In this document: positions 1-64,000 of the stretch, one piece after another
Layout of the letters: each line of letters starts with the position of its first letter
Position numbering within the stretch: the first letter of the stretch is position 1
Source of the DNA: Alphaproteobacteria bacterium
GTDB lineage: Bacteria; Pseudomonadota; Alphaproteobacteria; Rs-D84; CACZYB01
Direction: 5' to 3'
NCBI GenBank assembly: GCA_051885355.1
Contig: JBJEXC010000001.1
Coordinates: 14,359-78,358, forward strand
Length of the DNA: 64,000 nucleotides
Position numbers and translations under genes: made by a program
The notes under the pieces: generated by a model
Databases searched by the model: none
Told to the model about the DNA's origin: nothing
The model's input: the letters and a program-made list of their open reading frames with translations, nothing else

Positions 1-1
1 A

Positions 2-466
2 GTGTTATTTTATGTTTTCTTTGAAACATTGGAATTTGTGGTAAAAAAGCAAATAAGCATAAATATTTTTTCAAACAGTGTTATAATAGGTTTGTTTTTA
101 AGTATTGTTTTAGTTGTCTTTAATCTTTTAAAAATAGTAAATCTTGCCAAATATGCAGAAATGAAAACCAAAAGGTTATATCTGTTTTTAAGAAGTGCTT
201 TATATATAGCATTATTTTGTGTATGTCTTTATTTCCTTTTCCCATATATAAATTATGAGGTTTTGGCTTCCTTTGTTTTTGGATTAATAGTGCTTACATC
301 TTTTATATCATTAATTGTTACGAATGTTTCTGATATTATAGATAGTATTTTCTGTTCAAAGTTAAAAATTTGTGATATTACAAAAAATACTATAATTCCA
401 CTTTTAAATCAAATAACAACATTACTTATAATAATAACAATTTTATTATTACCAATTTTAAAGTGA
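2..466 (+). CDS. Hydrophobic membrane protein, 5'-truncated at window edge
   Basis: Open frame running in from the window start; several predicted TM helices. Stop is 8 nt before the RBS/ATG of the next gene, suggesting a shared operon. No recognisable motifs; AT-rich, so could be spurious. Confidence 0.35.
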   Translation: MLFYVFFETLEFVVKKQISINIFSNSVIIGLFLSIVLVVFNLLKIVNLAKYAEMKTKRLYLFLRSALYIALFCVCLYFLFPYINYEVLASFVFGLIVLTSFISLIVTNVSDIIDSIFCSKLKICDITKNTIIPLLNQITTLLIIITILLLPILK

Positions 467-473
467 GGGGAAA

Positions 474-1253
474 ATGTTAAGTCCAATATATGAAGCAACT
501 AAGTTGATAGGGGATACTTATGCAAAACAAATACAAAAATTTCCAAATGTAAAAGGATGTAGCGAATATTTTATCCATAAATTAAAGCATACTTTCGGTG
601 TTTCCTCTGTTATTTTAGATATTATGATAAGGGAAAAATCAATTGCTCCTTTTTTAACAGATAAGATAAAGGAGTTGATTGAACTTTCCGCGATTCTTCA
701 TGATTTGGGACGATTTTATCAATTTGATGAAAATGGAAAACATATTCCAAATCCTATATTTCATCATGGTGATAAGTCAGTTGAACTTATAAAGGATAAT
801 ATAAATTTTAATAATCCTATGCTTCTTTTTGCAATAAAATCACATGATTCAATGGCGATAGATTATTCTTCACCTTTTTATATTGATTTGAATGAAGAGG
901 ATAAAAAAGTTGCTGATATTATGGCAAAACTTTTGCGTGATGCAGATAAGTTTGAAAATATGCAAAATTTTGTCCTTCATGGTTATCCTATGTTTGCTGA
1001 TGTTAAAATTGCACCTCTTTCGGATGATGTTAAACAGTTTATAAAAAATAAAATGTTGGTAGATAGAAAATTTATAAAAACGGGTGCCGATGTTGTTGCA
1101 GATTTTATCTTTTGGATAAATGATATTTACTTTGATGCAACAAAAGATTCTATACGAAATATAAACTATCTTGAAGTGGCATTAAAGGAGTTTGTAAAAT
1201 ATGGTGCAAGCACAGAAGATGTAAAACTTGTTCGTGAAATGGTGAATATATAA
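474..1253 (+). CDS. HD-domain phosphohydrolase
   Basis: RBS GAGGGG upstream of ATG. H..HDLGR motif (ILHDLGRFY) typical of the HD superfamily. Stop overlaps the next start (TAATGA). Confidence 0.6.
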   Translation: MLSPIYEATKLIGDTYAKQIQKFPNVKGCSEYFIHKLKHTFGVSSVILDIMIREKSIAPFLTDKIKELIELSAILHDLGRFYQFDENGKHIPNPIFHHGDKSVELIKDNINFNNPMLLFAIKSHDSMAIDYSSPFYIDLNEEDKKVADIMAKLLRDADKFENMQNFVLHGYPMFADVKIAPLSDDVKQFIKNKMLVDRKFIKTGADVVADFIFWINDIYFDATKDSIRNINYLEVALKEFVKYGASTEDVKLVREMVNI

Positions 1254-1945
1254 TGACAGAAATAAAGCAAAAAACATTTTTTGGTCGTCGTCGTGGTAAA
1301 GGAATGAGCAAAGCAAAGGATGATTTGATTGCAACCCATATGCCAAAATATCAAATAAAACTTCCTACAACTGGGAAAATAGATTTGAAATCTCTTTTTG
1401 ATTTTGAGCCAACAAAATTTATTTTTGAAATTGGTTATGGTGATGGGGAACATCTTGTTCAAATGGCACTTTTAAATCCAGATACAGCATTTATAGGAAC
1501 AGAAGTTTTTGTGAATGGAAACGCCTCTATTTTAAAAAAGATAATTGAAAATAATATAAAAAATATTCGTATTTTTCCTGATGATGTTAATTTATTATTT
1601 CCATATTTAGAGGAGGGTGTTTTTTCAAGAATTTTTGTTTTATATCCTGACCCGTGGCCGAAAAACAGAACGGAAAATCGCCGTATGATAAATAAAGATA
1701 ATTTAAAGATATTTCATAAACTTTTAAGTCCCGTTGGAAATTTGTTTGTGGCAAGCGATCATCCTATATATATTCCTTGGACTTTATTTTGTATAAATGA
1801 AACAAAATTATTTTCATGGGATGCAAAAAAATCGGCTGATTTTGTAAACTCTCCATCAGATTGGATTCCCACAAAATATGAACAAAAGGCACTTATTGAG
1901 GGACGAAAACCTATATACCTTTCATTTACAAAAAATAAAATTTAA
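1253..1945 (+). CDS. trmB: tRNA (guanine-N7)-methyltransferase
   Basis: SAM-MTase fold motifs (EIGYGDGEH) and the TrmB signature YPDPWPKNRTENRR (cf. FPDPWxKxRHxKRR). Confidence 0.75.
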   Translation: MTEIKQKTFFGRRRGKGMSKAKDDLIATHMPKYQIKLPTTGKIDLKSLFDFEPTKFIFEIGYGDGEHLVQMALLNPDTAFIGTEVFVNGNASILKKIIENNIKNIRIFPDDVNLLFPYLEEGVFSRIFVLYPDPWPKNRTENRRMINKDNLKIFHKLLSPVGNLFVASDHPIYIPWTLFCINETKLFSWDAKKSADFVNSPSDWIPTKYEQKALIEGRKPIYLSFTKNKI

Positions 1946-2023
1946 AATTTTGAAGAAAACTGTTGAAAATAAAGTAAGAATTGAGGTATTATAGATTATA
2001 ATATAATTTTATGAGGGCTTAAA

Positions 2024-2986
2024 ATGAAATTAAAAATCAAAAACTGTTTATCATTACCAATAATTATGCTTTTTGCCGTTGTTGGTTGCACATCGTCTGA
2101 TATAAATAATAACATTCCAGTTAATTCAAATGATCTTGTTGATACAAATGTTATATATAAAAGTGAAACTGTAAAGGTGGAAGTTGAAAATGCACCTGTT
2201 CATTCTTTGGATAAAAATATTGAAGAACATAACAAAGAAAACAAGGGTGATAACACAGTTAAAATAATTATTGCAGAAAAGGAAGAAGAAAAAATTGAAT
2301 CAGTAAATGAAATTCTTTCTACTGAAAATTTAAACGAGGAAGAAATTGCTGTAATTACACCTCCTCCTGCAAAGGAAGATGAAACAGTTTCTTTTGTAAA
2401 GTCTTCTTATGAGGATGAAAATTTTTATGAACCAGTTACAAGATTCGAATCTGATTTTGATAAGGCTGTAAGAGAAGCGGAGGAAAAACGCGGTATCAAA
2501 CCTGAACCAAAGCCTATGGCAGTTCGTCCATCACAACAAAGACGCTTTTCAAATATTAATAATGTAAATACTCCTAAAAAGGAGACTGTAAGAAAGTTTG
2601 ATATAAAAGAAGTTGAACCCCTTAAAAATATCACTTTTTTAAGTGCAATTATTTATCATTCAAATGGAAAGGCTGATATCTCTTCTGCGGATATGAAAGC
2701 AATTAAATCTGTTGCAAATTTTGTAAATAAGAATAATGCAACTGTTCGTATTATTGGAAATTCTTCAAGTCGTTCAAAAAATATGAAGGAAATAGAAAAC
2801 AAATTAACAAACTTTGATTTATCGATTCTTCGTGCAGAAAAAGTTCGTGATGCTTTAATTAAAAATGGTATTTCTGCGGATAAAATATTTATTGATGGTG
2901 TGGCTGATACTGAAAAAGTTGTTGAAGAAAATATGCCAATTAACGAAGCAATAAACAGAAGAACTGAAATTTATATAAATTATTAG
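2024..2986 (+). CDS. OmpA-family peptidoglycan-associated lipoprotein
   Basis: Signal peptide with lipobox VVGC. C-terminal OmpA-like domain with ...ILRAEKVRDAL... and NRRTEIYI (NRRVEI motif). Confidence 0.7.
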   Translation: MKLKIKNCLSLPIIMLFAVVGCTSSDINNNIPVNSNDLVDTNVIYKSETVKVEVENAPVHSLDKNIEEHNKENKGDNTVKIIIAEKEEEKIESVNEILSTENLNEEEIAVITPPPAKEDETVSFVKSSYEDENFYEPVTRFESDFDKAVREAEEKRGIKPEPKPMAVRPSQQRRFSNINNVNTPKKETVRKFDIKEVEPLKNITFLSAIIYHSNGKADISSADMKAIKSVANFVNKNNATVRIIGNSSSRSKNMKEIENKLTNFDLSILRAEKVRDALIKNGISADKIFIDGVADTEKVVEENMPINEAINRRTEIYINY

Positions 2987-2998
2987 TGTTATATTAAA

Positions 2999-3026
2999 AG
3001 GCAGTTTTTCAATCCTGCCTTTTTTT
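2999..3026 (+). terminator. Rho-independent terminator after the OmpA-like gene
   Basis: GGCAG-N10-CTGCC stem followed by T7. Confidence 0.6.
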
Positions 3027-3047
3027 AGATTATGAAGGATTTGTAAT

Positions 3048-4844
3048 ATGATTCCTGAGAGCGGGGAAAAAGAATTTATGACTGATGAAAATTCTTCACT
3101 TAATGGTTTTAGGTGGAGATTGTTTGATGCCGATGAACGATTCGTTCAAACGGTATGTCAGAAATATAATCTTCCAGATATTATTGCAAGAATTATAAAT
3201 TCACGAAAAATTACTTTTGAGGAAACGGAAACTTATATCTCTCCGCAAATAAAAAATTTGCTTCCATCTCCATTTATTTTAAAGGATATGGATAAGGCAG
3301 TTGAAAGAATTGTTCGTGCAATAGAAAGTGGCGAAGCAATAGGTATTTTTGGTGATTATGATGTTGATGGTGCTACCTCATCTGCAATACTATATAAATT
3401 TTTATATGATGTAGGCGTTAAGAATATTCAAATTTTTATTCCTGACAGACAGAATGATGGTTATGGATTAAATTCCGAGGGATTAAAAAAATTAATGAAT
3501 GCCGGTTGTTCTTTGGTTGTTGCGGTTGATTGTGGTATTACTGGATTTGATGCAGTAGATATGGCAAATCAAATGGATTTGGATATTGTAATTGCCGACC
3601 ATCATGAGGCAGAGGTTGGAATACCAAATGCAGTTGCAGTTGTCGATCCAAAACGTGTTGATGATGATTCTGGACTTACTTATCTGGCAGCATGTGGCGT
3701 AGTATTTTTGTTAACAGTAGCCATTAATAAAACTTTGCGTGAAAGAGGTTTTTATAAAAATAAAGGTATAGAGGAGCCGGATTTATTTTCTTATCTGGAT
3801 TTGGTCGCACTTGGAACTGTGTGCGATGTTGTGCCTCTTGTCGGGGTTAATCGTGCATTTGTTTCTGTGGGTGTAAAGGTTATGGCGCGTAGGCAGAATA
3901 TAGGACTTAAATCACTTTGCGATGTGTCTGGGGTAAGCACTTCTCCTTCTGTGTATCATTTAGGATATGTTTTAGGACCAAGAATAAATGCAGGTGGGCG
4001 AGTTGGAAATTCCAGTATTGCTGCGCAACTTTTAACAACTCGTAATCCATTAACAGCGGACAGCCTTGCCCAAAAATTAAATAATTTTAATTTGGAACGA
4101 AAGGATATTGAGGCATCTGTTTTAGAACAGGCATTTACAAAGGTTGCAAGTGAGATAAAACCTGATGATAATTTTATATTTATAAGTGGTAAAAATTGGC
4201 ATACCGGTGTTATAGGAATTATTGCTGGAAGGTTAAAGGAGCGATATAATCTTCCTACTTGTGTTGCAACAATTGATGATAATGGTGTTGCAAATGGAAG
4301 TGGAAGAAGTATTCCCGAAATTGATTTGGGAACTGCTATAATAAAGGCAAAAGAACTTGGTATTTTAACAGAAGGTGGCGGGCATTCTATGGCAGCGGGC
4401 TTTACTCTTCGTGTTGAAAAAATAGATGAATTTAAAAAATTCCTTCATGATTATATTGAATCATCAACAAAATCACAAAAAATTATTCCTGTATTAAAAA
4501 TAGATTCTGTGATTGACATTACTGGAATAAATGCTGATTTGGTAAAGAGACTTCAGATTTTGGAACCTTTTGGAACAGCAAATGAAGAACCTAGGTTTGC
4601 AATACTTAATGCTAAACTTACAGGAAGTGATGCGATAGGTGGCGGAAATATCAGGTGTTATTTTTCATCTGATAATGGAAAAAGCATTTCTGCAATTTGC
4701 TATAAATCTGTGGATACTCCTGTCGGTGAAGTGCTATTATCTGAAATAGGGGAGCGTTTCAAGTTGGCTGGAAAGATAAGGTCCAACAGTTGGAACGGTA
4801 AAAATTATATACAATTTATAATTGATGATATTGCAAAAATATAA
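3048..4844 (+). CDS. recJ: Single-stranded-DNA-specific exonuclease RecJ
   Basis: DHH family motifs GDYDVDGATS and IADHHE; DHHA1 C-terminal region (GGGHSMAAG); length 598 aa. Confidence 0.9.
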   Translation: MIPESGEKEFMTDENSSLNGFRWRLFDADERFVQTVCQKYNLPDIIARIINSRKITFEETETYISPQIKNLLPSPFILKDMDKAVERIVRAIESGEAIGIFGDYDVDGATSSAILYKFLYDVGVKNIQIFIPDRQNDGYGLNSEGLKKLMNAGCSLVVAVDCGITGFDAVDMANQMDLDIVIADHHEAEVGIPNAVAVVDPKRVDDDSGLTYLAACGVVFLLTVAINKTLRERGFYKNKGIEEPDLFSYLDLVALGTVCDVVPLVGVNRAFVSVGVKVMARRQNIGLKSLCDVSGVSTSPSVYHLGYVLGPRINAGGRVGNSSIAAQLLTTRNPLTADSLAQKLNNFNLERKDIEASVLEQAFTKVASEIKPDDNFIFISGKNWHTGVIGIIAGRLKERYNLPTCVATIDDNGVANGSGRSIPEIDLGTAIIKAKELGILTEGGGHSMAAGFTLRVEKIDEFKKFLHDYIESSTKSQKIIPVLKIDSVIDITGINADLVKRLQILEPFGTANEEPRFAILNAKLTGSDAIGGGNIRCYFSSDNGKSISAICYKSVDTPVGEVLLSEIGERFKLAGKIRSNSWNGKNYIQFIIDDIAKI

Positions 4845-4855
4845 GAGGGGTAGTT

Positions 4856-6172
4856 ATGAAAATTTTAAGTTTTATTTTATTTATTATTCTATCAAATGTA
4901 TCATTTGCACAAAATGCTCCTGCGATAAAGGCATTAGAAAATGCAACTGAGGAAGTAGAAGTTTTTGACGATACAGAGTTCAAAGAATGGGTGGATGATT
5001 TTAAAAAAACTGCTGTAAAAAAACATAAAATTTCTAAATCTACTGTTGATGAAGCATTTAAAAATATAAAGTATGAACCAAAGGCGATTGCTTCAGATAG
5101 AAAGCAACCTGAATTTATGAAAACTTTTTGGAGTTATTATGATTCTGCATTAAAGCCGGAGCGTATTGCAGAGGGAAAAATCAAATTAAAAAAACATTAT
5201 AAATTATTTAATAAAGTTGCAAAGGAATACAATGTTCAACCACAAATTTTGATCGCATTTTGGGGAATGGAAACAAATTATGGAACCTATATAGGAAAGT
5301 ATAATATAATACAGGTTCTTACTACTTTGGCATTTGACCCAAGGCGTTCTGAATTTTTTACAAATGAACTTGTCAAGGCTTTACAGATTATAGACAAGGG
5401 ACATATGAAAGTTCCTGATATGGTTGGTTCGTGGGCTGGTGCGTTTGGTAATTTTCAATTTATGCCTTCGTCCTTTATTGCGTATGCGAAAGATGGTAAT
5501 GGTGATGGTAAAATTGATGTGATAAATAATATTGATGATGCAGTTTATTCTGCTGCAAATTATTTATCAAAAATGGGTTGGAATGGAAAACAGAAATGGG
5601 GGCGTCCAGTCCTTATTGATAAAAAGGATAAGGATTTATGGGAATATGTAAATTCAAACGAATGGAAAACTGTAAATTTCTTTAAAAATTTAGGGGTGAA
5701 ACAATATAATGGCTCACCACTTCCTGATTCTGATATAAATGCAAGTTTGATTGCACCAAATGGTGTTAATGGACCTGTGTTCCTTGTGTATGATAATTTC
5801 AAATATATTATGCGTTGGAATGCCTCTACAAATTATGCTTTGTCAGTTGGGCTTCTTTCTGATGCAATAGTGTCTAACTCTACACCTTTGTTTGACAGAC
5901 CTGCAAATTGGAATTCAATACAGCCTATGACAACAGTCCAGATAAAGGAAATTCAAGAGGCATTAAAAAAACTTGGTATTTATGATACGACAGTATCGGG
6001 ACTTTATGGTAAAAAGACTATGCAGGCAATTAAGAAATATCAAAAGATGTTATTAAATGGAGATTCTAAAGTTTCTCCAAACAAAACACCAATTACAGAA
6101 TATAAATCTGGAAATCATATAGTTCAAGATGGCTATCCTTCCTTTGATTTATATGAAATGTTAGTAAAATAA
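4856..6172 (+). CDS. Lytic murein transglycosylase (MltB/Slt35-like) with C-terminal peptidoglycan-binding domain
   Basis: Signal peptide. MltB-family core (FWGMETNYGTY, EF-hand-like DGNGDGKID). C-terminal PG_binding_1-like repeat (LGIYDTTVSGLYGKKTMQAIKKYQK). Confidence 0.8.
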   Translation: MKILSFILFIILSNVSFAQNAPAIKALENATEEVEVFDDTEFKEWVDDFKKTAVKKHKISKSTVDEAFKNIKYEPKAIASDRKQPEFMKTFWSYYDSALKPERIAEGKIKLKKHYKLFNKVAKEYNVQPQILIAFWGMETNYGTYIGKYNIIQVLTTLAFDPRRSEFFTNELVKALQIIDKGHMKVPDMVGSWAGAFGNFQFMPSSFIAYAKDGNGDGKIDVINNIDDAVYSAANYLSKMGWNGKQKWGRPVLIDKKDKDLWEYVNSNEWKTVNFFKNLGVKQYNGSPLPDSDINASLIAPNGVNGPVFLVYDNFKYIMRWNASTNYALSVGLLSDAIVSNSTPLFDRPANWNSIQPMTTVQIKEIQEALKKLGIYDTTVSGLYGKKTMQAIKKYQKMLLNGDSKVSPNKTPITEYKSGNHIVQDGYPSFDLYEMLVK

Positions 6173-6173
6173 A

Positions 6174-6196
6174 GGGAGTTTATACTCCCCTTTTTT
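6174..6196. terminator. Bidirectional rho-independent terminator between convergent genes
   Basis: GGGAGT-TTAT-ACTCCC perfect hairpin flanked by an A-run and a T-run. Confidence 0.65.
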
Positions 6197-7703
6197 AATC
6201 ATAAAATCCATCTGGAACAGGGCAATATAATAAATTGTCATCACCATCAAAATTATATAAAGAGTTTTTATTTTTTATAGAATGATTTTCCTTTATTTCC
6301 TGTTCAAAAATATCATTTAATTTTTCATCGACAATTTCTGCTTCTGGTTCATCAAGGCTGTTAATTGCAGAAATAGTTTTTTCACCTATGATACCATCAA
6401 TTAATAATTCATCATCAGAGTTTAAAAATTGATTAGTGATAGTTTGGGTGGTTTTTGCAACCATATCTGGATTTTCCGTAATCACAGCATAAGTAAATAT
6501 ATCATTTGCAATTTCTTCGTGTTTTATTTCTGGAATTTTGTATTCATTGAAGATTTTTACTTCTTGCTTTATATCAGAATTTGGTTTTTGTTCCTCCACT
6601 TTTTTATGAAGTTTTCGAAACAGCATTGCATCTTGCATAAGTTTAGTTTCTTTTTCTTTGGTTTTCGTTGTTGTGTCGGAAGTATCTGTAATATTACATT
6701 CTTTGTTTTCATCACTATATGCAAAATGAAAGAATTGAGAGATGTCATCATTGACTTTGTTTGAATTGGGATTGTCAGAATTACTATATCCAATATGTCT
6801 CATCACAAGTTTTGCATTCTTAATACTGTCAATTTGAAAAGCATCAACAGACAGATTTCTAGCATCTTTGTCCCCTACTATTAAAATTTGAAACGGTATA
6901 ACTTTTCGCGTGTATTCAAGTTCGGGATTAAGTTCCATAAGTTCCTCTGTCGACATATTATTATCATCTGCAATTTTTTCCAAACTGTCATCTGGTTTTA
7001 CTTCGTAATAAAAGTAGGATTGAGGGTTGATAATTATATTGTCTTCATCTTTTTTAAATGGAATATCCGGAATTAAATCTATTCTGTCTTCCTGTGGTAA
7101 ATTAAAATAATCGTGGGCTTCGGGTTCTTTGGATTTTAGTAAAGTAAGTTTTTCTTTGCTCCATCTATTTAATTTTTCTTTATTTTTAAATATTTCACTC
7201 TCAAATTGTTCTTTTGTAAGGTTTGGACCGTACTTATCATATAATTCCATACCGAACTTTACAGCATTATTATCCGTATTTTGTGAGGAGAAAACATAAG
7301 AAAAAGGATGCCCCTTTAATAAATCATCTATTTGTCCGCCCAATTGTCTTCCAAGCACTTTATTTTTTTGTAATGTATAGCCCCAATGAATATTGCTCCA
7401 AATATCATGATCATAAATAAATTTATAATCATTTGGTATAGATGAACCAAATACAGTATGTCCCTTTTCATTTTTATATTTGTTTGTAATTTTTTTAAGT
7501 GTAGGTTTGAAATCAAAAATGTCAGAATTTGCGAGGTAATAAAGTTGCCAAGGATATTTTATTGCATCAAAATTCGGATCATTTATTTTTGCAATCATTT
7601 CTTTGTAGATAGAATCGATAATTTGATTGTAAACAGGTTTATTTTTATCAATATTATGAAAACCCTGTAATTTTTTTATTTTATTAACTTCTTGTTTTTT
7701 CAT
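6195..7703 (-). CDS. Modular cell-wall-binding protein: unknown N-terminal domain + LysM + acidic linker + C-terminal PG_binding_1 (endolysin- or effector-like)
   Basis: 502-aa ORF with no signal peptide. LysM consensus (YYEVKPDDSLEKIADDNNMSTEELMELNPEL...IPFQILIV). C-terminal DGIIGEKTISAINSL PG-binding motif. N-terminal ~200 aa (YDHDIWSNIHWGY, GHPFSYVF) matches nothing I recognise. Confidence 0.75.
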   Translation of the reverse strand: MKKQEVNKIKKLQGFHNIDKNKPVYNQIIDSIYKEMIAKINDPNFDAIKYPWQLYYLANSDIFDFKPTLKKITNKYKNEKGHTVFGSSIPNDYKFIYDHDIWSNIHWGYTLQKNKVLGRQLGGQIDDLLKGHPFSYVFSSQNTDNNAVKFGMELYDKYGPNLTKEQFESEIFKNKEKLNRWSKEKLTLLKSKEPEAHDYFNLPQEDRIDLIPDIPFKKDEDNIIINPQSYFYYEVKPDDSLEKIADDNNMSTEELMELNPELEYTRKVIPFQILIVGDKDARNLSVDAFQIDSIKNAKLVMRHIGYSNSDNPNSNKVNDDISQFFHFAYSDENKECNITDTSDTTTKTKEKETKLMQDAMLFRKLHKKVEEQKPNSDIKQEVKIFNEYKIPEIKHEEIANDIFTYAVITENPDMVAKTTQTITNQFLNSDDELLIDGIIGEKTISAINSLDEPEAEIVDEKLNDIFEQEIKENHSIKNKNSLYNFDGDDNLLYCPVPDGFYD

Positions 7704-7811
7704 AAAAAATTCTCCTTTTATATTAAAAGTTTTTATTTTGTTCCATTTTATAGTTGATTTATGAAATAATTCTCGTTATAATAGAATTATTAAATAGCAA
7801 AGAGGTGCAAA

Positions 7812-8216
7812 ATGCAAAAAACAAAAAAAAATATAATTGATATTGTTAAATCATTATTTACTGATAAAACATTAAAGAAAATTTTAACAACATTAAAAAT
7901 AATCATAATTTTGTATTTTAGTCTACCATTTTTTATAATATTATTTAATTCAATAAGATTACAATCTAATTTTCAAAATAATCTTTGGTTTGTTTATATT
8001 TATATTTTGGCTCTTGCATTTTATTTTTCTTTTATGTATTTTTTAATGGTACAGGCATCAAAAAAATTCCTTGTCCATTTAATATTGCTTATGTATTTGC
8101 TTGTTAATTTATTGTTTTTTCCACAACCTTATAGAGAAATGATTTTAATAATTTCTTTATTGTTGTTTTTTATATTTGCTCTTTTATCAAATGGAGGAAA
8201 TAAGAATGATAAATAA
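7812..8216 (+). CDS. Small multi-pass membrane protein (hypothetical)
   Basis: 134-aa hydrophobic ORF. RBS AGAGGTG 6 nt upstream of ATG. Contains an A9 run near the 5' end. AT-rich, low confidence. Confidence 0.35.
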   Translation: MQKTKKNIIDIVKSLFTDKTLKKILTTLKIIIILYFSLPFFIILFNSIRLQSNFQNNLWFVYIYILALAFYFSFMYFLMVQASKKFLVHLILLMYLLVNLLFFPQPYREMILIISLLLFFIFALLSNGGNKNDK

Positions 8217-8547
8217 ATTGCATAAAAATTTTATAATGAAATTTTTCTACTATATAATAATGCTTAGTTGTAATTTCTTTATTGCCTTATTTTGGGGAAT
8301 GTTATCTATATTTATGTATCCATTTGAAAGAGAGTGCCCTGAGGAATATTATGATGTTTATCAATGTCCCAAACCCAGTGATATAGAACTTTATTCTTTT
8401 TCAATACTTTCTTTTATTGTTGTTTTTGCATTGTTAATCCTTTCGAATAATTTTGTATTTAAAAATGTAAAGGATAAGTGGGGTAGAACCTTTGCATTTA
8501 TTATGTTTTATGTCCTTCCTATAATAAATTACATCATTAATAAATGA
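8176..8547 (+). CDS. Small membrane protein, paralog of the 8646-8915 ORF
   Basis: Shares ...Y..P...E..L..F.I.SF....F.L.I......VFKN.K.K....FAF...Y... with the next ORF; 2-3 predicted TM helices. Confidence 0.4.
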   Translation: MLFYQMEEIRMINKLHKNFIMKFFYYIIMLSCNFFIALFWGMLSIFMYPFERECPEEYYDVYQCPKPSDIELYSFSILSFIVVFALLILSNNFVFKNVKDKWGRTFAFIMFYVLPIINYIINK

Positions 8548-8645
8548 GGTGTTTTATGGTAAAAAATAATTTGATATATTTGATATAATAGATTTTATTA
8601 TCATAAAATTTTTTCCGTTGATGTTTTTTTGTTGGAATAAATTTA

Positions 8646-8915
8646 ATGTATTCCATATTTGTTATTATAGGTTTATTTGGTTTCGGTCCTAATGTAGAAT
8701 ATGATACATTTGTGTGGGACATTGTCAGATATTACGATAGTCCATACCTTAGTGAGTTTCAGTTGGGACTTTTTATTTTCTCATTTTTCCTTTTTATAAT
8801 TACACAATTGTTTGTATTCAAAAATGCGAAGAAAACATCAATAAATGTATTTGCTTTCTGTGATTTCTATTTGTTTGGAATAATTGTAGTTTTATTAATG
8901 TTGTTTGGTTCGTAA
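8646..8915 (+). CDS. Small membrane protein, paralog of the 8176-8547 ORF
   Basis: Same conserved block (LFVFKNAKKTSINVFAFCDFYLFG vs NFVFKNVKDKWGRTFAFIMFYVLP); hydrophobic. Confidence 0.4.
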   Translation: MYSIFVIIGLFGFGPNVEYDTFVWDIVRYYDSPYLSEFQLGLFIFSFFLFIITQLFVFKNAKKTSINVFAFCDFYLFGIIVVLLMLFGS

Positions 8916-9181
8916 ATAATGGATAGACTTAATCCATTAGTGAATTTTACTATAGCATAATTTAGCAAAAAAGTCAAGAACAATTTTGGAACATTATTAT
9001 TTATACCGTTTGCCATTCTTGCAACCTCATAACTCAAACTAGGCTCCTTGCTAACCCTACTTGTCATTAAGAACAACTTCGTTCGGTATCTAATTCTCTC
9101 CCTTTCCGCTATTTGAATTAAGAAAAATTAAGTTATAAAAAAAAGCCCCCGAAAGGGAGTTTTTAAATAAGAAATATAATG

Positions 9182-10354
9182 TTATTTTTCGTAAATGCGA
9201 ACTTCATCAAACATTACATCATCAGTTCTCATTGTCAAAGCAACTCTTGATGCAGGAAGTCCCATTTCTGTTAATGTTGTCATAACATCCTTTACATTCT
9301 TTTTAATTGTGCCGTTTGATTTTCCTTGTGGAGCAACGCCAGATACTTCAAATGTAGCAGATGGGTTTCTTTCCAATACACGGCTTAAAGATTGATATAA
9401 AGGTTCTGCGAAATCAACAGATGATTTATCAAATTTTACTGTGATAATAGGTCTTGTCGATTTTGCAACTGGTGTTATATCAACAGGTGTAGAACTTGCA
9501 CGAGCAGGGCGAAGAGCAACTGCATCTCTGTTTTCAACCATCATAGGGGCACGAGGTGCTGGACGATGTGGTTGAGCAGATCTTGATTGCATACCATAAT
9601 CTTGTGCAGTTTCATTTATGAATGCTTCATAAGATTCGTCACTTGAAAACATTGAGCCACCATTTGCGAAGAAGTCAGTTGATGATGATGAACCATAAAG
9701 TTTTCCATTTTTAATGTTAAGTGCAACATCATTTAGGCTGAACTTTTCATTATCAACATAGGCTTGTTGTCTGTCTGCTTCTTGATTTAATTGACGAGCA
9801 AAAATTGAAATGTTTGAACCAATTTGTTTTGCTTCTTCTTCAAGAGCCTTTAATTGTTTATGGTCATCTTCTGTTGCACCACGGATTTTGTATGATGCTT
9901 GGATAGAACCAACCATATAATCAACCATTGATTGATCGGATTCTACATCTGCAACAAGTCTTTTTATATCAAAAGCAATGTTGTTGATTTTTTCAAGTTT
10001 TGCACGAGCATCTTTCCATTCATCCATAAGTTCAGGATTTCCAGGTGTTGTGCCAAGTTGCAATTTTGAATTGATTTGTGAAATTGCACTTCTGTAATCA
10101 GATACAGCAGTATTTGTTTCATTCCTCATTTGTTGAAGAGTATTTTTTCTTGAATCAACTACTGTTTTAAGTTGTTCTTGTTCTGCTTTGAAATTAGCAA
10201 TTTTATTTTTCATAAATGTGCCATCAAAAGCAGATGTTTGTTTTGCTTGTTTTGTTTCAGGCTTCTTATTATCACCAAAAAGTGTATCAGAAGTAGAAGA
10301 ACATGCACCCAAGATTACTATAGATAGTAATGTAAGTATGTTTTTTATTTTCAT
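9182..10354 (-). CDS. Coiled-coil lipoprotein (hypothetical)
   Basis: Signal peptide with lipobox ILGAC. Long predicted coiled-coil. Pro/Ala-rich segment (PHRPAPRAPMM). Terminator hairpin CTCCC-TTTC-GGGGG plus T8 immediately 3' (plus coordinates 9140-9170). Confidence 0.6.
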   Translation of the reverse strand: MKIKNILTLLSIVILGACSSTSDTLFGDNKKPETKQAKQTSAFDGTFMKNKIANFKAEQEQLKTVVDSRKNTLQQMRNETNTAVSDYRSAISQINSKLQLGTTPGNPELMDEWKDARAKLEKINNIAFDIKRLVADVESDQSMVDYMVGSIQASYKIRGATEDDHKQLKALEEEAKQIGSNISIFARQLNQEADRQQAYVDNEKFSLNDVALNIKNGKLYGSSSSTDFFANGGSMFSSDESYEAFINETAQDYGMQSRSAQPHRPAPRAPMMVENRDAVALRPARASSTPVDITPVAKSTRPIITVKFDKSSVDFAEPLYQSLSRVLERNPSATFEVSGVAPQGKSNGTIKKNVKDVMTTLTEMGLPASRVALTMRTDDVMFDEVRIYEK

Positions 10355-10449
10355 TTATAACCCCTATATATTATAGTTAAAGAACTGTTTTTTATACAGA
10401 CTGTTTAAATAATATAATCTTTATTCTTAAAAATCAATAGTTTCTTATA

Positions 10450-11049
10450 TTATTTTTTTACAGATTTTTTTATAAGTTTAATCGCCTCTTCTGGTGTGGA
10501 AACTATTTTATACATATTTTTATGCCCTTTAGATATAAAACCTGTTTTAATAAGAGAATCTACTAAAGCCTCAAATGGTTTGAAAAAATTATTATGATTG
10601 ATAAGTATGATAGGTCTTGTTTCTGAAAGTGTGCTGTTTGGAACAACTTCTCTATGCTTATTAATAATTTCTTTTCCTACCAATAAATCAAATAATTCAT
10701 CAAAGGTGCCAAAGCCTCCAGGAAGAACAATAAAAGCGTCAGAATTATCAATAAAAGTTCTTTTCCTTTTTTGAATATCACATACAATTTTTGTTTTTGT
10801 TCCTTTTATTGGTTCTTCAAATGCTGCAATTACTTTTGTTGTAATACCATAAATAGCACCACCATTATCAAGAACACCGTATGCAACAGCACCCATTAAG
10901 CCTGTTCCACCGGCCCCATAAACTAAACGCATTTTGTTTTTTGCAAGAAGTTCACCTGTTTTATGTGCTAATTCGTAATAATCTTTTGTTTTTCCATTTT
11001 GTGCACCACAAAAAACACTTACTGAAATTTTTTTATTTTTTAATATCAT
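10450..11049 (-). CDS. LOG-family protein (cytokinin riboside 5'-monophosphate phosphoribohydrolase / TIGR00730)
   Basis: GGxGxMG and PGGFGTFDELFD motifs diagnostic of the LOG / lysine-decarboxylase-like family. Confidence 0.85.
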   Translation of the reverse strand: MILKNKKISVSVFCGAQNGKTKDYYELAHKTGELLAKNKMRLVYGAGGTGLMGAVAYGVLDNGGAIYGITTKVIAAFEEPIKGTKTKIVCDIQKRKRTFIDNSDAFIVLPGGFGTFDELFDLLVGKEIINKHREVVPNSTLSETRPIILINHNNFFKPFEALVDSLIKTGFISKGHKNMYKIVSTPEEAIKLIKKSVKK

Positions 11050-11167
11050 TTTTTATTTTTTCTCCTTCTTTTAAATTTTATATATAAAATAATATATTAA
11101 AAATGGATTCCTTTCAACTGATAAATATATTGCATTTTAAAATTTATTTGTTTATAATGCCCTTTAT

Positions 11168-11241
11168 GGTCGGTTGGCAGAGAGGCTATGCAGAGGACTG
11201 CAAATCCTTGTACACTGGTTCGATTCCGGTACCGACCTCCA
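11168..11241 (+). tRNA. tRNA-Cys (GCA)
   Basis: Cloverleaf: acceptor GGTCGGT/ACCGACC, anticodon loop ACTGCAAAT (anticodon GCA), T-arm GGTTCGATTCC, discriminator T, encoded CCA. The track's ATG-started ORF at 11174 runs through it, so that start is spurious. Confidence 0.9.
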
Positions 11242-11269
11242 TAATAATAATTATAAAAGGAGTATATGT

Positions 11270-11794
11270 TTGGCAAATAAAGATAATTCAATTTCGTTAA
11301 ATGTTAACGAAAAAATTCGCGCAAAAGAAGTAAGACTTATTGGTGCAGATGGCGAAAATGTTGGTATTGTTTCAATTAGTGATGCTTTAAATATGGCTCG
11401 TGATGCCGGTCTTGATCTTTTAGAAATTGCCCCTCAATCAAATCCTCCTGTATGTAAAATTATGGATTATGGTAAATGGAAATACGAAGAACAGAAAAAA
11501 TTAAAAGAAGCAAAATCTAATCAAAAGGTTGTTGAAACAAAGGAACTTAAAATCCGTCCAAATATTGATGTGCATGATTTTCAGGTTAAGATGAAATCTG
11601 CTAAACGCTTTATTGAAGATGGGGATAAAGTTAAATTTTCTGTAAGATTCAAAGGTCGTGAAATTACAAATCAAGAATCTGGACTTTCTCTTCTTAATCG
11701 TGTAAAGGAAGAACTTGGCGATATTATAAAGGTTGATAAAGAACCTTTGATGGAAGGAAGACAGATGGTTATGTTTGTTTCCCCTTCTAAATAA
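11270..11794 (+). CDS. infC: Translation initiation factor IF-3
   Basis: IF-3 N- and C-domain homology (EVRLIGADGENVGIV..., FSVRFKGREI). RBS AAGGAG at 11256-11261 followed by a non-ATG start (TTG 11270 or ATA 11264), as is typical for infC autoregulation. Confidence 0.85.
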   Translation: MANKDNSISLNVNEKIRAKEVRLIGADGENVGIVSISDALNMARDAGLDLLEIAPQSNPPVCKIMDYGKWKYEEQKKLKEAKSNQKVVETKELKIRPNIDVHDFQVKMKSAKRFIEDGDKVKFSVRFKGREITNQESGLSLLNRVKEELGDIIKVDKEPLMEGRQMVMFVSPSK

Positions 11795-11806
11795 CTTTAT
11801 AATAAT

Positions 11807-12811
11807 ATGATAATACAAGAATTATTTAATAAAAATTTAGATGGTATTTTAAAAATTCACCCTAAAAAAATTGCGGTGGCCGTATCTGGTGGCTCTGATA
11901 GTCTTGCTTTGACCTTGTTAAGTCATAATTGGGCAAAAATTAACAATGTTGAAATGGTTGCAATAACTGTTGATCATAATCTAAGAAAAAATTCCTCGCG
12001 TGAGGCTTTAAAGGTTCATAAATGGTTGGAAAAATACAAAATTCACCATACTATTTTAACTTATACTGGTGAAATTCCTACTTCTAATATAGAGGCTGTG
12101 GCAAGAAATTATCGTTACAAAATGCTTTTTGATTATTGCTATAAAAATGATATTAAGTATTTACTTGTTGCACATAATGCTGATGAACAAACGGAAACTT
12201 TCTTCCTTAACCTTTCCCGTGGAAGTGGGGTTTATGGACTTTGTGGAATGCCTAAAACTCAAATGTGGAACAACATAAATATTGTTCGTCCTATGCTTTA
12301 CTATTCAAAGGAAGAAATTAAGGATTATCTTAAATCTAATCGCCAAAAATGGGTGGAGGATCCTTCAAATAAAGATAATAAATATAAGCGTGTCAGAATC
12401 AGAAAGTTAAAAAAACTTATTGATACATTGGAACTTTCAAATGAGCGTATTGCAAATACTCTTGATAATATGAGACGCGCTAGAGAGGCAATTGATTTTT
12501 TTGTGAATGATTTTATCTTTAAATCTACTATTGAAAAGGGAAGCGGATCTATTACACTTTCGCCTAATTTATTTGCAATTTATCCGGAGGAAGTTGTGAT
12601 AAGGGCTATTTCAAAAATTCTTCAGGAATTATCACAAAAAAACTATCCTGCCAGATTTGAAAATTTGAAAAATCTTTATAATAAAATTGTAAATCATAAT
12701 TTGGGCGGGGGTGTGACACTTTCAAATTTAAAAATCTCAACAAAAAAAGATGGTGTAATTTTTATTGAAAAAGAAAAATCAAAAGGTAAAAAAACTGCTG
12801 GTAAAAAATAA
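11807..12811 (+). CDS. tilS: tRNA(Ile)-lysidine synthetase
   Basis: PP-loop SGGSDS in context VAVSGGSDSLAL; TilS-like length. Confidence 0.8.
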   Translation: MIIQELFNKNLDGILKIHPKKIAVAVSGGSDSLALTLLSHNWAKINNVEMVAITVDHNLRKNSSREALKVHKWLEKYKIHHTILTYTGEIPTSNIEAVARNYRYKMLFDYCYKNDIKYLLVAHNADEQTETFFLNLSRGSGVYGLCGMPKTQMWNNINIVRPMLYYSKEEIKDYLKSNRQKWVEDPSNKDNKYKRVRIRKLKKLIDTLELSNERIANTLDNMRRAREAIDFFVNDFIFKSTIEKGSGSITLSPNLFAIYPEEVVIRAISKILQELSQKNYPARFENLKNLYNKIVNHNLGGGVTLSNLKISTKKDGVIFIEKEKSKGKKTAGKK

Positions 12812-12865
12812 ATTTATAATATAGACTTATCTTACTTTGAAACACACTAAATTAAGGAAATAAAA

Positions 12866-14767
12866 ATGAGTAAATATTGGAAATATATATATGTTTTGTT
12901 TTTTATTTTTTTATTTTTCAATCTTATACTAGAATCTCCAAATGAAAAGGTTGAAAAAAATCAAAATGAAATAAAGTTTTCTGATTTTGTTAATAAAGCA
13001 AAAAAGGGCGAATTAGAATCTATTGTCATAAAGGGCGATATTGTTGAAGGAACCTTAAAATCCCCAACAAAAAACTTAGATGAAAATGGTGAAAAAGTAG
13101 AGCCAGAAAAATTTACATCAAAAGTAATTTTTTACCCTAGACTTCTTGAAATTTTAGAAGAAAAGGAAATCCCAACAGAAATTAAAATTTCAGAAGGTTC
13201 CAGAATAACATTTACAAAAATCATTGATATACTCGTATCTTTGTTATGGATAGTTATGATTATTTTCATTTTCAAAAGTTTGAAAAGTGATAAATTCAGT
13301 ATTGGAAAATCAAATATAAAAATGTTCACATCTGATATGCAAAAGATCAGATTCTCTGATGTGCTTGGGGCTGATGAAGCAAAGCAAGAAGTCGCTGAAA
13401 TTGTTGATTTTCTTTCTGATCCAACAAAATATTCTCGACTTGGTGCAAAAATACCAAAGGGAGTTTTATTAGTTGGTGCTCCTGGAACTGGAAAAACTTT
13501 ACTTGCAAAAGCAATCGCTGGTGAAGCAGGTGTTCCATTTTTTTCCACAAGCGGTTCAGAATTTGTTGAAATGTTTGTTGGTGTTGGTGCCAGCAGAGTA
13601 AGGGCACTTTTTGAACAAGCAAAAAAATCCGCACCTTGTCTTGTTTTCATCGATGAAATTGATGCAGTAGGTCGTCATCGTGGTTCTGGATATGGTGGTG
13701 GAAATGATGAAAGGGAACAAACCCTTAATCAATTGCTTGTCGAAATGGACGGTTTCGAAACAAATGCTGGAATTATTATAATTGCAGCAACAAACCGCGT
13801 CGATGTTTTGGATGATGCTCTTCTTCGTCCAGGAAGATTTGACAGACAAGTTTATATCGATTTGCCTGATTTAAAGGGTCGTGAAGCAATCCTTAAAAAA
13901 TACATAAGTGAGGTTGATATCCTATCTGATGTAGATGTCGCCTCTGTTGCAAGGGGAACCCCAGGGTTTAGTGGCGCGGAACTTGCAAACCTTGTAAATG
14001 AGGCCGCAATTATTGCCGCAAGAAAAAATAAAAAGAAAATATCACAAGATGATTTTGAATATGCAAGGGATAAAATACTTATGGGATTAGAGCATAAATC
14101 AAGAAGTATGTCGCCTGATGAAATTAAAAATACTGCATATCATGAGGCAGGCCATGCACTTTGTTCTGTCCTTCTTCCAGAAGTGGACCCTATACATAAG
14201 GCTACAATAGTGCCTCGTGGACAAGCATTAGGACTTGTGCAACAACTTCCAGAAAGGGACAAAGTAAGTGTAAATATTACAGAAATTCGCTCAAACATTG
14301 CGGTTGCTCTTGCTGGACGAATCAGTGAGGAAACTTTCTTTGGAAAGGATAAAATTACAACTGGAGCATCCTCTGATATACAGGCAGCAACAAAATATGC
14401 AAGAAATTCTGTTGTATTTTGGGGATTATCACCTAAAGTTGGCACAGTTTATTATGGAGAACGAGAAAAATATCCTATTTCCGAAGAAACTTCTCGTGAA
14501 ATTGATTTAGAAGTAAAGCGTATGATTGATGAGGGATATAAACTTGCAAAATCAACTATTTCCAAGCATAAGGCAACTTTGGAAAAATTGGCGCAGGCTT
14601 TGCTTGAATATGAAACCTTGACTGGGGACGAAGTTCGTGCCATAGTAAAGGGTAAAAAAATAAAATTGACTAAGAAGATAGATATTGCTAAAAATAGGAT
14701 AGAAAGAATATCAACCCTTCCTTTGACAACGAAAAAAAAGATTAAACAAGAAGAAAAGAAAAAATAA
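12866..14767 (+). CDS. ftsH: ATP-dependent zinc metalloprotease FtsH
   Basis: N-terminal TM helices. AAA Walker [12 protein letters not shown] region. Zinc-binding HEAGHAL. Confidence 0.95.
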
Positions 14768-16560
14768 TGAGTTTAAAAAGTAAAAACAAAGATAAAGCAA
14801 AATTAAATTTAAAAATCCTTAGCCGTATTTGGCGTGAACATACAAAAAAGTATATATGGGCTTTGGTTGGCGCAATGATTTTAACTGCACTAACTGCGGG
14901 AACGGAGGCTTTTTCTGTCTCCCTTCTAAAACCTATATTTGATAAGGGATTTATTGATCAAAACAGTCAAATACTTGTTATGCTATGTTTACAAATAATT
15001 GGACTTTATTTTATAAAGGGATGGCTTTATTTTTCACAAACTTTAATACTTTCTCATATAAGCACAAAAACTGTGCAATCAATACAACAACGCGTTTTTT
15101 CTCATTTAATGACACTTGATATGGCTTATTTTAATAAACACGCAAGTGGGCAAATGCTATCTCGTATTATAAATGATTGTAATTCCATCACAAATATTGC
15201 AATTAATTTTATCACTAATATATTTAAGGATTTGATTACATGTGTGGCTATGTTCGCATTGATGATTTATTATTCATGGAAAATGTGTTTGGTTGTTTTT
15301 GTATTTTTCCCAATAGGCGCAATTGCAATTTCTATCATAGTTAGGAAAACAAAGGATATTGCAACAAAAAGCACACAAAAAAGTGCTGATTTTATAAGTT
15401 TGCTTTCAGAATCGCTTCAAAATGTAAAAATTATAAAATCTTATTGTATGGAAAAATTTGAATCAAACAGAATTAAAAATATCTTAAATATTATGTTTCA
15501 ATTTCAGATGAAAACTGTAAAAATTACAAGTATGTCTACACCTGTTATTGAAATTTTATCTGGTTTTGTTATGGCTGGAATTATAATTTTTGGTGGTTGG
15601 CAAATATCACATGGGTATCTTACAACTGGTGGATTTGTGACATTCTTGGGTGCTTGGGTTTCTGTGTATAAGCCATTAAAATCATTACTTAATTTCCGTG
15701 TGCAACTTCAAACTGCGCTTGTAAGTGCAGAAAGAGTTTATGAAATTATTGATACAAAACCAGCAATCAAAGATATTGATGGTGCCATTAATCTTGAAAA
15801 TGTAAAGGGTGATATTGAATTTAAAAATGTGTCATTTGAATATGAAAGTGGCAAACCTATTATAAAAAATTTGAATATGAAAATTCCACATGGAAAAACA
15901 GTCGCTCTTGTTGGGGCAAGTGGTGGTGGAAAAACAACTATTGTTAATTTGATACCAAGATTTTTTGATATAACCAGTGGTGAAATTTTAATTGATGGTA
16001 TAAATGTTAAAAAATATACCCAAAAATCTTTGCGTGAAAATACCTCTCTTGTAAGTCAGGAAGTGATACTTTTTGACGATACTATAAGGAATAATATTGC
16101 CTATGGTAAAGGTGAAAAAGAATATGATAAAGTGGCTGATGAGGAAATCATTTCTGCATCTAAAAATGCGAATGCTTATGATTTTATTATGGCTATGAAC
16201 GAAGGTTATGAAACAAGGATTGGGGAAAGGGGTGTGCGTCTTTCTGGTGGTCAAAAGCAAAGAATTTCTATTGCTCGTGCAATTATAAAAAATGCTCCAA
16301 TTCTTTTGTTGGATGAGGCAACATCTGCACTTGATACAGAATCAGAATTCGAGGTGCAAACTGCACTTGATAACCTTATGAAAAACAGAACTACTATTGT
16401 TATTGCCCACAGACTTTCAACTATTAAAAATGCCGATATGATTTATGTTATTGAAAAGGGTGAAATAGTAGAATCTGGAAATCACAATGAACTTTTGCAA
16501 AAAAATGGTGAGTATGCAAAACTTTACAATATGCAATTTAAAAATAAGAGCGAAGAATAA
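14767..16560 (+). CDS. msbA: ABC exporter, fused permease/ATPase (MsbA-like lipid A flippase)
   Basis: 6-TM N-terminal domain plus NBD (GASGGGKTT, LSGGQKQRISIARA, LLLDEATSALD). Start overlaps the ftsH stop (ATAATGA). Confidence 0.75.
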   Translation: MSLKSKNKDKAKLNLKILSRIWREHTKKYIWALVGAMILTALTAGTEAFSVSLLKPIFDKGFIDQNSQILVMLCLQIIGLYFIKGWLYFSQTLILSHISTKTVQSIQQRVFSHLMTLDMAYFNKHASGQMLSRIINDCNSITNIAINFITNIFKDLITCVAMFALMIYYSWKMCLVVFVFFPIGAIAISIIVRKTKDIATKSTQKSADFISLLSESLQNVKIIKSYCMEKFESNRIKNILNIMFQFQMKTVKITSMSTPVIEILSGFVMAGIIIFGGWQISHGYLTTGGFVTFLGAWVSVYKPLKSLLNFRVQLQTALVSAERVYEIIDTKPAIKDIDGAINLENVKGDIEFKNVSFEYESGKPIIKNLNMKIPHGKTVALVGASGGGKTTIVNLIPRFFDITSGEILIDGINVKKYTQKSLRENTSLVSQEVILFDDTIRNNIAYGKGEKEYDKVADEEIISASKNANAYDFIMAMNEGYETRIGERGVRLSGGQKQRISIARAIIKNAPILLLDEATSALDTESEFEVQTALDNLMKNRTTIVIAHRLSTIKNADMIYVIEKGEIVESGNHNELLQKNGEYAKLYNMQFKNKSEE

Positions 16561-16601
16561 TTATTCATAAATTTTTATTTTCCTTGCAATAAAAATAGCA
16601 T

Positions 16602-18434
16602 TTGCTAACATTACCCATTATGATAAATGTAGAAAATATCACAGTTTATATGCAATCAAGGACATTGCTTGAAAATGCCTCAGTCCAAATTTCTGATAAC
16701 CAAAAGGTTGGAATTGTAGGACTTAATGGTTGCGGTAAATCAACCCTTTTTAAAATTATAAAGGGTGAGTTGGAGGCAACCGACGGCAAAATTACAATCT
16801 CCAATAATCAAATAATTTCTTATGTAGAGCAGGAATTTTACGATACCAATCTGTCCGTTATGGATTTTGTGTTAAGCAAGGATAAAAGGTTGATGCAAAC
16901 AAGGGCAAAGTTGCAAACCACAAAGCCAGAGGAGTTACCGGAAGTATATGAAGAACTTCGCATACTTGATTCTGACAGCCGAGAGGCACAAATTGCAAAT
17001 ATCCTTGCAGGACTCGGCTTTGATAATGATGACCTGACCCGTCCTGTGTCTGATTTTTCCGGCGGATGGAGAATGCGCCTTGCACTTGCCGGAGCCTTGT
17101 TTAAATACTCCGATATCTTACTTCTTGATGAGCCAACCAATCACTTGGATTTGGAAGCTTCAATCTGGCTTATGTCATACCTTAAAAAGTATAAGGGAAC
17201 TTTGATAATAATAAGTCACGATAAAAATATCCTTAATGATATTTGTGAAAACATAATACATTTTGAAAATAAAAAGTTGGTGTTTTATTCCGGCAACTAC
17301 AATACATTCTATAAAAACTATATTCTTAAACACGAAAACGAAGAAAAACTTGCAAAGAAACAGGCAGAAACAAAGGCTCATCTTCAATCCTTTGTTGACA
17401 GGTTTAGGTATAAAGCAACCAAGGCAAAGCAAGCCCAAAGTCGTCTTAAAATGCTTGAAAAAATAGAGGATATAGTCGTAACCGAACTTGATAAATCATC
17501 ACATTTTGAGTTTAAGGATGCGCCCGAATTACCAAGCCCTATTGTAAAAATTGAAAACGGTGCAACAGGATATAATGAAACAATGGTTTTAAATAAATTA
17601 AATCTTACCATAGGGGCAAATGACCGCATAGGTATTTTGGGAAAAAATGGAAACGGTAAATCCACCCTTGCAAAACTTATACACGGAGAATTAAAGTTAT
17701 TAAAGGGAACAATGTTTAAAAATACAAAATTAAACATTGCATACTTTACCCAACATCAAGCGGAGGAATTACCATTAACTAACACCCCACTTGAATATAT
17801 GTCTTCACTTCTTCCTGATAAAACAGAAACACAAGTCCGCACCATTCTTGGAAATTTCGGTATAGTAGGAGATATAGCCCTAACAAAGATAAAGGAATTA
17901 TCTGGTGGTGAAAAGAGCAGGGTGGTCCTTGCAAAATTATCACTTAACAATCCATCACTTATAATATTGGATGAGCCAACAAACCATTTGGATATACAGG
18001 CGCGTGAAGCACTTATTACAGCCCTTAATAATTACAATGGTGCAGTCATACTAATCACACACGATTTCAATTTCTTAAATATGGTAGTCGATGACTTATA
18101 CCTTGTTGATAATCATACTTGCACTTTGTTTGATGGGACCTTAGATGATTATAAAAATTTCCTACTTTCAAAACCGAAAAAGGAAAAGGTGGAGGTTAAA
18201 AAGCCAACCCCTTCTGTAAATCCAAAAGAAACAAGACAATTAAAAGCAAACCTTTTAAAACTTGAAAGCAAATTAAAGGAATTAAATAATCAAAAGGATG
18301 ATTTGATTAAGGAATTATCACAACCACAAGACGGAGTTACAATAGCCACCCTTTCAAAGCAATTGAATACCCTTGAAACAAAAATTGCAACCACCGAAAA
18401 CGAATGGTTGCAACTTGCGGACAATATAAATTAA
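16602..18434 (+). CDS. ABC-F family ATPase (Uup/EttA-like, no TM domain)
   Basis: Two NBDs (GLNGCGKST / GKNGNGKST, two LSGG signatures) with no membrane domain; C-terminal coiled-coil. Confidence 0.85.
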   Translation: MLTLPIMINVENITVYMQSRTLLENASVQISDNQKVGIVGLNGCGKSTLFKIIKGELEATDGKITISNNQIISYVEQEFYDTNLSVMDFVLSKDKRLMQTRAKLQTTKPEELPEVYEELRILDSDSREAQIANILAGLGFDNDDLTRPVSDFSGGWRMRLALAGALFKYSDILLLDEPTNHLDLEASIWLMSYLKKYKGTLIIISHDKNILNDICENIIHFENKKLVFYSGNYNTFYKNYILKHENEEKLAKKQAETKAHLQSFVDRFRYKATKAKQAQSRLKMLEKIEDIVVTELDKSSHFEFKDAPELPSPIVKIENGATGYNETMVLNKLNLTIGANDRIGILGKNGNGKSTLAKLIHGELKLLKGTMFKNTKLNIAYFTQHQAEELPLTNTPLEYMSSLLPDKTETQVRTILGNFGIVGDIALTKIKELSGGEKSRVVLAKLSLNNPSLIILDEPTNHLDIQAREALITALNNYNGAVILITHDFNFLNMVVDDLYLVDNHTCTLFDGTLDDYKNFLLSKPKKEKVEVKKPTPSVNPKETRQLKANLLKLESKLKELNNQKDDLIKELSQPQDGVTIATLSKQLNTLETKIATTENEWLQLADNIN

Positions 18435-18435
18435 A

Positions 18436-19620
18436 TTATCTATTTCTTGCTTGTGAAAGAGTAGCCAACTTTAGTCTCTCTTCATCACTTAACAATTTTT
18501 CAAATGCCTTTGTCGCATTCATTGGTAACTTGCCTGTTTCTCTATAATATTTTAAAATATCATTTTGTGTCGCAATATTTGATGGCACAGTCAATTCCCA
18601 ATTATAAAAGAATATATCAGAAAGAGGAGCACCCATTTCAGTTGCCTCTGGTGAAAAATTCATTTGTTCCCCAGTTGCAAGCATAAATTTTCTTTCTTCA
18701 ATTGCTTCATTTAATACAAAGTAATATTCACCAGCAGGGGAATTTACAACCATTTTTGTATCTTCTTCAAATATTTCGCCACTTTTTTCTTTTGCAATAA
18801 CTTTAAACAAAGGAGAGCGTTTATATTTACCGTCATCACCCTTGCCGTCATCAGACTTTGTTAAAAAAACAACAGCTTGATTTTCTTTTAATAAAGATTT
18901 TACAGTTTCATAAAATTTTTCAACTGGTTCAAAATCATTTTCACCCTTTGCATTTGTGAATGAACGAAGTCCATGAAATACTACAACACCATTATCTCCG
19001 TTTATTGCATCCATATAATCCTTTGCAGCGCGTTCAAATATTTCTGGTGTGTTTTCTTTCCAACCACCAAGACCGTCGGAAACACGACCACCAACAAACA
19101 TAGATAATTTTGCATTACGATTTATCTTTCTAATCATTTCTGAAACTGCTCTATTATCCTTTCTAAATGTCTGTGCTCTGTTTTGAAGTTCTTCCATTGA
19201 AGGAGTAGCAACAAAATCCGCTGGATAAGAAGTAATTTTCAAATCTGGATTGTTTTCTTTGAACTCATTTATCGCAACATTTGGCATAATAAGAGTAATT
19301 TTTTTCATATCCAAATCATTTGCATAATACTTATCAGAATTAAGTATAAATTGAATTTTATTTTCTTTATTTTTAATATCACTGTCTCTAAGTAAATCAT
19401 TAAAAATATCAATACCCATATCGCCTGCACTTATAATTTTAAGATTGCTTTGATGTGCCAAAGCATCTTTTACCTTTGCTTTTACATCTTTCATACTATC
19501 CTTTGATAAATCAAAAATAATATTTTCTGTATGCGTTGAAGCATTTACCAAAGAAGTCGCACTTGATGAATAACCTTTGTTCTTTTCAGAATTAATAATT
19601 CCAATTAAAGTTTCTTTCAT
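18436..19620 (-). CDS. Conserved hypothetical protein (394 aa)
   Basis: Long clean ORF convergent on and abutting the ABC-F stop. No diagnostic motif recognised (possibly ELM1/DUF1022-like; unverified). Confidence 0.5.
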   Translation of the reverse strand: MKETLIGIINSEKNKGYSSSATSLVNASTHTENIIFDLSKDSMKDVKAKVKDALAHQSNLKIISAGDMGIDIFNDLLRDSDIKNKENKIQFILNSDKYYANDLDMKKITLIMPNVAINEFKENNPDLKITSYPADFVATPSMEELQNRAQTFRKDNRAVSEMIRKINRNAKLSMFVGGRVSDGLGGWKENTPEIFERAAKDYMDAINGDNGVVVFHGLRSFTNAKGENDFEPVEKFYETVKSLLKENQAVVFLTKSDDGKGDDGKYKRSPLFKVIAKEKSGEIFEEDTKMVVNSPAGEYYFVLNEAIEERKFMLATGEQMNFSPEATEMGAPLSDIFFYNWELTVPSNIATQNDILKYYRETGKLPMNATKAFEKLLSDEERLKLATLSQARNR

Positions 19621-19746
19621 TTTATATCCCTTCGTTTGTTAATATAAAGATATTATATAACATAAAGGACCTTTTGTCAACACAAAGTTGATTTTTTTTT
19701 TCTTGAAAATATAGTAAAATCAATGAGTTATTATATAAGTATTATT

Positions 19747-20337
19747 TTAAATAGAATCTTTTTTGTCCTGTTTTTTAAAGAATTGAATCATTCTTCTGAT
19801 TCTGTGTTTCTTTTTCTTATTCCTTTGTTTTCGAAGTTTTATAGATAATCTGTATCCTATATAATATCCAACAATTCCAACTATAACAGACCAAGGAATA
19901 TTACCAAGTATAATAGGTTTTCCAATACCTTTTACAAGAAGGGTTAAAGTCTCCCAAATATGCGAAAATGTAAAATCTTCCAAAAGTAAAGTTTTTATTT
20001 CCCCTACAAACACAGCAAATGGAATTGATGCTTCACCAAGTATAAGTTGCCCAGTTAAATAAAATATATAAAACATAATAGGTGTCGTAAGCGGATTACT
20101 TATAAATGTTAAAAGACACGCAATGATAAGATTAAATCTGAAATGTAGCAGTCTATCAACAATTGTCCATATAATAAGACAAATAAGCGATTGCCCCCAA
20201 AATGGATTTATTCCTGCAACAAACCCAACACAAAAAGTTCTTGCAATATACACAGGCGATTTATTCTTCTTATCCTTAAAAGTTTTAAGAATATACCTGT
20301 ATAACTTTTTAATAAACCCTTTAATACTATCTATCAT
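19747..20337 (-). CDS. DUF2062-like small membrane protein
   Basis: FCVGFVAGINPFWGQ...FISNPLTTP pattern resembling DUF2062; basic C-terminal tail. Confidence 0.5.
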   Translation of the reverse strand: MIDSIKGFIKKLYRYILKTFKDKKNKSPVYIARTFCVGFVAGINPFWGQSLICLIIWTIVDRLLHFRFNLIIACLLTFISNPLTTPIMFYIFYLTGQLILGEASIPFAVFVGEIKTLLLEDFTFSHIWETLTLLVKGIGKPIILGNIPWSVIVGIVGYYIGYRLSIKLRKQRNKKKKHRIRRMIQFFKKQDKKDSI

Positions 20338-20340
20338 TTA

Positions 20341-21282
20341 TTATCCTACAAGATGTGTAATATACAAAGCATAACAAACTAAAAATATAATACCAGATAA
20401 TCTGCTGATTTTTCCAATCACACCAGTTATTATTAAAAGCAAAGTTGTCGCAATCAAAATATACACATCAGATTTCAAATCACTTGGAAATAATATAGGT
20501 GTAAATAATGCTACCATACCAAGTATAAATAAAGTATTATATATGTTACTTCCAACAATGTTTCCAAATGCAATGTCATTATGTTTTTTAATTGATGCAG
20601 TAACCGAAGATGCAAGTTCAGGAAGTGAAGTCCCAACTGCTACAATAGTAAGCCCTATGATACTTTCCGCAATTCCAAAATTTCTTGCAATAGTAATCGC
20701 ACTATCAACAAGCAATTTTGCCCCACCAAGTGTCATAGCAATACCAATTATTGCAATAATTAAAGAAAGATAAAGAGGCTTTATCTTTATGGCGGAAATT
20801 TCTTCCTCTATTTCTTTGTCTTCACTTTTAAAATCTTTTTCTGTTTTATAACTGTAAAATACATAAAAAATTAGGGAAGCAACCATTACAATTCCAGCGA
20901 TTCTTCCTATTTCTCCTGTATATGAAGTGACAAATATCACAAAAGTTGAAGCAATCAAAAACCAAACATCTCTTTTTAAAAAAGATTTTTTCTCTATATT
21001 TATAGGATAAATGATTGATGAAACTCCAAGTATTAATAAAATATTTGCAATATTACTTCCAACAATATTTCCAACTGCAATTCCTGTTGATGGAATTTCC
21101 TGATGAATTGCAATAAAACTTGCAACAAGTTCAGGTGTTGATGTTCCAAATCCAATTAACACAATACCAATAAGAAGAGTTGAAACTTTCAACTTTTTCG
21201 CCACTTCCACAGCACCAGATACCATAATATCTCCACCAAAACCAAGTAAAATTAAACCTAAAATAAATAAAATATATACCAT
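20341..21282 (-). CDS. Ca2+/Na+ antiporter, CaCA family (YrbG-like)
   Basis: Two alpha-repeats, GFGTSTPELVASF and GTSLPELASSV; 10-TM topology. Confidence 0.8.
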   Translation of the reverse strand: MVYILFILGLILLGFGGDIMVSGAVEVAKKLKVSTLLIGIVLIGFGTSTPELVASFIAIHQEIPSTGIAVGNIVGSNIANILLILGVSSIIYPINIEKKSFLKRDVWFLIASTFVIFVTSYTGEIGRIAGIVMVASLIFYVFYSYKTEKDFKSEDKEIEEEISAIKIKPLYLSLIIAIIGIAMTLGGAKLLVDSAITIARNFGIAESIIGLTIVAVGTSLPELASSVTASIKKHNDIAFGNIVGSNIYNTLFILGMVALFTPILFPSDLKSDVYILIATTLLLIITGVIGKISRLSGIIFLVCYALYITHLVG

Positions 21283-21354
21283 AATAATCTCCTTTTTTTT
21301 ATAGAAATTATTATCTTTTTATATAAAAGTCAATAGGTAGATAAATCTGTAATT

Positions 21355-21834
21355 TTATCTGTGAATATTTTCTTTTTCTTGATTTAAAAGAAGTTTTATC
21401 ATTCTTACAGCATCATTATCATTTCGTGCCATAGAAAGAATGTTTATAGTCATATCAAACGCTCTGTTTTCAAGATAATTTTGTTCTTTATTTGATAAAT
21501 CAACATTTTCATATAACAATCTCATTTCATTAAGAATCATATTAAAAATTTTTGATTTATTTATAGATAGGGAAGAAGTAGAGGCAATAAATTGATTTTC
21601 TTCTACATTAGTTTTAATATTAAATTCATTTTCTTTTAACATATTATCATCATTAGAAGTAATCCAATTTATGTTAAAACCCATATCTGCCAATTTTTGC
21701 AAAGTTTTAAGTTTTGGTTTAGAAATTCCCCTTTCGTAATTTTGCCATGTAACTTCACCCAAACCTAAATAAGCAGACATTTCTTTTTGGGTTTTGCCAA
21801 GTGAAATTCGTATTTGTTTTAACTTTTCTTCCAT
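21355..21834 (-). CDS. XRE-family HTH transcriptional regulator
   Basis: N-terminal HTH_3 (LGKTQKEMSAYLGLGEVTWQNYERG); C-terminal domain unknown. Confidence 0.65.
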   Translation of the reverse strand: MEEKLKQIRISLGKTQKEMSAYLGLGEVTWQNYERGISKPKLKTLQKLADMGFNINWITSNDDNMLKENEFNIKTNVEENQFIASTSSLSINKSKIFNMILNEMRLLYENVDLSNKEQNYLENRAFDMTINILSMARNDNDAVRMIKLLLNQEKENIHR

Positions 21835-21981
21835 TTTTATCCTACTTTTTGAATATAAAACATATAAATTTATGTATTTTGTTCTTTACAAACATAAAAA
21901 TATATGTATATAATACTAATATATCATATATAACTGGAAATATGATATTTATTCAATTAATATATATTGTAGGAGAAAAAA

Positions 21982-22401
21982 ATGAAAAATACAAATAAAA
22001 ATATTAAAGAAATAAAAATTTCAACCGAACATAAATCAAAATTATATAATTTAATAGGTAATAGAATAAAATCAAAACGCATTGAATTAGGTATGACAGA
22101 GGAAGAACTTGCAAAAAAACTTTCTATTTCTGTAAAGGATATCAAAAATATTGAAAATGGAAGTCAAAAATTTACAGTGGATTTTCTTGCCCAAATGGCA
22201 TATACATTGGATATAAATAAAGTTTATTTATTAACTGGTGTAGATGATGAAATTTTAAAAGAGGATATCCAACTCCTAGATAGTTATATTGAATTTTTTA
22301 AAATGCTTCAAAGTTTATCGGATAAGAATAAAGAACGTTTATTGAATATGTTTGATAAAAAAATTACTCCTAATGTTAAAAAGTGTTTAAAGAACAAATA
22401 A
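21982..22401 (+). CDS. XRE-family HTH transcriptional regulator (divergent from 21355-21834)
   Basis: HTH_3 (LGMTEEELAKKLSISVKDIKNIENG); RBS GGAGAAAAAAATG. Confidence 0.65.
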   Translation: MKNTNKNIKEIKISTEHKSKLYNLIGNRIKSKRIELGMTEEELAKKLSISVKDIKNIENGSQKFTVDFLAQMAYTLDINKVYLLTGVDDEILKEDIQLLDSYIEFFKMLQSLSDKNKERLLNMFDKKITPNVKKCLKNK

Positions 22402-22442
22402 TGGACATTTTTTACATAAAATACAATTGTGGATTTTAATAG

Positions 22443-22471
22443 TTGACAAAGAATCAGAACAAATGTAGAAT
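22443..22471 (+). promoter_or_regulatory. lexA promoter (TTGACA-N17-TAGAAT) overlapping an imperfect alpha-type SOS box GAAC-N7-GAAT
   Basis: TTGACA 22443-22448 and TAGAAT 22466-22471. GAACAAATGTAGAAT at 22457-22471. Confidence 0.5.
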
Positions 22472-22507
22472 ATACATATAAAATTAAATAAGATTAAGGA
22501 GATAAAT

Positions 22508-23140
22508 ATGCTTACAAAACAGCAATTAAGACTTTTTATGATTATTGATGAAAGTTTGAAAAAGGATGGTATTTGCCCATCTTTTGAAGAAATGAAAAAT
22601 ATAATCGGCTTGAAATCTAAATCCGGAATTCACAGACTTATAAAAAGTTTGGAAGAAAGAGGTTTTATAAAACAAATTCCTAATAAGGCTAGGGCATTGG
22701 AAATTTTGAAATATCCTGAAAATTTCGCAACACATCAACCTGTAAATGATAATATAAAGATGACAACTATTCCACTTTATGGAAAAATTGCTGCGGGAAC
22801 TCCTATCACAGCAATTGCTGATACAACTGAAACAATGGATATTCCATCAGATATGCTTGGTATTGGTAAATTTTATGCCCTAAAGGTAGAAGGTGATTCT
22901 ATGATAGAGGCTGGTATCCACAGTGGCGATAGGGTTATTATTCAAGAAACTCCAAACGCAGAAAATGGAACAATAGTTGTTGCATTAATTGATAACGAAG
23001 AAGTCACTCTTAAATATCTTTATAAAAAAGACGGCTCTATTGCACTAAAACCTGCAAATCCAAATTATCAAACACGAATTTTCTCTCCAGATAGGGTAAA
23101 AATACAGGGAAAATTAGCAATGTTGATAAGACATTATTAA
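22508..23140 (+). CDS. lexA: LexA repressor
   Basis: N-terminal winged HTH. S24 peptidase domain with GDSM (Ser) and the TLKYL (Lys) dyad. 210 aa. Confidence 0.9.
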   Translation: MLTKQQLRLFMIIDESLKKDGICPSFEEMKNIIGLKSKSGIHRLIKSLEERGFIKQIPNKARALEILKYPENFATHQPVNDNIKMTTIPLYGKIAAGTPITAIADTTETMDIPSDMLGIGKFYALKVEGDSMIEAGIHSGDRVIIQETPNAENGTIVVALIDNEEVTLKYLYKKDGSIALKPANPNYQTRIFSPDRVKIQGKLAMLIRHY

Positions 23141-23182
23141 AAAAGGAAAAAATTCCTTGCAAAATAAACGAATCTGTGTTAG

Positions 23183-23197
23183 AACATAAATAGAACA
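23183..23197 (+). promoter_or_regulatory. SOS box (alphaproteobacterial type, GAAC-N7-GAAC) upstream of recA
   Basis: GAACATAAATAGAAC, 18 nt upstream of the recA ATG. Confidence 0.6.
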
Positions 23198-23214
23198 ACA
23201 AAAAGGAAACAAAA

Positions 23215-24276
23215 ATGTCTGAAAACAAACAAGAAGCATTAAAAGCGGCACTATCGCAAATTGAAAAATCTTTTGGTAAGGGAAGTATTATGAAACTTGG
23301 TGAACAGGAGGGACTTGAAATTCCATCTATCTCTACTGGTTCACTTGGACTTGATATAGCCCTTGGTATTGGTGGACTTCCACGTGGAAGAATTGTTGAA
23401 ATCTATGGGCCAGAAAGTTCTGGTAAAACAACATTAACTTTACATATTGTGGCGGAGGCTCAAAAGGCTGGTGGCACTTGCGCATTCGTTGATGCTGAAC
23501 ACGCACTTGATCCTGCTTATGCAAAAAAAATTGGTGTTGATATAGATAACCTTATTATTTCACAACCAGACTCTGGTGAACAAGCATTGGAAATCGCCGA
23601 CACTCTTGTCCGTTCTGGTGCAATTGATGTATTGATAGTTGACTCCGTTGCTGCCCTTGTGCCAAAGGCTGAATTAGAGGGCGAAATGGGTGATAGCCAT
23701 ATGGGTTTGCAAGCCCGTCTTATGTCCCAAGCATTAAGAAAACTTACCGCATCTGTTTCAAAATCAAATGCTCTTGTTGTTTTCATTAACCAAATTCGTA
23801 TGAAAATAGGTGTTATGTTTGGAAATCCTGAAACAACAACCGGCGGAAATGCTTTAAAATTCTACTCTTCTGTTCGTATGGATATTCGTCGTGTCGGTTC
23901 TATAAAGGATAAGGAAAATGTAATTGGAAACGAAACAAGAGTGAAAATCGTTAAAAACAAGGTTGCTCCTCCTTTCAAAACAGTTGATTTCGATATAATG
24001 TATAATCAAGGAATTTCCCGCGAAGGCGAAATTATTGAACTAGGTGTAAAGGCTGGCGTTATTGAAAAATCTGGTGCATGGTTCTCCTACAACTCTGAAC
24101 GCATTGGTCAAGGAAAGGAAAATGCTCGCCAATGGTTAAAGGATAATCCAAAAGTTGCACAGGAGTTAATCAAAAAAATTATGGAAAAATCTGGCATTAT
24201 AAATGAAAAAATGCTTGAAACTTCTGCAAATGCAACTGTTGATGATGATACTCCAGCATCAGAGCCAGCAGAATAA
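23215..24276 (+). CDS. recA: Recombinase RecA
   Basis: GPESSGKTT Walker A, L1/L2 loops; near-full identity to the RecA consensus. Confidence 0.97.
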
Positions 24277-24320
24277 TTTTTCCCTAATCCGATAATATAA
24301 TCTCTCTTTGTTCCAAAAAT

Positions 24321-24352
24321 ACCCCTTATTACAAAAAAGGGGTATTTCTTCT
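24321..24352 (+). terminator. Rho-independent terminator after recA
   Basis: ACCCCTT-N9-AAGGGGT stem then a T-rich tail. Confidence 0.6.
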
Positions 24353-24434
24353 TATAGAAATATTTTCTTAAACTATTATAATAAACTAATTCCCTTATTC
24401 TCATCTTTTTTCATATTAAAAGGAGGGAGTTCTT

Positions 24435-25049
24435 ATGAAAAAATCTTTAATATCAGTAATTGTTCCAATAACAAATGTTAAAACTTGCTTATCAAAATGC
24501 TTGAAAAGTATCACAAACCAAACATACAAAAATCTTGAAATTATAATCATAGATAATGTAAAAGAAAAATCCTTAAAAGAAATCTACAAAAAATTCGCCT
24601 CAACCGATAAACGAATAAAAATTATAACAACAAAATCACAAAATATAAACAACCTAGCCCTTTCCCACGCAACAGGCGATTTCATACACTTCATAGCCTC
24701 CTGCGACTATATCTCCCCATCTTATTACGAAAAAATGCTCACCCTAGCAAAAGAAAACAAAAGTGACCTAGCCATAAGTGGCTTTAAAACCACCCGCACC
24801 AAACTTTGCTATACCAAAAATCAAATAGCACACAGCATCAAAGAAAAAGTCACCACAACAAAAATTAACAAATACGACTATATTTTCAGATATTTCATAA
24901 ACAGAAATTTCCTACTTGCAAACAACATCAAATTCCAAACTAACTCCATGCAAGATATGCTCTTCCTAATGCAAGCCATATTTTTTGCAAACAATATAGC
25001 CACAGTCCCAATTGTCACCTACTTTACAAACCTCCCCCTAAAAGAATAG
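24435..25049 (+). CDS. Glycosyltransferase family 2, short/decayed (possible pseudogene)
   Basis: GT2 N-terminal signature SVIVPITN...NQTYKNLEIIIID, but DxD region degraded (IIIDNVKEKS). Only 204 aa. Strongly G-depleted plus strand. Confidence 0.45.
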   Translation: MKKSLISVIVPITNVKTCLSKCLKSITNQTYKNLEIIIIDNVKEKSLKEIYKKFASTDKRIKIITTKSQNINNLALSHATGDFIHFIASCDYISPSYYEKMLTLAKENKSDLAISGFKTTRTKLCYTKNQIAHSIKEKVTTTKINKYDYIFRYFINRNFLLANNIKFQTNSMQDMLFLMQAIFFANNIATVPIVTYFTNLPLKE

Positions 25050-25097
25050 AAATTTTCCCCTTGCCCCATACATCGAAATATGCTATAATTAACTAAT

Positions 25098-27224
25098 ATG
25101 AGAACAAGGAATGACATAGAAAAACATAAACACTCACAACCATTTTATCATTTAAAAGGGATAAAGTGTAATCTATTTATACTACTTGCCTATATCATAT
25201 TCTCTGTGCCTAATATCGCCACAGCCAAAAAGGTCAAACCTGCAAGAAAGCAAAATTTAAAACGCCAACAAATAAATTCACTAAAAACAATCCCCCAAAC
25301 CGATATTCCTACTAAAACACAAGATACACTCCCCCTTACAGAAACAGGAAACGACCTCTTACTAAAAATAAAGGAGGCGGAGGAGAAAAAAGAAGAAGAA
25401 AATAAAAAAGAACTTTTGCAAATCCTTAATGACAATATGATGAAAGTAAAGGACTCCTGCCTCGGTATAGAAAAGGATTTAAAGACCATCCAAGTATTAG
25501 CAGGAGTATCCACAGGAGCGAGCGGGTTGGGAACCCTTACCTCTGGCGGAGCATTGGTAAGCGGTATAGTGAAATCGGGAAAGGATAAGAAGATAGAGGA
25601 GAATAAAAAGGAGATACAAAAGAAACAGTTACAAATCAAGGTAATTAACGGAGAAAATAGACTTAATGAGATAGATGCACTTTTTGAAACATCAAAAAAT
25701 AGAAGAAAAAAAGATATAGAAGAATTTGCTCTAAAAAGGCAAGAAGTTATGAAAGAAGTTCCTTTATTGTATAGGAAATATAATGATACATTAAAAGAAT
25801 ATAAATCTTGTAAAGAAGATATTAATAAACAATTAGAAGATAATAACAATAATGAAGAATATAAAAAACTTTTTAATAGAAAAGAACAACTTCAAGAAAT
25901 AGCATATCAAAGATATAAAGAAAAACATTTAGATAATGAAGATCCTTATATAAAGGAAACCCAAATTTATATAGAAGAATTAAGTAAAGAAGAAAAAAAA
26001 GAATGGCAAGATATACAGTCCAAAAAATCTGTATTTGAAAAAGAAATATTTAATAAGAATATGACCTGTGAAACTCTTAAAGATAAAGCAGATGAAATAA
26101 GCAATAAAATGTATAACTTAGATAAAATATATATTGGTGCAGGAAATGGTATTATTCAATCATTTGGAGGAAGAAATTTTTTAAGACATTCTAATAATAC
26201 ATTTGCACAAGGTGTTTCAATGGATGGTAGATCCGATGTCACAAATAACTTATCTTCTGTTCTATATGTAGGGACATTACAGTATTATATGAAAACTCAA
26301 AAACAACTAAATCTTCCTGCTCTTGTAGGAGTTGAAGCTAATGATACAGATAAAATTCTTACAGAAGAGGAGCTTAATTCAATTGCATATCCAGAAGAAA
26401 CTTTTACTGATGTAGATTCTTATATAAATAGATATAAAACAACCCAATATGACGATAATGATAAAGAATATATGATAGAGCAAGCAACAACAGAAGTAGC
26501 ACCAATAGGAGAACTTAAAAAACTTCAAAGTTTGCATTTAGAAAAAACACAGATAGAAAATAATAAACAAGATTTACTTTACAATTATGATAATGCAGAA
26601 ATTTATACCACCCAAGAGGATAAAGACAGGCTTACAAGAGAAATTGGAAAACTTCATCGTGATAACGAAAAACTTAACAATACCTCTAAAACCCTAGGCA
26701 ATGTCAGAACAGGTCTTATGGCGGGAAGTATAGCCACCTCGGCTACCTCTACTATCACCTCCGGTATCAATATCAAAAAACTCGACGACCTCATAGATAA
26801 AATAAAATCCTGTAATGCCTCTATCAACTCCCTTAAAACTAACCTAAATAATGCTATGGCGGAGGGGGCTGATACAGACCTTACCCTTTATAAGAACATA
26901 GCGAATTCTTGTAATGACTTAGACAGTAATAATATAAAAGACATAAAGGGAGTAATGACAGCCTCAACTATTGTAGGTGGTATAGGAACAGCGACAAGTG
27001 TTGCAGGCACTATAACTTCAGCCCTTGCAAACACGGAAAAAGTTCGTAAAGATGACAGTGAGGAAGGGGTAAAGAAGGAGAAGGGATTGAATCTAGCCTC
27101 AAACATAATGGCAGGAGTAACGACAGGGACTAGTGCAGGAGGGATAGTGTTAGGAGCGGTGACACTTAAGAAACTGCAAGACAATGTGGATAGAGCTGAA
27201 AGATGTGAGAAAGTATTGAAATAA
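25098..27224 (+). CDS. Large secreted/surface coiled-coil protein with four glycine-zipper (small-residue) helices
   Basis: Signal peptide (LLAYIIFSVPNIATA). Long K/E-rich coiled-coil. Repeated G/S/T-rich helix motifs (LAGVSTGASGLGTLTSGGALVSGIV; IVGGIGTATSVAGTITSALA; MAGVTTGTSAGGIVLGAV). Confidence 0.6.
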   Translation: MRTRNDIEKHKHSQPFYHLKGIKCNLFILLAYIIFSVPNIATAKKVKPARKQNLKRQQINSLKTIPQTDIPTKTQDTLPLTETGNDLLLKIKEAEEKKEEENKKELLQILNDNMMKVKDSCLGIEKDLKTIQVLAGVSTGASGLGTLTSGGALVSGIVKSGKDKKIEENKKEIQKKQLQIKVINGENRLNEIDALFETSKNRRKKDIEEFALKRQEVMKEVPLLYRKYNDTLKEYKSCKEDINKQLEDNNNNEEYKKLFNRKEQLQEIAYQRYKEKHLDNEDPYIKETQIYIEELSKEEKKEWQDIQSKKSVFEKEIFNKNMTCETLKDKADEISNKMYNLDKIYIGAGNGIIQSFGGRNFLRHSNNTFAQGVSMDGRSDVTNNLSSVLYVGTLQYYMKTQKQLNLPALVGVEANDTDKILTEEELNSIAYPEETFTDVDSYINRYKTTQYDDNDKEYMIEQATTEVAPIGELKKLQSLHLEKTQIENNKQDLLYNYDNAEIYTTQEDKDRLTREIGKLHRDNEKLNNTSKTLGNVRTGLMAGSIATSATSTITSGINIKKLDDLIDKIKSCNASINSLKTNLNNAMAEGADTDLTLYKNIANSCNDLDSNNIKDIKGVMTASTIVGGIGTATSVAGTITSALANTEKVRKDDSEEGVKKEKGLNLASNIMAGVTTGTSAGGIVLGAVTLKKLQDNVDRAERCEKVLK

Positions 27225-27313
27225 AAATTCCTCTTGCACTTTTGGGGGAAAATTGTATAATATTTATCATTAAACTACTTTGATATAAACAAACTAAACG
27301 AAAGGATTATAAA

Positions 27314-28327
27314 ATGGCTGTAAAAGTAGCAATAAATGGTTTTGGTCGTATCGGAAGAATGACTTTCCGTGCATTAATTGAAAGTGGAAGAAATGATGTT
27401 GAAGTTGTGGCTATCAATGATTTGGCAAGCCCTGAATCTTCACTACATCTTTTGAAATATGATACTGTTCATGGAAGACTTCCAGTAGAAGCAAAACTTG
27501 AAAACGGTGTGCTTATCGCTGGAAATCAAAAGGCAAAAATGTTTGCTATCCGTGATCCAAAGGAATATCCATGGAAGGATTTGGATATTGATATAGTTTT
27601 CGAATGCACAGGTATTTTCACAGAACGCGAAAAAGCACAAGTTCATTTGGACGCTGGTGCAAAAAGAGTTCTCGTTTCTGCTCCTGCAAAGGGTGCTGAT
27701 TTAACTGTTGTTTATGGTGTTAACCAAGACAAAATCACAAATGAGATGAGAGTTTTCTCAAACGCATCTTGCACAACAAACTGCTTGGCTCCTGTTGTAG
27801 AAGTATTACACAGAAACTTTGGCATTTCACACGGTTATATGACAACAATTCACTCATATACTGGCGACCAAGTAACACTTGATAGAGATTTAAAGGGCAA
27901 TCTTTACCGCTCTCGTGCTGCTGCACAAAACATTATTCCAACAACAACTGGTGCTGCAAAGGCTATAGGTCTTGTTATCCCAGAATTAGCAGGAAAACTT
28001 GACGGTGCTTCTACTCGTGTTCCAACACCTGATGTTTCACTTGTTGACTTTAAATTTGTTGTTAAAAAAGATGTTACTGCTGAAGAAATCAATAATGCAA
28101 TTATCGAAGCATCAAAGTCAGAAAGATACAAAGGTATCCTTTGCACAAATGATGACGCTTTGGTTTCATCTGATTTCATTCACAACCCTGCATCATCAAC
28201 TTTTGATTTAAAAGAAACAAAAGTTATGGAAGGAAATTTCGTTCGTATCGTTTCATGGTATGATAACGAATGGGGTTTCTCCAACCGTATGCTTGATACA
28301 GCAGTTGCAATTTCAAAAACAATCTAA
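27314..28327 (+). CDS. gap: Glyceraldehyde-3-phosphate dehydrogenase
   Basis: INGFGRIGR NAD-binding motif; ASCTTNCLAP catalytic Cys; 337 aa. Confidence 0.95.
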   Translation: MAVKVAINGFGRIGRMTFRALIESGRNDVEVVAINDLASPESSLHLLKYDTVHGRLPVEAKLENGVLIAGNQKAKMFAIRDPKEYPWKDLDIDIVFECTGIFTEREKAQVHLDAGAKRVLVSAPAKGADLTVVYGVNQDKITNEMRVFSNASCTTNCLAPVVEVLHRNFGISHGYMTTIHSYTGDQVTLDRDLKGNLYRSRAAAQNIIPTTTGAAKAIGLVIPELAGKLDGASTRVPTPDVSLVDFKFVVKKDVTAEEINNAIIEASKSERYKGILCTNDDALVSSDFIHNPASSTFDLKETKVMEGNFVRIVSWYDNEWGFSNRMLDTAVAISKTI

Positions 28328-28351
28328 TTTGTTTGAAATACTTAAACGAAA

Positions 28352-28375
28352 CCCTCCAATCGGAGGGTTTTTATT
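28352..28375 (+). terminator. Rho-independent terminator (CCCTCCAATCGGAGGG + T-run) after gap
   Basis: 6-bp stem, loop AATC, T8. Confidence 0.7.
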
Positions 28376-28458
28376 TTATTAGCAATTTTTATTGACAGTC
28401 TATTTTTTTTGTTTATACTATTTAACAAAAGCAATTAATAAAATGAAAGGTAATTAAA

Positions 28459-28845
28459 ATGTATTCAAATTACAATGAATCTCAAAATTATTATGGACCT
28501 AAAATTTTGACAACACTTGGAGCTTTTTTTCTTTGTGGGCTGTTATTAAGTGTGCCAATAGTAGATTATATTGAAGATAAAAAATACACTGAACTTCCTT
28601 TAACTACCGGAACAGTAGTGGAAAAATCAGTAATAAATAAAACCACCATATTTTCAATAGATACTGATGGTAACAAGGATACTATTGAAAAATTAATCAA
28701 AGTAAGAAACAATAGAGAAAATACTATATATATTATAAATATGAAAGAAGATTCTCAAATCCAATTTGCAGATAACAGTAAAAAAACTAAGTTGGATAAA
28801 TCAAGTATTTATAAAATTGATAATTTTATTGTTAAACAAAGATAA
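28459..28845 (+). CDS. Hypothetical membrane-anchored protein
   Basis: Single N-terminal TM helix. Promoter TTGACA-N16-TATACT at 28394-28421. Bracketed by two near-identical terminator hairpins. Confidence 0.45.
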   Translation: MYSNYNESQNYYGPKILTTLGAFFLCGLLLSVPIVDYIEDKKYTELPLTTGTVVEKSVINKTTIFSIDTDGNKDTIEKLIKVRNNRENTIYIINMKEDSQIQFADNSKKTKLDKSSIYKIDNFIVKQR

Positions 28846-28852
28846 AAAATCC

Positions 28853-28875
28853 CCTCCAATCGGAGGTTTTTTTTT
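28853..28875 (+). terminator. Rho-independent terminator; same CCTCCAATCGGAGG core as 28352-28375
   Basis: CCTCC-AATC-GGAGG plus T9. Confidence 0.7.
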
Positions 28876-28908
28876 AGTTATTTGTAGAAATTTAACGTTT
28901 TTTACTGT

Positions 28909-29183
28909 TTAAGCTATTCTTACAACGTCCGATACAAGAACTATAGTTTCTGCCCCTGTGAAAAGCACATTTTTTTTACAAGTTCCTTCTATATCTTTTA
29001 AAGAAAAAGTAGCAGTTGTAGTATTTTCTTCTGCTAAGACAGGGTTACTGCCAACATAAAGACTTAACATTAAAACTGTTGAAATTACAAATTTAAAAGA
29101 TTTTAAGATAGAAGTTTTGTTATGGAAAGAAGAAATAACTGACTTATTTACCCCCCCCCCATTTGTCTATTTATGTCTAACAT
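28909..29183 (-). pseudogene. Phase-variable small secreted protein gene, currently frameshifted OFF by a G10 tract just after the start codon
   Basis: Minus strand reads ATG TTA GAC ATA AAT AGA CAA ATG GGG GGG GGG TAA (MLDINRQMGGG*). With G11 or G8 the frame continues into a 91-aa ORF carrying a signal-peptide-like segment (ILKSFKFVISTVLMLSLYVGS). RBS AAAGGAAA upstream. Confidence 0.5.
29151..29160. repeat. Homopolymeric C10/G10 tract (only one of its kind in the window)
   Basis: Ten consecutive C in a ~30% GC background; no other G/C homopolymer longer than 5 seen. Confidence 0.95.
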
Positions 29184-29260
29184 ATTGTTTCCTTTCATTT
29201 TGTTGTTAAACTTCTTTTAAAATACCATATTTTAGGATTATATGCAATAATATTTTTCCC

Positions 29261-29288
29261 TTGCATTTTTAAGAGGTTATGTTATACT
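29261..29288 (+). promoter_or_regulatory. Putative sigma70 promoter of rpsU (TTGCAT-N16-TATACT)
   Basis: Sequence match ~70 nt upstream of the rpsU start. Confidence 0.4.
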
Positions 29289-29355
29289 AAACCCCAAGTT
29301 TTTTAGAACTTACCAAACTTCTATAAAAACAAATTCATCAAAAGGGGGTGAAATA

Positions 29356-29562
29356 ATGGTAAAAGTTCTAGTTCGTGATAACAATGTTGAACAAGCACTC
29401 CGTGTTCTTAAAAAGAAAGGACAAAAGGAAGGACTTCTTCGTGAAATAAAGGAAAGAAAGTACTATGAAACTGGTACTGCTATGAAAAAGCGTAAGAAGA
29501 ACGAAGCAGTTCGTCGTGAAAGAAAAAGAATATCAAAGGAAAAACAACTCCTCGGATATTAA
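29356..29562 (+). CDS. rpsU: 30S ribosomal protein S21
   Basis: Typical S21 sequence (VLVRDNNVEQALR...RREKKRISKEK); RBS AAAGGGGGTG. Confidence 0.9.
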   Translation: MVKVLVRDNNVEQALRVLKKKGQKEGLLREIKERKYYETGTAMKKRKKNEAVRRERKRISKEKQLLGY

Positions 29563-29567
29563 AAATA

Positions 29568-29595
29568 AGACCCCAATTACGGGGCTTTTTTTTAT
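29568..29595 (+). terminator. Rho-independent terminator after rpsU
   Basis: GACCCCAATTACGGGGC hairpin then T8. Confidence 0.6.
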
Positions 29596-30158
29596 TTTAT
29601 TGATTTTTTAACTTGCTCATTCACTTTCATAAAATCGTAAACATGCAAAAATCTTACTTCATATGGTTGGCTGTTTCCATTAGTTATTCTTGTTCCACCT
29701 GCCGTAGAAACATCAATGCTTCCCGTTCCAAATATTAAATCCAAAATATTTCTGTGAAGTCTTGTATCTGTGATTTTTACAAATGGCACAAACTTGTATG
29801 ATTTTATAAATACTCCCCTGATTTCAAGGATTCCTTTGTTCGTAATCACATATTTCATACTTTTAAATTTAAGGTATTGATATATAAAACAAATTGTAAA
29901 GATAATAATAGTTATTAGTACCCCAGTTATTATAATTGAAGTATTAAAATGTTTTCTAATAATATATAAATATCCTAAGATAACCCAAATAGACAATCCA
30001 AATGAATATAGCACAGCAAATATCAAAGAAATTTTACTTGGAATTTCCTTCATCAAGGAAACCTTTTCCCCTTTGCTGACATAATTTTTCCAATCGGTAT
30101 TAAATAAGTTCATAATGTCCTCCTTTATTATTATAAGGAGATTATAACATAAAATCAC
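29592..30158 (-). CDS. Membrane protein with bacterial PH (bPH_2 / YdbS-like) domain
   Basis: Two TM helices followed by a bPH_2-like beta-rich domain (VITNKGILEIRGVFIKSYKFVPFVKITD). Confidence 0.5.
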   Translation of the reverse strand: MILCYNLLIIIKEDIMNLFNTDWKNYVSKGEKVSLMKEIPSKISLIFAVLYSFGLSIWVILGYLYIIRKHFNTSIIITGVLITIIIFTICFIYQYLKFKSMKYVITNKGILEIRGVFIKSYKFVPFVKITDTRLHRNILDLIFGTGSIDVSTAGGTRITNGNSQPYEVRFLHVYDFMKVNEQVKKSIK

Positions 30159-30174
30159 TACTCACACAAGGAAT

Positions 30175-31605
30175 TTATTCTGATGCAGGAACGTCAATTT
30201 TTTGAATATCAATCAAATTTGCAAATTGAGAGAAGTTTTTATCAAGAACAGCAAACTGAATATTTATTTTGTCTTTGTTGCTATTAAATTTTGAAAGTTC
30301 CTTTTCCGAAATATTTTTAATAGATGGAAGATTTACAGTCAAAGGATTAACATGCACATTATCCTTTATAATTTCATAATGTAAATGAGGTCCAGTTGAA
30401 AGTCCAGTAGAACCCACATAACCAATTATTTGTCCTTGATTTACTTGCGTTCCAACATTAACACCAGATCTGAAAGCGCTCATATGTCCGTATGCTGTTG
30501 AATAAGTTCCATTGTGTTTGATTTTCACATAATTTCCGTAACCATTTTTCCAACCACGGAAAACAACTTTACCGCTTCCCGCAGCAGGAATAGGAGTTCC
30601 AGTAGGTGCAGCAAAATCAATACCTTGATGTGCACGAGAATATCCAAGAACAGGGTGCTTTCTTTTTCCATATTTTGATGAAATTCTTGCTCCATTTATA
30701 GGTGATTTTTTAAGTGTTTTTGATGCACTTTTTCCAGTTTCATCATAGTATGCAACTCGCCCATCTCCATTTTCATATCTGTAAAGTTTGAACTCTTTAT
30801 GCCTTGAATTAAGGTAAAGTGAGGCAAAAATCACTTCTCCATTACCAATATAATCCCCTCTGTCAGAATAAAGATTTTCATACATAATTTGGAATTTATC
30901 TCCAGGGTAAATATCGCGTTCAAAGTCAACATCAAAAGAAAATACTTCGTAAAATTTATCAATAATATTGTATGGAATTCCCTGTGCAAGAGCAGATTCA
31001 ATAAGCCCAGTTCCCTTTGCAATTTCACCCTCTTTTCTTATAAGTTCGGATGTTATATCAGATTTTTCTTCCATAGTTCTGTAACCATCATTAACCTTTT
31101 GCGCACGAACCTTGTATATAGGACTTTTTATAATTTCAAGGGAGTAAAGTTCCGCCTTTTGCTTTCCATCAGCAGTATTAATAGGCTTTACCTTTACAAC
31201 TAACTTATCATTGTTTGGTTTAAGTTCCGAAGTTTTACAAATTGGGTCAATAGACTTACTTATCTCTAAAATATCACTGTAAGGAACACCAATAGGTGAA
31301 AGAAGCGAAGTAATAGAATCACCACTTTTCACCTCAAGTGTGTATTCCTTTAACCCACTAAACATATCATCAAAAAAGTTGTTTAAACGTTTTGGAATAG
31401 TATGTGAAGAATTACCAATAATTTCACTTTCCATAGGCATCAAAGGGAAATCAACCTCCTTTACCGGAGCAATATTACTTCCTGATTGTTTTGATATAAT
31501 AAAGAAAAATAAAATACACAAAGAAAAACTTACCAAAAAAACCTGAAAATGAGGCTTTTTTATGTATTTTTTTATATTCTTATGTGCATTCTTAAACTTA
31601 GTCAT
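30175..31605 (-). CDS. M23-family metallopeptidase (LytM/NlpD-like peptidoglycan endopeptidase)
   Basis: HxxxD (HQGIDFAAPTGTPI) and HxH (GPHLHYEI) zinc motifs. N-terminal TM anchor. Confidence 0.85.
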   Translation of the reverse strand: MTKFKNAHKNIKKYIKKPHFQVFLVSFSLCILFFFIISKQSGSNIAPVKEVDFPLMPMESEIIGNSSHTIPKRLNNFFDDMFSGLKEYTLEVKSGDSITSLLSPIGVPYSDILEISKSIDPICKTSELKPNNDKLVVKVKPINTADGKQKAELYSLEIIKSPIYKVRAQKVNDGYRTMEEKSDITSELIRKEGEIAKGTGLIESALAQGIPYNIIDKFYEVFSFDVDFERDIYPGDKFQIMYENLYSDRGDYIGNGEVIFASLYLNSRHKEFKLYRYENGDGRVAYYDETGKSASKTLKKSPINGARISSKYGKRKHPVLGYSRAHQGIDFAAPTGTPIPAAGSGKVVFRGWKNGYGNYVKIKHNGTYSTAYGHMSAFRSGVNVGTQVNQGQIIGYVGSTGLSTGPHLHYEIIKDNVHVNPLTVNLPSIKNISEKELSKFNSNKDKINIQFAVLDKNFSQFANLIDIQKIDVPASE

Positions 31606-31658
31606 ACTAATATTTTATCATAAGTCAAAATAAAAAGCAAATATAAATATTTTTATTC

Positions 31659-32048
31659 CTAAATAGATTGTATTTTTGAAATAACAGAGGTAATTCCCAC
31701 TTGCCTTTGTGCGGATAAATGGCTGGAAAGTCCCATTTTATCAAAAATTTCCATAGCATTTATAGCTTTTATTTCTGAGATAGTTTTTTCATTAAATATA
31801 ACAGTTAATATGTAAAGAAGTCCCTTTACAATCAAGGCATCACTATCAAAAGCAAACCTGTATTTACCATTGTCATCAACCTTGTAATTCCACCATACTG
31901 AGGAAGAACAACCATAAATCCTGCATTCATCAGTTTTATGCTTTGCTTCAAATGGAGCAAGTTCACGCCCCAATTCAATAAGATAGGAGTATTTATCCTC
32001 CCACTCTTCCATCATATTAAAATTAGAAATCAAATCTTCAACTGTCAT
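31659..32048 (-). CDS. sufE: SufE-like sulfur acceptor protein
   Basis: Conserved Cys motif IYGCSSSVWW (cf. GCQSQVW); ~130 aa. Confidence 0.7.
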   Translation of the reverse strand: MTVEDLISNFNMMEEWEDKYSYLIELGRELAPFEAKHKTDECRIYGCSSSVWWNYKVDDNGKYRFAFDSDALIVKGLLYILTVIFNEKTISEIKAINAMEIFDKMGLSSHLSAQRQVGITSVISKIQSI

Positions 32049-32090
32049 TTTGTTTGCCTTTATTTTAAAATTATTATATAATATAGAAAA

Positions 32091-33086
32091 TTGAAAACAA
32101 GGGAAAAAATGAAACTGAGTGAACCAAAATATTTTTACAAAAAATGGGGAATATCTACAATTTTGTTCCCTCTTTCTTTGCTATATAAATTTGGGGATAA
32201 ACTAAATCAAATTTTCACAATTCCATATAAATCAAGGGCAAAAGTAATTTGTGTTGGAAACATTGTTTTAGGAGGTGTCGGCAAAACACCAATAGTCATT
32301 GAAATAATAAATCATCTTTTAAAACAAAATATAAGGGTAGGGGTTATATCCCGCGGATATGGTGGCACAATTTCCTCAAATACACCTGTAATTGTTGATA
32401 CAAAAAAATATACAGGTTCCGAGATTGGGGACGAACCATACCTTATCGCATCAAAATTTAAAAATGTTCCAGTTTGCGTTTGTAAAAATAGAGCAACTTC
32501 TGCAAAGTTTTTAGAGGACAAAGTTGATGTAATAATTATGGACGACGGATTCCAAAATTATAAATTAAAAAAGGATATAAAGATTGCTGTCTTTGATGGA
32601 ATTGATGCAATTGGTAATGGATATATCTTTCCCGCTGGTCCGTTAAGACAATCTTTGAAATCAGGATTAAAAGGTGTAAATCTTGCAATAATTATGCGGG
32701 CAAAAAATTCCCCACTTGAAAATAAAATCAAAACATTTAAAATTCCAGTTATAAATGGGAAAACCGTTCCAACAAATACAATTTGCGACTATATTGGGCG
32801 TGAAGTTATTGCCTTTGCCGGTATTGGCAAACCTCAAAAATTTTATAAAACCTTAACTGATAATAAAATAAAAATTGTTGATAAAATAGATTTCCCAGAT
32901 CATTATGCCTATAGTGATAAAGATATTGAAATGTTAAAGCAATTATCAAAGGTAAAAAAATTACCAATACTTACAACAATGAAAGATTATGTAAAGATTC
33001 CAAATAATGATAAAAAAAATTTTACCCCTATTGATATAGAGGTAAAATTCGATAACGAAAAAGTTTTATTTAAAATTTTATCTTGA
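32091..33086 (+). CDS. lpxK: Tetraacyldisaccharide 4'-kinase
   Basis: P-loop VGNIVLGGVGKTP characteristic of LpxK; 331 aa. Confidence 0.85.
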   Translation: MKTREKMKLSEPKYFYKKWGISTILFPLSLLYKFGDKLNQIFTIPYKSRAKVICVGNIVLGGVGKTPIVIEIINHLLKQNIRVGVISRGYGGTISSNTPVIVDTKKYTGSEIGDEPYLIASKFKNVPVCVCKNRATSAKFLEDKVDVIIMDDGFQNYKLKKDIKIAVFDGIDAIGNGYIFPAGPLRQSLKSGLKGVNLAIIMRAKNSPLENKIKTFKIPVINGKTVPTNTICDYIGREVIAFAGIGKPQKFYKTLTDNKIKIVDKIDFPDHYAYSDKDIEMLKQLSKVKKLPILTTMKDYVKIPNNDKKNFTPIDIEVKFDNEKVLFKILS

Positions 33087-33299
33087 TAAAGTATTTGACA
33101 TTTCTGCTATTTTATTAAAAGTAGCAGTTTCTTTTTCCATCATTTCTTCGTAACTATGACCATTCTTTGTATCATATTTTTTTGCTTCAAAACATTTCAT
33201 ACAATTTGATTTTGGAACAATACTGCCACAGTCTTTGTATAAATGTGGACATTCCAATCTAAAATCTATAAATTTTTTCATATTTTCAAGTCTTATCAT
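33078..33299 (-). CDS. Small Cys4 zinc-ribbon-like protein (paralog 1)
   Basis: 73 aa. Motif CP-x6-CGS-x2-P-x-S-x-C-x-KCF-x4-Y-x2-KNG-x-S shared with the neighbouring ORF. Confidence 0.5.
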   Translation of the reverse strand: MIRLENMKKFIDFRLECPHLYKDCGSIVPKSNCMKCFEAKKYDTKNGHSYEEMMEKETATFNKIAEMSNTLSR

Positions 33300-33329
33300 T
33301 TTTGCTTCCTTTCAGTTTGTTATCAACAG

Positions 33330-33698
33330 TTATCTTGAAAATTCCTTTGAGCAATATGCACATTTTTCCCAGTAATCTTTGTATTTACAAGTTGCAGATT
33401 CTGTTCTAAATCTACATTCATCTGCTAAATCTCTATTGTGATTTTCACGAATGTTATAATATGAACTATTTTCCATTTCCATAGGTGAGTTATAGGAAAA
33501 TTCTTTACTACTTCTTCCATTTTTTATATTGTATCTTCCTTCCGCAAAACATTTTTTACAATATGAAGGAGGATTTCTTGAACCACATTCATTATTTTTG
33601 TATGGGCAATTATTTTTAAATTTAAAATAACTTTCCTCCTTGTAAATATTTCTACAAATTTTATTAATTTCATCCTCATTTAAAACTTCATTTGTCAT
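33330..33698 (-). CDS. Small Cys-rich zinc-ribbon-like protein (paralog 2, with extra C-terminal Cys cluster)
   Basis: RBS AAGGAG 7 nt upstream of ATG at 33698 (the track's longer start at 33764 would overlap tyrS). Shares the CP...CGS..P.S.C.KCF....Y..KNG.S block with paralog 1. Additional CxxC-like CAYC near the C-terminus. Confidence 0.55.
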   Translation of the reverse strand: MTNEVLNEDEINKICRNIYKEESYFKFKNNCPYKNNECGSRNPPSYCKKCFAEGRYNIKNGRSSKEFSYNSPMEMENSSYYNIRENHNRDLADECRFRTESATCKYKDYWEKCAYCSKEFSR

Positions 33699-33708
33699 AT
33701 TTTTCTCC

Positions 33709-34941
33709 TTAAACCCTAAGTATAGCCTTATTTTTCTTTCCAACAGAAAGCAAAATTTTGCCATCTTTTGCCATATCTTTTGTAATTACAAATTTATCAT
33801 CAGAAATTTTTTCATCATTCACAGATACAGCACCAGAAACAATCATACGCCTTGCATCACTTTTTGATTTACAAAGTGATACAGATACAAGCCCATCTAA
33901 AATATTTACATCACCGGCAAAGTCAAAGGTAGGAAGTCCCGCACCCATACCGCCATTTTCAAATGTTTCTTTTGCAGTTTTTTCTGCATTTAATGCTTCC
34001 TCTTCACCACGACAGATTTTTGTCGCCTCAAATGCAAGAATCTTTTTTGCCTCATTTATTTCTGCCCCTTGAAGATGCTCCAACTTCTCTATCTCACTAA
34101 TTGGAAGTTCTGTAAATATGCGAAGAAGTTTAGGCACATCTCTGTCATCAACATTGCGCCAGAATTGATAATACTCATACGAGCCAAGTTTATCCTCGTT
34201 AAGCCATACTGCATTTCCCATAGATTTTCCAAACTTTACCCCATTTGCATCAGTCAAAAGAGGTGCAGTCAATGCGAAAAGTTCCACTCCAAGTCTTCGT
34301 CCTAAATCAACACCCGAAACAATATTTCCCCATTGGTCCGCACCACCAAATTGTAAAATTGCACCATAGCGTTTGTTAATTTCCACAAAATCATACGCCT
34401 GAAAAAGCGAATAATTAAATTCCAAAAATGATAAAGGTTGCTCTCTATCCAAACGAAGTTTCACACTTTCGCGTTTAAGCATTTCATTAACAGAAAAATA
34501 ACGACCATATCGTGTTAAGAAATCTATATAAGATATATCCTTAAACCAATCGTAATTATTAACCATAATCGCATCGGTTTTTCCATCTCCAAAATTAAAA
34601 AATTTTTCCATAGATTTCTTAATACCTTGGATATTTTTTTGAAAAACCTCCTCCGTCATTATAGGGCGTTCACTTGATCTTCCCGAAGGATCACCAATTC
34701 TTCCAGTCGCCCCACCAACAAGGGCAATAGGCTTATTCCCTGTTTTTTGAAACAGTCTAAGTAAAGTAAGTGAAACCAAGTTTCCAATATGAAGACTGTC
34801 AGCAGTAGGATCACAACCCAAATATCCAACAACAGGATTTTTTTCACAAAGTTTTTTATCCAATCCTTCCAAATCACTTGCTTGATTAAAAAGTCCGCGT
34901 TCAATAATAATATTTAAAAAATCTGATTTTACTTTATACAT
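33709..34941 (-). CDS. tyrS: Tyrosine--tRNA ligase
   Basis: HIGH (SLHIGN) and KMSKS-like (KFGKS) motifs; C-terminal S4 domain; 410 aa. Confidence 0.95.
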   Translation of the reverse strand: MYKVKSDFLNIIIERGLFNQASDLEGLDKKLCEKNPVVGYLGCDPTADSLHIGNLVSLTLLRLFQKTGNKPIALVGGATGRIGDPSGRSSERPIMTEEVFQKNIQGIKKSMEKFFNFGDGKTDAIMVNNYDWFKDISYIDFLTRYGRYFSVNEMLKRESVKLRLDREQPLSFLEFNYSLFQAYDFVEINKRYGAILQFGGADQWGNIVSGVDLGRRLGVELFALTAPLLTDANGVKFGKSMGNAVWLNEDKLGSYEYYQFWRNVDDRDVPKLLRIFTELPISEIEKLEHLQGAEINEAKKILAFEATKICRGEEEALNAEKTAKETFENGGMGAGLPTFDFAGDVNILDGLVSVSLCKSKSDARRMIVSGAVSVNDEKISDDKFVITKDMAKDGKILLSVGKKNKAILRV

Positions 34942-35051
34942 TTTTTTCCTCTTATAATTAATAAAAAAATTTTACAAAATAAAAGTTACAAAGACAAGGA
35001 AATAATTTTTCTTGATAAAAGAGAAAAATCATATTATCATAAAAAATAGAT

Positions 35052-35410
35052 TTGCATTTCACTAATGCAAATTTAGTGTCCAGAGATGGATGCGGGACTG
35101 TCGAAAGTCCAATGAACACGCGCTACATATTCTCTTTGTGTAGTGAAAAGTGCTTCCCCAAGGAGTTGGGGAGTCTTTGGCGTATGTCCAGAGAGGTGTT
35201 CTCATCTCTTAAAGGCCAAAGAAGTCATCTCGTGTTTATGATTTTCGAACTCCCCGCCATTTCAAAGATACGAAATTGCAGACAATATTTTTGTGCTCAT
35301 AAAAGAGCAAAAGTATTCCTGCAAATATATTTTAATTGTGAATGGGAGGAAGTTTTTTTGTTCATGGTCTTCGCTTCCTCCCTCCCGATTAAAAAAAAGT
35401 ATTATGAAAG
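35052..35410 (+). ncRNA. GC-rich structured element of unknown identity (candidate ncRNA or leader); strand uncertain
   Basis: ~48% GC island in a ~30% GC genome. Multiple perfect hairpins (TTTGCAT/ATGCAAA; GGACU-GUCGAA-AGUCC; CCCCA-AGGAGU-UGGGG; UCUUUGGC...GCCAAAGA; GGGAGGAAG...CUUCCUCCC). The 224-aa ORF the track draws across it has no protein-like features. Confidence 0.3.
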
Positions 35411-35420
35411 GAGAAACAAT

Positions 35421-35726
35421 ATGAAAAGATTTTTTTTAATATCAACAATACCAATATTTCTGGTTTTATTTGAATATGATGCATTCCCATCATCATTGGA
35501 TACAGCCCTACAAAAATACTGCATTCCAAAAGATGCAACTTATTGCTCCAGTAGTTTTAGGGCAAGATATAATATTGCAAATGATAGATGTGATTGCGCG
35601 AACAATACTTACCTAGAATATGATGCTTCAAAAAGACATTGCAAAATAAAATGTCCAGCAGGAAGTTATCCAGCCATAATACCATCATGTTCGGCTGGGT
35701 CAGTAAAATTTTTAATTGCACAATAA
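35421..35726 (+). CDS. Small secreted Cys-rich protein with ephrin-receptor/TNFR-like Cys repeat
   Basis: Strong RBS AAAGGAG. Signal peptide MKRFFLISTIPIFLVLF. CDCANNTYLEYDASKRHCKIKCPAGSY repeat (CxC..NTY...C..CP.G.Y). Confidence 0.6.
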   Translation: MKRFFLISTIPIFLVLFEYDAFPSSLDTALQKYCIPKDATYCSSSFRARYNIANDRCDCANNTYLEYDASKRHCKIKCPAGSYPAIIPSCSAGSVKFLIAQ

Positions 35727-35746
35727 ATATAAATAAGGAGTGGAAA

Positions 35747-37069
35747 ATGAAAAATAAAACAAAAATATTAATTGCTTCAAGTATATTGGGGGGAATGTCA
35801 ATTCCAGTATATTCACAAATATATATGTGTAAAACATGCCCAGCAAATACTTATTCAAACGGAAGTCAATGTGTCCCATGCGGGCAATACCAATATTCAA
35901 ATGCAGGTTCTTCATCTTGCACAGATTTAAAATATCAGATAGAAAGCACGGTTGCAAGTTTAACAAAGGGAGGACAACAAACAGAAGGAACTTTAACCCC
36001 AGGATATTATGTAGTAATCCTTGGTGGTGGTAATGGTGGAGGAAGTCGAGACAACAAGTATATAGAGAACAATAGTGGATTACTTTCCTGGAATATTAAC
36101 AGCAATTTTAATATATTTAATGATAAATTTATGAAATTAAGTTGTGAAGAAGATGCAAGCGATGATGATTATTATTCATATACTAATATATTTCCAAAAA
36201 ATAAATATACTGTTCCTTATTCCAAAGCAGGTTTAGGGGCACAAATGCAATATGTTATAAAAGTTGATACAAATACCCCATATATTCTTGCATCTGGTGA
36301 AGATGGAAAAAGTGATGGCTCTGCATGTGGTGGTGGCGGTGGTTCCTGGTTAAAACTTGGTAATACCTATTATGTCGCTGGTGGCGGTGGAGGTGGTGTT
36401 AATATACATAACTATTCTAGGTATAGGAGTCCGGAAGGTGGTGCTGGTGGTGGTATCGGTGCCGGCGGTGGCGGTGGTGACCATTATAAAGGTTTAGTCG
36501 GTGCTGCAGGTGGAGCAAGTGGACATTACTCTGGTGGTGCTGGTGGTAGAGGTGATAGAGCAGGTGGAGTAGGTTCCGGTCCACAAGGAGGTCGAGGTGG
36601 TAATGTTGATAGAACAGCATCTTGTCATACAGCAGAAATTGAAGTTGCAAGTGGAAATCCTTATGGAGGTCTTGGTGGAGTAACATCAAGAGATAGTAAT
36701 TGTTCATCAACTATGTCAAAAATTAGTTTTAAATATCCAACATGTTCCAACTATGCTTCCTATAACAAAAATCTACCTGTAGAACGTACCGAAGAGTATG
36801 ATTGCGATAGTGATAATAATTGTTATTATAAATATTGTAATACATCATATTTTGGAACAGAAGTTTGTTCATTTAATGAGTATAGAGAGTATGACGACGA
36901 TGATGATATTGTTGCTAGATATTTAGCAAATTTATTCATTGCCTCTGAAGATACTTTCAGTAATTATATAAGAAATGGAGAAGATGGTAAAACATCACAT
37001 ACTTCTAATACAAATAAATTTAATAATCAATTGTGTAGGAACTGTGCAAAGATATTTAAAATAAAATAA
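35747..37069 (+). CDS. Secreted protein: N-terminal ephrin-receptor-like Cys repeat + long Gly-rich blocks + Cys/acidic C-terminal region
   Basis: RBS AAGGAG. Signal peptide. CKTCPANTYSNGSQCVPCGQYQYSNAGSSSC (paralogous to the previous gene). Gly-rich blocks (GYYVVILGGGNGGG, TYYVAGGGGGGV, GGAGGGIGAGGGGGD...GGAGGRGDRAGG). DDDDD stretch. Terminator follows. Confidence 0.7.
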   Translation: MKNKTKILIASSILGGMSIPVYSQIYMCKTCPANTYSNGSQCVPCGQYQYSNAGSSSCTDLKYQIESTVASLTKGGQQTEGTLTPGYYVVILGGGNGGGSRDNKYIENNSGLLSWNINSNFNIFNDKFMKLSCEEDASDDDYYSYTNIFPKNKYTVPYSKAGLGAQMQYVIKVDTNTPYILASGEDGKSDGSACGGGGGSWLKLGNTYYVAGGGGGGVNIHNYSRYRSPEGGAGGGIGAGGGGGDHYKGLVGAAGGASGHYSGGAGGRGDRAGGVGSGPQGGRGGNVDRTASCHTAEIEVASGNPYGGLGGVTSRDSNCSSTMSKISFKYPTCSNYASYNKNLPVERTEEYDCDSDNNCYYKYCNTSYFGTEVCSFNEYREYDDDDDIVARYLANLFIASEDTFSNYIRNGEDGKTSHTSNTNKFNNQLCRNCAKIFKIK

Positions 37070-37072
37070 AAA

Positions 37073-37110
37073 ATTCCCCCAGCCTTAAAACTGGGGGATA
37101 ATTTTTTTAT
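37073..37110. terminator. Bidirectional rho-independent terminator
   Basis: CCCCCAG-CCTTAAAA-CTGGGGG flanked by A- and T-runs, between convergent genes. Confidence 0.7.
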
Positions 37111-37118
37111 ATAAAAAG

Positions 37119-37442
37119 TTACATAGGTAAATCAACACCCTCTGGAAGTTGAAGCCCGCTTGTTGCCTCTTCCATAGTAGCAGTAGAAATCTCATCTGCT
37201 TGTTCCTTTGCATTATTCATTGCAGCAACAACCAAATCTTCCAATGTTTCTTTTTCACTTTCCTTTAACAAAGATGAATCAATTTCACATTTTTTAACAT
37301 CTTTTGTGCAAGTCATTGTTATTTTTACAAGCCCACCACCAGCATTGCCAACAACTTCTTGTTTTGCAAGTTCAGCCTGTGCAATTTTAACCTTGTTTTG
37401 CATTGCTTGTGCTTGTGCAACTAAATCATTTAAATTAACCAT
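37119..37442 (-). CDS. ybaB: Nucleoid-associated protein YbaB/EbfC
   Basis: Typical 107-aa YbaB sequence (MQNKV...GGGLVKITMTC...); immediately downstream of dnaX as in most bacteria. Confidence 0.9.
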   Translation of the reverse strand: MVNLNDLVAQAQAMQNKVKIAQAELAKQEVVGNAGGGLVKITMTCTKDVKKCEIDSSLLKESEKETLEDLVVAAMNNAKEQADEISTATMEEATSGLQLPEGVDLPM

Positions 37443-37483
37443 ATCATATCTCCTTTTTTTATGTTAATAATGTATAAATAATA

Positions 37484-37936
37484 CTATATTTCTTCAATCT
37501 TTGCAACATAAGAATTTGTAAAACTATGCAAAAGTTCTTTAAGTATAGGATTATTAGAAATTTCTTTAAGTTGTGCTTCAAATATATCGCGTTTTTTCTT
37601 GTAAATAGTATCCTCGCCAACTTCATTCGAATGTTCCACCTTTATATTATACTTCGCATTTGCAAAAAAAGTATTAAGGTTTTTAAGAAGTTCCCTCGGA
37701 TACCCAGTATCAAAATTTATAAATAATACCCCTTTATCAAAGGATACAAAGCGAACATATCTTTCTACATCTTGGGAAAGAAGGTAGTTTTTCTTTTCCT
37801 TTAAAATATCAACAATACTTTCAATGGAAAGAATTGATACATCAGTATTGCTACTTTCTTCTTCCTCAAACAAAGATGAAGAATTTGCTATGCTAGATAT
37901 TTTTTTTTTGAACTTCGGTTGAAGTCTGATTTTCAA
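37484..37936 (-). CDS. dnaX: DnaX C-terminal (tau-specific) segment, in a different frame from the dnaX N-terminal ORF
   Basis: Overlaps the 3' end of the dnaX ORF across an A10 run. Deleting one A fuses the frames seamlessly (…VQKKISSIANSS…). Confidence 0.55.
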   Translation of the reverse strand: MKIRLQPKFKKKISSIANSSSLFEEEESSNTDVSILSIESIVDILKEKKNYLLSQDVERYVRFVSFDKGVLFINFDTGYPRELLKNLNTFFANAKYNIKVEHSNEVGEDTIYKKKRDIFEAQLKEISNNPILKELLHSFTNSYVAKIEEI

Positions 37937-39089
37937 TCTTGTGAAGTATTTCCGCTGGACTTGGCATCATACCCACATAAGAAAGTCTTATAATAATCAT
38001 TTCCACCGCAGAAAGAACATTTGGAACACGGCTTAATTCGTCAAAGCCCTTCAATAACATCTGCCAAATACGGGAAAGAGTTGCAATACTTAAATTATGA
38101 GCCATATTGGAAATTTTTTCTTGTTCCGCCGGTGGCACAGGAACAGAAGCCAAAGAACTTGGTGTTATCTTTACCCTTGTAATATAATGGGTAATTTCCA
38201 ATAAATCAGTCAAAATTAACACTGGGTCCACACCCAAATCATATTGATTATCAATAATTTCAACTGCCTTTTGAATATCAGCCTTAATAATCGCATCATA
38301 TAAATCAAAGACAATCCCCTTTGATGCAAGTCCCAAAATCTTTGAAACTTTATCAACAGTAATATCACCATCACAATTTGAAATTACTTGATCAAGGAAA
38401 CTCATTCCATCACGCACAGACCCGTCCGCAGTCTTCGCAATAATATTTATTGAATCATCATCAATTTTCACATTTTCCAACTCGCAAATGTGTTTGAAAT
38501 GTTTTGACAAAGTTTCCAAATCAACACGCCTTAAATCAAATCTTTGACAACGAGATAAAACAGTAGGTGGCACCTTCCTTATTTCCGTAGTCGCAAAAAT
38601 AAATATTACATAAGGAGGAGGCTCTTCTAAAGTTTTAAGAAGTGCATTGAAAGCATTCTTTGAAAGCATATGAACTTCGTCAATTATATAAACTTTATAT
38701 CTTGCAGATGATGGCTTATATTGAACTCCGTCAATAATTTCCCTTATATCATCAACACCAGTATTTGAAGCCGCGTCCATTTCAATAACATCAATGTGCC
38801 TGTCTTCTGCAATTGCACGACAATTTTCACATACACCGCAAGGTTTCACTTGTGGACCAGTTGCCTTTCCGTCAGCACCAAGACAATTTAATGATTTTGC
38901 AAAGATTCGGGCAGTAGAAGTCTTTCCAACCCCACGAATTCCAGTAAATATATAAGCATGAGCAAGTCTGTTAGTATTTATTGCATTAGTAAGAGTTTTT
39001 ACTAAAACTTCTTGTCCTATAAGTTCATCAAAAGTGCTAGACCTATATTTCCTAGCCAATACCTTATATTTTACTTCTTCGTTTGCCAT
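37893..39089 (-). CDS. dnaX: DNA polymerase III subunit gamma/tau, N-terminal 398 aa (domains I-III)
   Basis: Walker A GIRGVGKTSTARIFAK; zinc module C..C..C; SRC motif; ends VQKKNI* inside the A10 tract. Confidence 0.9.
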   Translation of the reverse strand: MANEEVKYKVLARKYRSSTFDELIGQEVLVKTLTNAINTNRLAHAYIFTGIRGVGKTSTARIFAKSLNCLGADGKATGPQVKPCGVCENCRAIAEDRHIDVIEMDAASNTGVDDIREIIDGVQYKPSSARYKVYIIDEVHMLSKNAFNALLKTLEEPPPYVIFIFATTEIRKVPPTVLSRCQRFDLRRVDLETLSKHFKHICELENVKIDDDSINIIAKTADGSVRDGMSFLDQVISNCDGDITVDKVSKILGLASKGIVFDLYDAIIKADIQKAVEIIDNQYDLGVDPVLILTDLLEITHYITRVKITPSSLASVPVPPAEQEKISNMAHNLSIATLSRIWQMLLKGFDELSRVPNVLSAVEMIIIRLSYVGMMPSPAEILHKIENQTSTEVQKKNI

Positions 39090-39229
39090 AAAATTATATT
39101 ATCCTTAATCTTTATTTCCCCATTTTAACAAATTTTAAACGAATAGCAAGATTAAATTTTTAAATTTATGATTGCTATTATTTCCGAACTTTTGTAATAA
39201 TATATATAATAAAATAAAAGGAGATAAAA

Positions 39230-40402
39230 TTGAAGAAAATTATACTACCATTTTTGCTATTATCATTTACATTTAATGAAAATGTAAATTCATCAACACC
39301 AGATTTGCGTGCCCCTTATGCAATACTTATGGATTACGACAGCGGACTTGTTCTATATGAAAAAAGTGCAGATACAGTCGTGCCTCCTTCTTCTATGAGC
39401 AAACTTTTAACCGTATATAAAATTTTCTCTCTTATAAAAGACGGCAAATACACACTTGATACAGAATTTACCGTTGGTGACGAAGCATGGAAAAAGGCAA
39501 AGGCAATGAATGCCAACTCTGGCTCAACAATGTTTCTTGAATATGGTGAAAAAGTAAGGATAGAGGATTTAATCCGTGGTATAATTGTCAACAGTGGAAA
39601 CGATGCAACCATAGTTATTGCTGAAAATATCAGTGGTAGCGAAGCCAAATTTGTAGAAGAATTAAATGATTTAAGCAAAGAATTGGGACTTCAAAACACA
39701 CATCTTGAAAATGCCTCTGGCTGGTATGATAAAAGACACCTTATGTCCACTCGCGATTTGGCAATACTTTCCCGCCGTATTATAAAGGATTTTCCAGAAT
39801 TTTATCATTACTTTGGTGAAAAGGAATTTTTATATAAAAAGGATTTAACAGGCAACAAAGATAACCGCAACAAACTTCTTTGGATTATGCCATCTGCCGA
39901 CGGACTTAAAACCGGACATACAACAAAGGGCGGATACGGTCTTTCCTCCTCTGCAAAAAAGGGTGAAAGAAGACTTATCGCTATAGTAAATGGTATAAAG
40001 GGTGCAAATCCAAGTTATACAAGATTTACCGATTCGAAAGCTCTTCTTGAATGGGGATTCAAAGAATTTTCAAATTATGTATATTACAACAAAGGTGACA
40101 AAGTCTTGGATGTTCCAGTATGGTTTGGCACAAAAACCACAACTCCGGTTGGTGTTCAAGAAAAAATCTTAATAACTGCACAAAATGGAAAAACTCCTGA
40201 TATAGAATTTCGTGCAACTTATGAAACCCCAATTCCTGCACCAGTTATAAAGGATACGAAGGTTGGAACTTTGACCCTTTATGTAGATGGGGTAAAGTTT
40301 AATGATTACGATTTATTCACACTTGAAGATGTAAAAAAATGCAACTTCTTTATGCGAATTTTTAAAAATTTAAAACAAATAGTTTTGAAAGTAGTAGGTT
40401 AA
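39230..40402 (+). CDS. dacA: D-alanyl-D-alanine carboxypeptidase (PBP5/6-like, S11)
   Basis: Signal peptide. SxxK (SMSKLL), SGN, KTG motifs in the right order. C-terminal beta-sandwich domain. Confidence 0.85.
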   Translation: MKKIILPFLLLSFTFNENVNSSTPDLRAPYAILMDYDSGLVLYEKSADTVVPPSSMSKLLTVYKIFSLIKDGKYTLDTEFTVGDEAWKKAKAMNANSGSTMFLEYGEKVRIEDLIRGIIVNSGNDATIVIAENISGSEAKFVEELNDLSKELGLQNTHLENASGWYDKRHLMSTRDLAILSRRIIKDFPEFYHYFGEKEFLYKKDLTGNKDNRNKLLWIMPSADGLKTGHTTKGGYGLSSSAKKGERRLIAIVNGIKGANPSYTRFTDSKALLEWGFKEFSNYVYYNKGDKVLDVPVWFGTKTTTPVGVQEKILITAQNGKTPDIEFRATYETPIPAPVIKDTKVGTLTLYVDGVKFNDYDLFTLEDVKKCNFFMRIFKNLKQIVLKVVG

Positions 40403-40403
40403 T

Positions 40404-41018
40404 ATGACAGGTTTGTTTATCACATTCGAAGGTGGTGAAGGTGTAGGAAAAACCACCCAAACAAAAATAATTGCTGAAAAATTAAGGCAAAAAGGATATA
40501 CCGTAATTACAACCCGCGAACCTGGGGGAACTCCACTTGGGGAAAAGATTCGTGAAATCCTTTTAAAGGGTGATATTGATAAAATGTCCCCAACAACAGA
40601 GGCTTTGCTTTTTACCTCCGTTCGCCGTGACCATTTTGAACGCGTAATAAAACCAAATGTCGATGCTGGCAACATTGTGCTTTGCGACAGATATATGGAC
40701 ACAACAAACGCATATCAGGGATTCGCACACAAACTCGGTATTGAAAAAATGGAAAATTTATATAACCTTGCAATAGGCGATTTCAAACCAAACTTGACTA
40801 TCATTTTTGATATAGATCCATCAAAATCACATGGTAATCTTACAGAAATAAACCGATTCGAAAAAATGGGAAATGATTGGCTGACTGCCTCCCTAAATGG
40901 TTTTCGCGAAGTTGCAAAACTAAATCCCGACCGTTGCGTCCTTATGCCATCAGAAGGAAGTATAGAGGAAGTATCAGAGCGAATTTTAAAAATATTAAAT
41001 GAGAAATTAGGACTTTAA
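40404..41018 (+). CDS. tmk: Thymidylate kinase
   Basis: P-loop FEGGEGVGKTTQ; DRY motif (CDRYMD). Confidence 0.9.
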   Translation: MTGLFITFEGGEGVGKTTQTKIIAEKLRQKGYTVITTREPGGTPLGEKIREILLKGDIDKMSPTTEALLFTSVRRDHFERVIKPNVDAGNIVLCDRYMDTTNAYQGFAHKLGIEKMENLYNLAIGDFKPNLTIIFDIDPSKSHGNLTEINRFEKMGNDWLTASLNGFREVAKLNPDRCVLMPSEGSIEEVSERILKILNEKLGL

Positions 41019-41021
41019 TTT

Positions 41022-42269
41022 ATGCCATTAAATGATGAAAAAATAGAACAAGCAAAAGATGATAACCCAAAAACTACGCCATTTCTTCTTTCCCATTTAA
41101 AGGAAGAAACGGAATTTTTTAATGCCTTTAAATCATCCCATCTTCATCATTCATGGCTTATCACCGGACCAAAGGGTATTGGTAAAGCAACACTTGCTTA
41201 TCGTATCGCAAGATACATTTTCTCATTATCAAATCCAGACCATTTAAAAAATCTTAATATAAAGATAGATACCACTTCACCCATACTTGACAACAATTTT
41301 TCTTATGAAGAGGAAGAGGAGGGTGATGATACTGAAACAATGGGCTTTTTTGAAAATGATTCTGTTGCCGTTTCCCAATCTCAGCCAAATATAAGCAAAG
41401 TTTCACTTGAAAAATTTGATACATCACCATTAAAACTTTCTCCCTCACATCCAATATTTGAAAGATTGACCGCTGGCGGACTTACCGATTTAATTATTGT
41501 CGAAAGGGAATACAGTGAAACCACAAATAAATTAAAAACAGAAATTTCAGTAGAGCAAATACGAAATTTAAAGGAATTTTTTTCCAAAACTTCATCAGAG
41601 GGCGGATACAAAATTGCAATTATCGACTCCGTCGATGAAATGAACGCCAACAGCAAAAATGCCCTTCTTAAAATATTAGAAGAAGCACCAGCAAAATCTT
41701 TATTACTTCTTATTTGCCATAATATAAATGGTATTTTGCCAACAATAAAATCTCGTTGTCGTATTTTAAAATTATCACCTATTGATAATGAAAATATGAA
41801 ACTTTTATTACAATTTAAATTACCAAATATTACAGATGAAGAAATCACAAAACTTATAAATATAAGTGACGGAAGTATCGGCACAGCAATAAATATTTAT
41901 AATAACAAAGGGCTTGACTTACAAAACAAAATTTTCAACCTTATCCCAGAAATTTTTAATAAAAAAAATAATGGCATTTTGGAAATTGCAAACCAAGTTT
42001 CAAATGAGGAGATTTTCAAAATCTTTCAAAATATAATTTTAAACTTTCTTTCAAATGCAATAAAATATAAATCAAAGATTGAACTTGAAAATATTGATAA
42101 TGTTGAAAAAATCGCACTTGAAACAATTACTATACATTATCAAAATATAAAATCTCTGTTTGCGATTCGCGAAAGTTTGTTAAACAATTTCCGCCTATAT
42201 CCACTTTTAAATCTTGATATAACAGCACTTATAATTTCAACATTTGAAAGGATAAAAAATGTTTATTGA
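41022..42269 (+). CDS. holB: DNA polymerase III delta' subunit
   Basis: AAA+-like HSWLITGPKGIGKATLAYRIA; conserved tmk-holB-tatD gene order. Contains an acidic insertion (EEEEEGDDTE). Confidence 0.75.
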   Translation: MPLNDEKIEQAKDDNPKTTPFLLSHLKEETEFFNAFKSSHLHHSWLITGPKGIGKATLAYRIARYIFSLSNPDHLKNLNIKIDTTSPILDNNFSYEEEEEGDDTETMGFFENDSVAVSQSQPNISKVSLEKFDTSPLKLSPSHPIFERLTAGGLTDLIIVEREYSETTNKLKTEISVEQIRNLKEFFSKTSSEGGYKIAIIDSVDEMNANSKNALLKILEEAPAKSLLLLICHNINGILPTIKSRCRILKLSPIDNENMKLLLQFKLPNITDEEITKLINISDGSIGTAINIYNNKGLDLQNKIFNLIPEIFNKKNNGILEIANQVSNEEIFKIFQNIILNFLSNAIKYKSKIELENIDNVEKIALETITIHYQNIKSLFAIRESLLNNFRLYPLLNLDITALIISTFERIKNVY

Positions 42270-43038
42270 TAGTCATTGTCATCTTGATTTTTATGAAAAA
42301 GAAGAACTTCCAGAAATATTGGAACACGCAACAAAATCTGATGTCAAATATATGCTAAACGCTTGTGCATCTCAATCAAGTTTTAAAAGAATTATTGAAA
42401 TTGCAAATGAAAATAAAAATGTCTTTGGTGCAATTGGCATACACCCACACGAGGCAGAAGATATGGGTCACCCAATGGCAGAGGACGAACTACTTATCAC
42501 CATAAATAAATCAAAAAAAATTATCGCAATTGGTGAAACCGGATTGGATTATTCTCGTGAAAATATCAACAAAGATATTCAAATGGAAAACCTTTATAAC
42601 CACATATCTGTGGCACAAAAAACATCTCTTCCCCTAATCATTCATAACAGAGATTCAAACGAAGATATGATAAATATTTTAACAGAAGGTATGAAAAAAT
42701 CCCCATTCAAATGTATAATTCATTGCTTTACAGCCGACGAAACTATGGCAAAAAAAATGTTGGATTTGGATTTCTTTATTTCTGCCTCTGGCATAACAAC
42801 ATTTAAAAATGCAACTGATTTACAGGAGGTTTTTAAAAACATAGTCCCACTTGAAAAACTTTTAATCGAAACGGACAGCCCATATCTTGCACCCGTTCCA
42901 CATAGAGGGTCAAGAAATGAACCAGCCTTTGTTATAGAGGTTGCAAAGAAACTTGCCGAACTTAAAAATATATCAGCCGAAGAAATAGGCAACATAACCA
43001 GCAATAATTTTAAAACCTTGTTTGAAGTGGATATTTAA
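42259..43038 (+). CDS. tatD: TatD-family metal-dependent DNase
   Basis: IDSHCHLDF N-terminal His cluster; 259 aa. Confidence 0.85.
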   Translation: MFIDSHCHLDFYEKEELPEILEHATKSDVKYMLNACASQSSFKRIIEIANENKNVFGAIGIHPHEAEDMGHPMAEDELLITINKSKKIIAIGETGLDYSRENINKDIQMENLYNHISVAQKTSLPLIIHNRDSNEDMINILTEGMKKSPFKCIIHCFTADETMAKKMLDLDFFISASGITTFKNATDLQEVFKNIVPLEKLLIETDSPYLAPVPHRGSRNEPAFVIEVAKKLAELKNISAEEIGNITSNNFKTLFEVDI

Positions 43039-44588
43039 CTTTTCTTTATATACCTTTTTATCATTTGAAAATCTATCACTTTAAATACAAAAAGTGATAT
43101 GAAATAAAATCCCATTCCAAATATTATAAGCAATATCAACATTAGTATTCGTAAAATCAAACCGTAAACTTCAATATCCGCCATAATCCCAATACTTCCA
43201 AAATAAACAATAACTCCCATCACAATTGAAAGAATAAGAGTTTTCACAATGTCCTTTAAAATACTTTTATACATATGCATAAAATTTTTCACATAACTTA
43301 TATAATAAAGCATTAAAAAGTTAATCCAATTTGCAACAGTAATTGCAAGCACAACACCCATATAACTGAAACTCCTTGTCAAAACCACTGTCAAAAATAA
43401 ATTGAATAAAAGACTGACACCTGCAATTATCATAGGAGTCTTAGTATCCTTTCTTGCATAAAAAACATTTGAATAAAGTTTTATATAAACAAGCGCAGGC
43501 AAACTTAAACAAAGTATTTGTAAAATTTGTGCCGTAGCATAAGTATCAGATGCCTTAAAAAGTCCGCGTTCAAAAAATATCTGAATAATAGGATAACTGA
43601 CAGCCATCATTCCAATAGCACAAGGAATAACAAGAATGCTTGCCATTTTCATAGAGTTATTAAAAAGAAGTTGCGTTTTATTCAAACGATTATTTTTAAT
43701 TTCCTTTGAAAGACTTGGAAGCAACACTGTCGCAATCGCAATCCCAATCACTCCAAGTGGAAGTTGATTAAGTCTGTCAGCATAATAAATCCACGATACA
43801 GCCCCATTAGTTGGTGTCGCAAAAATACTTCCTATCATAATATTAAGATGATAAATTCCTGCACCCATAATCCCAGGCATAATCTTTTTAAAAAATTGTA
43901 CAACCGAAGAAGTCATTTCCGCCCTAAATGAAATAATTCCGAAGCCATAATTTTTTGCAATCCAAAAAAGCCACCAAAGTTGTATTATTCCAGATGCAAA
44001 CACACCCCACGAAACCGCATACGCAGGATTCGGAAAAAATTTTGCAAATAAAAGAAGTGAAAATACTATACATAAATTTAAGACAATAGGAGTGCTTGCA
44101 TAAGGCTTAAAATTCCCAAGTGTATTCAAAATACTTCCAAAAAATGAAGTCAAAGCAATAAAAAACAAAAATGGAAAAGTTATTCGTGAAAGTGTAACTG
44201 CTAACTCAAATTTATTCAAATTTTGTGAAAACCCAGGTGCAAATATCTGAACCACCTGTGGCATAAATATTTCACAAATCAAAGTAAAAATCAAAAGTAT
44301 GTAAAACAGCAATGCAAATATAGATCGGCAAAAATTTTTCGCCCTTTCTTTTCCATCTGTGTATAAAATTCCAGAAAATATAGGAATAAAAGCAGAATTA
44401 AAAGCCCCCTCTGCAAAAATACTCCTAAATAAATTTGGAATTCTAAATGCCACCAAAAAACAATCAGAAAATTTTCCAGCCCCCAAATATTTTGCGACAA
44501 ATAAATCACGAACAAGCCCACTTATCCTACTTAAAAAAGTAAGTCCACCAACAGCCACAGTATTTTTTAAAAACTTTTTATTTAACAT
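43035..44588 (-). CDS. murJ: Lipid II flippase MurJ (MviN)
   Basis: 14-TM MOP-superfamily protein; N-terminal conserved FLSRISGLVRD...FRIPNLFR. Confidence 0.9.
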   Translation of the reverse strand: MLNKKFLKNTVAVGGLTFLSRISGLVRDLFVAKYLGAGKFSDCFLVAFRIPNLFRSIFAEGAFNSAFIPIFSGILYTDGKERAKNFCRSIFALLFYILLIFTLICEIFMPQVVQIFAPGFSQNLNKFELAVTLSRITFPFLFFIALTSFFGSILNTLGNFKPYASTPIVLNLCIVFSLLLFAKFFPNPAYAVSWGVFASGIIQLWWLFWIAKNYGFGIISFRAEMTSSVVQFFKKIMPGIMGAGIYHLNIMIGSIFATPTNGAVSWIYYADRLNQLPLGVIGIAIATVLLPSLSKEIKNNRLNKTQLLFNNSMKMASILVIPCAIGMMAVSYPIIQIFFERGLFKASDTYATAQILQILCLSLPALVYIKLYSNVFYARKDTKTPMIIAGVSLLFNLFLTVVLTRSFSYMGVVLAITVANWINFLMLYYISYVKNFMHMYKSILKDIVKTLILSIVMGVIVYFGSIGIMADIEVYGLILRILMLILLIIFGMGFYFISLFVFKVIDFQMIKRYIKKS

Positions 44589-44670
44589 TTGATAAAAAAT
44601 CCTTTATTTGCTAAAAATTATACTATATCATAAAACATAACAGATTTATAGGCAATACAAAAGAGGAAAA

Positions 44671-45432
44671 ATGAAAAAATTTTTATACATAGTTTTTATT
44701 TTTATAATATCATCTTGTGCAGTAAATACAAAAACTGATTATTCCAAGTTATCCGATAAAGATATTTATGATTCCGCTATCAAGAATATAAATAAAGAAA
44801 ATCATATCTCCGCAATAAGCGAACTAAGCCAAATTGAATATAACCATCCATATTCTTCCCTTGTTCCAAATTCTTGGATTTTAACAGGTTATACATATTA
44901 TAAAGAAAAAAAATATCCAGAAGCGATAGAAACATTTGAAAAACTTATCAAATATCAACCAAATCATAGGGATGTCCCTTATGCAATGTATATGATTGCA
45001 ATTTGCTACTATGACCAAATTTCCCCAATATCAAGGGATCAAAAAATGACCGAACTAGCACTTATTAATATGGAAAGATTGAAAAAAACATTCCCAGATT
45101 CTGAATACACAAAAGATGTCCTTCCAAAAATTATTATTGCAAGAAACAATTTAGCGGCAAAGGAAATGTATATTGCAAAAAACCTTATGAAAAAGAAAAA
45201 TATGATAGCAGCCCTTAACCGCCTTCAAACAATTATTGCAAAATACGATACAACTTTGTTTATAGAGGAGGCTTTGTATAGGACTGTCGAAATATATCTT
45301 ATTTTAATGGAACCAGATGATGCAAACAATATGCTCCGTTTGTTAGAACATAATTATCCAAATTCAACTTGGACCACATCGGCAAAGGATTTAATTAAAT
45401 CATATAATGAAAAGCAAAATAAGAAAAACTAA
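44671..45432 (+). CDS. bamD: Outer membrane protein assembly factor BamD (TPR lipoprotein)
   Basis: Lipobox ISSC; TPR-like repeats; ~250 aa; divergent from murJ. Confidence 0.7.
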   Translation: MKKFLYIVFIFIISSCAVNTKTDYSKLSDKDIYDSAIKNINKENHISAISELSQIEYNHPYSSLVPNSWILTGYTYYKEKKYPEAIETFEKLIKYQPNHRDVPYAMYMIAICYYDQISPISRDQKMTELALINMERLKKTFPDSEYTKDVLPKIIIARNNLAAKEMYIAKNLMKKKNMIAALNRLQTIIAKYDTTLFIEEALYRTVEIYLILMEPDDANNMLRLLEHNYPNSTWTTSAKDLIKSYNEKQNKKN

Positions 45433-46376
45433 GGATTCTCAACCTTTCTTGAACCAATGATTTTTATTTCATATTCAAGCATTATGCCAAACTTTTCATA
45501 AACAGCATATCTTACCTTTTCTGCCAATTCTTCAATATCAGCAGAAGTTGCTTCATTCTCATTTATTATAAAGTTAGCATGCAAAGGAGAAATGATTGCT
45601 CCCCCCAACTTTAATCCCTGACATCCAGCATCTTTGATAAGTTTCCATGCGGAATGTCCCTCTGGATTTTTAAATGTAGAACCTGCAGTTTTCGTATATG
45701 TAGGTTGCGCAGCATCCTTTTCCTTTAAAATTTTATCCATTTTTTCTTGGATTTTTTTTGAATCTCCCACAACCCCTTTCAATACAACAGAGGTAATAAT
45801 ATAATCAGGACTGATAGATGAATCCCTATACACCAAACCACATTCTGAGGCAGGAATAGTTTTTACTTCACCATTAAGTTTATTTACAATCTCTATTTCA
45901 AGCAAAATATCCTTTACTTCCGCCTTGAAACAACCAGCATTTGTAAGTATTGCACCACCAATAGAACCAGGGATACCAAACAAAAACTCAAATCCCTTTA
46001 TCTTATTTTCCATTGCGAATTTTGAAAGTGCAATATTTGAAGCAAAGGCACCACAAACAACTTTGCAATTATCATCTTTTGCAATTTCAATATTATTAAA
46101 CGCTTCGGATTGAAGCCTTATAGTAATACCATTTAAAATTCCATCACGAATAAGGACATTAGAACCAAAACCAAGTATATGTATAGGCATATCCTTAGGT
46201 GCATGCTTTAAAAAATCGATTAAATCCTTTTTATCCTTTGGACTAAAAAACACTTCCGCCATGCCACCAGTTTTAAATCTGGTAAAGTTAGCAAGATTGT
46301 AATTTTCTAACAATTCACCTTTTACTCTTGGTAAATCTTTCATAACAGAACTTTCCATTTTATTTTTTGCTTTCAA
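45429..46376 (-). CDS. murB: UDP-N-acetylenolpyruvoylglucosamine reductase
   Basis: FAD-binding domain (GGMAEVFF) and C-terminal MurB domain. Confidence 0.9.
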   Translation of the reverse strand: MKAKNKMESSVMKDLPRVKGELLENYNLANFTRFKTGGMAEVFFSPKDKKDLIDFLKHAPKDMPIHILGFGSNVLIRDGILNGITIRLQSEAFNNIEIAKDDNCKVVCGAFASNIALSKFAMENKIKGFEFLFGIPGSIGGAILTNAGCFKAEVKDILLEIEIVNKLNGEVKTIPASECGLVYRDSSISPDYIITSVVLKGVVGDSKKIQEKMDKILKEKDAAQPTYTKTAGSTFKNPEGHSAWKLIKDAGCQGLKLGGAIISPLHANFIINENEATSADIEELAEKVRYAVYEKFGIMLEYEIKIIGSRKVENP

Positions 46377-47784
46377 TCAATTTAGGCAGTTCATAAATCA
46401 TATGCTTTATATCTCCTGCACCAAATGATACAATTATATCACCTCTTCTTAAATTTGACAATATTATATCAACAATTTCAGAAAAATCAGATAGTTGGAA
46501 AACATTTTTTTTGCCAGTTTCTTTAAGTGCATTGTAAAAATCAATGTGATTCTTCATTCCATCGGATGATTCTCCTGCACCAAACACAGGCATACAAATA
46601 ACAAAATCTGCATTGCCAAAACATTTCAAAAAATCATTAAATAAATCAGTTAATCGAGAATATCTGTGTGGTTGAAAAATAGCCATAATCTTACCACTGC
46701 CAACAACATCACGAGCCATAGCCAAGGTTGTTTCAATTTCCTTTGGATGATGTGCATAATCATCAAAAATCCTTATACCATCAACATTATCAACCTTTGA
46801 AAATCTGTGCTTTACACCATTAAAATTTGAAAAGGCTAGACGAATTTTTTCCTCACTAATTTCTAAAAATTTTGCAACAGAAAGCGCAACCAAAGAATTC
46901 AAAATATTATGTCTTCCAAACATTGGTATATGAAGATTTTCAATTTTACTTCCATCTTTGTAAATCGCATCAAAATATCCACCATCAATATCAAAATGAA
47001 TATTTTCAGCCCTTACATCAGCATCATCTGAAAAACCATAAGTGATTATATTTTTCTTTCCTTCAAATTCAGCTTTCAATTCCATAACCACAGGGTGATC
47101 GGCACACATAACAACCAACCCAGAAGAAGGAACCCTGTTTATATATTCACGAAAATAGTTTTTAAGGTTATCAAAAGTTTTGTAAAATTCCATATGCTCT
47201 GCATCAATGTTTGTAATAACCGCAATATCCACAGAAAAATGTTTAAGATTTCCAAACGCTTCACAAGTTTCAGCAACAACCCAATCTCCATTTCCAACAA
47301 TATTACTTGAAGCATAATGAGTAATAATTCCACCATCAACGACAGTAGGTTTTAATCCTGCCATATCAAGCAAAGTTCCAACAAATGATGTTGTAGTAGT
47401 CTTTCCATGCGTTCCACTTATACCAATAGATTTTTTAAGCCCCATAATTGCTTGAAGCATTTCTGCTCTTTCAATAATAGGAAGACCAAGTCTTCTTGCT
47501 TCAACTATTTCAACATTATCATCTGGCACAGCAGAGGAAAATACAATAAAATCCGCACCATTTACATTTTCGCTTTTGTGTCCGATAAAAATTTTTGCCC
47601 CAAGGCTTGAAAGATGTTCAAGATTTTCACCATCAGCCTCATTCGACCCTTGAACCTTATATCCCATTTTAAGCAAAACTTCAGCAATAGAACTCATTCC
47701 TATACCATCTGCACCAATAAAATGAAAAACAGATGATAATGGCACATTTTTTAAATCTACTTTTGGCAATTTTAATTCCTTCAA
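46360..47784 (-). CDS. murC: UDP-N-acetylmuramate--L-alanine ligase
   Basis: Mur ligase P-loop GTHGKTTTTS; N-terminal HFIGADGIGMS. Confidence 0.9.
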   Translation of the reverse strand: MKELKLPKVDLKNVPLSSVFHFIGADGIGMSSIAEVLLKMGYKVQGSNEADGENLEHLSSLGAKIFIGHKSENVNGADFIVFSSAVPDDNVEIVEARRLGLPIIERAEMLQAIMGLKKSIGISGTHGKTTTTSFVGTLLDMAGLKPTVVDGGIITHYASSNIVGNGDWVVAETCEAFGNLKHFSVDIAVITNIDAEHMEFYKTFDNLKNYFREYINRVPSSGLVVMCADHPVVMELKAEFEGKKNIITYGFSDDADVRAENIHFDIDGGYFDAIYKDGSKIENLHIPMFGRHNILNSLVALSVAKFLEISEEKIRLAFSNFNGVKHRFSKVDNVDGIRIFDDYAHHPKEIETTLAMARDVVGSGKIMAIFQPHRYSRLTDLFNDFLKCFGNADFVICMPVFGAGESSDGMKNHIDFYNALKETGKKNVFQLSDFSEIVDIILSNLRRGDIIVSFGAGDIKHMIYELPKLIESKK

Positions 47785-47790
47785 CTTTTT

Positions 47791-48888
47791 TTATTTAATA
47801 AGCAATAATTCATCAATCGTATCAACGACATTTTGACTTGCATTATTTTTTAATTTAAAAATTTTAGCCTTTTTTGCCATATTTTCAAGTAAATTTTCAT
47901 TTATTACAAATTTCTTCAATACATTATAAAGGCTTTCTGCTGTAAAATCATCTTGCAAAATGATTTCCCCACCTCCCACAGAAGTAATTTGTTCAGCATT
48001 TATAACTTGTTGCCTGTCTTTATGCTTTATAGGAATAAAGATAGCAGGGCGTCCCACACTTCCAACTTCCAAAACAGTGGAAGCACCAGCCCGTCCAATA
48101 AATAAATGACATTTTTTAAGAATTTCAGCAGGATTATCAAAAAAACTTCTTATTTCACATTTTATATTAAATGATTTATAAAAAGATTTAACTTCATCAA
48201 TATCATATTGCACAACTTGCTGATAAATAAATAACCTTTTCCTTACTTTTTCATCAAGCATAGCAATAGCACGCGATACAATATTCGAAAAAATTTCCGC
48301 ACCCTGTGAACCACCCATCACAGCAATTACAAAAGGCACTTTGTCATTGATAGTAGGATAGGGAGTATCCACAATCTTTTTAACCTCATCACGAAGAGGA
48401 AGCCCAACAAATTTCACCTTTGCTCCATCCGGTATCTTTTTCGTATTTTTAAATGATACCGCAACAACATCAGCAAATTTTGAAAGGAATATATTCGCAT
48501 TTCCCAAAATTGAATCAGCATTGTGTATCAAAGTTTTTTTACCCAAAATTTTGCCCCATAAAACCACAGGCACAGAAATATATCCACCCATTCCAATTAC
48601 AACGGAAGGTCTTATCAATAACATATGGAAAAAAGTTTGCACAAATCCAATGGCAAGTTTTGAAAGACTTCTTATCCTATACCATAAATTTTCACCACTT
48701 AGACCGCCACCTATAATAGTGTGGATTTTACTAAATTGAGAAGCAAACCTCTTCCCCCTTTTGTCAGTGATAAGATATACATCATATCCTCTTGCTTCCA
48801 ATTCTTTTTTTATTTCAGATGCAGGAAACAAATGACCCCCAGTTCCACCTGCGCCTATAACAACTCTGATTTTTTTATTATTTTTCAT
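47791..48888 (-). CDS. murG: UDP-GlcNAc:undecaprenyl-PP-MurNAc-pentapeptide GlcNAc transferase
   Basis: GGTGGHLFPA motif. Start placed at internal Met (MKNNKKIRVV) rather than the longer track ORF (to 48927). 3' end overlaps ftsW. Confidence 0.9.
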   Translation of the reverse strand: MKNNKKIRVVIGAGGTGGHLFPASEIKKELEARGYDVYLITDKRGKRFASQFSKIHTIIGGGLSGENLWYRIRSLSKLAIGFVQTFFHMLLIRPSVVIGMGGYISVPVVLWGKILGKKTLIHNADSILGNANIFLSKFADVVAVSFKNTKKIPDGAKVKFVGLPLRDEVKKIVDTPYPTINDKVPFVIAVMGGSQGAEIFSNIVSRAIAMLDEKVRKRLFIYQQVVQYDIDEVKSFYKSFNIKCEIRSFFDNPAEILKKCHLFIGRAGASTVLEVGSVGRPAIFIPIKHKDRQQVINAEQITSVGGGEIILQDDFTAESLYNVLKKFVINENLLENMAKKAKIFKLKNNASQNVVDTIDELLLIK

Positions 48889-50017
48889 ATTTATTACCTC
48901 TACCATTATATTCTTGTAGTAATGCAAGTAAAAGCCCTATCCCAAGACAAGAAGAAATAAACGATGAACCACCATAAGAAATAAATGGCAAAGTCATTCC
49001 CTTTGTTGGTATAAGTGCTAAATTAGAACAAATATTTACACATAATTGAAATGTAAAATATGTTGCAATTCCAGTCCCCGCAAAAATCACAAACGGATTT
49101 TTCTTTTCTTTTAAAATATTAAAAATCCTAATAAGCATCATAAAAAATATGATAAGAAGTATTATTGAAAGAAGAGAACCCATTTCCTCCACCATCGCAG
49201 AAAAAATAAAATCAGTATGCACATCAGGTATCATCTTTTTTAAATTATTTGTATGACTTCCAAAAAGACCCGCCTCTTTTATAGTTTGCAAAGCCTTTTC
49301 AATTTGATAATGATCCTTGTCACCACTTTTATCTAAAAATTGATTTATACGATTGTAAAAGTGTGGCAAAGTAAAATATGCCATACATAGCACAGAAATA
49401 CCAAGCCCTACCAATCCAAAAATCCATTTCCATGCAAGACCCGCAACAAATACCTCTGCAAAAAATATCATACAAAAAGTAGTAAGCATACCAATGTCAG
49501 GTTGAAAAAATAAAACTCCACCAACCGCAACCATTACTCCAATCAAAAGAAATATATTGTTCTTCATTCTTTTTTTATCATCCAAAGTTTGAAATTCTTT
49601 AATCCTTACAAGTATAAGAGCAATTACTATTGCAAAAACAGGTTTTAAAATTTCTGATGGTTGTATAGAAATTCCAATCCTTATCCAACGCCTTGCCCCC
49701 TTTATCGGTTCAAAAAAGAATGTTGCAAGAAGACAGAAAAACAAAGCAATAAATCCAATACACGATAAGCGCTTAATATTTTTCATTGAAAGAAATGATG
49801 AAATCAAAAGAACCGCAAACCCAATTCCAACATATCCTAAATATTTATCTATATAATAATGACTATTAAGTCTTCCTCTTATCGCAGAATATGGACTTGC
49901 TGCAAAAATCATAAAAACCCCAATACCTATTAAAAACAAAGTTTCTACAAAGATGGCTTTATCTAAACTAAACCACCATTTTGCAAGCCTACTTTTATCA
50001 GTCCTTTGAATAAACAT
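48878..50017 (-). CDS. ftsW: Peptidoglycan glycosyltransferase FtsW (SEDS family)
   Basis: 10-TM SEDS protein in the canonical dcw position between murD and murG. Confidence 0.85.
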   Translation of the reverse strand: MFIQRTDKSRLAKWWFSLDKAIFVETLFLIGIGVFMIFAASPYSAIRGRLNSHYYIDKYLGYVGIGFAVLLISSFLSMKNIKRLSCIGFIALFFCLLATFFFEPIKGARRWIRIGISIQPSEILKPVFAIVIALILVRIKEFQTLDDKKRMKNNIFLLIGVMVAVGGVLFFQPDIGMLTTFCMIFFAEVFVAGLAWKWIFGLVGLGISVLCMAYFTLPHFYNRINQFLDKSGDKDHYQIEKALQTIKEAGLFGSHTNNLKKMIPDVHTDFIFSAMVEEMGSLLSIILLIIFFMMLIRIFNILKEKKNPFVIFAGTGIATYFTFQLCVNICSNLALIPTKGMTLPFISYGGSSFISSCLGIGLLLALLQEYNGRGNKYEK

Positions 50018-50019
50018 AT

Positions 50020-51438
50020 TTATCCCAGTTTATTTTTATATTTTGCAATAATATTTTTTACTATTGTTTTAAAATGTTCACCTCTTGCTTCAAAAGATTT
50101 ATATTGATCAAACGAAGCACACGCAGGGGACAAAATCACAACAGGATTAGTAACCTTTTTCTTTTTTAAATCATGAATAGCAAGTTTAAAGGCCTTAATT
50201 ACAGCCTTATCCAACTTATGACATTTATATGTAGGAACAATTTTCTTTGTTTGATTATAAAACTCATTTTCACATTCCCCAATGGTAAAGATTCGTTTTA
50301 TATTTCCATTTGAAAGTTGAGGTATCAAAATATTAATTCCTCCCTCTTTCTTTCTTCCTCCAATAATCCAATAAACATCATCAAGGGACGAAATTGCGTA
50401 TTGTGTAGCCTCCGCATTAGTAGCCTTTGAATCATTTATAAATTCAACAGAGGCAAAATCAGCAACCTTTTCAACTCTGTGTTCCAAAGGTGTAAAAGTT
50501 TTTATTGCATTAAGTATTTTTGATGTTGCAATTCCAACTCTCTTTGCAACCGCAAAACTTACAACAATATTTTGCCAATTATGCTTTCCTTTTAAATTTG
50601 AAAGTGTTTTAAGGTCAAATAATTCCTTCTTTTCCCCCTTTGTATTATCAATTAAAATTCCAAAAGAATTTACATAATACCCATCAACTTTTCTGTTAAA
50701 TGAAACAGGAATATTATGCACCAAAGAAGAAGATTCCTTTTGAAGTTCATTAAAAATTTTCTTCGTATATTCATCATCAACAGCAATGACATTTGAGAAA
50801 TTTTTCTTTGATACTCTGTTAAATATTCGCTTTTTAACATTGACATATCCATCCATTCCATTATGTCTTGATAAATGATCAGGAGTAATATTTAAAAGTG
50901 CAGATATATCAAAATCAATAGATGGAGAAAGTTCAATCTGATAACTTGACATTTCAAACACATACCAACCATCACTTCCAAGATTTGGCAAATCAAAAAC
51001 CGGTATCCCAAAATTTCCACCAATAGCAGTAGGAATCTCATTTTCCTTTAATATATGATGCACCAAAGCCGTAGTTGTCGACTTTCCATTTGTTCCTGTA
51101 ATTCCTATGTAATGTGCATCTTTATAAGTCGAAACAAACAACTCTATATCATCAAGAATTTTAACCCCAGCATCTTTTGCCCTTTGTGCAATAGGATGAG
51201 GAGCAGGGTATGTATGAGGTATCCCAGGGCTTATCACCAAAAATTCCACAGAACCAAAATCAACACTCATAAGGTCCTGAATAGTTGCCCCAAAGTTTGA
51301 TGCCTCTTTCCTTAATTCCTCTTTATTATCCCACGCTATGACATGAATCCCGCGTTGCTTTAATTCCCTAACAACAGCCATACCACTTTTCCCAAGTCCA
51401 AATACAGCGACTGTTTTATTAAGCAAATTATTTATCAT
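50020..51438 (-). CDS. murD: UDP-N-acetylmuramoylalanine--D-glutamate ligase
   Basis: GLGKSG and GITGTNGKSTT motifs. Start placed at Met 18 of the track ORF. Confidence 0.9.
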   Translation of the reverse strand: MINNLLNKTVAVFGLGKSGMAVVRELKQRGIHVIAWDNKEELRKEASNFGATIQDLMSVDFGSVEFLVISPGIPHTYPAPHPIAQRAKDAGVKILDDIELFVSTYKDAHYIGITGTNGKSTTTALVHHILKENEIPTAIGGNFGIPVFDLPNLGSDGWYVFEMSSYQIELSPSIDFDISALLNITPDHLSRHNGMDGYVNVKKRIFNRVSKKNFSNVIAVDDEYTKKIFNELQKESSSLVHNIPVSFNRKVDGYYVNSFGILIDNTKGEKKELFDLKTLSNLKGKHNWQNIVVSFAVAKRVGIATSKILNAIKTFTPLEHRVEKVADFASVEFINDSKATNAEATQYAISSLDDVYWIIGGRKKEGGINILIPQLSNGNIKRIFTIGECENEFYNQTKKIVPTYKCHKLDKAVIKAFKLAIHDLKKKKVTNPVVILSPACASFDQYKSFEARGEHFKTIVKNIIAKYKNKLG

Positions 51439-51451
51439 TTTTGTTACGCCT

Positions 51452-52525
51452 CTATCTAATTTTAAGTGATGATAAAGCAATAAGAGCAAGTATTATAGAT
51501 ATAATCCAAAATCTTAACACGACAGTTTGCTCACTCCAACCTTTAAGTTCAAAGTGATGATGTATAGGTGCCATTTTGAAAATTCCTTTACCTCTTAATC
51601 TAAATGATGCAAGTTGCAACATCACAGAAATTGCTTCCACAACAAAAATTGCACCACAAATAAGAAGTAAAAATTCACTCTTTGTAATAACACTTATTAC
51701 TCCCAAAGCAGAACCTATTGCAAGAGAACCTACATCTCCCATAAATATTTTTGCTGGATACGCATTGAACCATAAAAATCCTAACACAGCACCAATCAAA
51801 CTTCCGATAAAGACTGTAATTTCACCAGCCCCCGGCACATAAGGAAGAAATAGGTAAAGTGAAAAGTCAGCCCTTCCAATTAAATAAGATACAATTAAAA
51901 ATACAACAAGAGAACTAAGCATAATCATACTTGCAAGTCCATCAATTCCATCAGTTAAATTCACCGCGTTTGATGTTCCAACAATAACAAACGCAACAAA
52001 AATAAAATACAAAATTCCAATATCCCAAAGAATGTTTTTGAAAAATGGAACAGTTATTGCAGTTTTAAATTCGTATGGCATCAAAGAATAAATTCCATAA
52101 CATGCAATACCACTTAATATAAATTGTAAAACAAGTCTAAGTTTTGCAGATAATCCACGATAAGCATTTCCATGCACCACTTTGAAATAATCATCAATAA
52201 AACCGATAAGTCCAAATGCAATCATTGTAAAAAGCACAATCCATACATAACCATTTTTTAAATTACACCATAAAAGAGAAGATACAAGGATTGAAAAAAT
52301 CATCAACACACCACCCATAGTAGGTGTCCCTTGTTTTTTCAAATGCGATTGAGGCCCCTCTTTCCTTATAGGTTGAGCAAATTTATTTTTAATAAAATTT
52401 ATAAACCTTGTTCCAAACATTAAATATATAAAAAGTGATGTTAAAAGAGCAGCACCAGTTCTGAAAGTTATATATCTAAATATGTTAAAAATACCATCCC
52501 ATTGACTTACTAAACTATAAAACAT
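51452..52525 (-). CDS. mraY: Phospho-N-acetylmuramoyl-pentapeptide transferase
   Basis: 10-TM protein with conserved DD..DG.DGLA and HHH motifs. Confidence 0.95.
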   Translation of the reverse strand: MFYSLVSQWDGIFNIFRYITFRTGAALLTSLFIYLMFGTRFINFIKNKFAQPIRKEGPQSHLKKQGTPTMGGVLMIFSILVSSLLWCNLKNGYVWIVLFTMIAFGLIGFIDDYFKVVHGNAYRGLSAKLRLVLQFILSGIACYGIYSLMPYEFKTAITVPFFKNILWDIGILYFIFVAFVIVGTSNAVNLTDGIDGLASMIMLSSLVVFLIVSYLIGRADFSLYLFLPYVPGAGEITVFIGSLIGAVLGFLWFNAYPAKIFMGDVGSLAIGSALGVISVITKSEFLLLICGAIFVVEAISVMLQLASFRLRGKGIFKMAPIHHHFELKGWSEQTVVLRFWIISIILALIALSSLKIR

Positions 52526-52632
52526 TTTTGATTCCTTTTAATTTTTTTAAACTAATTTATTATACCACATAATATAGTATTTTTCAAAAGTTTTTTAAAA
52601 CTAATTTAACATTATGATTTTATTTATTATTT

Positions 52633-54291
52633 TTAATTTAAGTTAAGTTTCGGTATAATTTCTTCAATAATCTTTGCAGATACTGGCACCGTAGTACAAG
52701 CAGAAGTTACACAGCCATTATTATTTGCCTCATCAAGCATTATAAGCATAGTGTATTTAGGATCTTCTATCGGAAAAATTGAAACAAAAAATGTTCTAAG
52801 AATTTTATCATTATACTTTCCATCAACAAGTTTTAAAGCAGTTCCAGTTTTTCCACCAGCCTTTATACTTTTAAGATTCGCCTTAACTCCAGTTCCATCT
52901 GTAATCACAAGCCTCATCAATTTTTTTATTTCATATGAAGTTTTGCTATTTACAACTTGATATGATTTCAAAATTTTATTTTTATCCCTTTTTATTAAAG
53001 TAGGATTTACATACATTCCGTCATTTATAATCGCATTCACAGCACTTATTGTATGAAGTAAACTTATTGAAATACCATATCCATACGCCGAAGTTGCATT
53101 TACATTATCATTCCATTTTTTTGGGAAAATAGGAAAGCCTCTTTCTGGAAGTTCAAAATTCATTTTTGAAAAGAACCCAAGTTTTTTGAAAAAATTAGTT
53201 TGCTTTTTTTCACCTAACTCCATCGCAATCATTGCCGATGCAATATTAGAAGAATAAATAAAAGCCTCCTCCATATTAATTTTCCATTTCTTAGGATGAG
53301 AATCTTTTACTCTGAAATTACCAATCATAAAAGGTTTTGAAACATCAAAAAGTCTGTCCTTTGGATAATTATTTTCAAGCGCCAAAGCCGTATTGAAAAT
53401 TTTCATCACAGAACCAATTTCATACACATCAAGCGTAATATGATTATTATAAAGCGAACTTGAAATAATTTTTTTTGCATCATTATTATGGAAATCAGGA
53501 AGAGATACCATACCCAAAATTTCCCCAGTTTTCACATCCATAACAATTCCGGCCGCACTTTTTGCTTTAAAATTTTTCATTGCATTTGTTAAATTTTGCC
53601 TTATCGCATCTTGAATATAGATATCCACTGAAAGAACGATAGGATTTTTAGAACTTGTTAAATCATTGTCATCAATATATTTTTCAATACCACTTGTTCC
53701 CCTGTTATCAATATCTATATTCCCAATTATATGAGGGAACAAATTGCTTTGTGGATAAAATCTGTAATCTGTTTCATAGGCACCCAAAGCAGGCTCTCCT
53801 ATCATAAGAAGTTTTTCGCGTTCCGATGGTGAAATTTTCCTATCAAGATAAACAAATTTTTTATCAGATTTGATTTTTTTCAAAACATCATCATATTTTA
53901 AATCAGTTAAAATTTTTACCAACTCACTTGCTGTTCTTTCTGGATAAATAATTTTATGTGGTTCCACATATAAATCCAAAGTTGGAAGATTTACCGCCAA
54001 CAATTCTCCATTTCTATCCGTTATATCAGGTCGAGAAAATCTCCTTAATTGAGAATTTGTATTATAATTTTTTTCTTCAAAGAAAGAAAGATTTATACTT
54101 AAAGATAATGTTCTAAGTATAATAACAGTAAATATTAAATAAATAAAAAATAAAATAAAATTAAGTCTGTTTATAATAATATTTTTTTTCCGCTTTATTT
54201 TTACCCATGAAAGAGGAATATCCATCCCAAAATTGAAATTGTTTTTTGATATACCAATATTATCAAGATGTTTTTTTAATAATTTTTTCAT
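52633..54291 (-). CDS. ftsI: Peptidoglycan D,D-transpeptidase FtsI (PBP3-like)
   Basis: N-terminal TM anchor, dimerisation domain, and transpeptidase SxxK (SVMK), SSN, KTGT motifs. Confidence 0.85.
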   Translation of the reverse strand: MKKLLKKHLDNIGISKNNFNFGMDIPLSWVKIKRKKNIIINRLNFILFFIYLIFTVIILRTLSLSINLSFFEEKNYNTNSQLRRFSRPDITDRNGELLAVNLPTLDLYVEPHKIIYPERTASELVKILTDLKYDDVLKKIKSDKKFVYLDRKISPSEREKLLMIGEPALGAYETDYRFYPQSNLFPHIIGNIDIDNRGTSGIEKYIDDNDLTSSKNPIVLSVDIYIQDAIRQNLTNAMKNFKAKSAAGIVMDVKTGEILGMVSLPDFHNNDAKKIISSSLYNNHITLDVYEIGSVMKIFNTALALENNYPKDRLFDVSKPFMIGNFRVKDSHPKKWKINMEEAFIYSSNIASAMIAMELGEKKQTNFFKKLGFFSKMNFELPERGFPIFPKKWNDNVNATSAYGYGISISLLHTISAVNAIINDGMYVNPTLIKRDKNKILKSYQVVNSKTSYEIKKLMRLVITDGTGVKANLKSIKAGGKTGTALKLVDGKYNDKILRTFFVSIFPIEDPKYTMLIMLDEANNNGCVTSACTTVPVSAKIIEEIIPKLNLN

Positions 54292-54297
54292 AACTTT

Positions 54298-54663
54298 CTA
54301 CTCAAACAAAGGGTTAATAGGTATATCAACAATTTTTATAAAATCATTTGTATTTATATTATGATAATTTTTAAGAAATTTATTTGATAAAGTTTTTACT
54401 TTTGATATAGAAGTTAGATGAGAAATTTCTGTTTCCAAAACCTTTATTTCAACATCACTATCTTTGATTTGTGTTTCTAAAACATTAATTTCATTTTGAA
54501 AATCGTTTATACGATATTGTAACCTAGAAGAATATATCCCTAAGGATAAAATGACAATACCTGTAAAAATTATAATAACTTTGTTCACTTTTCCCCCAAA
54601 ATATAAACTAAATTTTTTGAAACGCCCGAAGTTTTGCTGATCTCGCCCTCGGATTATTTTCAA
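54298..54663 (-). CDS. ftsL: Cell division protein FtsL-like
   Basis: Short bitopic protein (1 TM + coiled-coil) between rsmH and ftsI; overlaps rsmH 3' end as usual. Confidence 0.5.
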   Translation of the reverse strand: MKIIRGRDQQNFGRFKKFSLYFGGKVNKVIIIFTGIVILSLGIYSSRLQYRINDFQNEINVLETQIKDSDVEIKVLETEISHLTSISKVKTLSNKFLKNYHNINTNDFIKIVDIPINPLFE

Positions 54664-55543
54664 TTTCCTTTACATTTGGTATTATAACATTTTTTAACAG
54701 ATTCTTAAAGCGTATTTTATCATTATCTAAATTTTGCGTTGTATCAGGCAAATATCTAGAAGTTGCATTAAGGTGCAAAGTATTTTCCTTTATAAAATTT
54801 TTAACAATCCTGTCTTCAAGAGAATGAAAATCCACAACAACAAATCTTCCACCACTTGCAAGTATTTCATAACTGTCATCCAATACTTTTGAAAGTTCCC
54901 CTAACTCATCATTTACAAAAATACGAAGGGCTTGAAATATTCTAGGTATAATTTTATTTGCTTGCCATTCTCCAAACATAGCCTTTATTAAATCAGTTAA
55001 ATCAAAAGAAGTTCTAAACGGTTTCTCACCTCGCTTTAATACAATTCGTTTTGCAATAGCACGCGACCTAGGCTCCTCACCATACTTGTAAAATATATCA
55101 GAAAGTGCTTCTTCTGAAAAATTATTTAACACTTCCTCCGCATCAAATTCATTTTTTCCCATAGCCATAGAAAGTGGAGCATCCATACGAAAAGAAAACC
55201 CTCTGTCCGCATTATCAATTTGCATAGACGATATTCCAATATCAAGCATAACTCCATCAACTGGTGCTATATTATTTTCACGCATAGTTTTTAAAATATT
55301 TGAAAAAGTATCTTGAAAAAATATAAACCTGTCGCCGTATTTTTCCTTTACCTCTTTTACCCTAGGAAAAACATTTTCATCCCTATCAAACGCAATCACT
55401 TTACAATTACATTTATCAAGAAGTGCCGAAGTATATCCACCATTTCCAAATGTTCCATCAATATAAACCCCACCATCAAAAGGAGATATATTTTCAATCA
55501 CTTCGTTAAGCAGAACCGGAATATGTGGATTATCAATCGACAT
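54608..55543 (-). CDS. rsmH: 16S rRNA (cytosine1402-N4)-methyltransferase
   Basis: HIPVLLNEV, DGTFGNGGY SAM motifs. Confidence 0.9.
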   Translation of the reverse strand: MSIDNPHIPVLLNEVIENISPFDGGVYIDGTFGNGGYTSALLDKCNCKVIAFDRDENVFPRVKEVKEKYGDRFIFFQDTFSNILKTMRENNIAPVDGVMLDIGISSMQIDNADRGFSFRMDAPLSMAMGKNEFDAEEVLNNFSEEALSDIFYKYGEEPRSRAIAKRIVLKRGEKPFRTSFDLTDLIKAMFGEWQANKIIPRIFQALRIFVNDELGELSKVLDDSYEILASGGRFVVVDFHSLEDRIVKNFIKENTLHLNATSRYLPDTTQNLDNDKIRFKNLLKNVIIPNVKEIENNPRARSAKLRAFQKI

Positions 55544-55545
55544 TT

Positions 55546-55998
55546 TTAATCCCTTTTAAATGAAAGAGAAGGGCGAATTTTTTGTGCCTTGGTTCGGACA
55601 TCTTCTTGTGATTTATAAAAATCATCCTCATTCCATATTTGAAAAGTTTTTCCCCTTCCAACAAACAAAGCCTTATCCTTTATTCCTGCAAATTCCAATA
55701 AATCAGAAGGGATAACAATTCTTCCAGTTATATCAAACAACAACTGCCTTGCATCAGAAAAAATAAGCGAATTAAGATTTTGGTTTTCCTCACCAAATAA
55801 ATCAAGGTTATCAGTAGCATCAGCCATCTGTTCCATACGGGACATAGTAAAACCTTCAATACATTTATCAGTAAAGGAATGAAAAAGAATAACCCCTTGA
55901 AAATCATCACCCTTAAGAACATTACGAAAATCTGCAGGCACACTTACTCGTCCCTTACTATCAACTTTGTTTTCAATTGTTCCTAAAAATAATGCCAT
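55546..55998 (-). CDS. mraZ: Transcriptional regulator MraZ
   Basis: Two SpoVT/AbrB-like repeats (DSKGRVSVP / ITGRIVIP). Confidence 0.9.
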   Translation of the reverse strand: MALFLGTIENKVDSKGRVSVPADFRNVLKGDDFQGVILFHSFTDKCIEGFTMSRMEQMADATDNLDLFGEENQNLNSLIFSDARQLLFDITGRIVIPSDLLEFAGIKDKALFVGRGKTFQIWNEDDFYKSQEDVRTKAQKIRPSLSFKRD

Positions 55999-56212
55999 AT
56001 TTTCACCTTAATTTGAGTCCAGCATAGTATGGTTTTTTATGGTTGTCAATGACAAAAATATATTTTTAAGTGGTAAAAACTGCCTAAATATGAAAAAATT
56101 AAATAAAAAATCATTTTTTTTAAATAAAAATATTTTTTTACTTGACAATAGAATCGGAATGATTCATAAATAAGTTATGGCGTAAAAATAAAAAGCAAAA
56201 AGGAGAGCAAAT

Positions 56213-56560
56213 ATGGAAAGTAAAAATAAAACAGTTTTAATGACGGTCATTGATACTATTTTAGAAGAGGTTGTATGGGTAAATAAAAACGGTGAAACTA
56301 TTTCATTAAAGGATGCTTTAGCAAAAAATATCCACGAAGGAAATCTTGGAAATATTGAATCTCTTGATAGAAGTGATTTAATCGGGGCATACACATCTTT
56401 CCAAATCAAAAGACAATCCTTTGCTGAAAATACAAAAAATATGACCGATAAAGAAATTGCAGATAAAATCAAACTTTATATATTTGAAGATACTCGTGAA
56501 CAAATGATTTTACTTGAAAAAGAACTGGATATTAAAACAAAAGAAAGAAAAACTGCCTAA
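56213..56560 (+). CDS. Hypothetical protein (115 aa)
   Basis: RBS AAAGGAGAG. Clean ORF followed by a terminator at 56586-56616 (CCCCTTTTGTATGAAAGGGG + T-run). Confidence 0.45.
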   Translation: MESKNKTVLMTVIDTILEEVVWVNKNGETISLKDALAKNIHEGNLGNIESLDRSDLIGAYTSFQIKRQSFAENTKNMTDKEIADKIKLYIFEDTREQMILLEKELDIKTKERKTA

Positions 56561-56677
56561 ATTTTGGACGCAATCCAAGGAAAAAGTCCCCTTTTGTATG
56601 AAAGGGGATTTTCTTCATATTGCTTTTTACCTCATATTATAGCAAAATATATGTGTTAACAACAAAGGAGGTAATAA

Positions 56678-57217
56678 ATGAAAACAAGTCTAAAAACACT
56701 AGCATTAGTATTATTGGCAACTTCTGCTTGCAGTAATAATAATACAACTACAACAACTACTACTACCACAAGAACAAGATCAATAGATGGTAGCACAAAA
56801 ACAACTACAAAATCTGTAAGAAGACCTATGAAGATTTACGAAGAAAAAATCACAGCAGTTCAATGTGACCCATCTGTAAAAGGTGATTTCACATATTGTG
56901 ATTTAAGAGGTGAAGAAATCACAGGTATCGTTAAATTCGAAAATGGAAGTTATGTATATTATGAAAATGGTGCAGAGGTAGACGGTGTTGCAGTTTATCC
57001 AAATAAAAAAGTCCGCACATATCATAACAGAAGCAAAGACGATAAAACTTACACAATAGTAAATTACTATTCTGATGGAAGTATCGCATCTATTGATATA
57101 GCAGATAAAGAAAAAGGTCGTGAAAGCGCACAATATACAAAAGGTTCAGTATATAATGCTCCACAACAACAAGAAAAAATTGATAAATTTACAGAGGTTG
57201 TTGAAGAAAATAACTAA
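56678..57217 (+). CDS. Lipoprotein with poly-Thr linker (hypothetical)
   Basis: RBS AAGGAGG. Signal peptide with lipobox TSAC. NNNTTTTTTTTT low-complexity linker. Terminator hairpin ATCCCTC-AATTCA-GAGGGAT + T-run at 57243-57270. Confidence 0.55.
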   Translation: MKTSLKTLALVLLATSACSNNNTTTTTTTTTRTRSIDGSTKTTTKSVRRPMKIYEEKITAVQCDPSVKGDFTYCDLRGEEITGIVKFENGSYVYYENGAEVDGVAVYPNKKVRTYHNRSKDDKTYTIVNYYSDGSIASIDIADKEKGRESAQYTKGSVYNAPQQQEKIDKFTEVVEENN

Positions 57218-57267
57218 CTATCAAAAATCTTTTTCCTGTGAAAATCCCTCAATTCAGAGGGATTTTT

Positions 57268-58872
57268 TTAAATCTTTATTTTTGCTTCAAATAAATCAGG
57301 TAAATCATTTTCATAAAGTATCACATCACCCTTATGCACATTTTTTGCCGTCCAAATCAAAGCCTCTTTGAAACTGTCAACCAAAATAATTTGCTGATTT
57401 TTATTCATAGAGTTTTTAAATGTATCCACAAAATCCTTTATCCTTTCCGGCACAACAGCAATTACAATATCGCATTTTAAAAGAGCCTCTTTCGCAACCC
57501 TTATATGTTGTTCCTTATGCTTTTTGCCAAGTTCCACCATCCCCGGAGTAATAAGTATTGCCCGCCCATTTGTCGCCAAAGTTTTAAGTGTGCCAAGTGC
57601 CGATATAAATCCATCAACATTTGAATTAAATCCATCATCAATGATAACAGTTCCATCAGCCTGCTTTTTCACTTCCAACCTGTGTTCCACTTGCTTTAAA
57701 GTTTTAAGACTTGCGATAATAGTATCAACAGGAATACCAAGTTTTACCGCCATAATAAATGCCATAGAAATATTATTTGCTTGATGAAGTCCAAATATAG
57801 GAGCCTCTATTTTATAATTCTTTCTATCAAAGGATAATACAAAACTAATCCCATTAATATTTTGCACTATATCAGAAATTTTATAGGTATTTTTGTTTTC
57901 CACACTATCAGATAAAAATATAATATTTTTTATATCCGCTGGGATAAATTTTTTATCCACTTGTAAAGTATTTATCACAGATACACCATTGTTAGAATTT
58001 ACAGACTTTATCAAATCCATTTTTTCTTTTGCTAAACTTTCCTGATTTTTAAAGTTTGCAAAATGTGCAAATCCCACAGCAGTGAGTATCCCAAATTTTG
58101 GTTTTATAAGAGAACAAATTTTCTTAATTTTACCCTTTGCCGAAGTCCCCACTTCCACAATAAAATATTTATGATTTTTTTTCAAATCAGACCTTATTAC
58201 CTGCGTAATTCCCATTAATGTATTAATACTTCTTGCGGTAGTGAGTGTTGGAGCAACCGAAGATACAATATGATGAAGTATATTTTTTGTGGATGTTTTT
58301 CCAAACGAACCAGTAATTCCGATTACAACAGGTTTTACCTCATCTAATTTCTTCTCCGCCTCCTTTACATATTTATGTCTTATAAAAATTTCAAATGGTT
58401 TTAAAAGTATGTTTGAAACAATAAGCATAAATGGAATTGCTTGTATCAAAAGAAGTAAATATCCAACCTCTTCACATAAACAATAATTTTTTAAATTATG
58501 TAAGTTATAAAATATCATTCCTGCAAAAACTGAATCTATCAAAACTGATAAATAAAGTATTCGCTTTGCTCTTAGTGTTAATACCAATTTCTTTTTTGAG
58601 TTTGCCGACATTGGATTAAATTGAATAAATGCAAATAATGTGAATATTACAAATAATGCCAACATATCAATAGTGTAATTTTTATATGCAATAGAAAATA
58701 CTGTGTATAAAAAAATAACAACAGTTAAATATTTATCAATCAATTGCAATTTGTGAAAAATAAATTTAAAAAAGTTTTTGTTTTCATATCCTTCTTGTTG
58801 AAAAAAATGAAGCGATAACAAACTTCTTTTGTATGCAAAAAATATAAATGCAATAGTAGCGACAATAAACAT
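57268..58872 (-). CDS. murF: MurF-like Mur ligase with N-terminal ~165-aa polytopic membrane domain
   Basis: Mur ligase P-loop GITGSFGKTSTK. C-terminal domain aligns to MurF (…IIDDGFNSNVDGFISAL…, LITPGMVELGKK). N-terminal 4-5 hydrophobic helices replace the usual MurF N-domain. Confidence 0.7.
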   Translation of the reverse strand: MFIVATIAFIFFAYKRSLLSLHFFQQEGYENKNFFKFIFHKLQLIDKYLTVVIFLYTVFSIAYKNYTIDMLALFVIFTLFAFIQFNPMSANSKKKLVLTLRAKRILYLSVLIDSVFAGMIFYNLHNLKNYCLCEEVGYLLLLIQAIPFMLIVSNILLKPFEIFIRHKYVKEAEKKLDEVKPVVIGITGSFGKTSTKNILHHIVSSVAPTLTTARSINTLMGITQVIRSDLKKNHKYFIVEVGTSAKGKIKKICSLIKPKFGILTAVGFAHFANFKNQESLAKEKMDLIKSVNSNNGVSVINTLQVDKKFIPADIKNIIFLSDSVENKNTYKISDIVQNINGISFVLSFDRKNYKIEAPIFGLHQANNISMAFIMAVKLGIPVDTIIASLKTLKQVEHRLEVKKQADGTVIIDDGFNSNVDGFISALGTLKTLATNGRAILITPGMVELGKKHKEQHIRVAKEALLKCDIVIAVVPERIKDFVDTFKNSMNKNQQIILVDSFKEALIWTAKNVHKGDVILYENDLPDLFEAKIKI

Positions 58873-58873
58873 T

Positions 58874-59653
58874 TTACTCTCCTATATTTTTCAAAATAAT
58901 AGATGATACCTGAAACTTTCCATCAGTTAAAATAGAATTGTGATTAAAGGTTGGAAGTATAAAAAGTTTCGAACTATTAATAACACTGTGAAAATTTTTT
59001 CCAAACTCAGGTGGTGTAATTTTATCCCTCTCCCCATAAATTAACACAGTCGGAATAGTTATTTTTTTTGCAAGCGTAAGTGACGGAGTTTTTATAGTTT
59101 CTTTCATTATCTCCCTCATCACAGCCTTAGTATTCTTATAATCATCACTTGCGATTTTGTTAAATATTTTTTTATAGATATAAGTATTTTCAAGATTTCC
59201 ACCAAACGATGAGAAAATCTTTGAAATAATAGAATGTATTTTTTGCAAACTCCATACAGGAATTTTCTTATAAATATGCACTTTCTTTTTAAGTCCAGCC
59301 CCTGCAATTATCACAATCCTGTCAATAAGTGTTGAATAGTTTGCACCCAAATCAATTGCAATACGACCACCAAAGGAATGCCCCACAATAATAACCTTGT
59401 CATCCCTATTTTTTATCCCCTTTATAAAATCCGCTATAATAGAGGAATATTCAGAAATGCTCATAACCATTTCAGGCACAGGACTTTTCCCAAACCCAGG
59501 AAGGTCAATCAAATAGCAATCATAATTATTTAACATTTTAGCAATAGGCTTAAAGTTAATAAGATTATGCCCCCATCCATGCAAAAGCACAAATTTTATA
59601 TGGGAATTTTTTTTACCCTTTATATATTCAAAATTCAAATTTTCATATACCAT
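58874..59653 (-). CDS. Alpha/beta-hydrolase fold esterase
   Basis: HGWGH oxyanion region; nucleophile elbow GHSFGG; translationally coupled to the upstream MurF-like gene. Confidence 0.7.
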   Translation of the reverse strand: MVYENLNFEYIKGKKNSHIKFVLLHGWGHNLINFKPIAKMLNNYDCYLIDLPGFGKSPVPEMVMSISEYSSIIADFIKGIKNRDDKVIIVGHSFGGRIAIDLGANYSTLIDRIVIIAGAGLKKKVHIYKKIPVWSLQKIHSIISKIFSSFGGNLENTYIYKKIFNKIASDDYKNTKAVMREIMKETIKTPSLTLAKKITIPTVLIYGERDKITPPEFGKNFHSVINSSKLFILPTFNHNSILTDGKFQVSSIILKNIGE

Positions 59654-59754
59654 AATTACCTCATAATTTAAAAAAATTATATACTATAATAACAAAAAAT
59701 ACAAAGAAAATCTAAATATCTTGATTTTTAAGTAAAATTTATATATGATAAATA

Positions 59755-59845
59755 TCGAGGTTTGACGGACGGTATTATTTTTATACTGGGTCAGGTTCGG
59801 AAGAAAGCAGCCCCTAAATCTAACATCGGGTTGTCAAAACCTCAT
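59755..59845 (+). ncRNA. ffs: Signal recognition particle 4.5S RNA
   Basis: Terminal 10-bp helix GAGGUUUGAC/GUCAAAACCUC. Conserved domain IV core GGGUCAGGUUCGGAAGAAAGCAGCC (cf. E. coli GGUCAGGUCCGGAAGGAAGCAGCC). T-run after. Confidence 0.75.
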
Positions 59846-59848
59846 TTT

Positions 59849-60058
59849 TTATTTCAAATCTATATCAATAATAGACATATTAAAATCAAATGAAACCTCA
59901 TCATCATCAACATCACGATACAAAGTTCCAATAAATTCTGAATCAATATAAACCTCAGCCATATCTTCATCAGATTTAGAAGGCACAAGTTTAATTTTTT
60001 CATTTGAAAATTTGTTTTTTAAGTATTTTTCAACTTTAAGTAGTTCTTCGTTTTTCAT
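59849..60058 (-). CDS. DUF3126-family small protein
   Basis: ~70-aa alphaproteobacterial family pattern (KVEKYLKNKFSNEKIKLVP...AEVYIDSEFIGTLYRD). Confidence 0.55.
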   Translation of the reverse strand: MKNEELLKVEKYLKNKFSNEKIKLVPSKSDEDMAEVYIDSEFIGTLYRDVDDDEVSFDFNMSIIDIDLK

Positions 60059-60195
60059 ATATTTCTCCTGTTTATAAAATTAATTATAAATGATTTTTAC
60101 AAATATTACTAGTATAAAAGAATTATTTTTTATATTGTCATTTCAAACTATAATTATTATACTTAAACAAAAAATAATAATAAAAGGAAGTCATT

Positions 60196-61014
60196 ATGAA
60201 AATTTTATTTCTAGGTGATGTTGTTGGCAAAAGTGGAAGAAAAAAACTTTTTTCTCTTATTGATACAATTGTATCTAAGTTGAAAATAGATTTTACAATA
60301 GTAAATGCAGAAAATTCTGCACACGGTTTTGGTATCAATCCAGATATAGCCCAGAAATTTTTTATGTATAATATTGATGTGTTAACAACTGGCGACCATA
60401 TTTGGGACCAAATGACAATCAAACCTTATTTACAGGAGGAAGCAAGAATAATTCGCCCACTTAATTACAAAAAATATAATGATGGCAATGGATATAAAAT
60501 TTATACATCAAAAAATGGTAAAAAAATTTTAGTGGTAAATCTTCTCGGAACTCTTTTTATGATGAGAGAGGATATTGAAAACCCATTCTTAACAATGAAT
60601 AACTTATTAAATGATTATAAGTTAGGTCAAAATGTCGATGCAATTTTTGTTGATTTCCATGCAGAAGCAACATCCGAAAAAATGTCGCTTGCCCATTTTC
60701 TTGACGGTCGTGTAACAGCAGTAATTGGCACCCATACACATATACCAACATCTGATAATCATATACTTCCAAACGGAACTGCTTTCCAATCTGATGCAGG
60801 TATGTGTGGCGACTTTAACTCATCAATTGGTATGAAAACAGATGTTTCAATTTCAAGATTTTTAGGTGAGGGGGAACATACCCACCTTTGCCCAGCCGAA
60901 GGTGAAGCAACCCTTTGCGGTGTAATAATTGAAACAGATGATAAAACTGGACTTGCAAAAAATATTGAACCTTTAAGAGTTGGTGGAATACTTCCTCAAA
61001 CACATAAACTATAA
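60196..61014 (+). CDS. YmdB-like metallophosphoesterase (TIGR00282)
   Basis: MKILFLGDVVGKSGR N-terminus and GDH / GTHTH metal-binding motifs. Confidence 0.8.
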   Translation: MKILFLGDVVGKSGRKKLFSLIDTIVSKLKIDFTIVNAENSAHGFGINPDIAQKFFMYNIDVLTTGDHIWDQMTIKPYLQEEARIIRPLNYKKYNDGNGYKIYTSKNGKKILVVNLLGTLFMMREDIENPFLTMNNLLNDYKLGQNVDAIFVDFHAEATSEKMSLAHFLDGRVTAVIGTHTHIPTSDNHILPNGTAFQSDAGMCGDFNSSIGMKTDVSISRFLGEGEHTHLCPAEGEATLCGVIIETDDKTGLAKNIEPLRVGGILPQTHKL

Positions 61015-62174
61015 TGAAAAATTCGTATGAAATAAAAAGATTGGTTTTAACAAACTTTCGCTCTTATGATAAATTAAAAATAGATTGCGAAGGTATCAAA
61101 AATATTATAATTACCGGAGAAAACGGCGCTGGTAAAACTAATATTTTAGAGGCTATATCAATGCTTTCTATTTCCGGACCATTCAGAAAGGCAAAACTTT
61201 CCCAACTTGGTAAAATTAATAGCGATAACAAAGTATTTACAATTTCATCTCAACTTTTAACAGGAAACGATTCGCACACTCTTGGCATTTCCTATAATTA
61301 CAAAAATAAAGATGAATTTACCCAAGATGATTTTGAAGAAACAATAGAAAAAAGAATGATTGTTGCAAATGAAAATAATATCCAAGCCCAAGATTTACAA
61401 AACTTTGTAAAAATTATTTGGATAACTCCATTTATGGATAGACTTTTTTCAGAGGCAACTGGCGAACGCAGAAAATTTCTGGATAACCTTATATCAAACT
61501 TTTATCCATTTTATGGAACTTCTCTTAACCAATATAATAACCTTTTAAAACAACGCTCCAAAATTTTAAAGGGAAAAAACAGCGACCTAAATTGGCTTTC
61601 AAGTATAGAGGAGGAAATAGTCTCTCTCGGTGTCAGCATTGCTGATTTACGATTAGAATTCGAAGAAAAATTAAATAAAATCCTAAGTGAGAGAAAGACC
61701 AACTTCCCCCACATACAAATTACAATTACCGGCTTGATAGAAGATAAACTTCGCACACATAAAGCTGTAGAGGTAGAGGACTTTTTCAAACAAACCTTAA
61801 TCGCAAATCGTGAACTCTTTAAATATAACTTTTCCCCACCAGTAGAAGGTATCCACCGTTCCGATTTTACCGCATACAACCTTGATAAATTTATATCCGC
61901 CGACCAAACTTCAACTGGTGAACAAAAATGCACAGTCATTTCAATAATCCTTGCCTATGCAAATTTACTTTACCTTTATTTTGATAAATATCCAATTATT
62001 TTAATAGATGAGGCTCCCGCCCACCTTGATGATTTAAAATTACAAAGGTTGTTTGAGGAACTTGAAAATATCCCAACACAAATCTGGTTCACAGGTATAA
62101 TAAAGGACGATTTTAAATATTTTGAAAATAAAACATCCCTCTTCTTACATATAGAAAACAGCAAACTAAAATAA
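61014..62174 (+). CDS. recF: DNA replication and repair protein RecF
   Basis: Walker A GENGAGKTNILEAI, signature and Walker B (ILIDEAPAHLD); start overlaps the preceding stop (ATAATGA). Confidence 0.85.
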   Translation: MKNSYEIKRLVLTNFRSYDKLKIDCEGIKNIIITGENGAGKTNILEAISMLSISGPFRKAKLSQLGKINSDNKVFTISSQLLTGNDSHTLGISYNYKNKDEFTQDDFEETIEKRMIVANENNIQAQDLQNFVKIIWITPFMDRLFSEATGERRKFLDNLISNFYPFYGTSLNQYNNLLKQRSKILKGKNSDLNWLSSIEEEIVSLGVSIADLRLEFEEKLNKILSERKTNFPHIQITITGLIEDKLRTHKAVEVEDFFKQTLIANRELFKYNFSPPVEGIHRSDFTAYNLDKFISADQTSTGEQKCTVISIILAYANLLYLYFDKYPIILIDEAPAHLDDLKLQRLFEELENIPTQIWFTGIIKDDFKYFENKTSLFLHIENSKLK

Positions 62175-62230
62175 ACTCTTTTCTAAGTCAAAAAAATATG
62201 CTATACTTTTAATATTAAAAGGAAGTAAAA

Positions 62231-64000
62231 ATGACATTTTTAAAAAATGTTTTTGAAGATAGATATCAAGGAGAACATCATAAGGCAGCCCGCTGGCTTA
62301 TGATAGCCTATATTATTTTTACCCTTATTATGTGGGCAATTTTAATAATGATTTTCCCTATCACTTATTGGATAAACAGTGGATTTGATAATGCTGTATT
62401 TCAATCTCCAGAAGTAAAAAACTATTTTACACAAATTGTAAATACAAAGGGATTTTATGTAATATTTGCTTATTACCATTGGGTATTGGATTTTGTGGCA
62501 AGACGAACATCTACCGTTATCCCAGCAATCCCACTTATGGCAATTCCTGTATTGCTTGTTGTATTGGAAAATAAAAATCCACATGAAGTTACATCAACTC
62601 CTGATGCTTATTCAAAGCATGCAAACGAAGAAATATTAAAGAAAATGAAGGTATGGGATGGTTTTATTGTAGTCCTCGGTAAATTTAAAAAAAGATTTTT
62701 AAAACTGGGTGAAACATTATCTGTGCTTGTATGTGCTCCACCTGGAACTGGTAAAACAGTAGGTATAGTTATTCCAACAATTTTTGAATGTGATACAGTA
62801 AGTATGATTGTCAACGATCCAAAACCTGAACTTTGCTATATCACAAGTGGTTACCGTGCAAAAATTGGTCCAGTATTTATTATGAATTGGGGAAGGGAAG
62901 ATGATCCAGAAAACGGCATCTACTACCCAAGTTGGAATCCTTTGTCCCCAGGAATTATCCCACCACAGGGACCAGATAGGGATATGTATGTCGACAGTAT
63001 GGTAAATGTTTTTGTGCAGGACCCTGCCGGTTCTTCTGCTGACCCACACTGGTCAAAAACTGGTCGAAATGCTTTAACAGGACTTATTCAATACATAGTT
63101 TCAAAATGTGAACGCGCAACCGCAAGTGATTACTTTTATTCCAAACTTTCAAATAATACCTTTAACGCAAATGATGCTTATATGTTAGAGGGTTATTATA
63201 TGGATATGAATGATAATTATGCAATGGGTGCCTTAACTCTTCTTCGTGAAGGAAAACTTACAAAGGATAATTATGTTCCCGTTGGCACATGGAGTGAAAT
63301 TCCAAAAAATTGGGTTGGTCGTGAAGCAAGTATTCCAATGCTTCTTGATTGGCTAAATGAATCACAAGTTGAAATTGCTGAGGCTATAAGAAAAAGAAAG
63401 GAAGAGGGGGATCAAATGGCATCACTTGCTGACCCTATGAAAGAAATGCTTGAAAATGCAGTAACAGAGGCACGTCGTTATGGATATGCTCACCGCGCAT
63501 CTCTTGAACTTACTCAACTTGCAAATACACCGGATAAGGAAAGAGGTTCCATTCTTTCCACTGCGCTAAGTGGTATTTCAATTTTCAAAAACCAAGCCGT
63601 CCGACAAAGAACTTCACACAGTGATTTTTCTTTCAAGGATTTGCGTGGAATGGTTGATCCAAATGATGGCAAAATTAAACCTGTTACAGTCTATCTTTCC
63701 GTTAACCAAACTGATGCTCGTGCCTTAAATGTTATTACAGGTGTGTTTGTTGAACTTATGTCAAATTACTTCATTTCAAATCCTCCAAATAAAGTTATAA
63801 ATACAAAAACTGGTGAAAAGGTTGGTCCTTATCCAATTTTATTTGTGCTTGATGAGTTCCCTCAAATGCCAAAACTTAATGCCGTCATTGATGGTCCTGC
63901 GGTTGGTCGTGGTCAAAAGGTTTCATATCTTCTTATTGCACAAGATTTGGGACAAATAGAGGCCGGCTATGGTCGTGAGCATGTTGAAACCTTAATGTCA
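62231..64000 (+). CDS. virD4: Type IV secretion coupling protein VirD4/TraG (3'-truncated by window end)
   Basis: RBS AAAGGAAG. N-terminal TM helices. Walker A VLVCAPPGTGKTVGIVIPT. Walker B ILFVLDEFPQMPKL. Open to the window edge; absent from the ORF track only because it has no stop. Confidence 0.8.
   Translation, partial: MTFLKNVFEDRYQGEHHKAARWLMIAYIIFTLIMWAILIMIFPITYWINSGFDNAVFQSPEVKNYFTQIVNTKGFYVIFAYYHWVLDFVARRTSTVIPAIPLMAIPVLLVVLENKNPHEVTSTPDAYSKHANEEILKKMKVWDGFIVVLGKFKKRFLKLGETLSVLVCAPPGTGKTVGIVIPTIFECDTVSMIVNDPKPELCYITSGYRAKIGPVFIMNWGREDDPENGIYYPSWNPLSPGIIPPQGPDRDMYVDSMVNVFVQDPAGSSADPHWSKTGRNALTGLIQYIVSKCERATASDYFYSKLSNNTFNANDAYMLEGYYMDMNDNYAMGALTLLREGKLTKDNYVPVGTWSEIPKNWVGREASIPMLLDWLNESQVEIAEAIRKRKEEGDQMASLADPMKEMLENAVTEARRYGYAHRASLELTQLANTPDKERGSILSTALSGISIFKNQAVRQRTSHSDFSFKDLRGMVDPNDGKIKPVTVYLSVNQTDARALNVITGVFVELMSNYFISNPPNKVINTKTGEKVGPYPILFVLDEFPQMPKLNAVIDGPAVGRGQKVSYLLIAQDLGQIEAGYGREHVETLMS

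Follow-up and report, generated by a model that had tools for sequence, protein, structure and literature searches.

The 502-aa protein encoded on the minus strand at positions 6195–7703 of the window (the whole 64,000-nt stretch of DNA under analysis) is, as judged from its sequence, a wall-binding relative of the known Ntox44 family, with an Ntox44 polymorphic-toxin domain at its N-terminus. It differs from classical toxins of the family in this N-terminal placement and in the fusion of the domain to LysM and peptidoglycan-binding (PG-binding) modules. The best explanation for the locus, in which we place about even confidence, is a chromosomal toxin–immunity-like module that pairs an envelope-directed Ntox44 toxin with membrane immunity proteins. 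The host, an uncultured alphaproteobacterium, is AT-rich and has full wall synthesis; for it, the locus would represent an accessory function, in antagonism or in lysis, placed at a variable site next to mltB. No paper on the source MAGs was found in a literature search.

Domain organization of the 502-aa protein

The assignment of the protein is based on the ATG-to-stop reading frame, on domain searches and on seven orthologues. As the original prediction had it, the protein has no signal peptide (the maximum Kyte-Doolittle value of a 19-mer in the first 60 residues is 0.01). No trafficking domain of the WXG/LXG, PAAR or Rhs type was found in it by Pfam and NCBIfam. The identical MAG protein is named 'LysM peptidoglycan-binding domain-containing protein' at NCBI.

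The N-terminal domain, originally described as matching no recognised family, belongs to a known one. The Ntox44 (PF15607-type) domain spans approximately residues 14–192 (7128–7664, minus strand), and is assigned from Pfam, a profile search, invariant residues and an AF2 model. The single window sequence scores 20.4–22.6 bits against Pfam Ntox44, just under the cut-off of 24. The only non-orthologous match in a search of 5.8 billion proteins is P0008 (E 5e-8), an Ntox44 toxin of actinobacterial origin; it has YDIWSNIH[WY]GY and YDKYGPNLTKEQF in common with the window domain. Among 1.84 billion representative proteins, an exhaustive profile search found 350 matches. All 258 proteins that were retrieved match the Ntox44-domain profile built from alignment A5, with the domain located at the C-terminus in 136 of them, as in classical polymorphic toxins; likewise, the 42 members of alignment A6 all match PF15607. 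Seven residues do not vary in 42 diverse Ntox44 members, namely D64, K66, D100, N104, G108, D144 and G151, and the window protein keeps all of them. Zhang et al. 2012 (PMC3482391) give DxK, GNxxxG and DxxxD as the conserved motifs of the family. The first two are present as D64-F-K66 and S103-N104-I-H-W-G108, and D144 of the third is also retained; the second Asp of DxxxD, which is not invariant across Ntox44, is missing from the window protein (TDNNAV).

The AF2 model of the N-domain (pLDDT 88, pTM 0.84) is mainly helical, the exceptions being a small sheet of three strands and a hairpin at the C-terminus, in agreement with the all-alpha class of Ntox44. A Foldseek search with this model found nothing at E ≤ 0.001 in the PDB or BFVD, and a search of the PDB with the 42-sequence Ntox44 profile gave no match. 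The best BFVD match, a phage DUF6973 protein (TM 0.38–0.47, probability 0.3), is kept as a lead only, and matches to staphylococcal nuclease in PDB sequence searches with the N-domain are at chance level (E ≥ 0.03). Sequence, profile and structure searches revealed no known PG-hydrolase family or fold for the domain, and the invariant set of Ntox44 lacks the Glu, Cys, His and Ser residues typical of lysozymes, amidases and peptidases. The domain would represent the enzymatically competent toxin part of the protein, and its chemistry is probably that of a metal-dependent hydrolase acting through the invariant Asp/Asp/Asp-Lys-Asn set.

The LysM domain (residues 233–276; 6876–7007, minus strand) was found where the original prediction had placed it, with a PF01476 score of 32.8 bits against a Pfam cut-off of 20.9 (E 6.7e-8). 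The C-terminal PG_binding_1 module that had also been proposed falls below threshold as a single sequence (PG_binding_3, E 0.067), but is recovered at the level of the family. Profile A9, which combines the region with its relatives, matches PG-binding domains of solved structure, namely 7rum (E 4e-6), 6v3z (E 3e-3) and 6v40 (E 9e-3), and also 3bkh and 1lbu. The resulting PG_binding_1/3-like module covers approximately residues 412–470 (…LLIDGIIGEKTISAIN…; 6294–6470, minus strand). Together with LysM, it would tether the protein to peptidoglycan.

Between the two modules lies a conserved middle region (approximately residues 285–400; 6504–6851, minus strand) with acidic linkers on either side, which can be aligned to distant Ntox44–LysM–PG-binding relatives and contains a nearly invariant Tyr329. 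The region has no Pfam match and low AF2 confidence. The full-length AF2 model has a pLDDT of 56 and is of poor quality except in the N-domain and in the PG-binding region, where ten-residue blocks of residues 411–470 reach values of 59–81; it was, therefore, left out of the fold search. The protein ends in a conserved tail (…DGDDNLLYCPVPDGFYD; 6198–6248, minus strand), in which Y493, C494, P495, P497, G499, F500 and Y501 are invariant in all seven orthologues. Tails of the VPxG[FY] type are present in some distant Ntox44 relatives. The tail is a possible export signal. For a protein that lacks a signal peptide, candidate exit routes would be the partner membrane proteins, a pathway that reads a C-terminal signal (T1SS or T4SS), or cell lysis. 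Signal peptides do occur elsewhere in the family: one of Sec type, MKKPIFVLLVLFTSLSLG, in the standalone relative P0012, and others in coral homologues (PMC8162421).

Small membrane proteins and the surrounding locus

Three small hydrophobic ORFs had been predicted divergently upstream of the toxin gene, and they were found there on the plus strand, with polytopic products according to TM prediction. O1 (7812–8216) encodes a 134-aa membrane protein with four predicted TM segments, a candidate immunity or export partner. O2 (8206–8547; 113 aa) overlaps the stop of O1 by 11 nt. Its start is listed as TTG 8176, and ATG 8206 is preferred by the orthologues and by a GGAGG box upstream. O3 (8646–8915) is the 89-aa remainder of a membrane protein of 117–126 aa. 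Its disrupted 5' part (8557–8645, plus strand), in which the first TM helix is out of frame and stop codons occur, was defined by DNA alignment with L001, L003 and L005. Two compensating insertions account for the disruption, one of 5 nt and the other of 1 nt in a T-run, with in-frame stops. The claimed paralogy of O2 and O3 is borne out by a shared VFKNxK...FAF..FY block and by cross-family BLAST matches (E 6e-5 to 8e-3).

O1 has orthologues in L001, L003 and L005 (29–57% identity), while O2 has orthologues in L001 and L003 and is missing from L005; the O2/O3 family is confined to the clade of the window. The dN/dS ratios are 0.55–0.93 for the fast-evolving O1, 0.32–0.57 for O2 and 0.15–0.33 for O3. 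No matches to O1–O3 were found in Pfam, NCBIfam or PHROGs, including the holin and lysis families of PHROGs, and hhalign detected no relationship to the partners of other Ntox44 genes or to three downstream 'immunity' families. Because copy number varies, O2 and O3 are paralogous, and dN/dS of O1 rises to 0.9 next to a constrained toxin gene, the small ORFs display immunity-like dynamics. They are probably the antidotes of the 502-aa toxin. O1 and the paralogues O2 and O3 most likely shield the envelope of the producer at the membrane, where they would bind the toxin or block it.

The flanking genes are those originally proposed. On the left lies a convergent mltB-like lytic transglycosylase gene (TIGR02283, E 3e-97; SLT_2, E 4e-105), separated from the toxin gene by a bidirectional intrinsic terminator (6171–6192) with terminator-like hairpins on both strands. 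On the right is a putative lipoprotein gene (9182–10354, minus strand), the product of which has a lipobox-like LSIVILGACSS at its N-terminus. The divergent intergenic (promoter) region between the toxin gene and O1 comprises 108 nt (7704–7811) and includes a sigma-70-like TTGATT-17-TATAAT at 7754–7782 (plus strand), the number of such matches in this region being not above that of shuffles. Rfam and tRNA scans found nothing in the 266-nt spacer after O3. The AT-richness noted earlier was confirmed, with a GC content of 0.19–0.26 over 7500–9000 against approximately 0.29–0.35 in the flanks. It is not read as horizontal transfer, because genes for membrane proteins rich in Phe, Ile, Leu, Asn and Lys, such as the small ORFs, are low in GC in any AT-rich genome.

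The seven orthologues of the toxin gene (73–82% identity) occupy the same mltB/recJ locus together with small ORFs, and dN/dS ratios of 0.14–0.18 indicate purifying selection over the whole length. Stable synteny in all relatives and constraint of this kind also fit a physiological wall enzyme, in which case the lineage would have co-opted Ntox44 for an ordinary protein that remodels the wall or is anchored in it, without toxicity and without a functional link to the small ORFs. Wall-metabolism genes adjoin the family in several lineages, with mltB in the window, Amidase_2/TolB in L027 and an Rpf-like transglycosylase in L012. We consider this explanation very unlikely, since a protein with just seven close relatives among 5.8 billion proteins is not housekeeping-like, a signal peptide is absent, and chance hardly explains why polytopic partners recur in unrelated lineages.

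Partners, phage links and possible secretion routes of Ntox44 relatives

Distant proteins with an N-terminal Ntox44–LysM arrangement end in PG-binding repeats or in a phage MuF domain. A gene for a polytopic membrane protein adjoins every intact gene of this type that was examined. The partners are of the O1–O3 type in the window, L001, L003 and L005, and consist of 173 aa in L007, 154 and 138 aa in L009/L019, 157 aa in L016, 162 aa in L020/L023/L027, and 178 aa in L032. In L017, two tandem paralogues (116 and 94 aa) lie beside a broken toxin gene, and in L018 a 225-aa polytopic protein is encoded directly downstream on the same strand, which is the classical immunity position.

A similar tendency is found at the classical loci with a C-terminal Ntox44 domain. 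Downstream ORF products contain a hydrophobic segment in 26 of 35 unique loci, compared with 23 of 70 background ORFs of the same loci (Fisher p = 6e-5), where immunity is assigned by position alone and both ORF calling and the hydrophobicity scale are crude ones of our own. The segment is near the N-terminus, as a signal peptide, lipobox or anchor, in 24 of the 35 and in 13 of the 70 background ORFs (p = 7e-7). One exported downstream family is common to distant loci: L013, L057 and L079 match pairwise at E 7e-40 to 8e-59, and L059 joins them with E 1.5e-7 to 3.5e-6 to each. Small polytopic families occupy the downstream position as well (L075/78/88/89/93 and L065/L041). The Ntox44 loci supply families of candidate immunity proteins that Pfam does not contain.

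MuF (Phage_Mu_F/SPP1 gp7-like) head proteins are reportedly fused to toxin domains in temperate phages (Jamet et al. 2017, BMC Biol), and the closest non-orthologous relatives of the window N-domain are fusions of this type (P0010, P0013 and P0158–P0187). P0010 consists of a MuF motif followed by Ntox44, and P0013 and P0158–P0187 of Ntox44–LysM–MuF. A MuF domain is missing from the window protein, which carries a PG-binding module at its C-terminus instead. The MuF-fused genes are located at the end of podovirus-like structural (head/tail) clusters, as in L007, which has its own Phage_lysozyme beside small ORFs. In the close relative L004, a podovirus-like prophage remnant directly follows the small ORFs, and comprises a major head protein (E 3e-78), a tail protein (E 4e-110) and a terminase fragment; the remnant and L007 share homologous capsid and tail proteins. 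In phage collections, the Ntox44 domain was found on a single IMG/VR contig and in no INPHARED phage, and a tblastn search of 50,697 phage records with an Ntox44–LysM–MuF protein matched essentially only through MuF and the central parts.

These connections bear on the main rival explanation, which we regard as rather doubtful. It takes the block as a phage-derived holin/endolysin-like module that may have been domesticated for autolysis or to release proteins or particles (type 10 secretion-like), with the small proteins forming the pore through which the signal-less enzyme gains access to peptidoglycan and Ntox44 cutting the wall. A signal-less protein with two wall-binding modules next to small proteins of 2–4 TM segments with charged ends suits such a module. 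The PG-binding sequence family is also that of Gram-negative modular endolysins with PG_binding_1 (phiKZ gp144, 3bkh; 7rum) and of TtsA-type type 10 muramidases (6v3z, 6v40), which resemble the window protein in the lack of a signal peptide and in nearby small membrane proteins. The MuF fusions in podovirus-like clusters and the prophage remnant of L004 point in the same direction. Unlike in those endolysins and muramidases, however, the catalytic domain belongs to no lysozyme, transglycosylase, amidase or peptidase family, and its invariant residues are atypical of wall hydrolases. The small ORFs have no PHROGs holin or lysis match and diverge from the toxin gene instead of forming one lysis cassette. 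No phage genes adjoin the block in the window or in L003, or were found among the window ORFs examined. In addition, L007 already has a lysozyme, the domain is scarce in phage collections, and Ntox44 is otherwise the cargo of T6SS, T7SS and Rhs toxins. Of the endolysin-type architecture originally suggested, the wall-binding modules stand, whereas a PG-hydrolase family or fold, a holin match, lysis-cassette order and phage genes among the window ORFs examined were not found, and the reading as a typical phage endolysin is the weaker for it.

A role as a T4SS effector had likewise been raised on the basis of a VirD4 gene. The Pfam scan found no VirD4-type coupling protein and no other T4SS gene in the 64-kb window, covering all ORFs longer than 476 aa other than 50020–51489 (489 aa) and many shorter ones, and the effector role is, therefore, unsupported in the window. 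A VirD4-like gene adjoins the distant relative L009/L010. Xanthomonas-type T4SS antibacterial effectors (X-Tfes) combine signal-less, wall-directed modules with a conserved C-terminal region. The window protein is alike in both features, but no XVIPCD domain was identified in it.

Proposed site of action and relation to known toxin systems

The general idea of a peptidoglycan- or envelope-directed effector or toxin with holin- or immunity-like partners, put forward in the original prediction, holds, and the Ntox44 domain and the recurrent membrane partners make it more specific. The fusion to two PG-binding modules, the constant membrane partners and the mostly exported proteins at the immunity position together suggest that Ntox44 attacks the cell envelope, and not RNA as databases predict. 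Its target would lie outside the cytoplasm, in the wall or in a membrane-linked wall precursor. Envelope-acting interbacterial toxins with exported immunity are exemplified by Tse1/Tsi1, TelC/TipC and colicin M/Cmi. The proposed logic is the same, with an extracytoplasmic toxin and a lipoprotein, anchored or polytopic immunity protein, but no sequence or fold relationship to these systems was detected for Ntox44.

We know of no solved structure, immunity protein or biochemical activity for Ntox44. The Pfam-derived annotation of the family is that of a predicted RNase. Zhang et al. 2012 (PMC3482391) grouped Ntox44 with toxins regarded as putative nucleases, later surveys annotate it as an RNase, and an eLife paper (PMC9635880) lists it with nuclease domains that Ma et al. 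2017 are said to have "characterized". A nuclease toxin acting in the cytoplasm would use LysM and the PG-binding module to dock on the target wall before import, with the small ORFs being unrelated or serving as import or export helpers. We hold this to be distinctly unlikely. Both His residues in the motifs of the window protein are variable across Ntox44, where WDHK is replaced by DFK, DLK or DDK, and NIHYGY by NISYGY or NVAYGY. No solved nuclease is a structural neighbour of the AF2 model, and mostly exported or membrane-bound proteins at the immunity position are expected for envelope-acting toxins, not for nucleases.

Several features weaken the toxin–immunity explanation that we prefer. 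The Ntox44 domain is N-terminal and the protein lacks both a trafficking domain and a signal peptide, with no secretion system found nearby. Moreover, the small ORFs lie upstream and divergent, and have no detectable homology to other Ntox44 partners. The classical Ntox44 toxins, which belong to WXG100/LXG (T7SS), PAAR (T6SS) and Rhs proteins (PMC3482391), have a homologous, mostly helical domain in which the invariant D-x-K, [GS]N-x3-G and D positions are the same as in the window protein. In the classical arrangement, by contrast, an immunity gene follows immediately on the same strand, a position taken in the window by the convergent mltB-like gene, with the divergent polytopic partners upstream.

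A broader proposal, which we advance tentatively and expect may well need revision, is that Ntox44 is an envelope enzyme of new fold. Ntox44–LysM–PG-binding or –MuF proteins and their polytopic partners would then constitute a hitherto undescribed class of self-contained toxin modules, signal-less and directed at the wall, common to phage heads and to the chromosomes of uncultured Alphaproteobacteria and other bacteria, in which the partners may act as both antidote and exit route. The three lines of evidence for an envelope target turn a guessed annotation into a hypothesis that can be tested directly. The family concerned is widespread, with 959 matches at E ≤ 1e-5 in our search and members among T6SS, T7SS, Rhs and MuF toxins, and has also been transferred horizontally into reef-building corals.

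Ntox44 and wall-binding modules of the 502-residue protein

The toxin gene is a minus-strand ORF of 502 codons without interruption (6195–7703). Its product carries no Sec or lipoprotein signal, because residues 1–60 hold no hydrophobic segment (Kyte-Doolittle 19-mer maximum 0.01), and a Pfam scan places a LysM domain above threshold at residues 233–276 (E 7e-8), as the original prediction had described. In the same scan PF15607 ("Bacterial toxin 44") is matched below threshold at residues 62–157 (profile positions 11–104 of 104; 20.4 bits, cut-off 24), and the single sequence stays below threshold for PG-binding families, with a weak PG_binding_3 match at residues 431–452. A family profile combining residues 400–472 with homologous repeats from distant relatives matches, among solved structures, the PG-binding domain of endolysin 7rum (E 4e-6), as well as those of the TtsA-like 6v3z and 6v40, phiKZ gp144 (3bkh) and the classic 1lbu domain. 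The relative P0101 itself lies above the Pfam cut-off for PG_binding_1. The C-terminal PG-binding module first proposed by eye is therefore correct at the family level. No known counterpart was found for the middle region (residues 285–400) or for the strictly conserved tail (…YCPVPDGFYD).

The N-domain (residues 14–192, approximately) had been said to match no family, and this proved wrong. In a search across 5.8 billion proteins the only matches were seven orthologues (73–82% identity) and a more remote actinobacterial toxin with PF15607 annotation, which bears the domain at its C-terminus and there shares with the window protein both YDIWSNIH[WY]GY and, letter for letter, YDKYGPNLTKEQF. An exhaustive search of 1.84 billion representative proteins with the N-domain profile gave 350 matches at E ≤ 1e-3, of which 82 reach E ≤ 1e-10. 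A wider alignment retrieves 959 proteins at E ≤ 1e-5, with PF15607 annotation in 120 of the 120 matches listed, and each of the 42 sequences in the final alignment matches PF15607. On these profile matches the N-domain is assigned to Ntox44.

Seven positions are invariant across diverse members (D64, K66, D100, N104, G108, D144 and G151), all of them kept in the window protein, and they correspond to DxK, GNxxxG and the first Asp of DxxxD, motifs of Ntox44 described by Zhang et al. 2012 (PMC3482391). The predicted RNase function of Ntox44 is repeated in later papers, and no experimental test was found in the accessible literature. Neither histidine of the window motifs is conserved across the family, which speaks against an RNase mechanism built on two histidines; judging from the invariant Asp/Asp/Asp-Lys-Asn set, placed at helix N-termini, the domain may be a metal-dependent hydrolase. 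The modelling and fold search initially proposed gave, with the Ntox44 alignment, a confident and mainly helical AlphaFold2 model (pLDDT 88, pTM 0.84) and no Foldseek neighbour in either the PDB or BFVD. The family profile likewise finds no related sequence in the PDB, so that the Ntox44 fold appears to be absent from solved structures as far as these searches see.

Membrane-protein partners of N-terminal Ntox44 proteins

A 108-nt spacer separates the toxin gene from three small upstream ORFs on the plus strand, O1–O3. O1 (7812–8216) encodes 134 residues with four predicted transmembrane helices. O2 (113 residues) almost certainly starts at ATG 8206, which has GGAGG ahead of it and gives an 11-nt overlap with the O1 stop. 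O3 (8646–8915) encodes 89 residues and has the block VFKNxK...FAF..FY in common with O2, confirming the two as paralogues among the divergent hydrophobic ORFs, as predicted. Compared with three orthologues, the 5' portion of O3 (8557–8645) is disrupted by two mutually compensating insertions, located at 8570–8631: 5 nt that resemble a duplication of TTTGA, and a single T added to a run of Ts. Between them the reading frame is lost over about 60 nt, which include TAA and TAG stops; either the gene is truncated and restarts at ATG 8646 or the MAG assembly is in error. The dN/dS values are 0.14–0.18 for the toxin gene, 0.15–0.33 for O3, 0.32–0.57 for O2, 0.55–0.93 for O1 and 0.05–0.10 for mltB; together with conservation, they indicate that the genes of the block are real and that the membrane proteins evolve fast.

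Among 258 Ntox44-domain proteins collected, the domain is C-terminal in 136, as in classical polymorphic toxins, and N-terminal in 52. LysM always follows in the N-terminal type, and is itself followed either by PG-binding repeats (445–610 residues; P0014, P0018, P0029, P0033, P0059, P0071, P0076, P0101) or by the C-terminal part of the phage MuF head-protein domain (about 380 residues; P0013, P0022, P0158–P0187). In every readable N-terminal-type locus a gene for a polytopic membrane protein of 94–225 residues adjoins the toxin gene. It is usually divergent and directly upstream; in locus L018 it lies directly downstream on the same strand, and L017 has two tandem paralogues. No homology of these partners to O1–O3 was detectable, and what is conserved is thus the arrangement and topology, not the sequence. 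In contrast to classical polymorphic toxin systems, the window protein has neither a C-terminal toxin position nor a downstream immunity gene, and is best regarded as a new architecture built around a known toxin domain. At two loci of unrelated lineages the gene convergent with the Ntox44 gene encodes a wall enzyme, an Amidase_2 protein beside TolB (L027, 6828–7574) and an Rpf-like transglycosylase with LysM (L012, 5447–6121). These may echo the mltB neighbour in the window by coincidence or through a functional link.

Immunity-position proteins and site of action

Zhang et al. 2012 (PMC3482391) found no immunity protein for Ntox44. As a crude test on 80 metagenomic loci, each toxin gene of the classical C-terminal type was paired with the next ORF downstream on its own strand, giving 35 unique cases. 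A hydrophobic segment is present in 26 of the 35 products, and in 24 it falls within the first 70 residues or so, compared with 23 and 13 (N-terminal) of 70 further ORFs in those loci (Fisher p = 6e-5 and 7e-7, respectively). Many downstream products have clear lipoprotein signals or N-terminal anchors and some are small polytopic proteins; the exceptions mostly look like spurious Arg-rich ORFs of GC-rich contigs.

At distant loci, genes of one recurrent exported family immediately follow those of classical Ntox44 toxins. Its members at L013 (5094–5768), L057 (from 1522) and L079 (1888–2541) match each other at E 7e-40 to 8e-59, and the lipoprotein at L059 (5320–5928) matches each of these at E 1.5e-7 to 3.5e-6; further members occur at L048, L050 and L073. 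They have a signal anchor or lipobox and a C-terminal C...C...RYGxY...AP..G signature. The L013, L057, L079 and L059 proteins have no Pfam match, and we propose the family as a candidate cognate immunity family of Ntox44.

Exported immunity proteins typify toxins whose site of action is the periplasm or the wall, as established for Tse1/Tsi1, TelC/TipC and colicin M/Cmi. A standalone relative, P0012, carries a Sec signal peptide. Exported products at the immunity position, combined with the LysM/PG-binding fusions, make an extracytoplasmic target the best-supported reading of Ntox44 action. For the window locus, we hold with moderate confidence that the protein is an envelope-directed toxin: the Ntox44 domain would be aimed at the cell envelope, the protein would be tethered to peptidoglycan, and the membrane proteins would serve as its immunity partners. 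The locus and its relatives point to likely immunity proteins for Ntox44, a widespread, uncharacterised family, and they set against its annotation in databases a specific alternative that can be put to the test.

Genomic setting and possible phage connection

The toxin/O1–O3 block is the most AT-rich stretch of its neighbourhood (GC 0.19–0.26) and lies, as first described, between the mltB-like lytic transglycosylase gene (TIGR02283, E 3e-97) and a lipoprotein gene. The toxin and transglycosylase genes have a bidirectional terminator between them. Near-identical 14-mers, AAAGGGAGTTTATA (6171–6184) and AAAGGGAGTTTTTA (9152–9165), each within a terminator hairpin, flank the whole four-gene block, and could be similar terminators or the borders of an inserted segment. 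The seven orthologues stem from related uncultured-bacterium MAGs, and the identical protein at NCBI is assigned to an Alphaproteobacteria MAG. The synteny comparison suggested at the outset showed the toxin gene convergent with mltB-recJ and divergent from the small ORFs in every locus recovered, with O2 missing in one relative (L005). Synteny is lost past the small ORFs, where the window has the lipoprotein gene, L005 unrelated genes, and the L001/L004 contig a podovirus-like prophage remnant.

This remnant (L004, 573–8434), in a relative of the window organism, directly follows the small ORFs. It encodes a T7-type scaffold, major head (phrog_3437, E 3e-78) and tail (phrog_376, E 4e-110) proteins and a 204-residue fragment of the large terminase; the region covered showed no portal gene. 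Its capsid and tail proteins are homologous to those of compact podovirus-like head/tail clusters that are embedded among housekeeping genes and end in MuF-type Ntox44 genes. The L007 cluster (570–11143; also L016), about 10 kb between tgt and tig-clpP-clpX-lon on a gut alphaproteobacterial scaffold, contains portal, Bbp19, capsid, tail protein and Phage_lysozyme genes, with Ntox44–LysM–MuF as the last gene. No terminase was noticed in it, and it could be a defective prophage or GTA-like element. The nearest non-orthologous N-domain, P0010 (39% identity), is preceded by a MuF motif. No phage gene was seen adjoining the block in the window. The module may plausibly have come from a phage. The main rival to an envelope toxin, a phage-derived holin/endolysin-like module, is possible though rather unlikely. 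Unlike endolysins, the 502-residue protein showed no recognised peptidoglycan-hydrolase catalytic domain. The envelope-toxin reading and this rival could overlap if the membrane partners also serve as an exit route.

The remaining window is housekeeping (recJ, ftsH, recA, murJ, PBPs, Mur ligases, tRNA-Cys). VirD4, which the organism was said to encode, was not found among the large ORFs of the 64-kb window scanned; apart from that remark and the lack of a family, the original observation is real. At E ≤ 0.01, Pfam gave nothing for the ORFs at 25098–27224 (plus strand, 708 residues) and 18436–19620 (minus strand, 394 residues), and a third without significant match (35639–37069, plus strand, 476 residues) was far below threshold (17.4 against 33.2 bits). 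The contig of L003/L006 (GCA_964530355.1, CAZHAL010000009.1) is titled "uncultured Bacteroidales bacterium" yet is syntenic with alphaproteobacterial MAG contigs (H+-PPase, HD, trmB-like, OmpA, recJ, mltB, toxin, small ORFs), and the title is probably a binning or labelling error. The tRNA-Cys (GCA) at 11168–11241 overlaps the 5' end of a mechanically listed infC-like ORF (TTG 11174), which places the true IF3 start further downstream.

Follow-up and report, generated by a model that had tools for sequence, protein, structure and literature searches.

The window, as we call the whole stretch of 64 kb analysed here, derives from an uncultured gut alphaproteobacterial MAG and contains a G10 homopolymer on the minus strand (29151–29160; CCCCCCCCCC on the plus strand), whose first G doubles as the third base of an in-frame ATG. 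This C10/G10 run, present as originally predicted, is the sole G/C run of more than 6 nt in the window. All others are C5 (n = 16), C6 (n = 1), G5 (n = 9), and G6 (n = 1), with none of 7–9 nt, and G/C runs of at least 10 nt are expected 0.001 times under a Bernoulli model and 0.02 times under a first-order Markov model. Uninterrupted G/C homopolymers of about 7–8 nt or more count as slippage-prone, and the G10 tract is of this kind. Its description as unique is true for the window only, because relatives carry many such tracts.

From 29183, the minus strand reads ATG TTA GAC ATA AAT AGA CAA ATG GGG GGG GGG TAA, and the leader ORF (29148–29183) as written encodes MLDINRQMGGG followed by TAA, which confirms the predicted OFF-phase product. 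The putative ribosome-binding site (AAAGGAAAC, 29187–29195, minus strand) lies 3 nt upstream of the ATG at 29183. An RBS-preceded ATG does stand upstream of the tract, but the tract follows it seven codons later and directly after a second in-frame ATG, not directly after the first as had been proposed. The run is abutted by TAAATAA (29144–29150, minus strand), which provides stops for the two OFF frames (TAA at G10, GGT AAA TAA at G9) and is read as Val-Asn in the ON frame. With G10-TAAATAAG the frame is ON at n = 2 mod 3: G8 yields 90 aa and G11 yields 91 aa, both ending at a stop at 28909–28911 and both including the signal-peptide-like segment that had been anticipated. At G7, G9, G10, G12, and G13 a stop occurs 0–2 codons past the run and the products have 10–13 aa. 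Full-length or truncated reading thus depends on tract length, a defining property of contingency loci.

The predicted cassette promoter (29219–29247, minus strand) comprises a −35 hexamer TTGCAT (29242–29247), the box ATATAATCCTAAAATATGGTATT (29221–29243), and an extended −10 element TGG+TATTTT (29219–29227). It was assigned from conservation and the TGn extended −10; a simple sigma-70 scan did not flag it because its −35 matches only 3/6 positions. The box occurs once in the window (0 expected). Back to back with it and outside the switch lies the rpsU promoter (TTGCAT, 16 nt, TATACT; 29261–29288, plus strand). The divergent rpsU starts at 29356, 196 bp from the tract, in agreement with the roughly 200 bp given before. 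At the other end, a bidirectional intrinsic terminator (CCTCCAATCGGAGG, 28853–28866, both strands; an A-rich stretch (AAAAT) on one side and T9 on the other) is common to the cassette and a convergent gene for a 128-aa protein. The ON frame ends 43 nt before it. Four terminator-like sites were found on both strands of the region (0.3 expected), and the best matches of an Rfam 15 scan of 28300–29700 reached 17–24 bits, as compared to gathering scores of 42–114, and were located at terminators.

The continuation read only at G8 or G11 (28909–29150, minus strand) consists of 79 codons plus stop, translated as NKSVISSFHNKTSILKSFKFVISTVLMLSLYVGSNPVLA followed by EENTTTATFSLKDIEGTCKKNVLFTGAETIVLVSDVVRIA; EENTTTATFSLK is a peptide of the 91-aa ON product. 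The 79-codon frame is open in only 0.14% of composition-matched shuffles (p about 0.0014). Its codon-usage log-odds are +0.26 bit/codon (real genes in frame: +0.38 ± 0.12; off frame: −0.86/−1.15) and those of the 41-codon tail are gene-like at +0.44 bit/codon; the cargo is coding-like. The signal-peptide-like segment (29032–29118, minus strand) has an n-region KTSILKSFK, an h-region FVISTVLMLSLYV, and a c-region GSNPVLA with V at −3 and A at −1. These regions and the V-L-A motif were read from the sequence, and the Kyte-Doolittle peak is 2.05 at residues 34–44. Since no alternative ATG, GTG, or TTG start lies between the tract and the h-region, the signal peptide is translatable only through the tract. 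The PGAP call at this place covers only an internal-ATG part of 53 aa (ACI4N3_00205). Secretion of the product and any function of the 41-aa mature peptide are putative.

In searches against 5.8 billion proteins, the 91-aa ON product matched only the 53-aa self sequence; it has no Pfam or NCBIfam family. The 41-aa tail has no homologue in the 5.8 billion proteins, by HMMER in 1.84 billion representatives, in JGI metagenomes, or in the related loci. A full HMMER scan with the 79-aa post-tract frame returned itself and P0005, a 679-aa Ank-like repeat protein (E = 6e-17, 8 stretches). P0005 was rejected as a homologue because the score stems from one 22–34-residue match of 23–30 bits repeated on 8 near-identical repeats, a single copy of which is non-significant in that library. 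Nor does the Ank protein driven by a cassette in L014 show similarity to the window tail. Exact-pattern and back-translated scans of JGI metagenome contigs gave no match, the promoter box was not found in viral contigs, and exact copies of the 128-aa or 53-aa protein were not found outside one Logan contig.

That contig (SRR30616848_553589, L001), from the Logan assembly of SRR30616848, also has G10. It probably derives from the same reads as the MAG and hence tests the assembler, not the population; SRR30616848 is the one sample that holds the window sequence. A poly-G sequencing artefact was rejected because unique sequence flanks this internal run on either side and independent assemblies show such a run again at orthologous sites. 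Eighteen of the 27 A/T runs of at least 8 nt lie inside ORFs and none lies at an ORF junction apart from the A10 of dnaX, which indicates that the assembly is not generally indel-ridden. The dnaX A10 (37900–37909) is the only other homopolymer of at least 10 nt inside a gene of the window. There, the 0 frame stops after the run and the tau C-terminal domain needs A9 or A12; an important domain is thus likewise left out of frame, and an off-by-one assembly error at long runs is possible. A further run, T10 at 19692–19701, is intergenic.

A cassette family in related MAGs

The cassette family was defined from L010, L014, L015, L016, and L017; the relatives include JAAVBN01, ERZ23499073, and ERZ27267564. 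Related MAGs have in common a module made up of an extended −10 box, an RBS, a leader of seven codons with ATG as the last, G8–10, and TAA. The signal-peptide proteins encoded behind it have about 700, 393, 331, and 295 aa. The promoter box of the window is identical or near-identical in six other cassettes (L010 938–956, the L014/L015 rpsU site, and the 393-aa, 13336, and Ank cassettes of L014), and 29219–29247 fits the family consensus TTG(C/T)AT-ATAATCC(T/A)AAAATATGG-TATT(A/T)T. The RBS of the window aligns with AAAGGAAAT / AAAAGGAG of other cassettes. As in the family, a 7-codon leader follows, and its final codon (ATG or GTG) contributes the first G of the run. This leader (ATGTTAGACATAAAT(A/G)GACAAATG) is 93% identical over 30 nt to the one at L014 13336, which has the same leader, and type-1 leaders are of the same length. 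All 13 tracts of at least 8 nt examined read G(n)TAA without exception, and TAAATA(A/G) is found in all type-1 cassettes, which like the window are ON at n = 2 mod 3. They also carry a signal-peptide-like segment at the same position (KKISILCLILFCVSDLVLA followed by KN), and the post-tract residues VNKSVISS of the window correspond to VNSSINSK, VNNPVNSK, and VNSSVKSI in relatives. The idea that the leader is a conserved peptide for stalling or regulation was rejected because leader sequences (MIKKHPM, MIQKSPM, MLDINRQM, MINRNIKFVT) differ completely between cassette types.

The genes headed by the module are open at G8/G11 for the 701-aa protein of L010, the 700/632-aa proteins at the rpsU site of L014/L015, and a 393-aa protein of L014/L015, at G7/G10 for a 331-aa protein of L014/L015, and at G9 for the 295-aa Ank protein of L014, which is ON in the DNA. 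Each long ORF is open in one length class only, with a hydrophobic, signal-peptide-like segment shortly downstream of the tract; the ORFs of 295–701 aa are intact in the ON frame across strains. Eight of nine cassette-ORF pairs are OFF in the consensus, which is not significantly different from an expectation of one third ON (P = 0.14); among the seven assemblies that hold the ~700-aa protein, none has an ON-phase version of it. G/C tracts of at least 8 nt number 5, 3, 2, and 2 in 22, 16, 10, and 4.8 kb of the relatives (0.005–0.018 expected), with as many as five tracts of at least G9 within the 22 kb of one relative. One cassette, L014 13336, is 'empty': it has the leader MLDIN(G/R)QM and no ORF behind it. 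Its L015 orthologue has decayed to G5-T-G5, whereas tracts before intact ORFs are all uninterrupted.

Tract length varies between strains at orthologous sites. The rpsU-site tract is G10 in the window, L014, L016, and L017 and G9 in L015, the orthologous tract in L010 is G9, and the difference between L014 (G10) and L015 (G9) exists at 98.2% identity over 10.3 kb. Between near-identical flanks, orthologous tracts also differ in L008 and L019 (G8 and G9) and in L008 and L010 (G8 and G10). Three strains of 99.8–99.9% identity (three assembly records) have the same lengths, G10/G9/G9, which argues that switching is not so fast that every consensus differs; consensus tract length is fairly stable.

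The comparison with related genomes that the original prediction had called for located the rpsU-adjacent cassette in relatives. The blastn alignment of window positions 29144–29596 with L014 9852–9407 (461 nt, 87% identity) extends from rpsU across the tract, and relatives share the window's flanking genes LpxK, SufE, M23 peptidase, and rpsU. Judged by this alignment and gene order, the window cassette is the positional orthologue of the relatives' rpsU-adjacent cassette. In relatives it heads a ~700-aa protein; in the window it is joined to an orphan 41-aa mature tail, and homology to the L014 rpsU-site cassette ends 7 nt past the tract. The window encodes a homologue of the relatives' cassette-driven protein elsewhere, namely the 708-aa signal-peptide protein ACI4N3_00190 (P0008, 25098–27224, plus strand). 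This gene is separated from the cassette by gap (the GAPDH gene), is inverted, and has its own tract-less 5′ end. The ON-phase protein of L010 has 51% identity to it over residues 25–701 (tblastn), and window positions 25224–27227 match L014 9932–11923 (blastn). The 708-aa protein has no Pfam, NCBIfam, or PDB sequence match; its AlphaFold model is all-helical, with low confidence (pLDDT 57, pTM 0.38). L014 and L015 differ by a 4.9-kb inversion, and the orientation of gap versus rpsU in the window region is opposite to that in the human-gut relatives L002–L006.

Interpretation of the tract

We regard it as probable, though far from certain, that the G10 run is the switch element of a slipped-strand translational phase-variation cassette that is shared by a clade of low-GC gut Alphaproteobacteria and is now OFF. 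In this respect, the core of the original prediction is backed by the comparison with relatives but is unproven for the window copy. Under the proposed mechanism, the conserved extended −10 promoter would transcribe the cassette locus, and ribosomes would initiate on the ATG at 29183, next to the RBS, and translate seven codons before entering the G run. The number of G's would then set the frame: at G10 they would meet the TAA abutting the run and release an 11-aa peptide, at G9 they would stop two codons later, and at G8 or G11 they would read on into the cargo after translating a Sec-type signal peptide. Replication slippage at the homopolymer would alter its length in a heritable and reversible way, which would result in a population with both ON and OFF cells. 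Slipped-strand switching in the population of the window is suggested by these sequence features and by the length differences among relatives. In the window copy, the cassette is left joined to a short orphan cargo, the signal peptide plus the 41-aa mature peptide.

The nature of this cargo gives rise to the alternative that a genuine cassette lost its ~700-aa cargo by rearrangement, such that the open frame is a leftover, decaying 5′ fragment in which tract changes have no phenotype. We consider this possible, if on balance rather unlikely. It would account for the end of homology just past the tract, for the displaced homologue at 25098–27224 that starts on its own, and for a tail without homologue anywhere searched. 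Cargo-less cassettes do exist (L014 13336 and its orthologue with an interrupted tract in L015), and the inversion and the changed gap orientation mark the region as rearrangement-prone. Against it speak a frame that has stayed open for 79 codons and ends shortly before a proper terminator, the gene-like codon usage of the tail, a signal peptide that appears complete down to the V-x-A cleavage motif, and a window tract that is uninterrupted, unlike that of the decayed empty copy. Since the orthologous cassette drives a protein of ~700 aa and only an orphan tail is found here, the 'small secreted-protein gene' of the original prediction may be a stump and not a dedicated gene.

Two further explanations concern the run itself. 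RNA polymerase or ribosomal −1/+1 slippage on the G's might provide a constant low output of full-length protein from 'OFF' templates. Nearly all cassettes being OFF in the consensus, the same OFF lengths in three near-identical strains, and stops directly after the run in both alternative frames, comparable to Thermus-type dnaX sites, are consistent with such recoding. As read from the sequence, −1 at G10 or +1 at G9 would allow perfect re-pairing of Gly-tRNA into the ON frame, and the frame of the A10 in dnaX might mean that the lineage depends on slippage at long runs. However, programmed recoding sites have a fixed run length and the same shift across relatives, whereas orthologous sites here are in two different OFF frames (G9, G10), which no single programmed shift could serve. 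The Ank cassette is an in-frame paralogue that is ON in the DNA, length polymorphism is seen directly at the DNA level, and transcriptional slippage occurs less easily on G:C than on A:U hybrids. We therefore think recoding decidedly improbable. A miscount, with a true tract of G11 (or G8) and a gene that is simply ON, is less probable still. Long homopolymers are error-prone, the dnaX A10 also gives an unexpected frame, and the sequence is held by one sample only. On the other hand, two assemblers agree on G10, albeit probably from the same reads, A/T runs do not point to an indel-ridden assembly, and independent assemblies of relatives have G10 or G9 at the orthologous site; even if the count were off by one, the tract would still be a poly-G switch. 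As to the suggestion that tract length tunes the divergent rpsU promoter, proximity is all that speaks for it, the two −35 hexamers being 13 bp apart. The tract is found some 100 bp past the rpsU −35, within an oppositely directed transcript, and the −35/−10 elements are kept in human-gut relatives with identical S21 that lack the cassette (L003 2890–2940). This part of the original prediction is unsupported, and we give it next to no credence.

Relation to known contingency loci

As a phase-variation cassette, the locus is of a known kind and occurs in a lineage for which no paper on poly-G tracts was found in the literature. A close parallel is pilC of Neisseria gonorrhoeae, whose signal-peptide-coding region contains a homo-G tract (Jonsson et al. 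1991, as cited in PMC5354566). In both, a G run lies in the 5′ coding region for an export signal; in pilC, frameshifts switch a secreted/surface protein ON and OFF by RecA-independent slipped-strand mispairing. There is no sequence homology to pilC, and the window run precedes the hydrophobic core, after a 7-codon leader. The window-type module is furthermore common to unrelated cargo genes, and switching here is predicted. Surface-protein families that share a conserved 5′ module with a simple repeat are opa of Neisseria, oipA/hopZ of Helicobacter pylori, and vlp of Mycoplasma hyorhinis. The repeat lies in the signal-peptide-coding region in opa and oipA and in the promoter in vlp, copies switch independently, and the protein bodies are divergent. 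The repeat units of the opa, oipA, and vlp families are CTCTT, CT, and poly-A, in contrast to poly-G here, and the families consist of paralogous proteins, whereas here one module heads a set with no detectable mutual similarity (~700-aa helical, 393-aa, and Ank-repeat proteins and the 41-aa tail). For Neisseria opa, the CTCTT repeats are documented in PMC5354566.

Campylobacter jejuni and Helicobacter resemble the lineage in having low-GC genomes in which G/C runs of 8–11 nt are far over-represented; these are mostly in surface-structure genes and range from G8 to G11, which spans ON and OFF. Unlike those of the window lineage, Campylobacter tracts are at varied positions in unrelated genes and have no shared promoter-leader cassette. 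Within the Alphaproteobacteria, Mavromatis and colleagues (2006) reportedly described poly(G-C)-tract proteins of Ehrlichia. Such proteins (PMC4885862) form a paralogous family in the likewise low-GC E. canis and E. chaffeensis, for which phase variation was proposed. Those bacteria differ in being obligate intracellular Rickettsiales, and switching there is likewise only proposed. Slippage of the Thermus thermophilus dnaX type uses A-runs of fixed genomic length to make two products from one gene. It is similar in that a long homopolymer is followed by immediate stops in the alternative frames and that the products depend on RNA run length; it differs in that the window-type run varies in length from strain to strain and yields an 11-aa peptide as its short product.

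Most poly-G contingency loci known so far come from cultured pathogens (Neisseria, Haemophilus, Campylobacter, Helicobacter), and the locus points to a MAG-only clade of low-GC gut Alphaproteobacteria with dense poly-G switches in the form of a reusable promoter-leader-tract module. If this is true, commensals would vary their surface or secreted repertoire stochastically, like mucosal pathogens, and the box plus G(n)TAA could serve as a metagenomic marker for such genes. Gene callers would then systematically mis-annotate them, as with the 53-aa PGAP fragment and the 5′-truncated calls of 639/664 aa in relatives. With a 41-aa orphan peptide, maybe a remnant, as its cargo, the window copy is of modest biological weight.

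Tentatively, and as a doubtful addition to its role as ON/OFF counter, the poly-G tract might also be a junction for the exchange of promoter-leader modules and gene bodies. If G(n)TAA were a preferred crossover point for short-homology or site-specific recombination, slipped-strand switching and expression-site shuffling would be combined in one element. One module stands before proteins without detectable similarity to one another, and strains differ by inversions in this region. In three independent comparisons, homology between copies breaks at the run or within about 25 nt of it; for the window and the L014 rpsU site, the break is 7 nt past the run. The window and L014 13336 are 93% identical upstream of the run and 33% identical downstream, while L014 13336 and L010 3171 / L008 3674 are unrelated upstream and have the downstream sequence in common.

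A G10 tract in an interrupted, putative signal-peptide ORF

The plus strand of the window carries a C10 run at 29151–29160 (G10 on the minus strand), while all other G or C runs in these 64 kb (31.5% GC) are at most 6 nt long; the expected number of runs of at least 10 is 0.001 under a Bernoulli and 0.02 under a first-order Markov model. An ATG at 29183 of the minus strand follows an RBS (AAAGGAAAC, 29187–29195), and the ORF as written reads MLDINRQMGGG-TAA. With G8 or G11 the frame extends over 90 or 91 codons to a stop at 28909–28911, and at all other lengths from G7 to G13 a stop follows at most two codons past the run. G10 was also present in the Logan assembly of run SRR30616848. The original prediction had described the tract and its frames in these terms, and its description was therefore accurate. 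PGAP annotated at this site only a 53-aa ORF from an internal ATG (28909–29070).

Of the A/T runs of at least 8 nt in the window (n = 27, 18 of them inside ORFs), only one, an A10 in dnaX, lies at an ORF junction; since runs are otherwise absent from such junctions, the assembly is not generally indel-ridden. This A10 (37900–37909) is the sole other homopolymer of at least 10 nt within a gene and splits dnaX (37484–39089, minus strand). The 0 frame encodes a gamma-like product of 398 aa (pol III domains I–III) with a stop two codons past the run; for a tau of 534/535 aa, whose C-terminal domain (DUF3646) lies in the frame so reached, the run would have to be A9 or A12. Either the lineage uses slippage here (Thermus-like, with tau needing the slip) or this assembly can be off by one at runs of 10.

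The 79 codons past the G run are open, as in 0.14% of composition-matched shuffles. Codon-usage log-odds are +0.26 bit per codon for the whole post-run frame and +0.44 for its 41-codon tail (real genes, +0.38 ± 0.12 in frame and −0.86/−1.15 off frame), and GC3 is low (0.165), as in the window's genes (0.215). In the predicted product, n, h, and c regions can be read from the sequence, as can a V-L-A|E cleavage motif, and the window sequence contains no start codon between the run and the hydrophobic core. No homologue of the tail was found in any protein or DNA search made. Conservation therefore gives no backing to the ORF behind the run (the cargo), coding-like as it is; it may represent either a small, secreted peptide that is functional or a stump of recent origin. 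The sole distant match of the tail, P0005 (L013 5001–7040, on a 983-kb contig), was rejected as a repeat-inflated chance match. This 679-aa protein of ~69-residue double Ank-like repeats, whose gene adjoins an Ank-kinase-RNase L-like gene, is probably unrelated to the tract ORF.

Genomic setting of the tract

The window is part of a MAG contig of 79 kb; the MAG carries the label 'Alphaproteobacteria bacterium' and locus tags ACI4N3_. Local gene order begins on the plus strand with lexA, recA, a GT2 glycosyltransferase gene, the gene of a 708-aa signal-peptide protein (25098–27224), gap (GAPDH gene, 27314–28327), and the gene of an N-terminally membrane-anchored 128-aa orphan (28459–28845). The tract ORF (minus) lies between the latter and rpsU (29356–29562, plus), beyond which follow genes for a bPH_2 protein, an M23 peptidase, and SufE (minus) and for LpxK (plus). 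Between the 128-aa gene and the tract ORF is a bidirectional terminator (28853–28866) whose 14-nt core, CCTCCAATCGGAGG, also occurs in the gap terminator (28348–28371); this shared core may date from the duplication or rearrangement by which the 1-kb insert between gap and rpsU arose. The 128-aa protein belongs to a small orphan family (window, L008, L009, L010, L012, L014, L015) with the invariant core PLTTGTVVEK...FSIDTDGNKDTIEK, and paralogues flank gap on both sides in relatives.

In human-gut MAGs with identical S21 (L002–L006, e.g. GCA_934246605.1), gap and rpsU are directly divergent across a spacer of ~290 bp, from which both the 128-aa gene and the tract ORF are absent. The rpsU −35/−10 is common to these MAGs and the window, so that the suggested tuning of the rpsU promoter by tract length is not supported. 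No G/C run of at least 7 nt occurs in the 6 kb around rpsU of L002–L006, and only a sub-clade therefore has the poly-G module.

A family of poly-G cassettes in related MAGs

Homologues of the 128-aa protein led us to related MAG contigs, in which G/C runs of at least 8 nt number five (L014), three (L015), and two (L010 and L008 each), against 0.005–0.018 expected for these low-GC contigs. Runs ahead of long ORFs have a single architecture in common: a near-invariant box TTG(C/T)AT-ATAATCC(T/A)AAAATATGG-TATTAT, corresponding to a −35 and a TGn-extended −10; AAAGGAG; an ATG with a leader of seven codons, the last of which (ATG or GTG) begins the run; G9–10; TAA (TAAATAR in most copies); and a hydrophobic, signal-peptide-like segment, read in frame from the ATG at one length class only. 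Cargo of the 700-aa family (L010, L014–L017) would be in frame (ON) at G8/G11 and was found at G9 or G10, out of frame (OFF). A 393-aa cargo (L014–L017; ON at G8/G11) and a 331-aa cargo (L014, L015; ON at G7/G10) were both found OFF at G9, and a 295-aa ankyrin-repeat protein (L014; ON at G9) was found ON at G9.

The box occurs once in the window (29221–29243; 0 expected), followed by a leader of the same length as in relatives and G(n)TAAATAA, and the cargo is ON at G8/G11 as in type-1 cassettes. Residues after the run are VNKSVISS, compared with VNSSINSK, VNNPVNSK, and VNSSVKSI in relatives. Position 1 of the Logan contig L001 corresponds to window 29244, so that this contig breaks off exactly where the conserved promoter box begins. 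De Bruijn assemblers normally end contigs at repeats, and this contig end hints at more cassette copies elsewhere in the window's genome. At L014 13250–13420 and L015 14150–14420, a single tract is flanked by two converging leaders (promoter, MLDINGQM, and G9 on one strand; RBS, MKNNCNNLQSIQSELSILL, and C9 on the other), with no cargo on either side.

Window 29144–29596 aligns with L014 9852–9407 at 87% identity across rpsU, promoters, and tract, stopping 7 nt past the run, and the neighbours LpxK, SufE, M23, and rpsU are the same in L014–L017; this identifies the window copy as the rpsU-adjacent cassette. In L014–L017, this cassette is predicted to drive the ~700-aa protein, whose window homologue (51% identity) is the 708-aa ORF. 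The latter lies beyond gap in inverted orientation, adjoins the GT2 gene, and has a tract-less 5' end with a promoter region resembling that upstream of the L014 Ank cassette. The window leader MLDINRQM is of the type at L014 13336 (the 30 nt preceding the run are 93% identical), where the downstream sequence is unrelated (33% identity) and contains no ORF. This makes the window cassette a mosaic of orthologous promoter, type-2 leader, type-1-like start of the signal-peptide region, and orphan tail.

The 708-aa protein belongs to a small lineage-restricted family (P0006–P0009) with conserved Gly/Ser/Thr-rich hydrophobic helices; it had no match in Pfam, NCBIfam, or PDB, its AlphaFold model is all-helical with low confidence (pLDDT 57), and the family's C-terminal domain recurs in 377-aa and 331-aa proteins of L014. 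L014 (11492–16430) and L015 (11207–16123), 98% identical elsewhere, differ by the inversion of a 4.9-kb segment. This segment holds the 3' end of the gene for the ~700-aa protein, the cassette gene for the 393-aa protein, gap, the genes for proteins of 119 and 124 aa, and the 3' part of the gene for the 377-aa protein. Two paralogous surface-protein genes have inverted 3' regions of 76% identity, in which the ends of the segment lie, and the inversion therefore exchanges the C-terminal parts of these genes.

Tract-length variation and switching

The rpsU-site cassette has G10 in L014 and G9 in L015 (98.2% identity over 10.3 kb). Non-coding hairpin elements whose loop contains the G run (e.g. 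GTCCATCCCC-ATA-G10-TAA-GGGGGATGGAC) are also found in relatives, just 3' of the gene for the ~700-aa protein (L010 3160–3192; L008 3510–3550 and 3660–3692; L019 920–955). One has G8 in L008 and G9 in L019 with near-identical flanks, a second has G8 in L008 and G10 in L010, and one copy is absent from L019. The 'empty' MLDINGQM-type copy in L015 has decayed to G5-T-G5, and tracts ahead of intact ORFs are all uninterrupted.

Classical translational phase variation, the slipped-strand ON/OFF switch originally predicted, is the best-supported model given the cassette family and the length differences between strains. Replication slippage would alter G(n), and the frame past the seven-codon leader would determine whether an 11-aa peptide or a signal-peptide precursor is made. 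G10 would be one insertion, and G9 of the relatives one deletion, from ON, and TAAATAA would impose an immediate stop in both OFF frames. L014, L016, and L017 (99.8–99.9% identical, three assembly records) have the same lengths at three tracts, which speaks against very rapid switching. In consensus, eight of the nine pairs of cassette and ORF are OFF, not significantly different from one third being ON (P = 0.14), and this distribution leaves room for RNA-level or ribosomal slippage at the run. That explanation is weakened because orthologous sites occupy two distinct OFF frames and because the DNA of one paralogue already has the ON length.

Phase variation at the window locus would work like that of Neisseria pilC, which has a homo-G tract within the signal-peptide region (PMC5354566). 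The locus is also similar to opa, oipA, and vlp, families that share a 5' module, and to the Campylobacter poly-G phasome, and Ehrlichia poly(G-C)-tract proteins provide an alphaproteobacterial precedent (PMC4885862). No homology of the locus to any of these was found. We found no published work on such tracts in this gut lineage in the literature, and what might go beyond known poly-G switches is confined to the modular build of the cassette and the loss of homology at the run.

Follow-up and report, generated by a model that had tools for sequence, protein, structure and literature searches.

Two adjacent genes in a low-GC bacterial genome, one of them with long glycine runs and both with cysteine repeats of a kind best known from eukaryotic surface proteins, raise the question of whether they encode mimics of host proteins or a system that belongs to bacteria themselves. 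The original prediction favoured the former, reading the pair as tandem secreted proteins with ephrin-receptor-like or TNFR-like Cys repeats that were good candidates for host mimicry or effectors, possibly acquired from a eukaryotic host. Our analysis of the whole stretch of DNA (64,000 nucleotides, hereafter the window) points to a different answer, to which we give somewhat better than even odds (about 0.55): that the pair is a conserved two-gene operon in a group of bacteria that is small and rare, known from low-GC metagenome-assembled genomes (the one with the window bears the label Alphaproteobacteria), encoding an exported binding protein with a TG fold of the ALK/LTK type (gene B) and a Cys-rich partner (gene A). 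Judged from its structural model, gene B probably serves in binding, together with a small partner, and is not a proven mimic of host proteins; our verdict is that the pair represents known kinds of domain in a variant not yet characterised. The features of the locus are as follows.

35012-35040, + strand: sigma-70-like promoter candidate, in the 480-bp gap 5' of gene A
35409-35413, + strand: ribosome-binding site of gene A, AGGAG, 7 nt before the ATG, seen in the sequence
35421-35726, + strand: gene A, 101 aa, small Cys-rich partner protein with a signal-like N-terminus (open reading frame and translation)
35735-35740, + strand: ribosome-binding site of gene B, AAGGAG, 6 nt before the ATG, seen in the sequence
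35747-37069, + strand: gene B, 440 aa (open reading frame and translation)
35747-35815, + strand: gene B residues 1-23, signal-like sequence MKNKTKILIASSILGGMSIPVYS, aligned with the N-termini of homologues
35816-35923, + strand: gene B residues 24-59, Cys module, one double ephrin-receptor-like / TNFR-like repeat
35924-36046, + strand: gene B residues 60-100, first beta-strands of the predicted TNF-like sandwich and first Gly motif GTLTPGYYVVILGGGNGG
36047-36226, + strand: gene B residues 101-160, insertion 1, Asn/Asp/Tyr-rich, mostly missing from homologues
36227-36751, + strand: gene B residues 161-335, glycine-rich core, 29% Gly, about ten Gly-rich motifs
36752-36946, + strand: gene B residues 336-400, insertion 2, variable and Cys/Asp-rich, differing in length and sequence among homologues
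36947-37069, + strand: gene B residues 401-440, conserved C-terminus NGEDGKTSHTSNT..LCRNCAKIFKIK, and stop codon
37075-37098, both strands: bidirectional intrinsic terminator, common to gene B and the convergent ybaB

The boundaries first given for the pair, 35421-37069, proved exact, enclosing two adjacent co-oriented genes that are separated by 20 nt and each preceded by an AGGAG ribosome-binding site. The same two products are present in the NCBI annotation, the gene A product being identical to ACI4N3_00250. The terminator is a 24-nt G+C-rich hairpin with 6 G-C pairs, 8-10 pairs in all depending on the strand, and T-runs on either strand. The promoter candidate (TTGATA, 17 nt, TATCAT) agrees at 10 of 12 positions and is a consensus match only; 20 such sites occur in the region where 12.6 are expected, so this evidence for a promoter is weak. 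The neighbours of the pair are the housekeeping genes tyrS, ybaB, dnaX and PBP5, and the window also holds peptidoglycan, LPS, repair and glycolysis genes. No further copy of the pair was found within the window. The imperfect, AT-rich repeats that flank the pair (34967-35020 and 37087-37126) were judged to be chance in a genome of 31% GC.

The glycine-rich domain of ALK and LTK was reportedly described as an unusual fold in structure work of 2021, and the glycine-rich fold has since been noted chiefly at the tips of a small number of phage fibres. The larger part of gene B is predicted to adopt this ALK/LTK-type TG fold, in which a TNF-like beta-sandwich is combined with a glycine-rich lattice. 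In an AF2 model built with an alignment of 22 sequences, 177 residues have a pLDDT of at least 90, and strands are placed at residues 65-72, 78-83 and 86-93 (pLDDT 93-98) in the region of the first Gly motif GTLTPGYYVVILGGGNGG, the best-conserved motif of the large-protein family. The Gly-rich blocks that had been noticed in the longer protein, though not as part of such a domain, are borne out, with 15.9% Gly overall, 29% over residues 160-335, runs of five, six and five glycines, and core motifs that include GGGGGSW, AGGGGGG and GAGGGGG. Here, poly-Gly stretches that resemble low-complexity filler belong to a fold predicted with confidence. The two insertions are modelled with lower confidence (pLDDT 37-55 for insertion 1 and 44-76 for insertion 2), and some 39-47 residues of insertion 1 are without counterpart in the four closest homologues. 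What had been described as a Cys/Asp-rich tail is indeed rich in these residues, with 16 D/E and 4 of the 16 Cys of gene B lying in residues 336-405, but it is an internal insertion with a conserved C-terminal strand after it. The C-terminus is kept even in the most distant relatives and its strands, 404-409 and 433-439, are predicted at a pLDDT of about 96; it therefore belongs to the fold and is not a free tail.

The top 17 Foldseek matches of the gene B model were all LTK or ALK, save one Bxb1 chain, at weak statistics (E 0.02-0.5, TM-scores 0.22-0.34). In structural comparison ALK/LTK again came first, followed by the Pam3 fibre (7.1), Bxb1 gp33 (7.1) and Bxb1 gp29 (6.4), with the next match at 4.1; the closest known TG domain structures are those of ALK/LTK (PDB 7nx3, 7ls0, 7lrz and 7nx1) and C. 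elegans SCD-2 (7lir), and identity to ALK in the structural alignment was 21-23%. The AF2 weights are older than the ALK structures, and the predicted fold was consequently not copied from them. By sequence, a search as permissive as E 10 gave no PF12810 (ALK_LTK_GRD) match in window B, and PDB sequence searches with the family profiles and with the glycine-rich region of P0031 never returned ALK/LTK. At E up to 1, PF12810 matched 2 of the 32 proteins scanned, the one identified being the distant P0031, whose match (3.9e-11) is above threshold. A profile of the gene B core matches residues 548-786 of P0031 (E 1.7e-4 library-wide), the same region as the PF12810 match, and scores 49.4 bits there; 600 shuffles peaked at 8.4, and the reversed sequence gave -24. 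The sequence link between gene B and this PF12810 member goes beyond glycine content. A second glycine-rich family, PF21722 (Gly_rich_2), gave no match to window B; positions 17-223 of its 226 align with P0013, a member of the family, below threshold (E 0.011, 16.2 against 24.3 bits). We found no mention in the literature of either PF12810 or PF21722 in bacteria.

The extracellular region of ALK consists of EGF-like, glycine-rich and TNF-like parts (PMC10605310). Gene B has a domain in common with ALK, yet is not an ALK receptor. Unlike in ALK/LTK receptors, no EGF-like domain, transmembrane helix or kinase was found in it, and it has a bacterial signal-like peptide, TNFR-like Cys repeats in front of the shared domain and two extra loop insertions. 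If the ALK-type reading is true, the gene B family would be a cellular bacterial version of the fold, fused to TNFR/ephrin-like Cys repeats and with a small partner nearby.

The assignment of the Cys module to the ephrin-receptor-like / TNFR-like class holds at the level of the family, whereas both proteins of the window stay below threshold. The gene B module has the Cys spacing characteristic of the class, with its G.Y/NTY motif (C28-x2-C31-x10-C42-x2-C45-x12-C58), and gene A a degenerate one, C57-x-C59..C74-x3-C78-x11-C90. Neither window protein reached a Pfam gathering score, and an NCBIfam scan likewise returned nothing above threshold. The best Pfam match of gene B is PF23091 (TNFR_ELAPOR1_6th; 17.6 bits against a cut-off of 33.2, E 0.0037), its module also has a sub-threshold NCD3G match, PF07699 (Ephrin_rec_like) does not match it, and window A is without any Pfam match. 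In the wider family PF07699 is found in 17 of 32 large proteins (best 2.9e-22) and, at E up to 1, in 3 of 9 partner proteins (best 1.2e-5), the homologues bearing from one to more than ten Cys repeats that pass PF07699. The 22-sequence family profile matches Chlamydomonas Mst1 (3.9e-28), ELAPOR1 (6e-8), TNFRSF21 (2e-5) and the Cys-rich domain of CaSR (3e-4), and the gene B module aligns residue for residue with one repeat of ELAPOR1, at 53% identity over 34 aa. Foldseek matches of this module to the Cys-rich domains of ELAPOR1, TAS1R and 4-1BB are local, with a probability of 0.77-0.98 and E >1. The CxxC-x10-12 spacing is common to this module and the repeats of ELAPOR1, Mst1, TNFRSF21, CaSR and TAS1R; in contrast to those proteins, window B has one double repeat and gene A a degenerate one and a half, and the repeats of gene B stand before a glycine-rich domain in what is probably an exported bacterial protein. 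That genes A and B share a module is not significant when the two proteins are compared directly (BLASTP E 0.35; only 7 columns in hhalign), but it is significant between the profiles of the partner and large-protein families (hhalign probability 95.6%, E 1.2e-8).

A point missed by the original prediction is that gene A accompanies gene B as a conserved partner. A word-index search with gene A alone returned only itself; its homologues were found by reading the neighbourhoods of gene B homologues, and the family has 24 members found. Of 12 copies of the large gene that were examined, 11 have a gene A relative immediately upstream, in neighbourhoods that differ (the window, L002, L004, L006, L011 twice, L012, L014, L016, L018/L019 and L020). 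P0017, a paralogue in the same genome, has an SH3-domain gene upstream and no partner gene. The mature part of gene A contains 7 Cys (34, 42, 57, 59, 74, 78 and 90), of which C34 and C57 covary perfectly, so that a bond between these two is predicted. Its AF2 model (pLDDT 80) consists of a helix at 23-32 and beta-hairpins, and Foldseek found no fold match for it in the PDB (all E >3, probability <0.07). The ALK ligand ALKAL is helical, and the Cys-rich, beta-hairpin partner of gene B is therefore dissimilar to it. Cysteine parity, considered as a hint of a disulfide between the two proteins, gives a mixed picture: gene A has 7 Cys and four of the closer gene B homologues have odd numbers, but window B has 16 and other pairs disagree.

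Both N-termini are Sec-like, with a K/R-rich start and a hydrophobic stretch, which agrees with the signal peptides originally proposed, except that the cleavage site of gene A is poor: residues 1 to about 24 are signal-like, and the site was placed by alignment only. In gene B the putative cleavage site after MKNKTKILIASSILGGMSIPVYS (residues 1-23, pLDDT <50) aligns with the A-Q-V-Y-x-C motif of homologues; a lipoprotein identity was rejected for this protein, which has no lipobox. As read from these sequences, both proteins would be exported and disulfide-bonded outside the cytoplasm, the candidates for their final location being the periplasm, the surface or the medium.

We propose that gene B is exported by the Sec route and then folds, assisted by disulfides, outside the cytoplasm, and that its build would comprise a signal peptide, a double Cys repeat, a TNF-like sandwich interwoven with a glycine lattice and two lineage-specific loop insertions. 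By analogy with every characterised member of the fold, it may serve as a binding or recognition module, and its function may be binding or adhesion: ALK binds ALKAL cytokines, and the fibre tips of Pam3 and S16 bind host receptors. The glycine scaffold of gene B would present the variable inserted loops to a target. Gene A would be exported alongside it as a disulfide-rich partner, about 75 residues long and containing a degenerate form of the Cys repeat, that most likely binds gene B, whether as its subunit or ligand or to help it fold and assemble. In phage glycine-rich tips, variable loops are carried on a conserved Gly scaffold and a co-encoded helper protein is needed (PMC9608196, PMC13243192). 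Compared with the tips of cyanophage Pam3 (gp24, 7ypx), mycobacteriophage Bxb1 (gp33 and gp29, 9d93) and Salmonella phage S16 (gp38), however, the window pair has no phage context and no sequence match in phage collections, gene B has a Sec-type signal and Cys repeats and lacks a trimerising N-terminal helix, and gene A is unrelated to fibre chaperones.

The strictness of the pairing, seen in 11 of 12 copies, would also suit a gene A that serves gene B alone, as a chaperone for its folding or assembly like those of tail fibres, and that stays outside the mature unit. We regard this as unlikely, given that gene A lies upstream, is Cys-rich with a signal-like sequence of its own, and has neither a PHROG match nor a fold match to fibre chaperones or anything else; a Cys repeat common to both proteins better suits a structural subunit or ligand.

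Less probable still is that the pair are host-mimicking effectors derived from a eukaryotic host and employed by an intracellular bacterium, possibly through type IV secretion, to engage ephrin, TNFR or ALK-type pathways. Each of the two kinds of domain is known chiefly from surface proteins of eukaryotes (Mst1, ELAPOR1, TNFRs and CaSR for the one, ALK/LTK for the other), but nothing was found in favour of a recent transfer from a eukaryote. The composition of both genes (GC 32-36%, GC3 16-18%) is like that of the genome that hosts them, every family member traced sits on a bacterial contig, bacterial genes neighbour each of the 12 copies examined, and paralogues occur within genomes of the family. 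The glycine-rich fold is also present in phages, and a PF12810 member has a lipoprotein-like N-terminus. The VirD4/TraG-type coupling protein to which the pair had been linked is indeed encoded in the window (62231-64000, cut by the window end; PF02534, 9.3e-42). Substrates of coupling proteins are, however, recruited from the cytoplasm, whereas Sec-type signals and 7 and 16 cysteines suggest an oxidising compartment, and the coupling-protein gene is 25 kb away; type IV delivery is for these reasons unlikely. A C-terminal type IV signal on gene B was rejected, its conserved basic C-terminus being a predicted buried strand (pLDDT about 96) and not a free secretion tail. The identifiable samples are animal-associated. 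The outcomes originally named as refuting host mimicry, namely the lack of a significant profile match to eukaryotic Cys-rich repeats together with homologues confined to free-living bacteria, were not observed, and the idea is weakened, not refuted.

At similarly long odds, the pair could use the ALK fold as the basis of a bacterial receptor-ligand-like system, in which the TNFR-like gene A docks onto gene B in the manner of ALKAL on ALK or TNFR on TNF, and which would share its ancestry with the animal ALK domain and the phage tips through an older bacterial module. Finally, a domesticated phage receptor-binding module, whether a tailocin-like or prophage remnant or an anti-phage decoy, is very improbable, as searches of 2.9 million viral contigs, of 50,697 phage genomes and of plasmids (the latter two by tblastn), and of PHROGs, returned no relative, the neighbours tyrS, ybaB, dnaX and PBP5 are housekeeping genes, neither a phage structural gene context nor an N-terminal fibre or baseplate attachment domain was found at the window locus, gene B has a Sec-type signal and Cys repeats in place of a baseplate-docking helix, and there are no convincing flanking repeats.

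An exported binding protein with a small Cys-rich partner, as we prefer to read the pair, would be a candidate surface or secreted recognition protein of poorly known gut and possibly rumen bacteria, a tractable system in which to study the folding and binding of a polyglycine-II lattice, and a data point on the origin of the metazoan ALK ligand-binding domain. The large-protein family is rare. A word-index search with gene B returned only 4 close homologues, a full profile search gave 29 clusters among 1.84 billion representatives, a scan of genome collections only 3 loci, and a scan of JGI metagenomes one fragment. An antifreeze-type function was rejected, the identified samples being from the gut; the samples of two identified relatives are prairie-vole faeces.

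The gene pair at 35421-37069 encodes known kinds of domain in a new architecture, which combines TNFR/ephrin-like cysteine repeats with an ALK/LTK-type glycine-rich domain. The locus is of interest mainly as a case for studying the polyglycine-II fold, its biology and its evolution; its function is putative. The original prediction of tandem genes with strong ribosome-binding sites was correct, and its range fits both genes exactly. They are co-oriented, with a spacing of 20 nt, and their products are identical to NCBI entries ACI4N3_00250 and ACI4N3_00255 from a MAG labelled Alphaproteobacteria bacterium.

35421-35726, gene A, 101 aa, AGGAG 7 nt ahead of the ATG
35520-35522 and 35589-35591, Cys34 and Cys57 of gene A, covarying positions
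35747-37069, gene B, 440 aa, AAGGAG 6 nt ahead of the ATG
37075-37098, one G+C-rich hairpin flanked by T-runs on each side, after gene B and facing the convergent ybaB

Signal peptides had been proposed for both products, and each N-terminus does have a basic start followed by a hydrophobic stretch; that of B aligns with homologues ending in A|Q-V-Y-x-C, but the cleavage site of A is poor and is placed from the alignment only. The expected Gly-rich blocks are present in B, in which glycine makes up 15.9% of residues overall and 29% of residues 160-335, with runs of G5, G6 and G5. The supposed Cys/Asp-rich tail of this 16-cysteine protein is real (residues 336-400), but it is a variable internal insertion, beyond which the C-terminus is strongly conserved (NG.DGK.SH.SNT...LC.NCAK.YKIK). 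The four closest homologues lack most of insertion 1 of B, and insertion 2 differs among homologues in length and sequence.

The cysteine module likened to ephrin-receptor and TNFR repeats becomes statistically visible only when the sequences of the whole family are used, and at that level the likeness stands. In the Pfam scan, PF23091 on B reached E 0.0037 (17.6 bits against a cut-off of 33.2) and NCD3G reached E 0.032; A had no match in curated-family scans, and neither window protein alone passed the curated thresholds. In contrast, PF07699 (Ephrin_rec_like) is matched by 17 of 32 homologues of B (best 2.9e-22), and by three of nine relatives of A; the repeat count in the B homologues ranges from one to more than ten. 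Among solved chains, a 22-sequence family profile matched the Chlamydomonas mastigoneme protein Mst1 (3.9e-28), ELAPOR1 (6e-8), TNFRSF21 (2e-5) and the Cys-rich domain of the calcium-sensing receptor (3e-4), and the module of B is 53% identical to one ELAPOR1 repeat over 34 residues. That A and B have the module in common likewise holds between profiles, where hhalign paired a profile of nine gene-A relatives with the large-family Cys repeats (probability 95.6%, E 1.2e-8), but not between the two proteins directly, for which pairwise comparison found no significant similarity.

The poly-Gly blocks of B are predicted to form a folded ALK/LTK-type domain. Their motifs (GTLTPGFY.IILGGG.GG, GGGGGSW..G.TYYVAGGGGG, GG.GGGIG.GGGGG and NG.DGK) recall the ALK/LTK glycine-rich domain, and this resemblance was therefore put to the test. 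An AlphaFold2 model of B from a 22-sequence alignment (mean pLDDT 74, 177 residues at 90 or above, with low confidence in the signal peptide and the two insertions) has beta-strands at residues 65-93, 166-211, 404-409 and 433-439. These flank Gly-rich stretches that are placed confidently without DSSP helix or strand, and that in the model look as polyglycine-II segments do. In Foldseek the top 17 matches to the model were LTK or ALK, save one Bxb1 chain, with weak E values (0.02-0.7) and low TM-scores. In a separate structure comparison, the matches ranked after ALK/LTK are the cyanophage Pam3 tail fibre (7.1) and mycobacteriophage Bxb1 gp33 (7.1) and gp29 (6.4), below which the score falls to 4.1. 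The AlphaFold2 weights were trained on structures predating the ALK entries, so the fold prediction is independent of those entries. With a Gly-core profile as query, a search of 1.84 billion cluster representatives matched residues 548-786 of P0031, a distant member of the large family, at E 1.7e-4; over this same stretch of P0031, Pfam PF12810 (ALK_LTK_GRD) scores above its threshold (3.9e-11). Glycine content is not the cause of this match, since it scored 49.4 bits against a maximum of 8.4 in 600 global and local shuffles and -24 for the reversed sequence. Direct HMMER searches never connected the family to ALK chains and B itself failed the PF12810 threshold, and B is thus best called a divergent relative of the ALK/LTK domain and no member of the Pfam family.

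A word-index search with gene A returned only itself. In the neighbourhoods of gene-B homologues, the large gene is directly preceded by a gene of 92-133 aa whose product can be aligned with A at 27-45% identity and has a signal peptide, L..L.KYCVP, a CxC, R.C..CP.G and C..G. This partner is directly upstream in loci L002, L004, L006, L011 (both copies), L012, L014, L018/L019 and L020, and in L016 it is an ORF overlooked by the gene caller. Gene B belongs to a rare family of putatively exported proteins with a small Cys-rich partner gene upstream in 11 of the 12 copies examined, the window counted. One copy departs from this: the window's own genome has at least one further large paralogue, of 808 aa (L010 721-3147, ACI4N3_00675), and upstream of it an SH3-domain gene takes the partner's place. 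This paralogue combines many Cys repeats with a long N-terminal region that is basic and rich in Ala. Profile search found 24 partner proteins, one of them a second copy in the window's genome (ACI4N3_02660, P0060). The pair lies beside tyrS/ybaB in the window and beside bactofilin/dnaA, secD/gatA, def-fmt, uvrA or recG elsewhere; since these neighbourhoods differ, it is the pair itself that is conserved and no larger island.

Cys34 and Cys57 covary perfectly in the partner family (alignment A8 of 23 proteins: 14 C/C, 9 G/P, none mixed), and a disulfide between them is therefore predicted. The AlphaFold2 model of A (pLDDT 80) has a short helix followed by beta-hairpins, and a PDB fold search with it gave no match. 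Cysteine counts are odd in short-form partners (seven) and in four of the closer large proteins; this could point to a bond between the two chains, though other pairs disagree. Two relatives offer single cases of neighbours that may bear on export and disulfide formation: in one, the pair occurs twice in tandem with a Slam-type gene (PF04575, surface lipoprotein assembly modulator) separating the copies (L011 2897-4342), and in the other a DsbA-like gene immediately precedes the pair (L014 1505-2335).

The family is rare, with 29 clusters at E <=0.001 among the 1.84 billion representatives, three loci in 185,579 species genomes and one fragment in JGI metagenomes; it has so far been found on bacterial contigs only, and searches of viral contigs, phage genomes, plasmids and PHROGs returned no member. 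Two runs with relatives are prairie-vole faecal metagenomes, and the other records, judged from their names, may be rumen and rodent gut samples. Three large-gene copies (L004, L006, L016) are in GCA_964530355.1, labelled 'uncultured Bacteroidales bacterium'. The SecD and GatA proteins of this genome share 81-88% identity with their counterparts on the L012 contig (GCA_944390685.1), which encodes a Mitofilin-family protein, and that family is typical of Alphaproteobacteria; the Bacteroidales label thus probably reflects an error in binning or labelling.

Both A and B would leave the cytoplasm via Sec and fold with disulfides. By analogy with characterised members of the fold, which work in this way, we infer that B functions as a recognition module, in which a conserved Gly scaffold and a TNF-like sandwich would together bear variable loops. 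The extracellular regions of ALK and LTK have EGF-like, glycine-rich and TNF-like parts in common, and the ligands of the two receptors are small proteins with disulfide bonds (PMC10605310). The most likely role of A would be to bind B, whether it acts as a subunit or ligand of B or helps B to fold.

The original prediction read the pair as candidates for host mimicry or effectors in an obligate intracellular bacterium with a T4SS coupling protein. A VirD4/TraG-type coupling protein is indeed encoded within the window, preceded by a RecF-like gene:

61014-62174, RecF-like gene
62231-64000, plus strand, partial VirD4/TraG-family coupling protein gene (PF02534 9.3e-42, TraG-D_C, TrwB_AAD_bind), cut at the window end

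However, it lies 25 kb from the pair, and Sec signals and many cysteines are unlike the substrates of coupling proteins; the basic C-terminus of B is, in the model, a buried strand. Some 40 ORFs scanned with Pfam (all of at least 500 aa and some shorter) included no further type IV genes, and the window gave no indication of an obligate intracellular lifestyle. There is no sign of recent acquisition from a eukaryote in gene context, the flanks being housekeeping genes (tyrS, ybaB, dnaX, a PBP5-type carboxypeptidase, tmk and holB), or in composition, which is native judging from GC (32-36% in A and B, 31.5% in the window) and GC3 (16-18% against 21-26% in seven reference genes). Ancient domain transfer may have occurred, in either direction. 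The observation behind the original prediction is thus confirmed and its interpretation partly supported.

AT-rich imperfect direct repeats of 73-74% identity lie on either side of the two-gene cassette (34967-35020 and 37087-37126), probably by chance given a genome of 31% GC. Other features of the window are as follows.

9182-10354, minus strand, ORF of ~390 aa, no Pfam match at E <=0.01
11168-11241, plus strand, tRNA-Cys (GCA)
18436-19620, minus strand, ORF of ~390 aa, no Pfam match at E <=0.01
25098-27224, plus strand, 708-aa ORF, no Pfam match, N-terminal hydrophobic segment
33330-33764, minus strand, Cys-rich 144-aa ORF, no signal peptide, no Pfam match
59754-59849, plus strand, bacterial small SRP RNA (Rfam RF00169, 53 bits)

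No RNA gene other than the SRP RNA and tRNA-Cys was detected in the window. The Cys-rich ORF, on the opposite strand shortly before the pair, shares 56 nt with the 3' end of tyrS, and its true start may therefore be an internal Met at residue 23. The 708-aa product, which could be an envelope or secreted protein, has a long Lys/Glu-rich region resembling a coiled coil, together with four hydrophobic segments that are rich in Gly, Ser and Thr, such as GVSTGASGLGTLTSGGALVSG.
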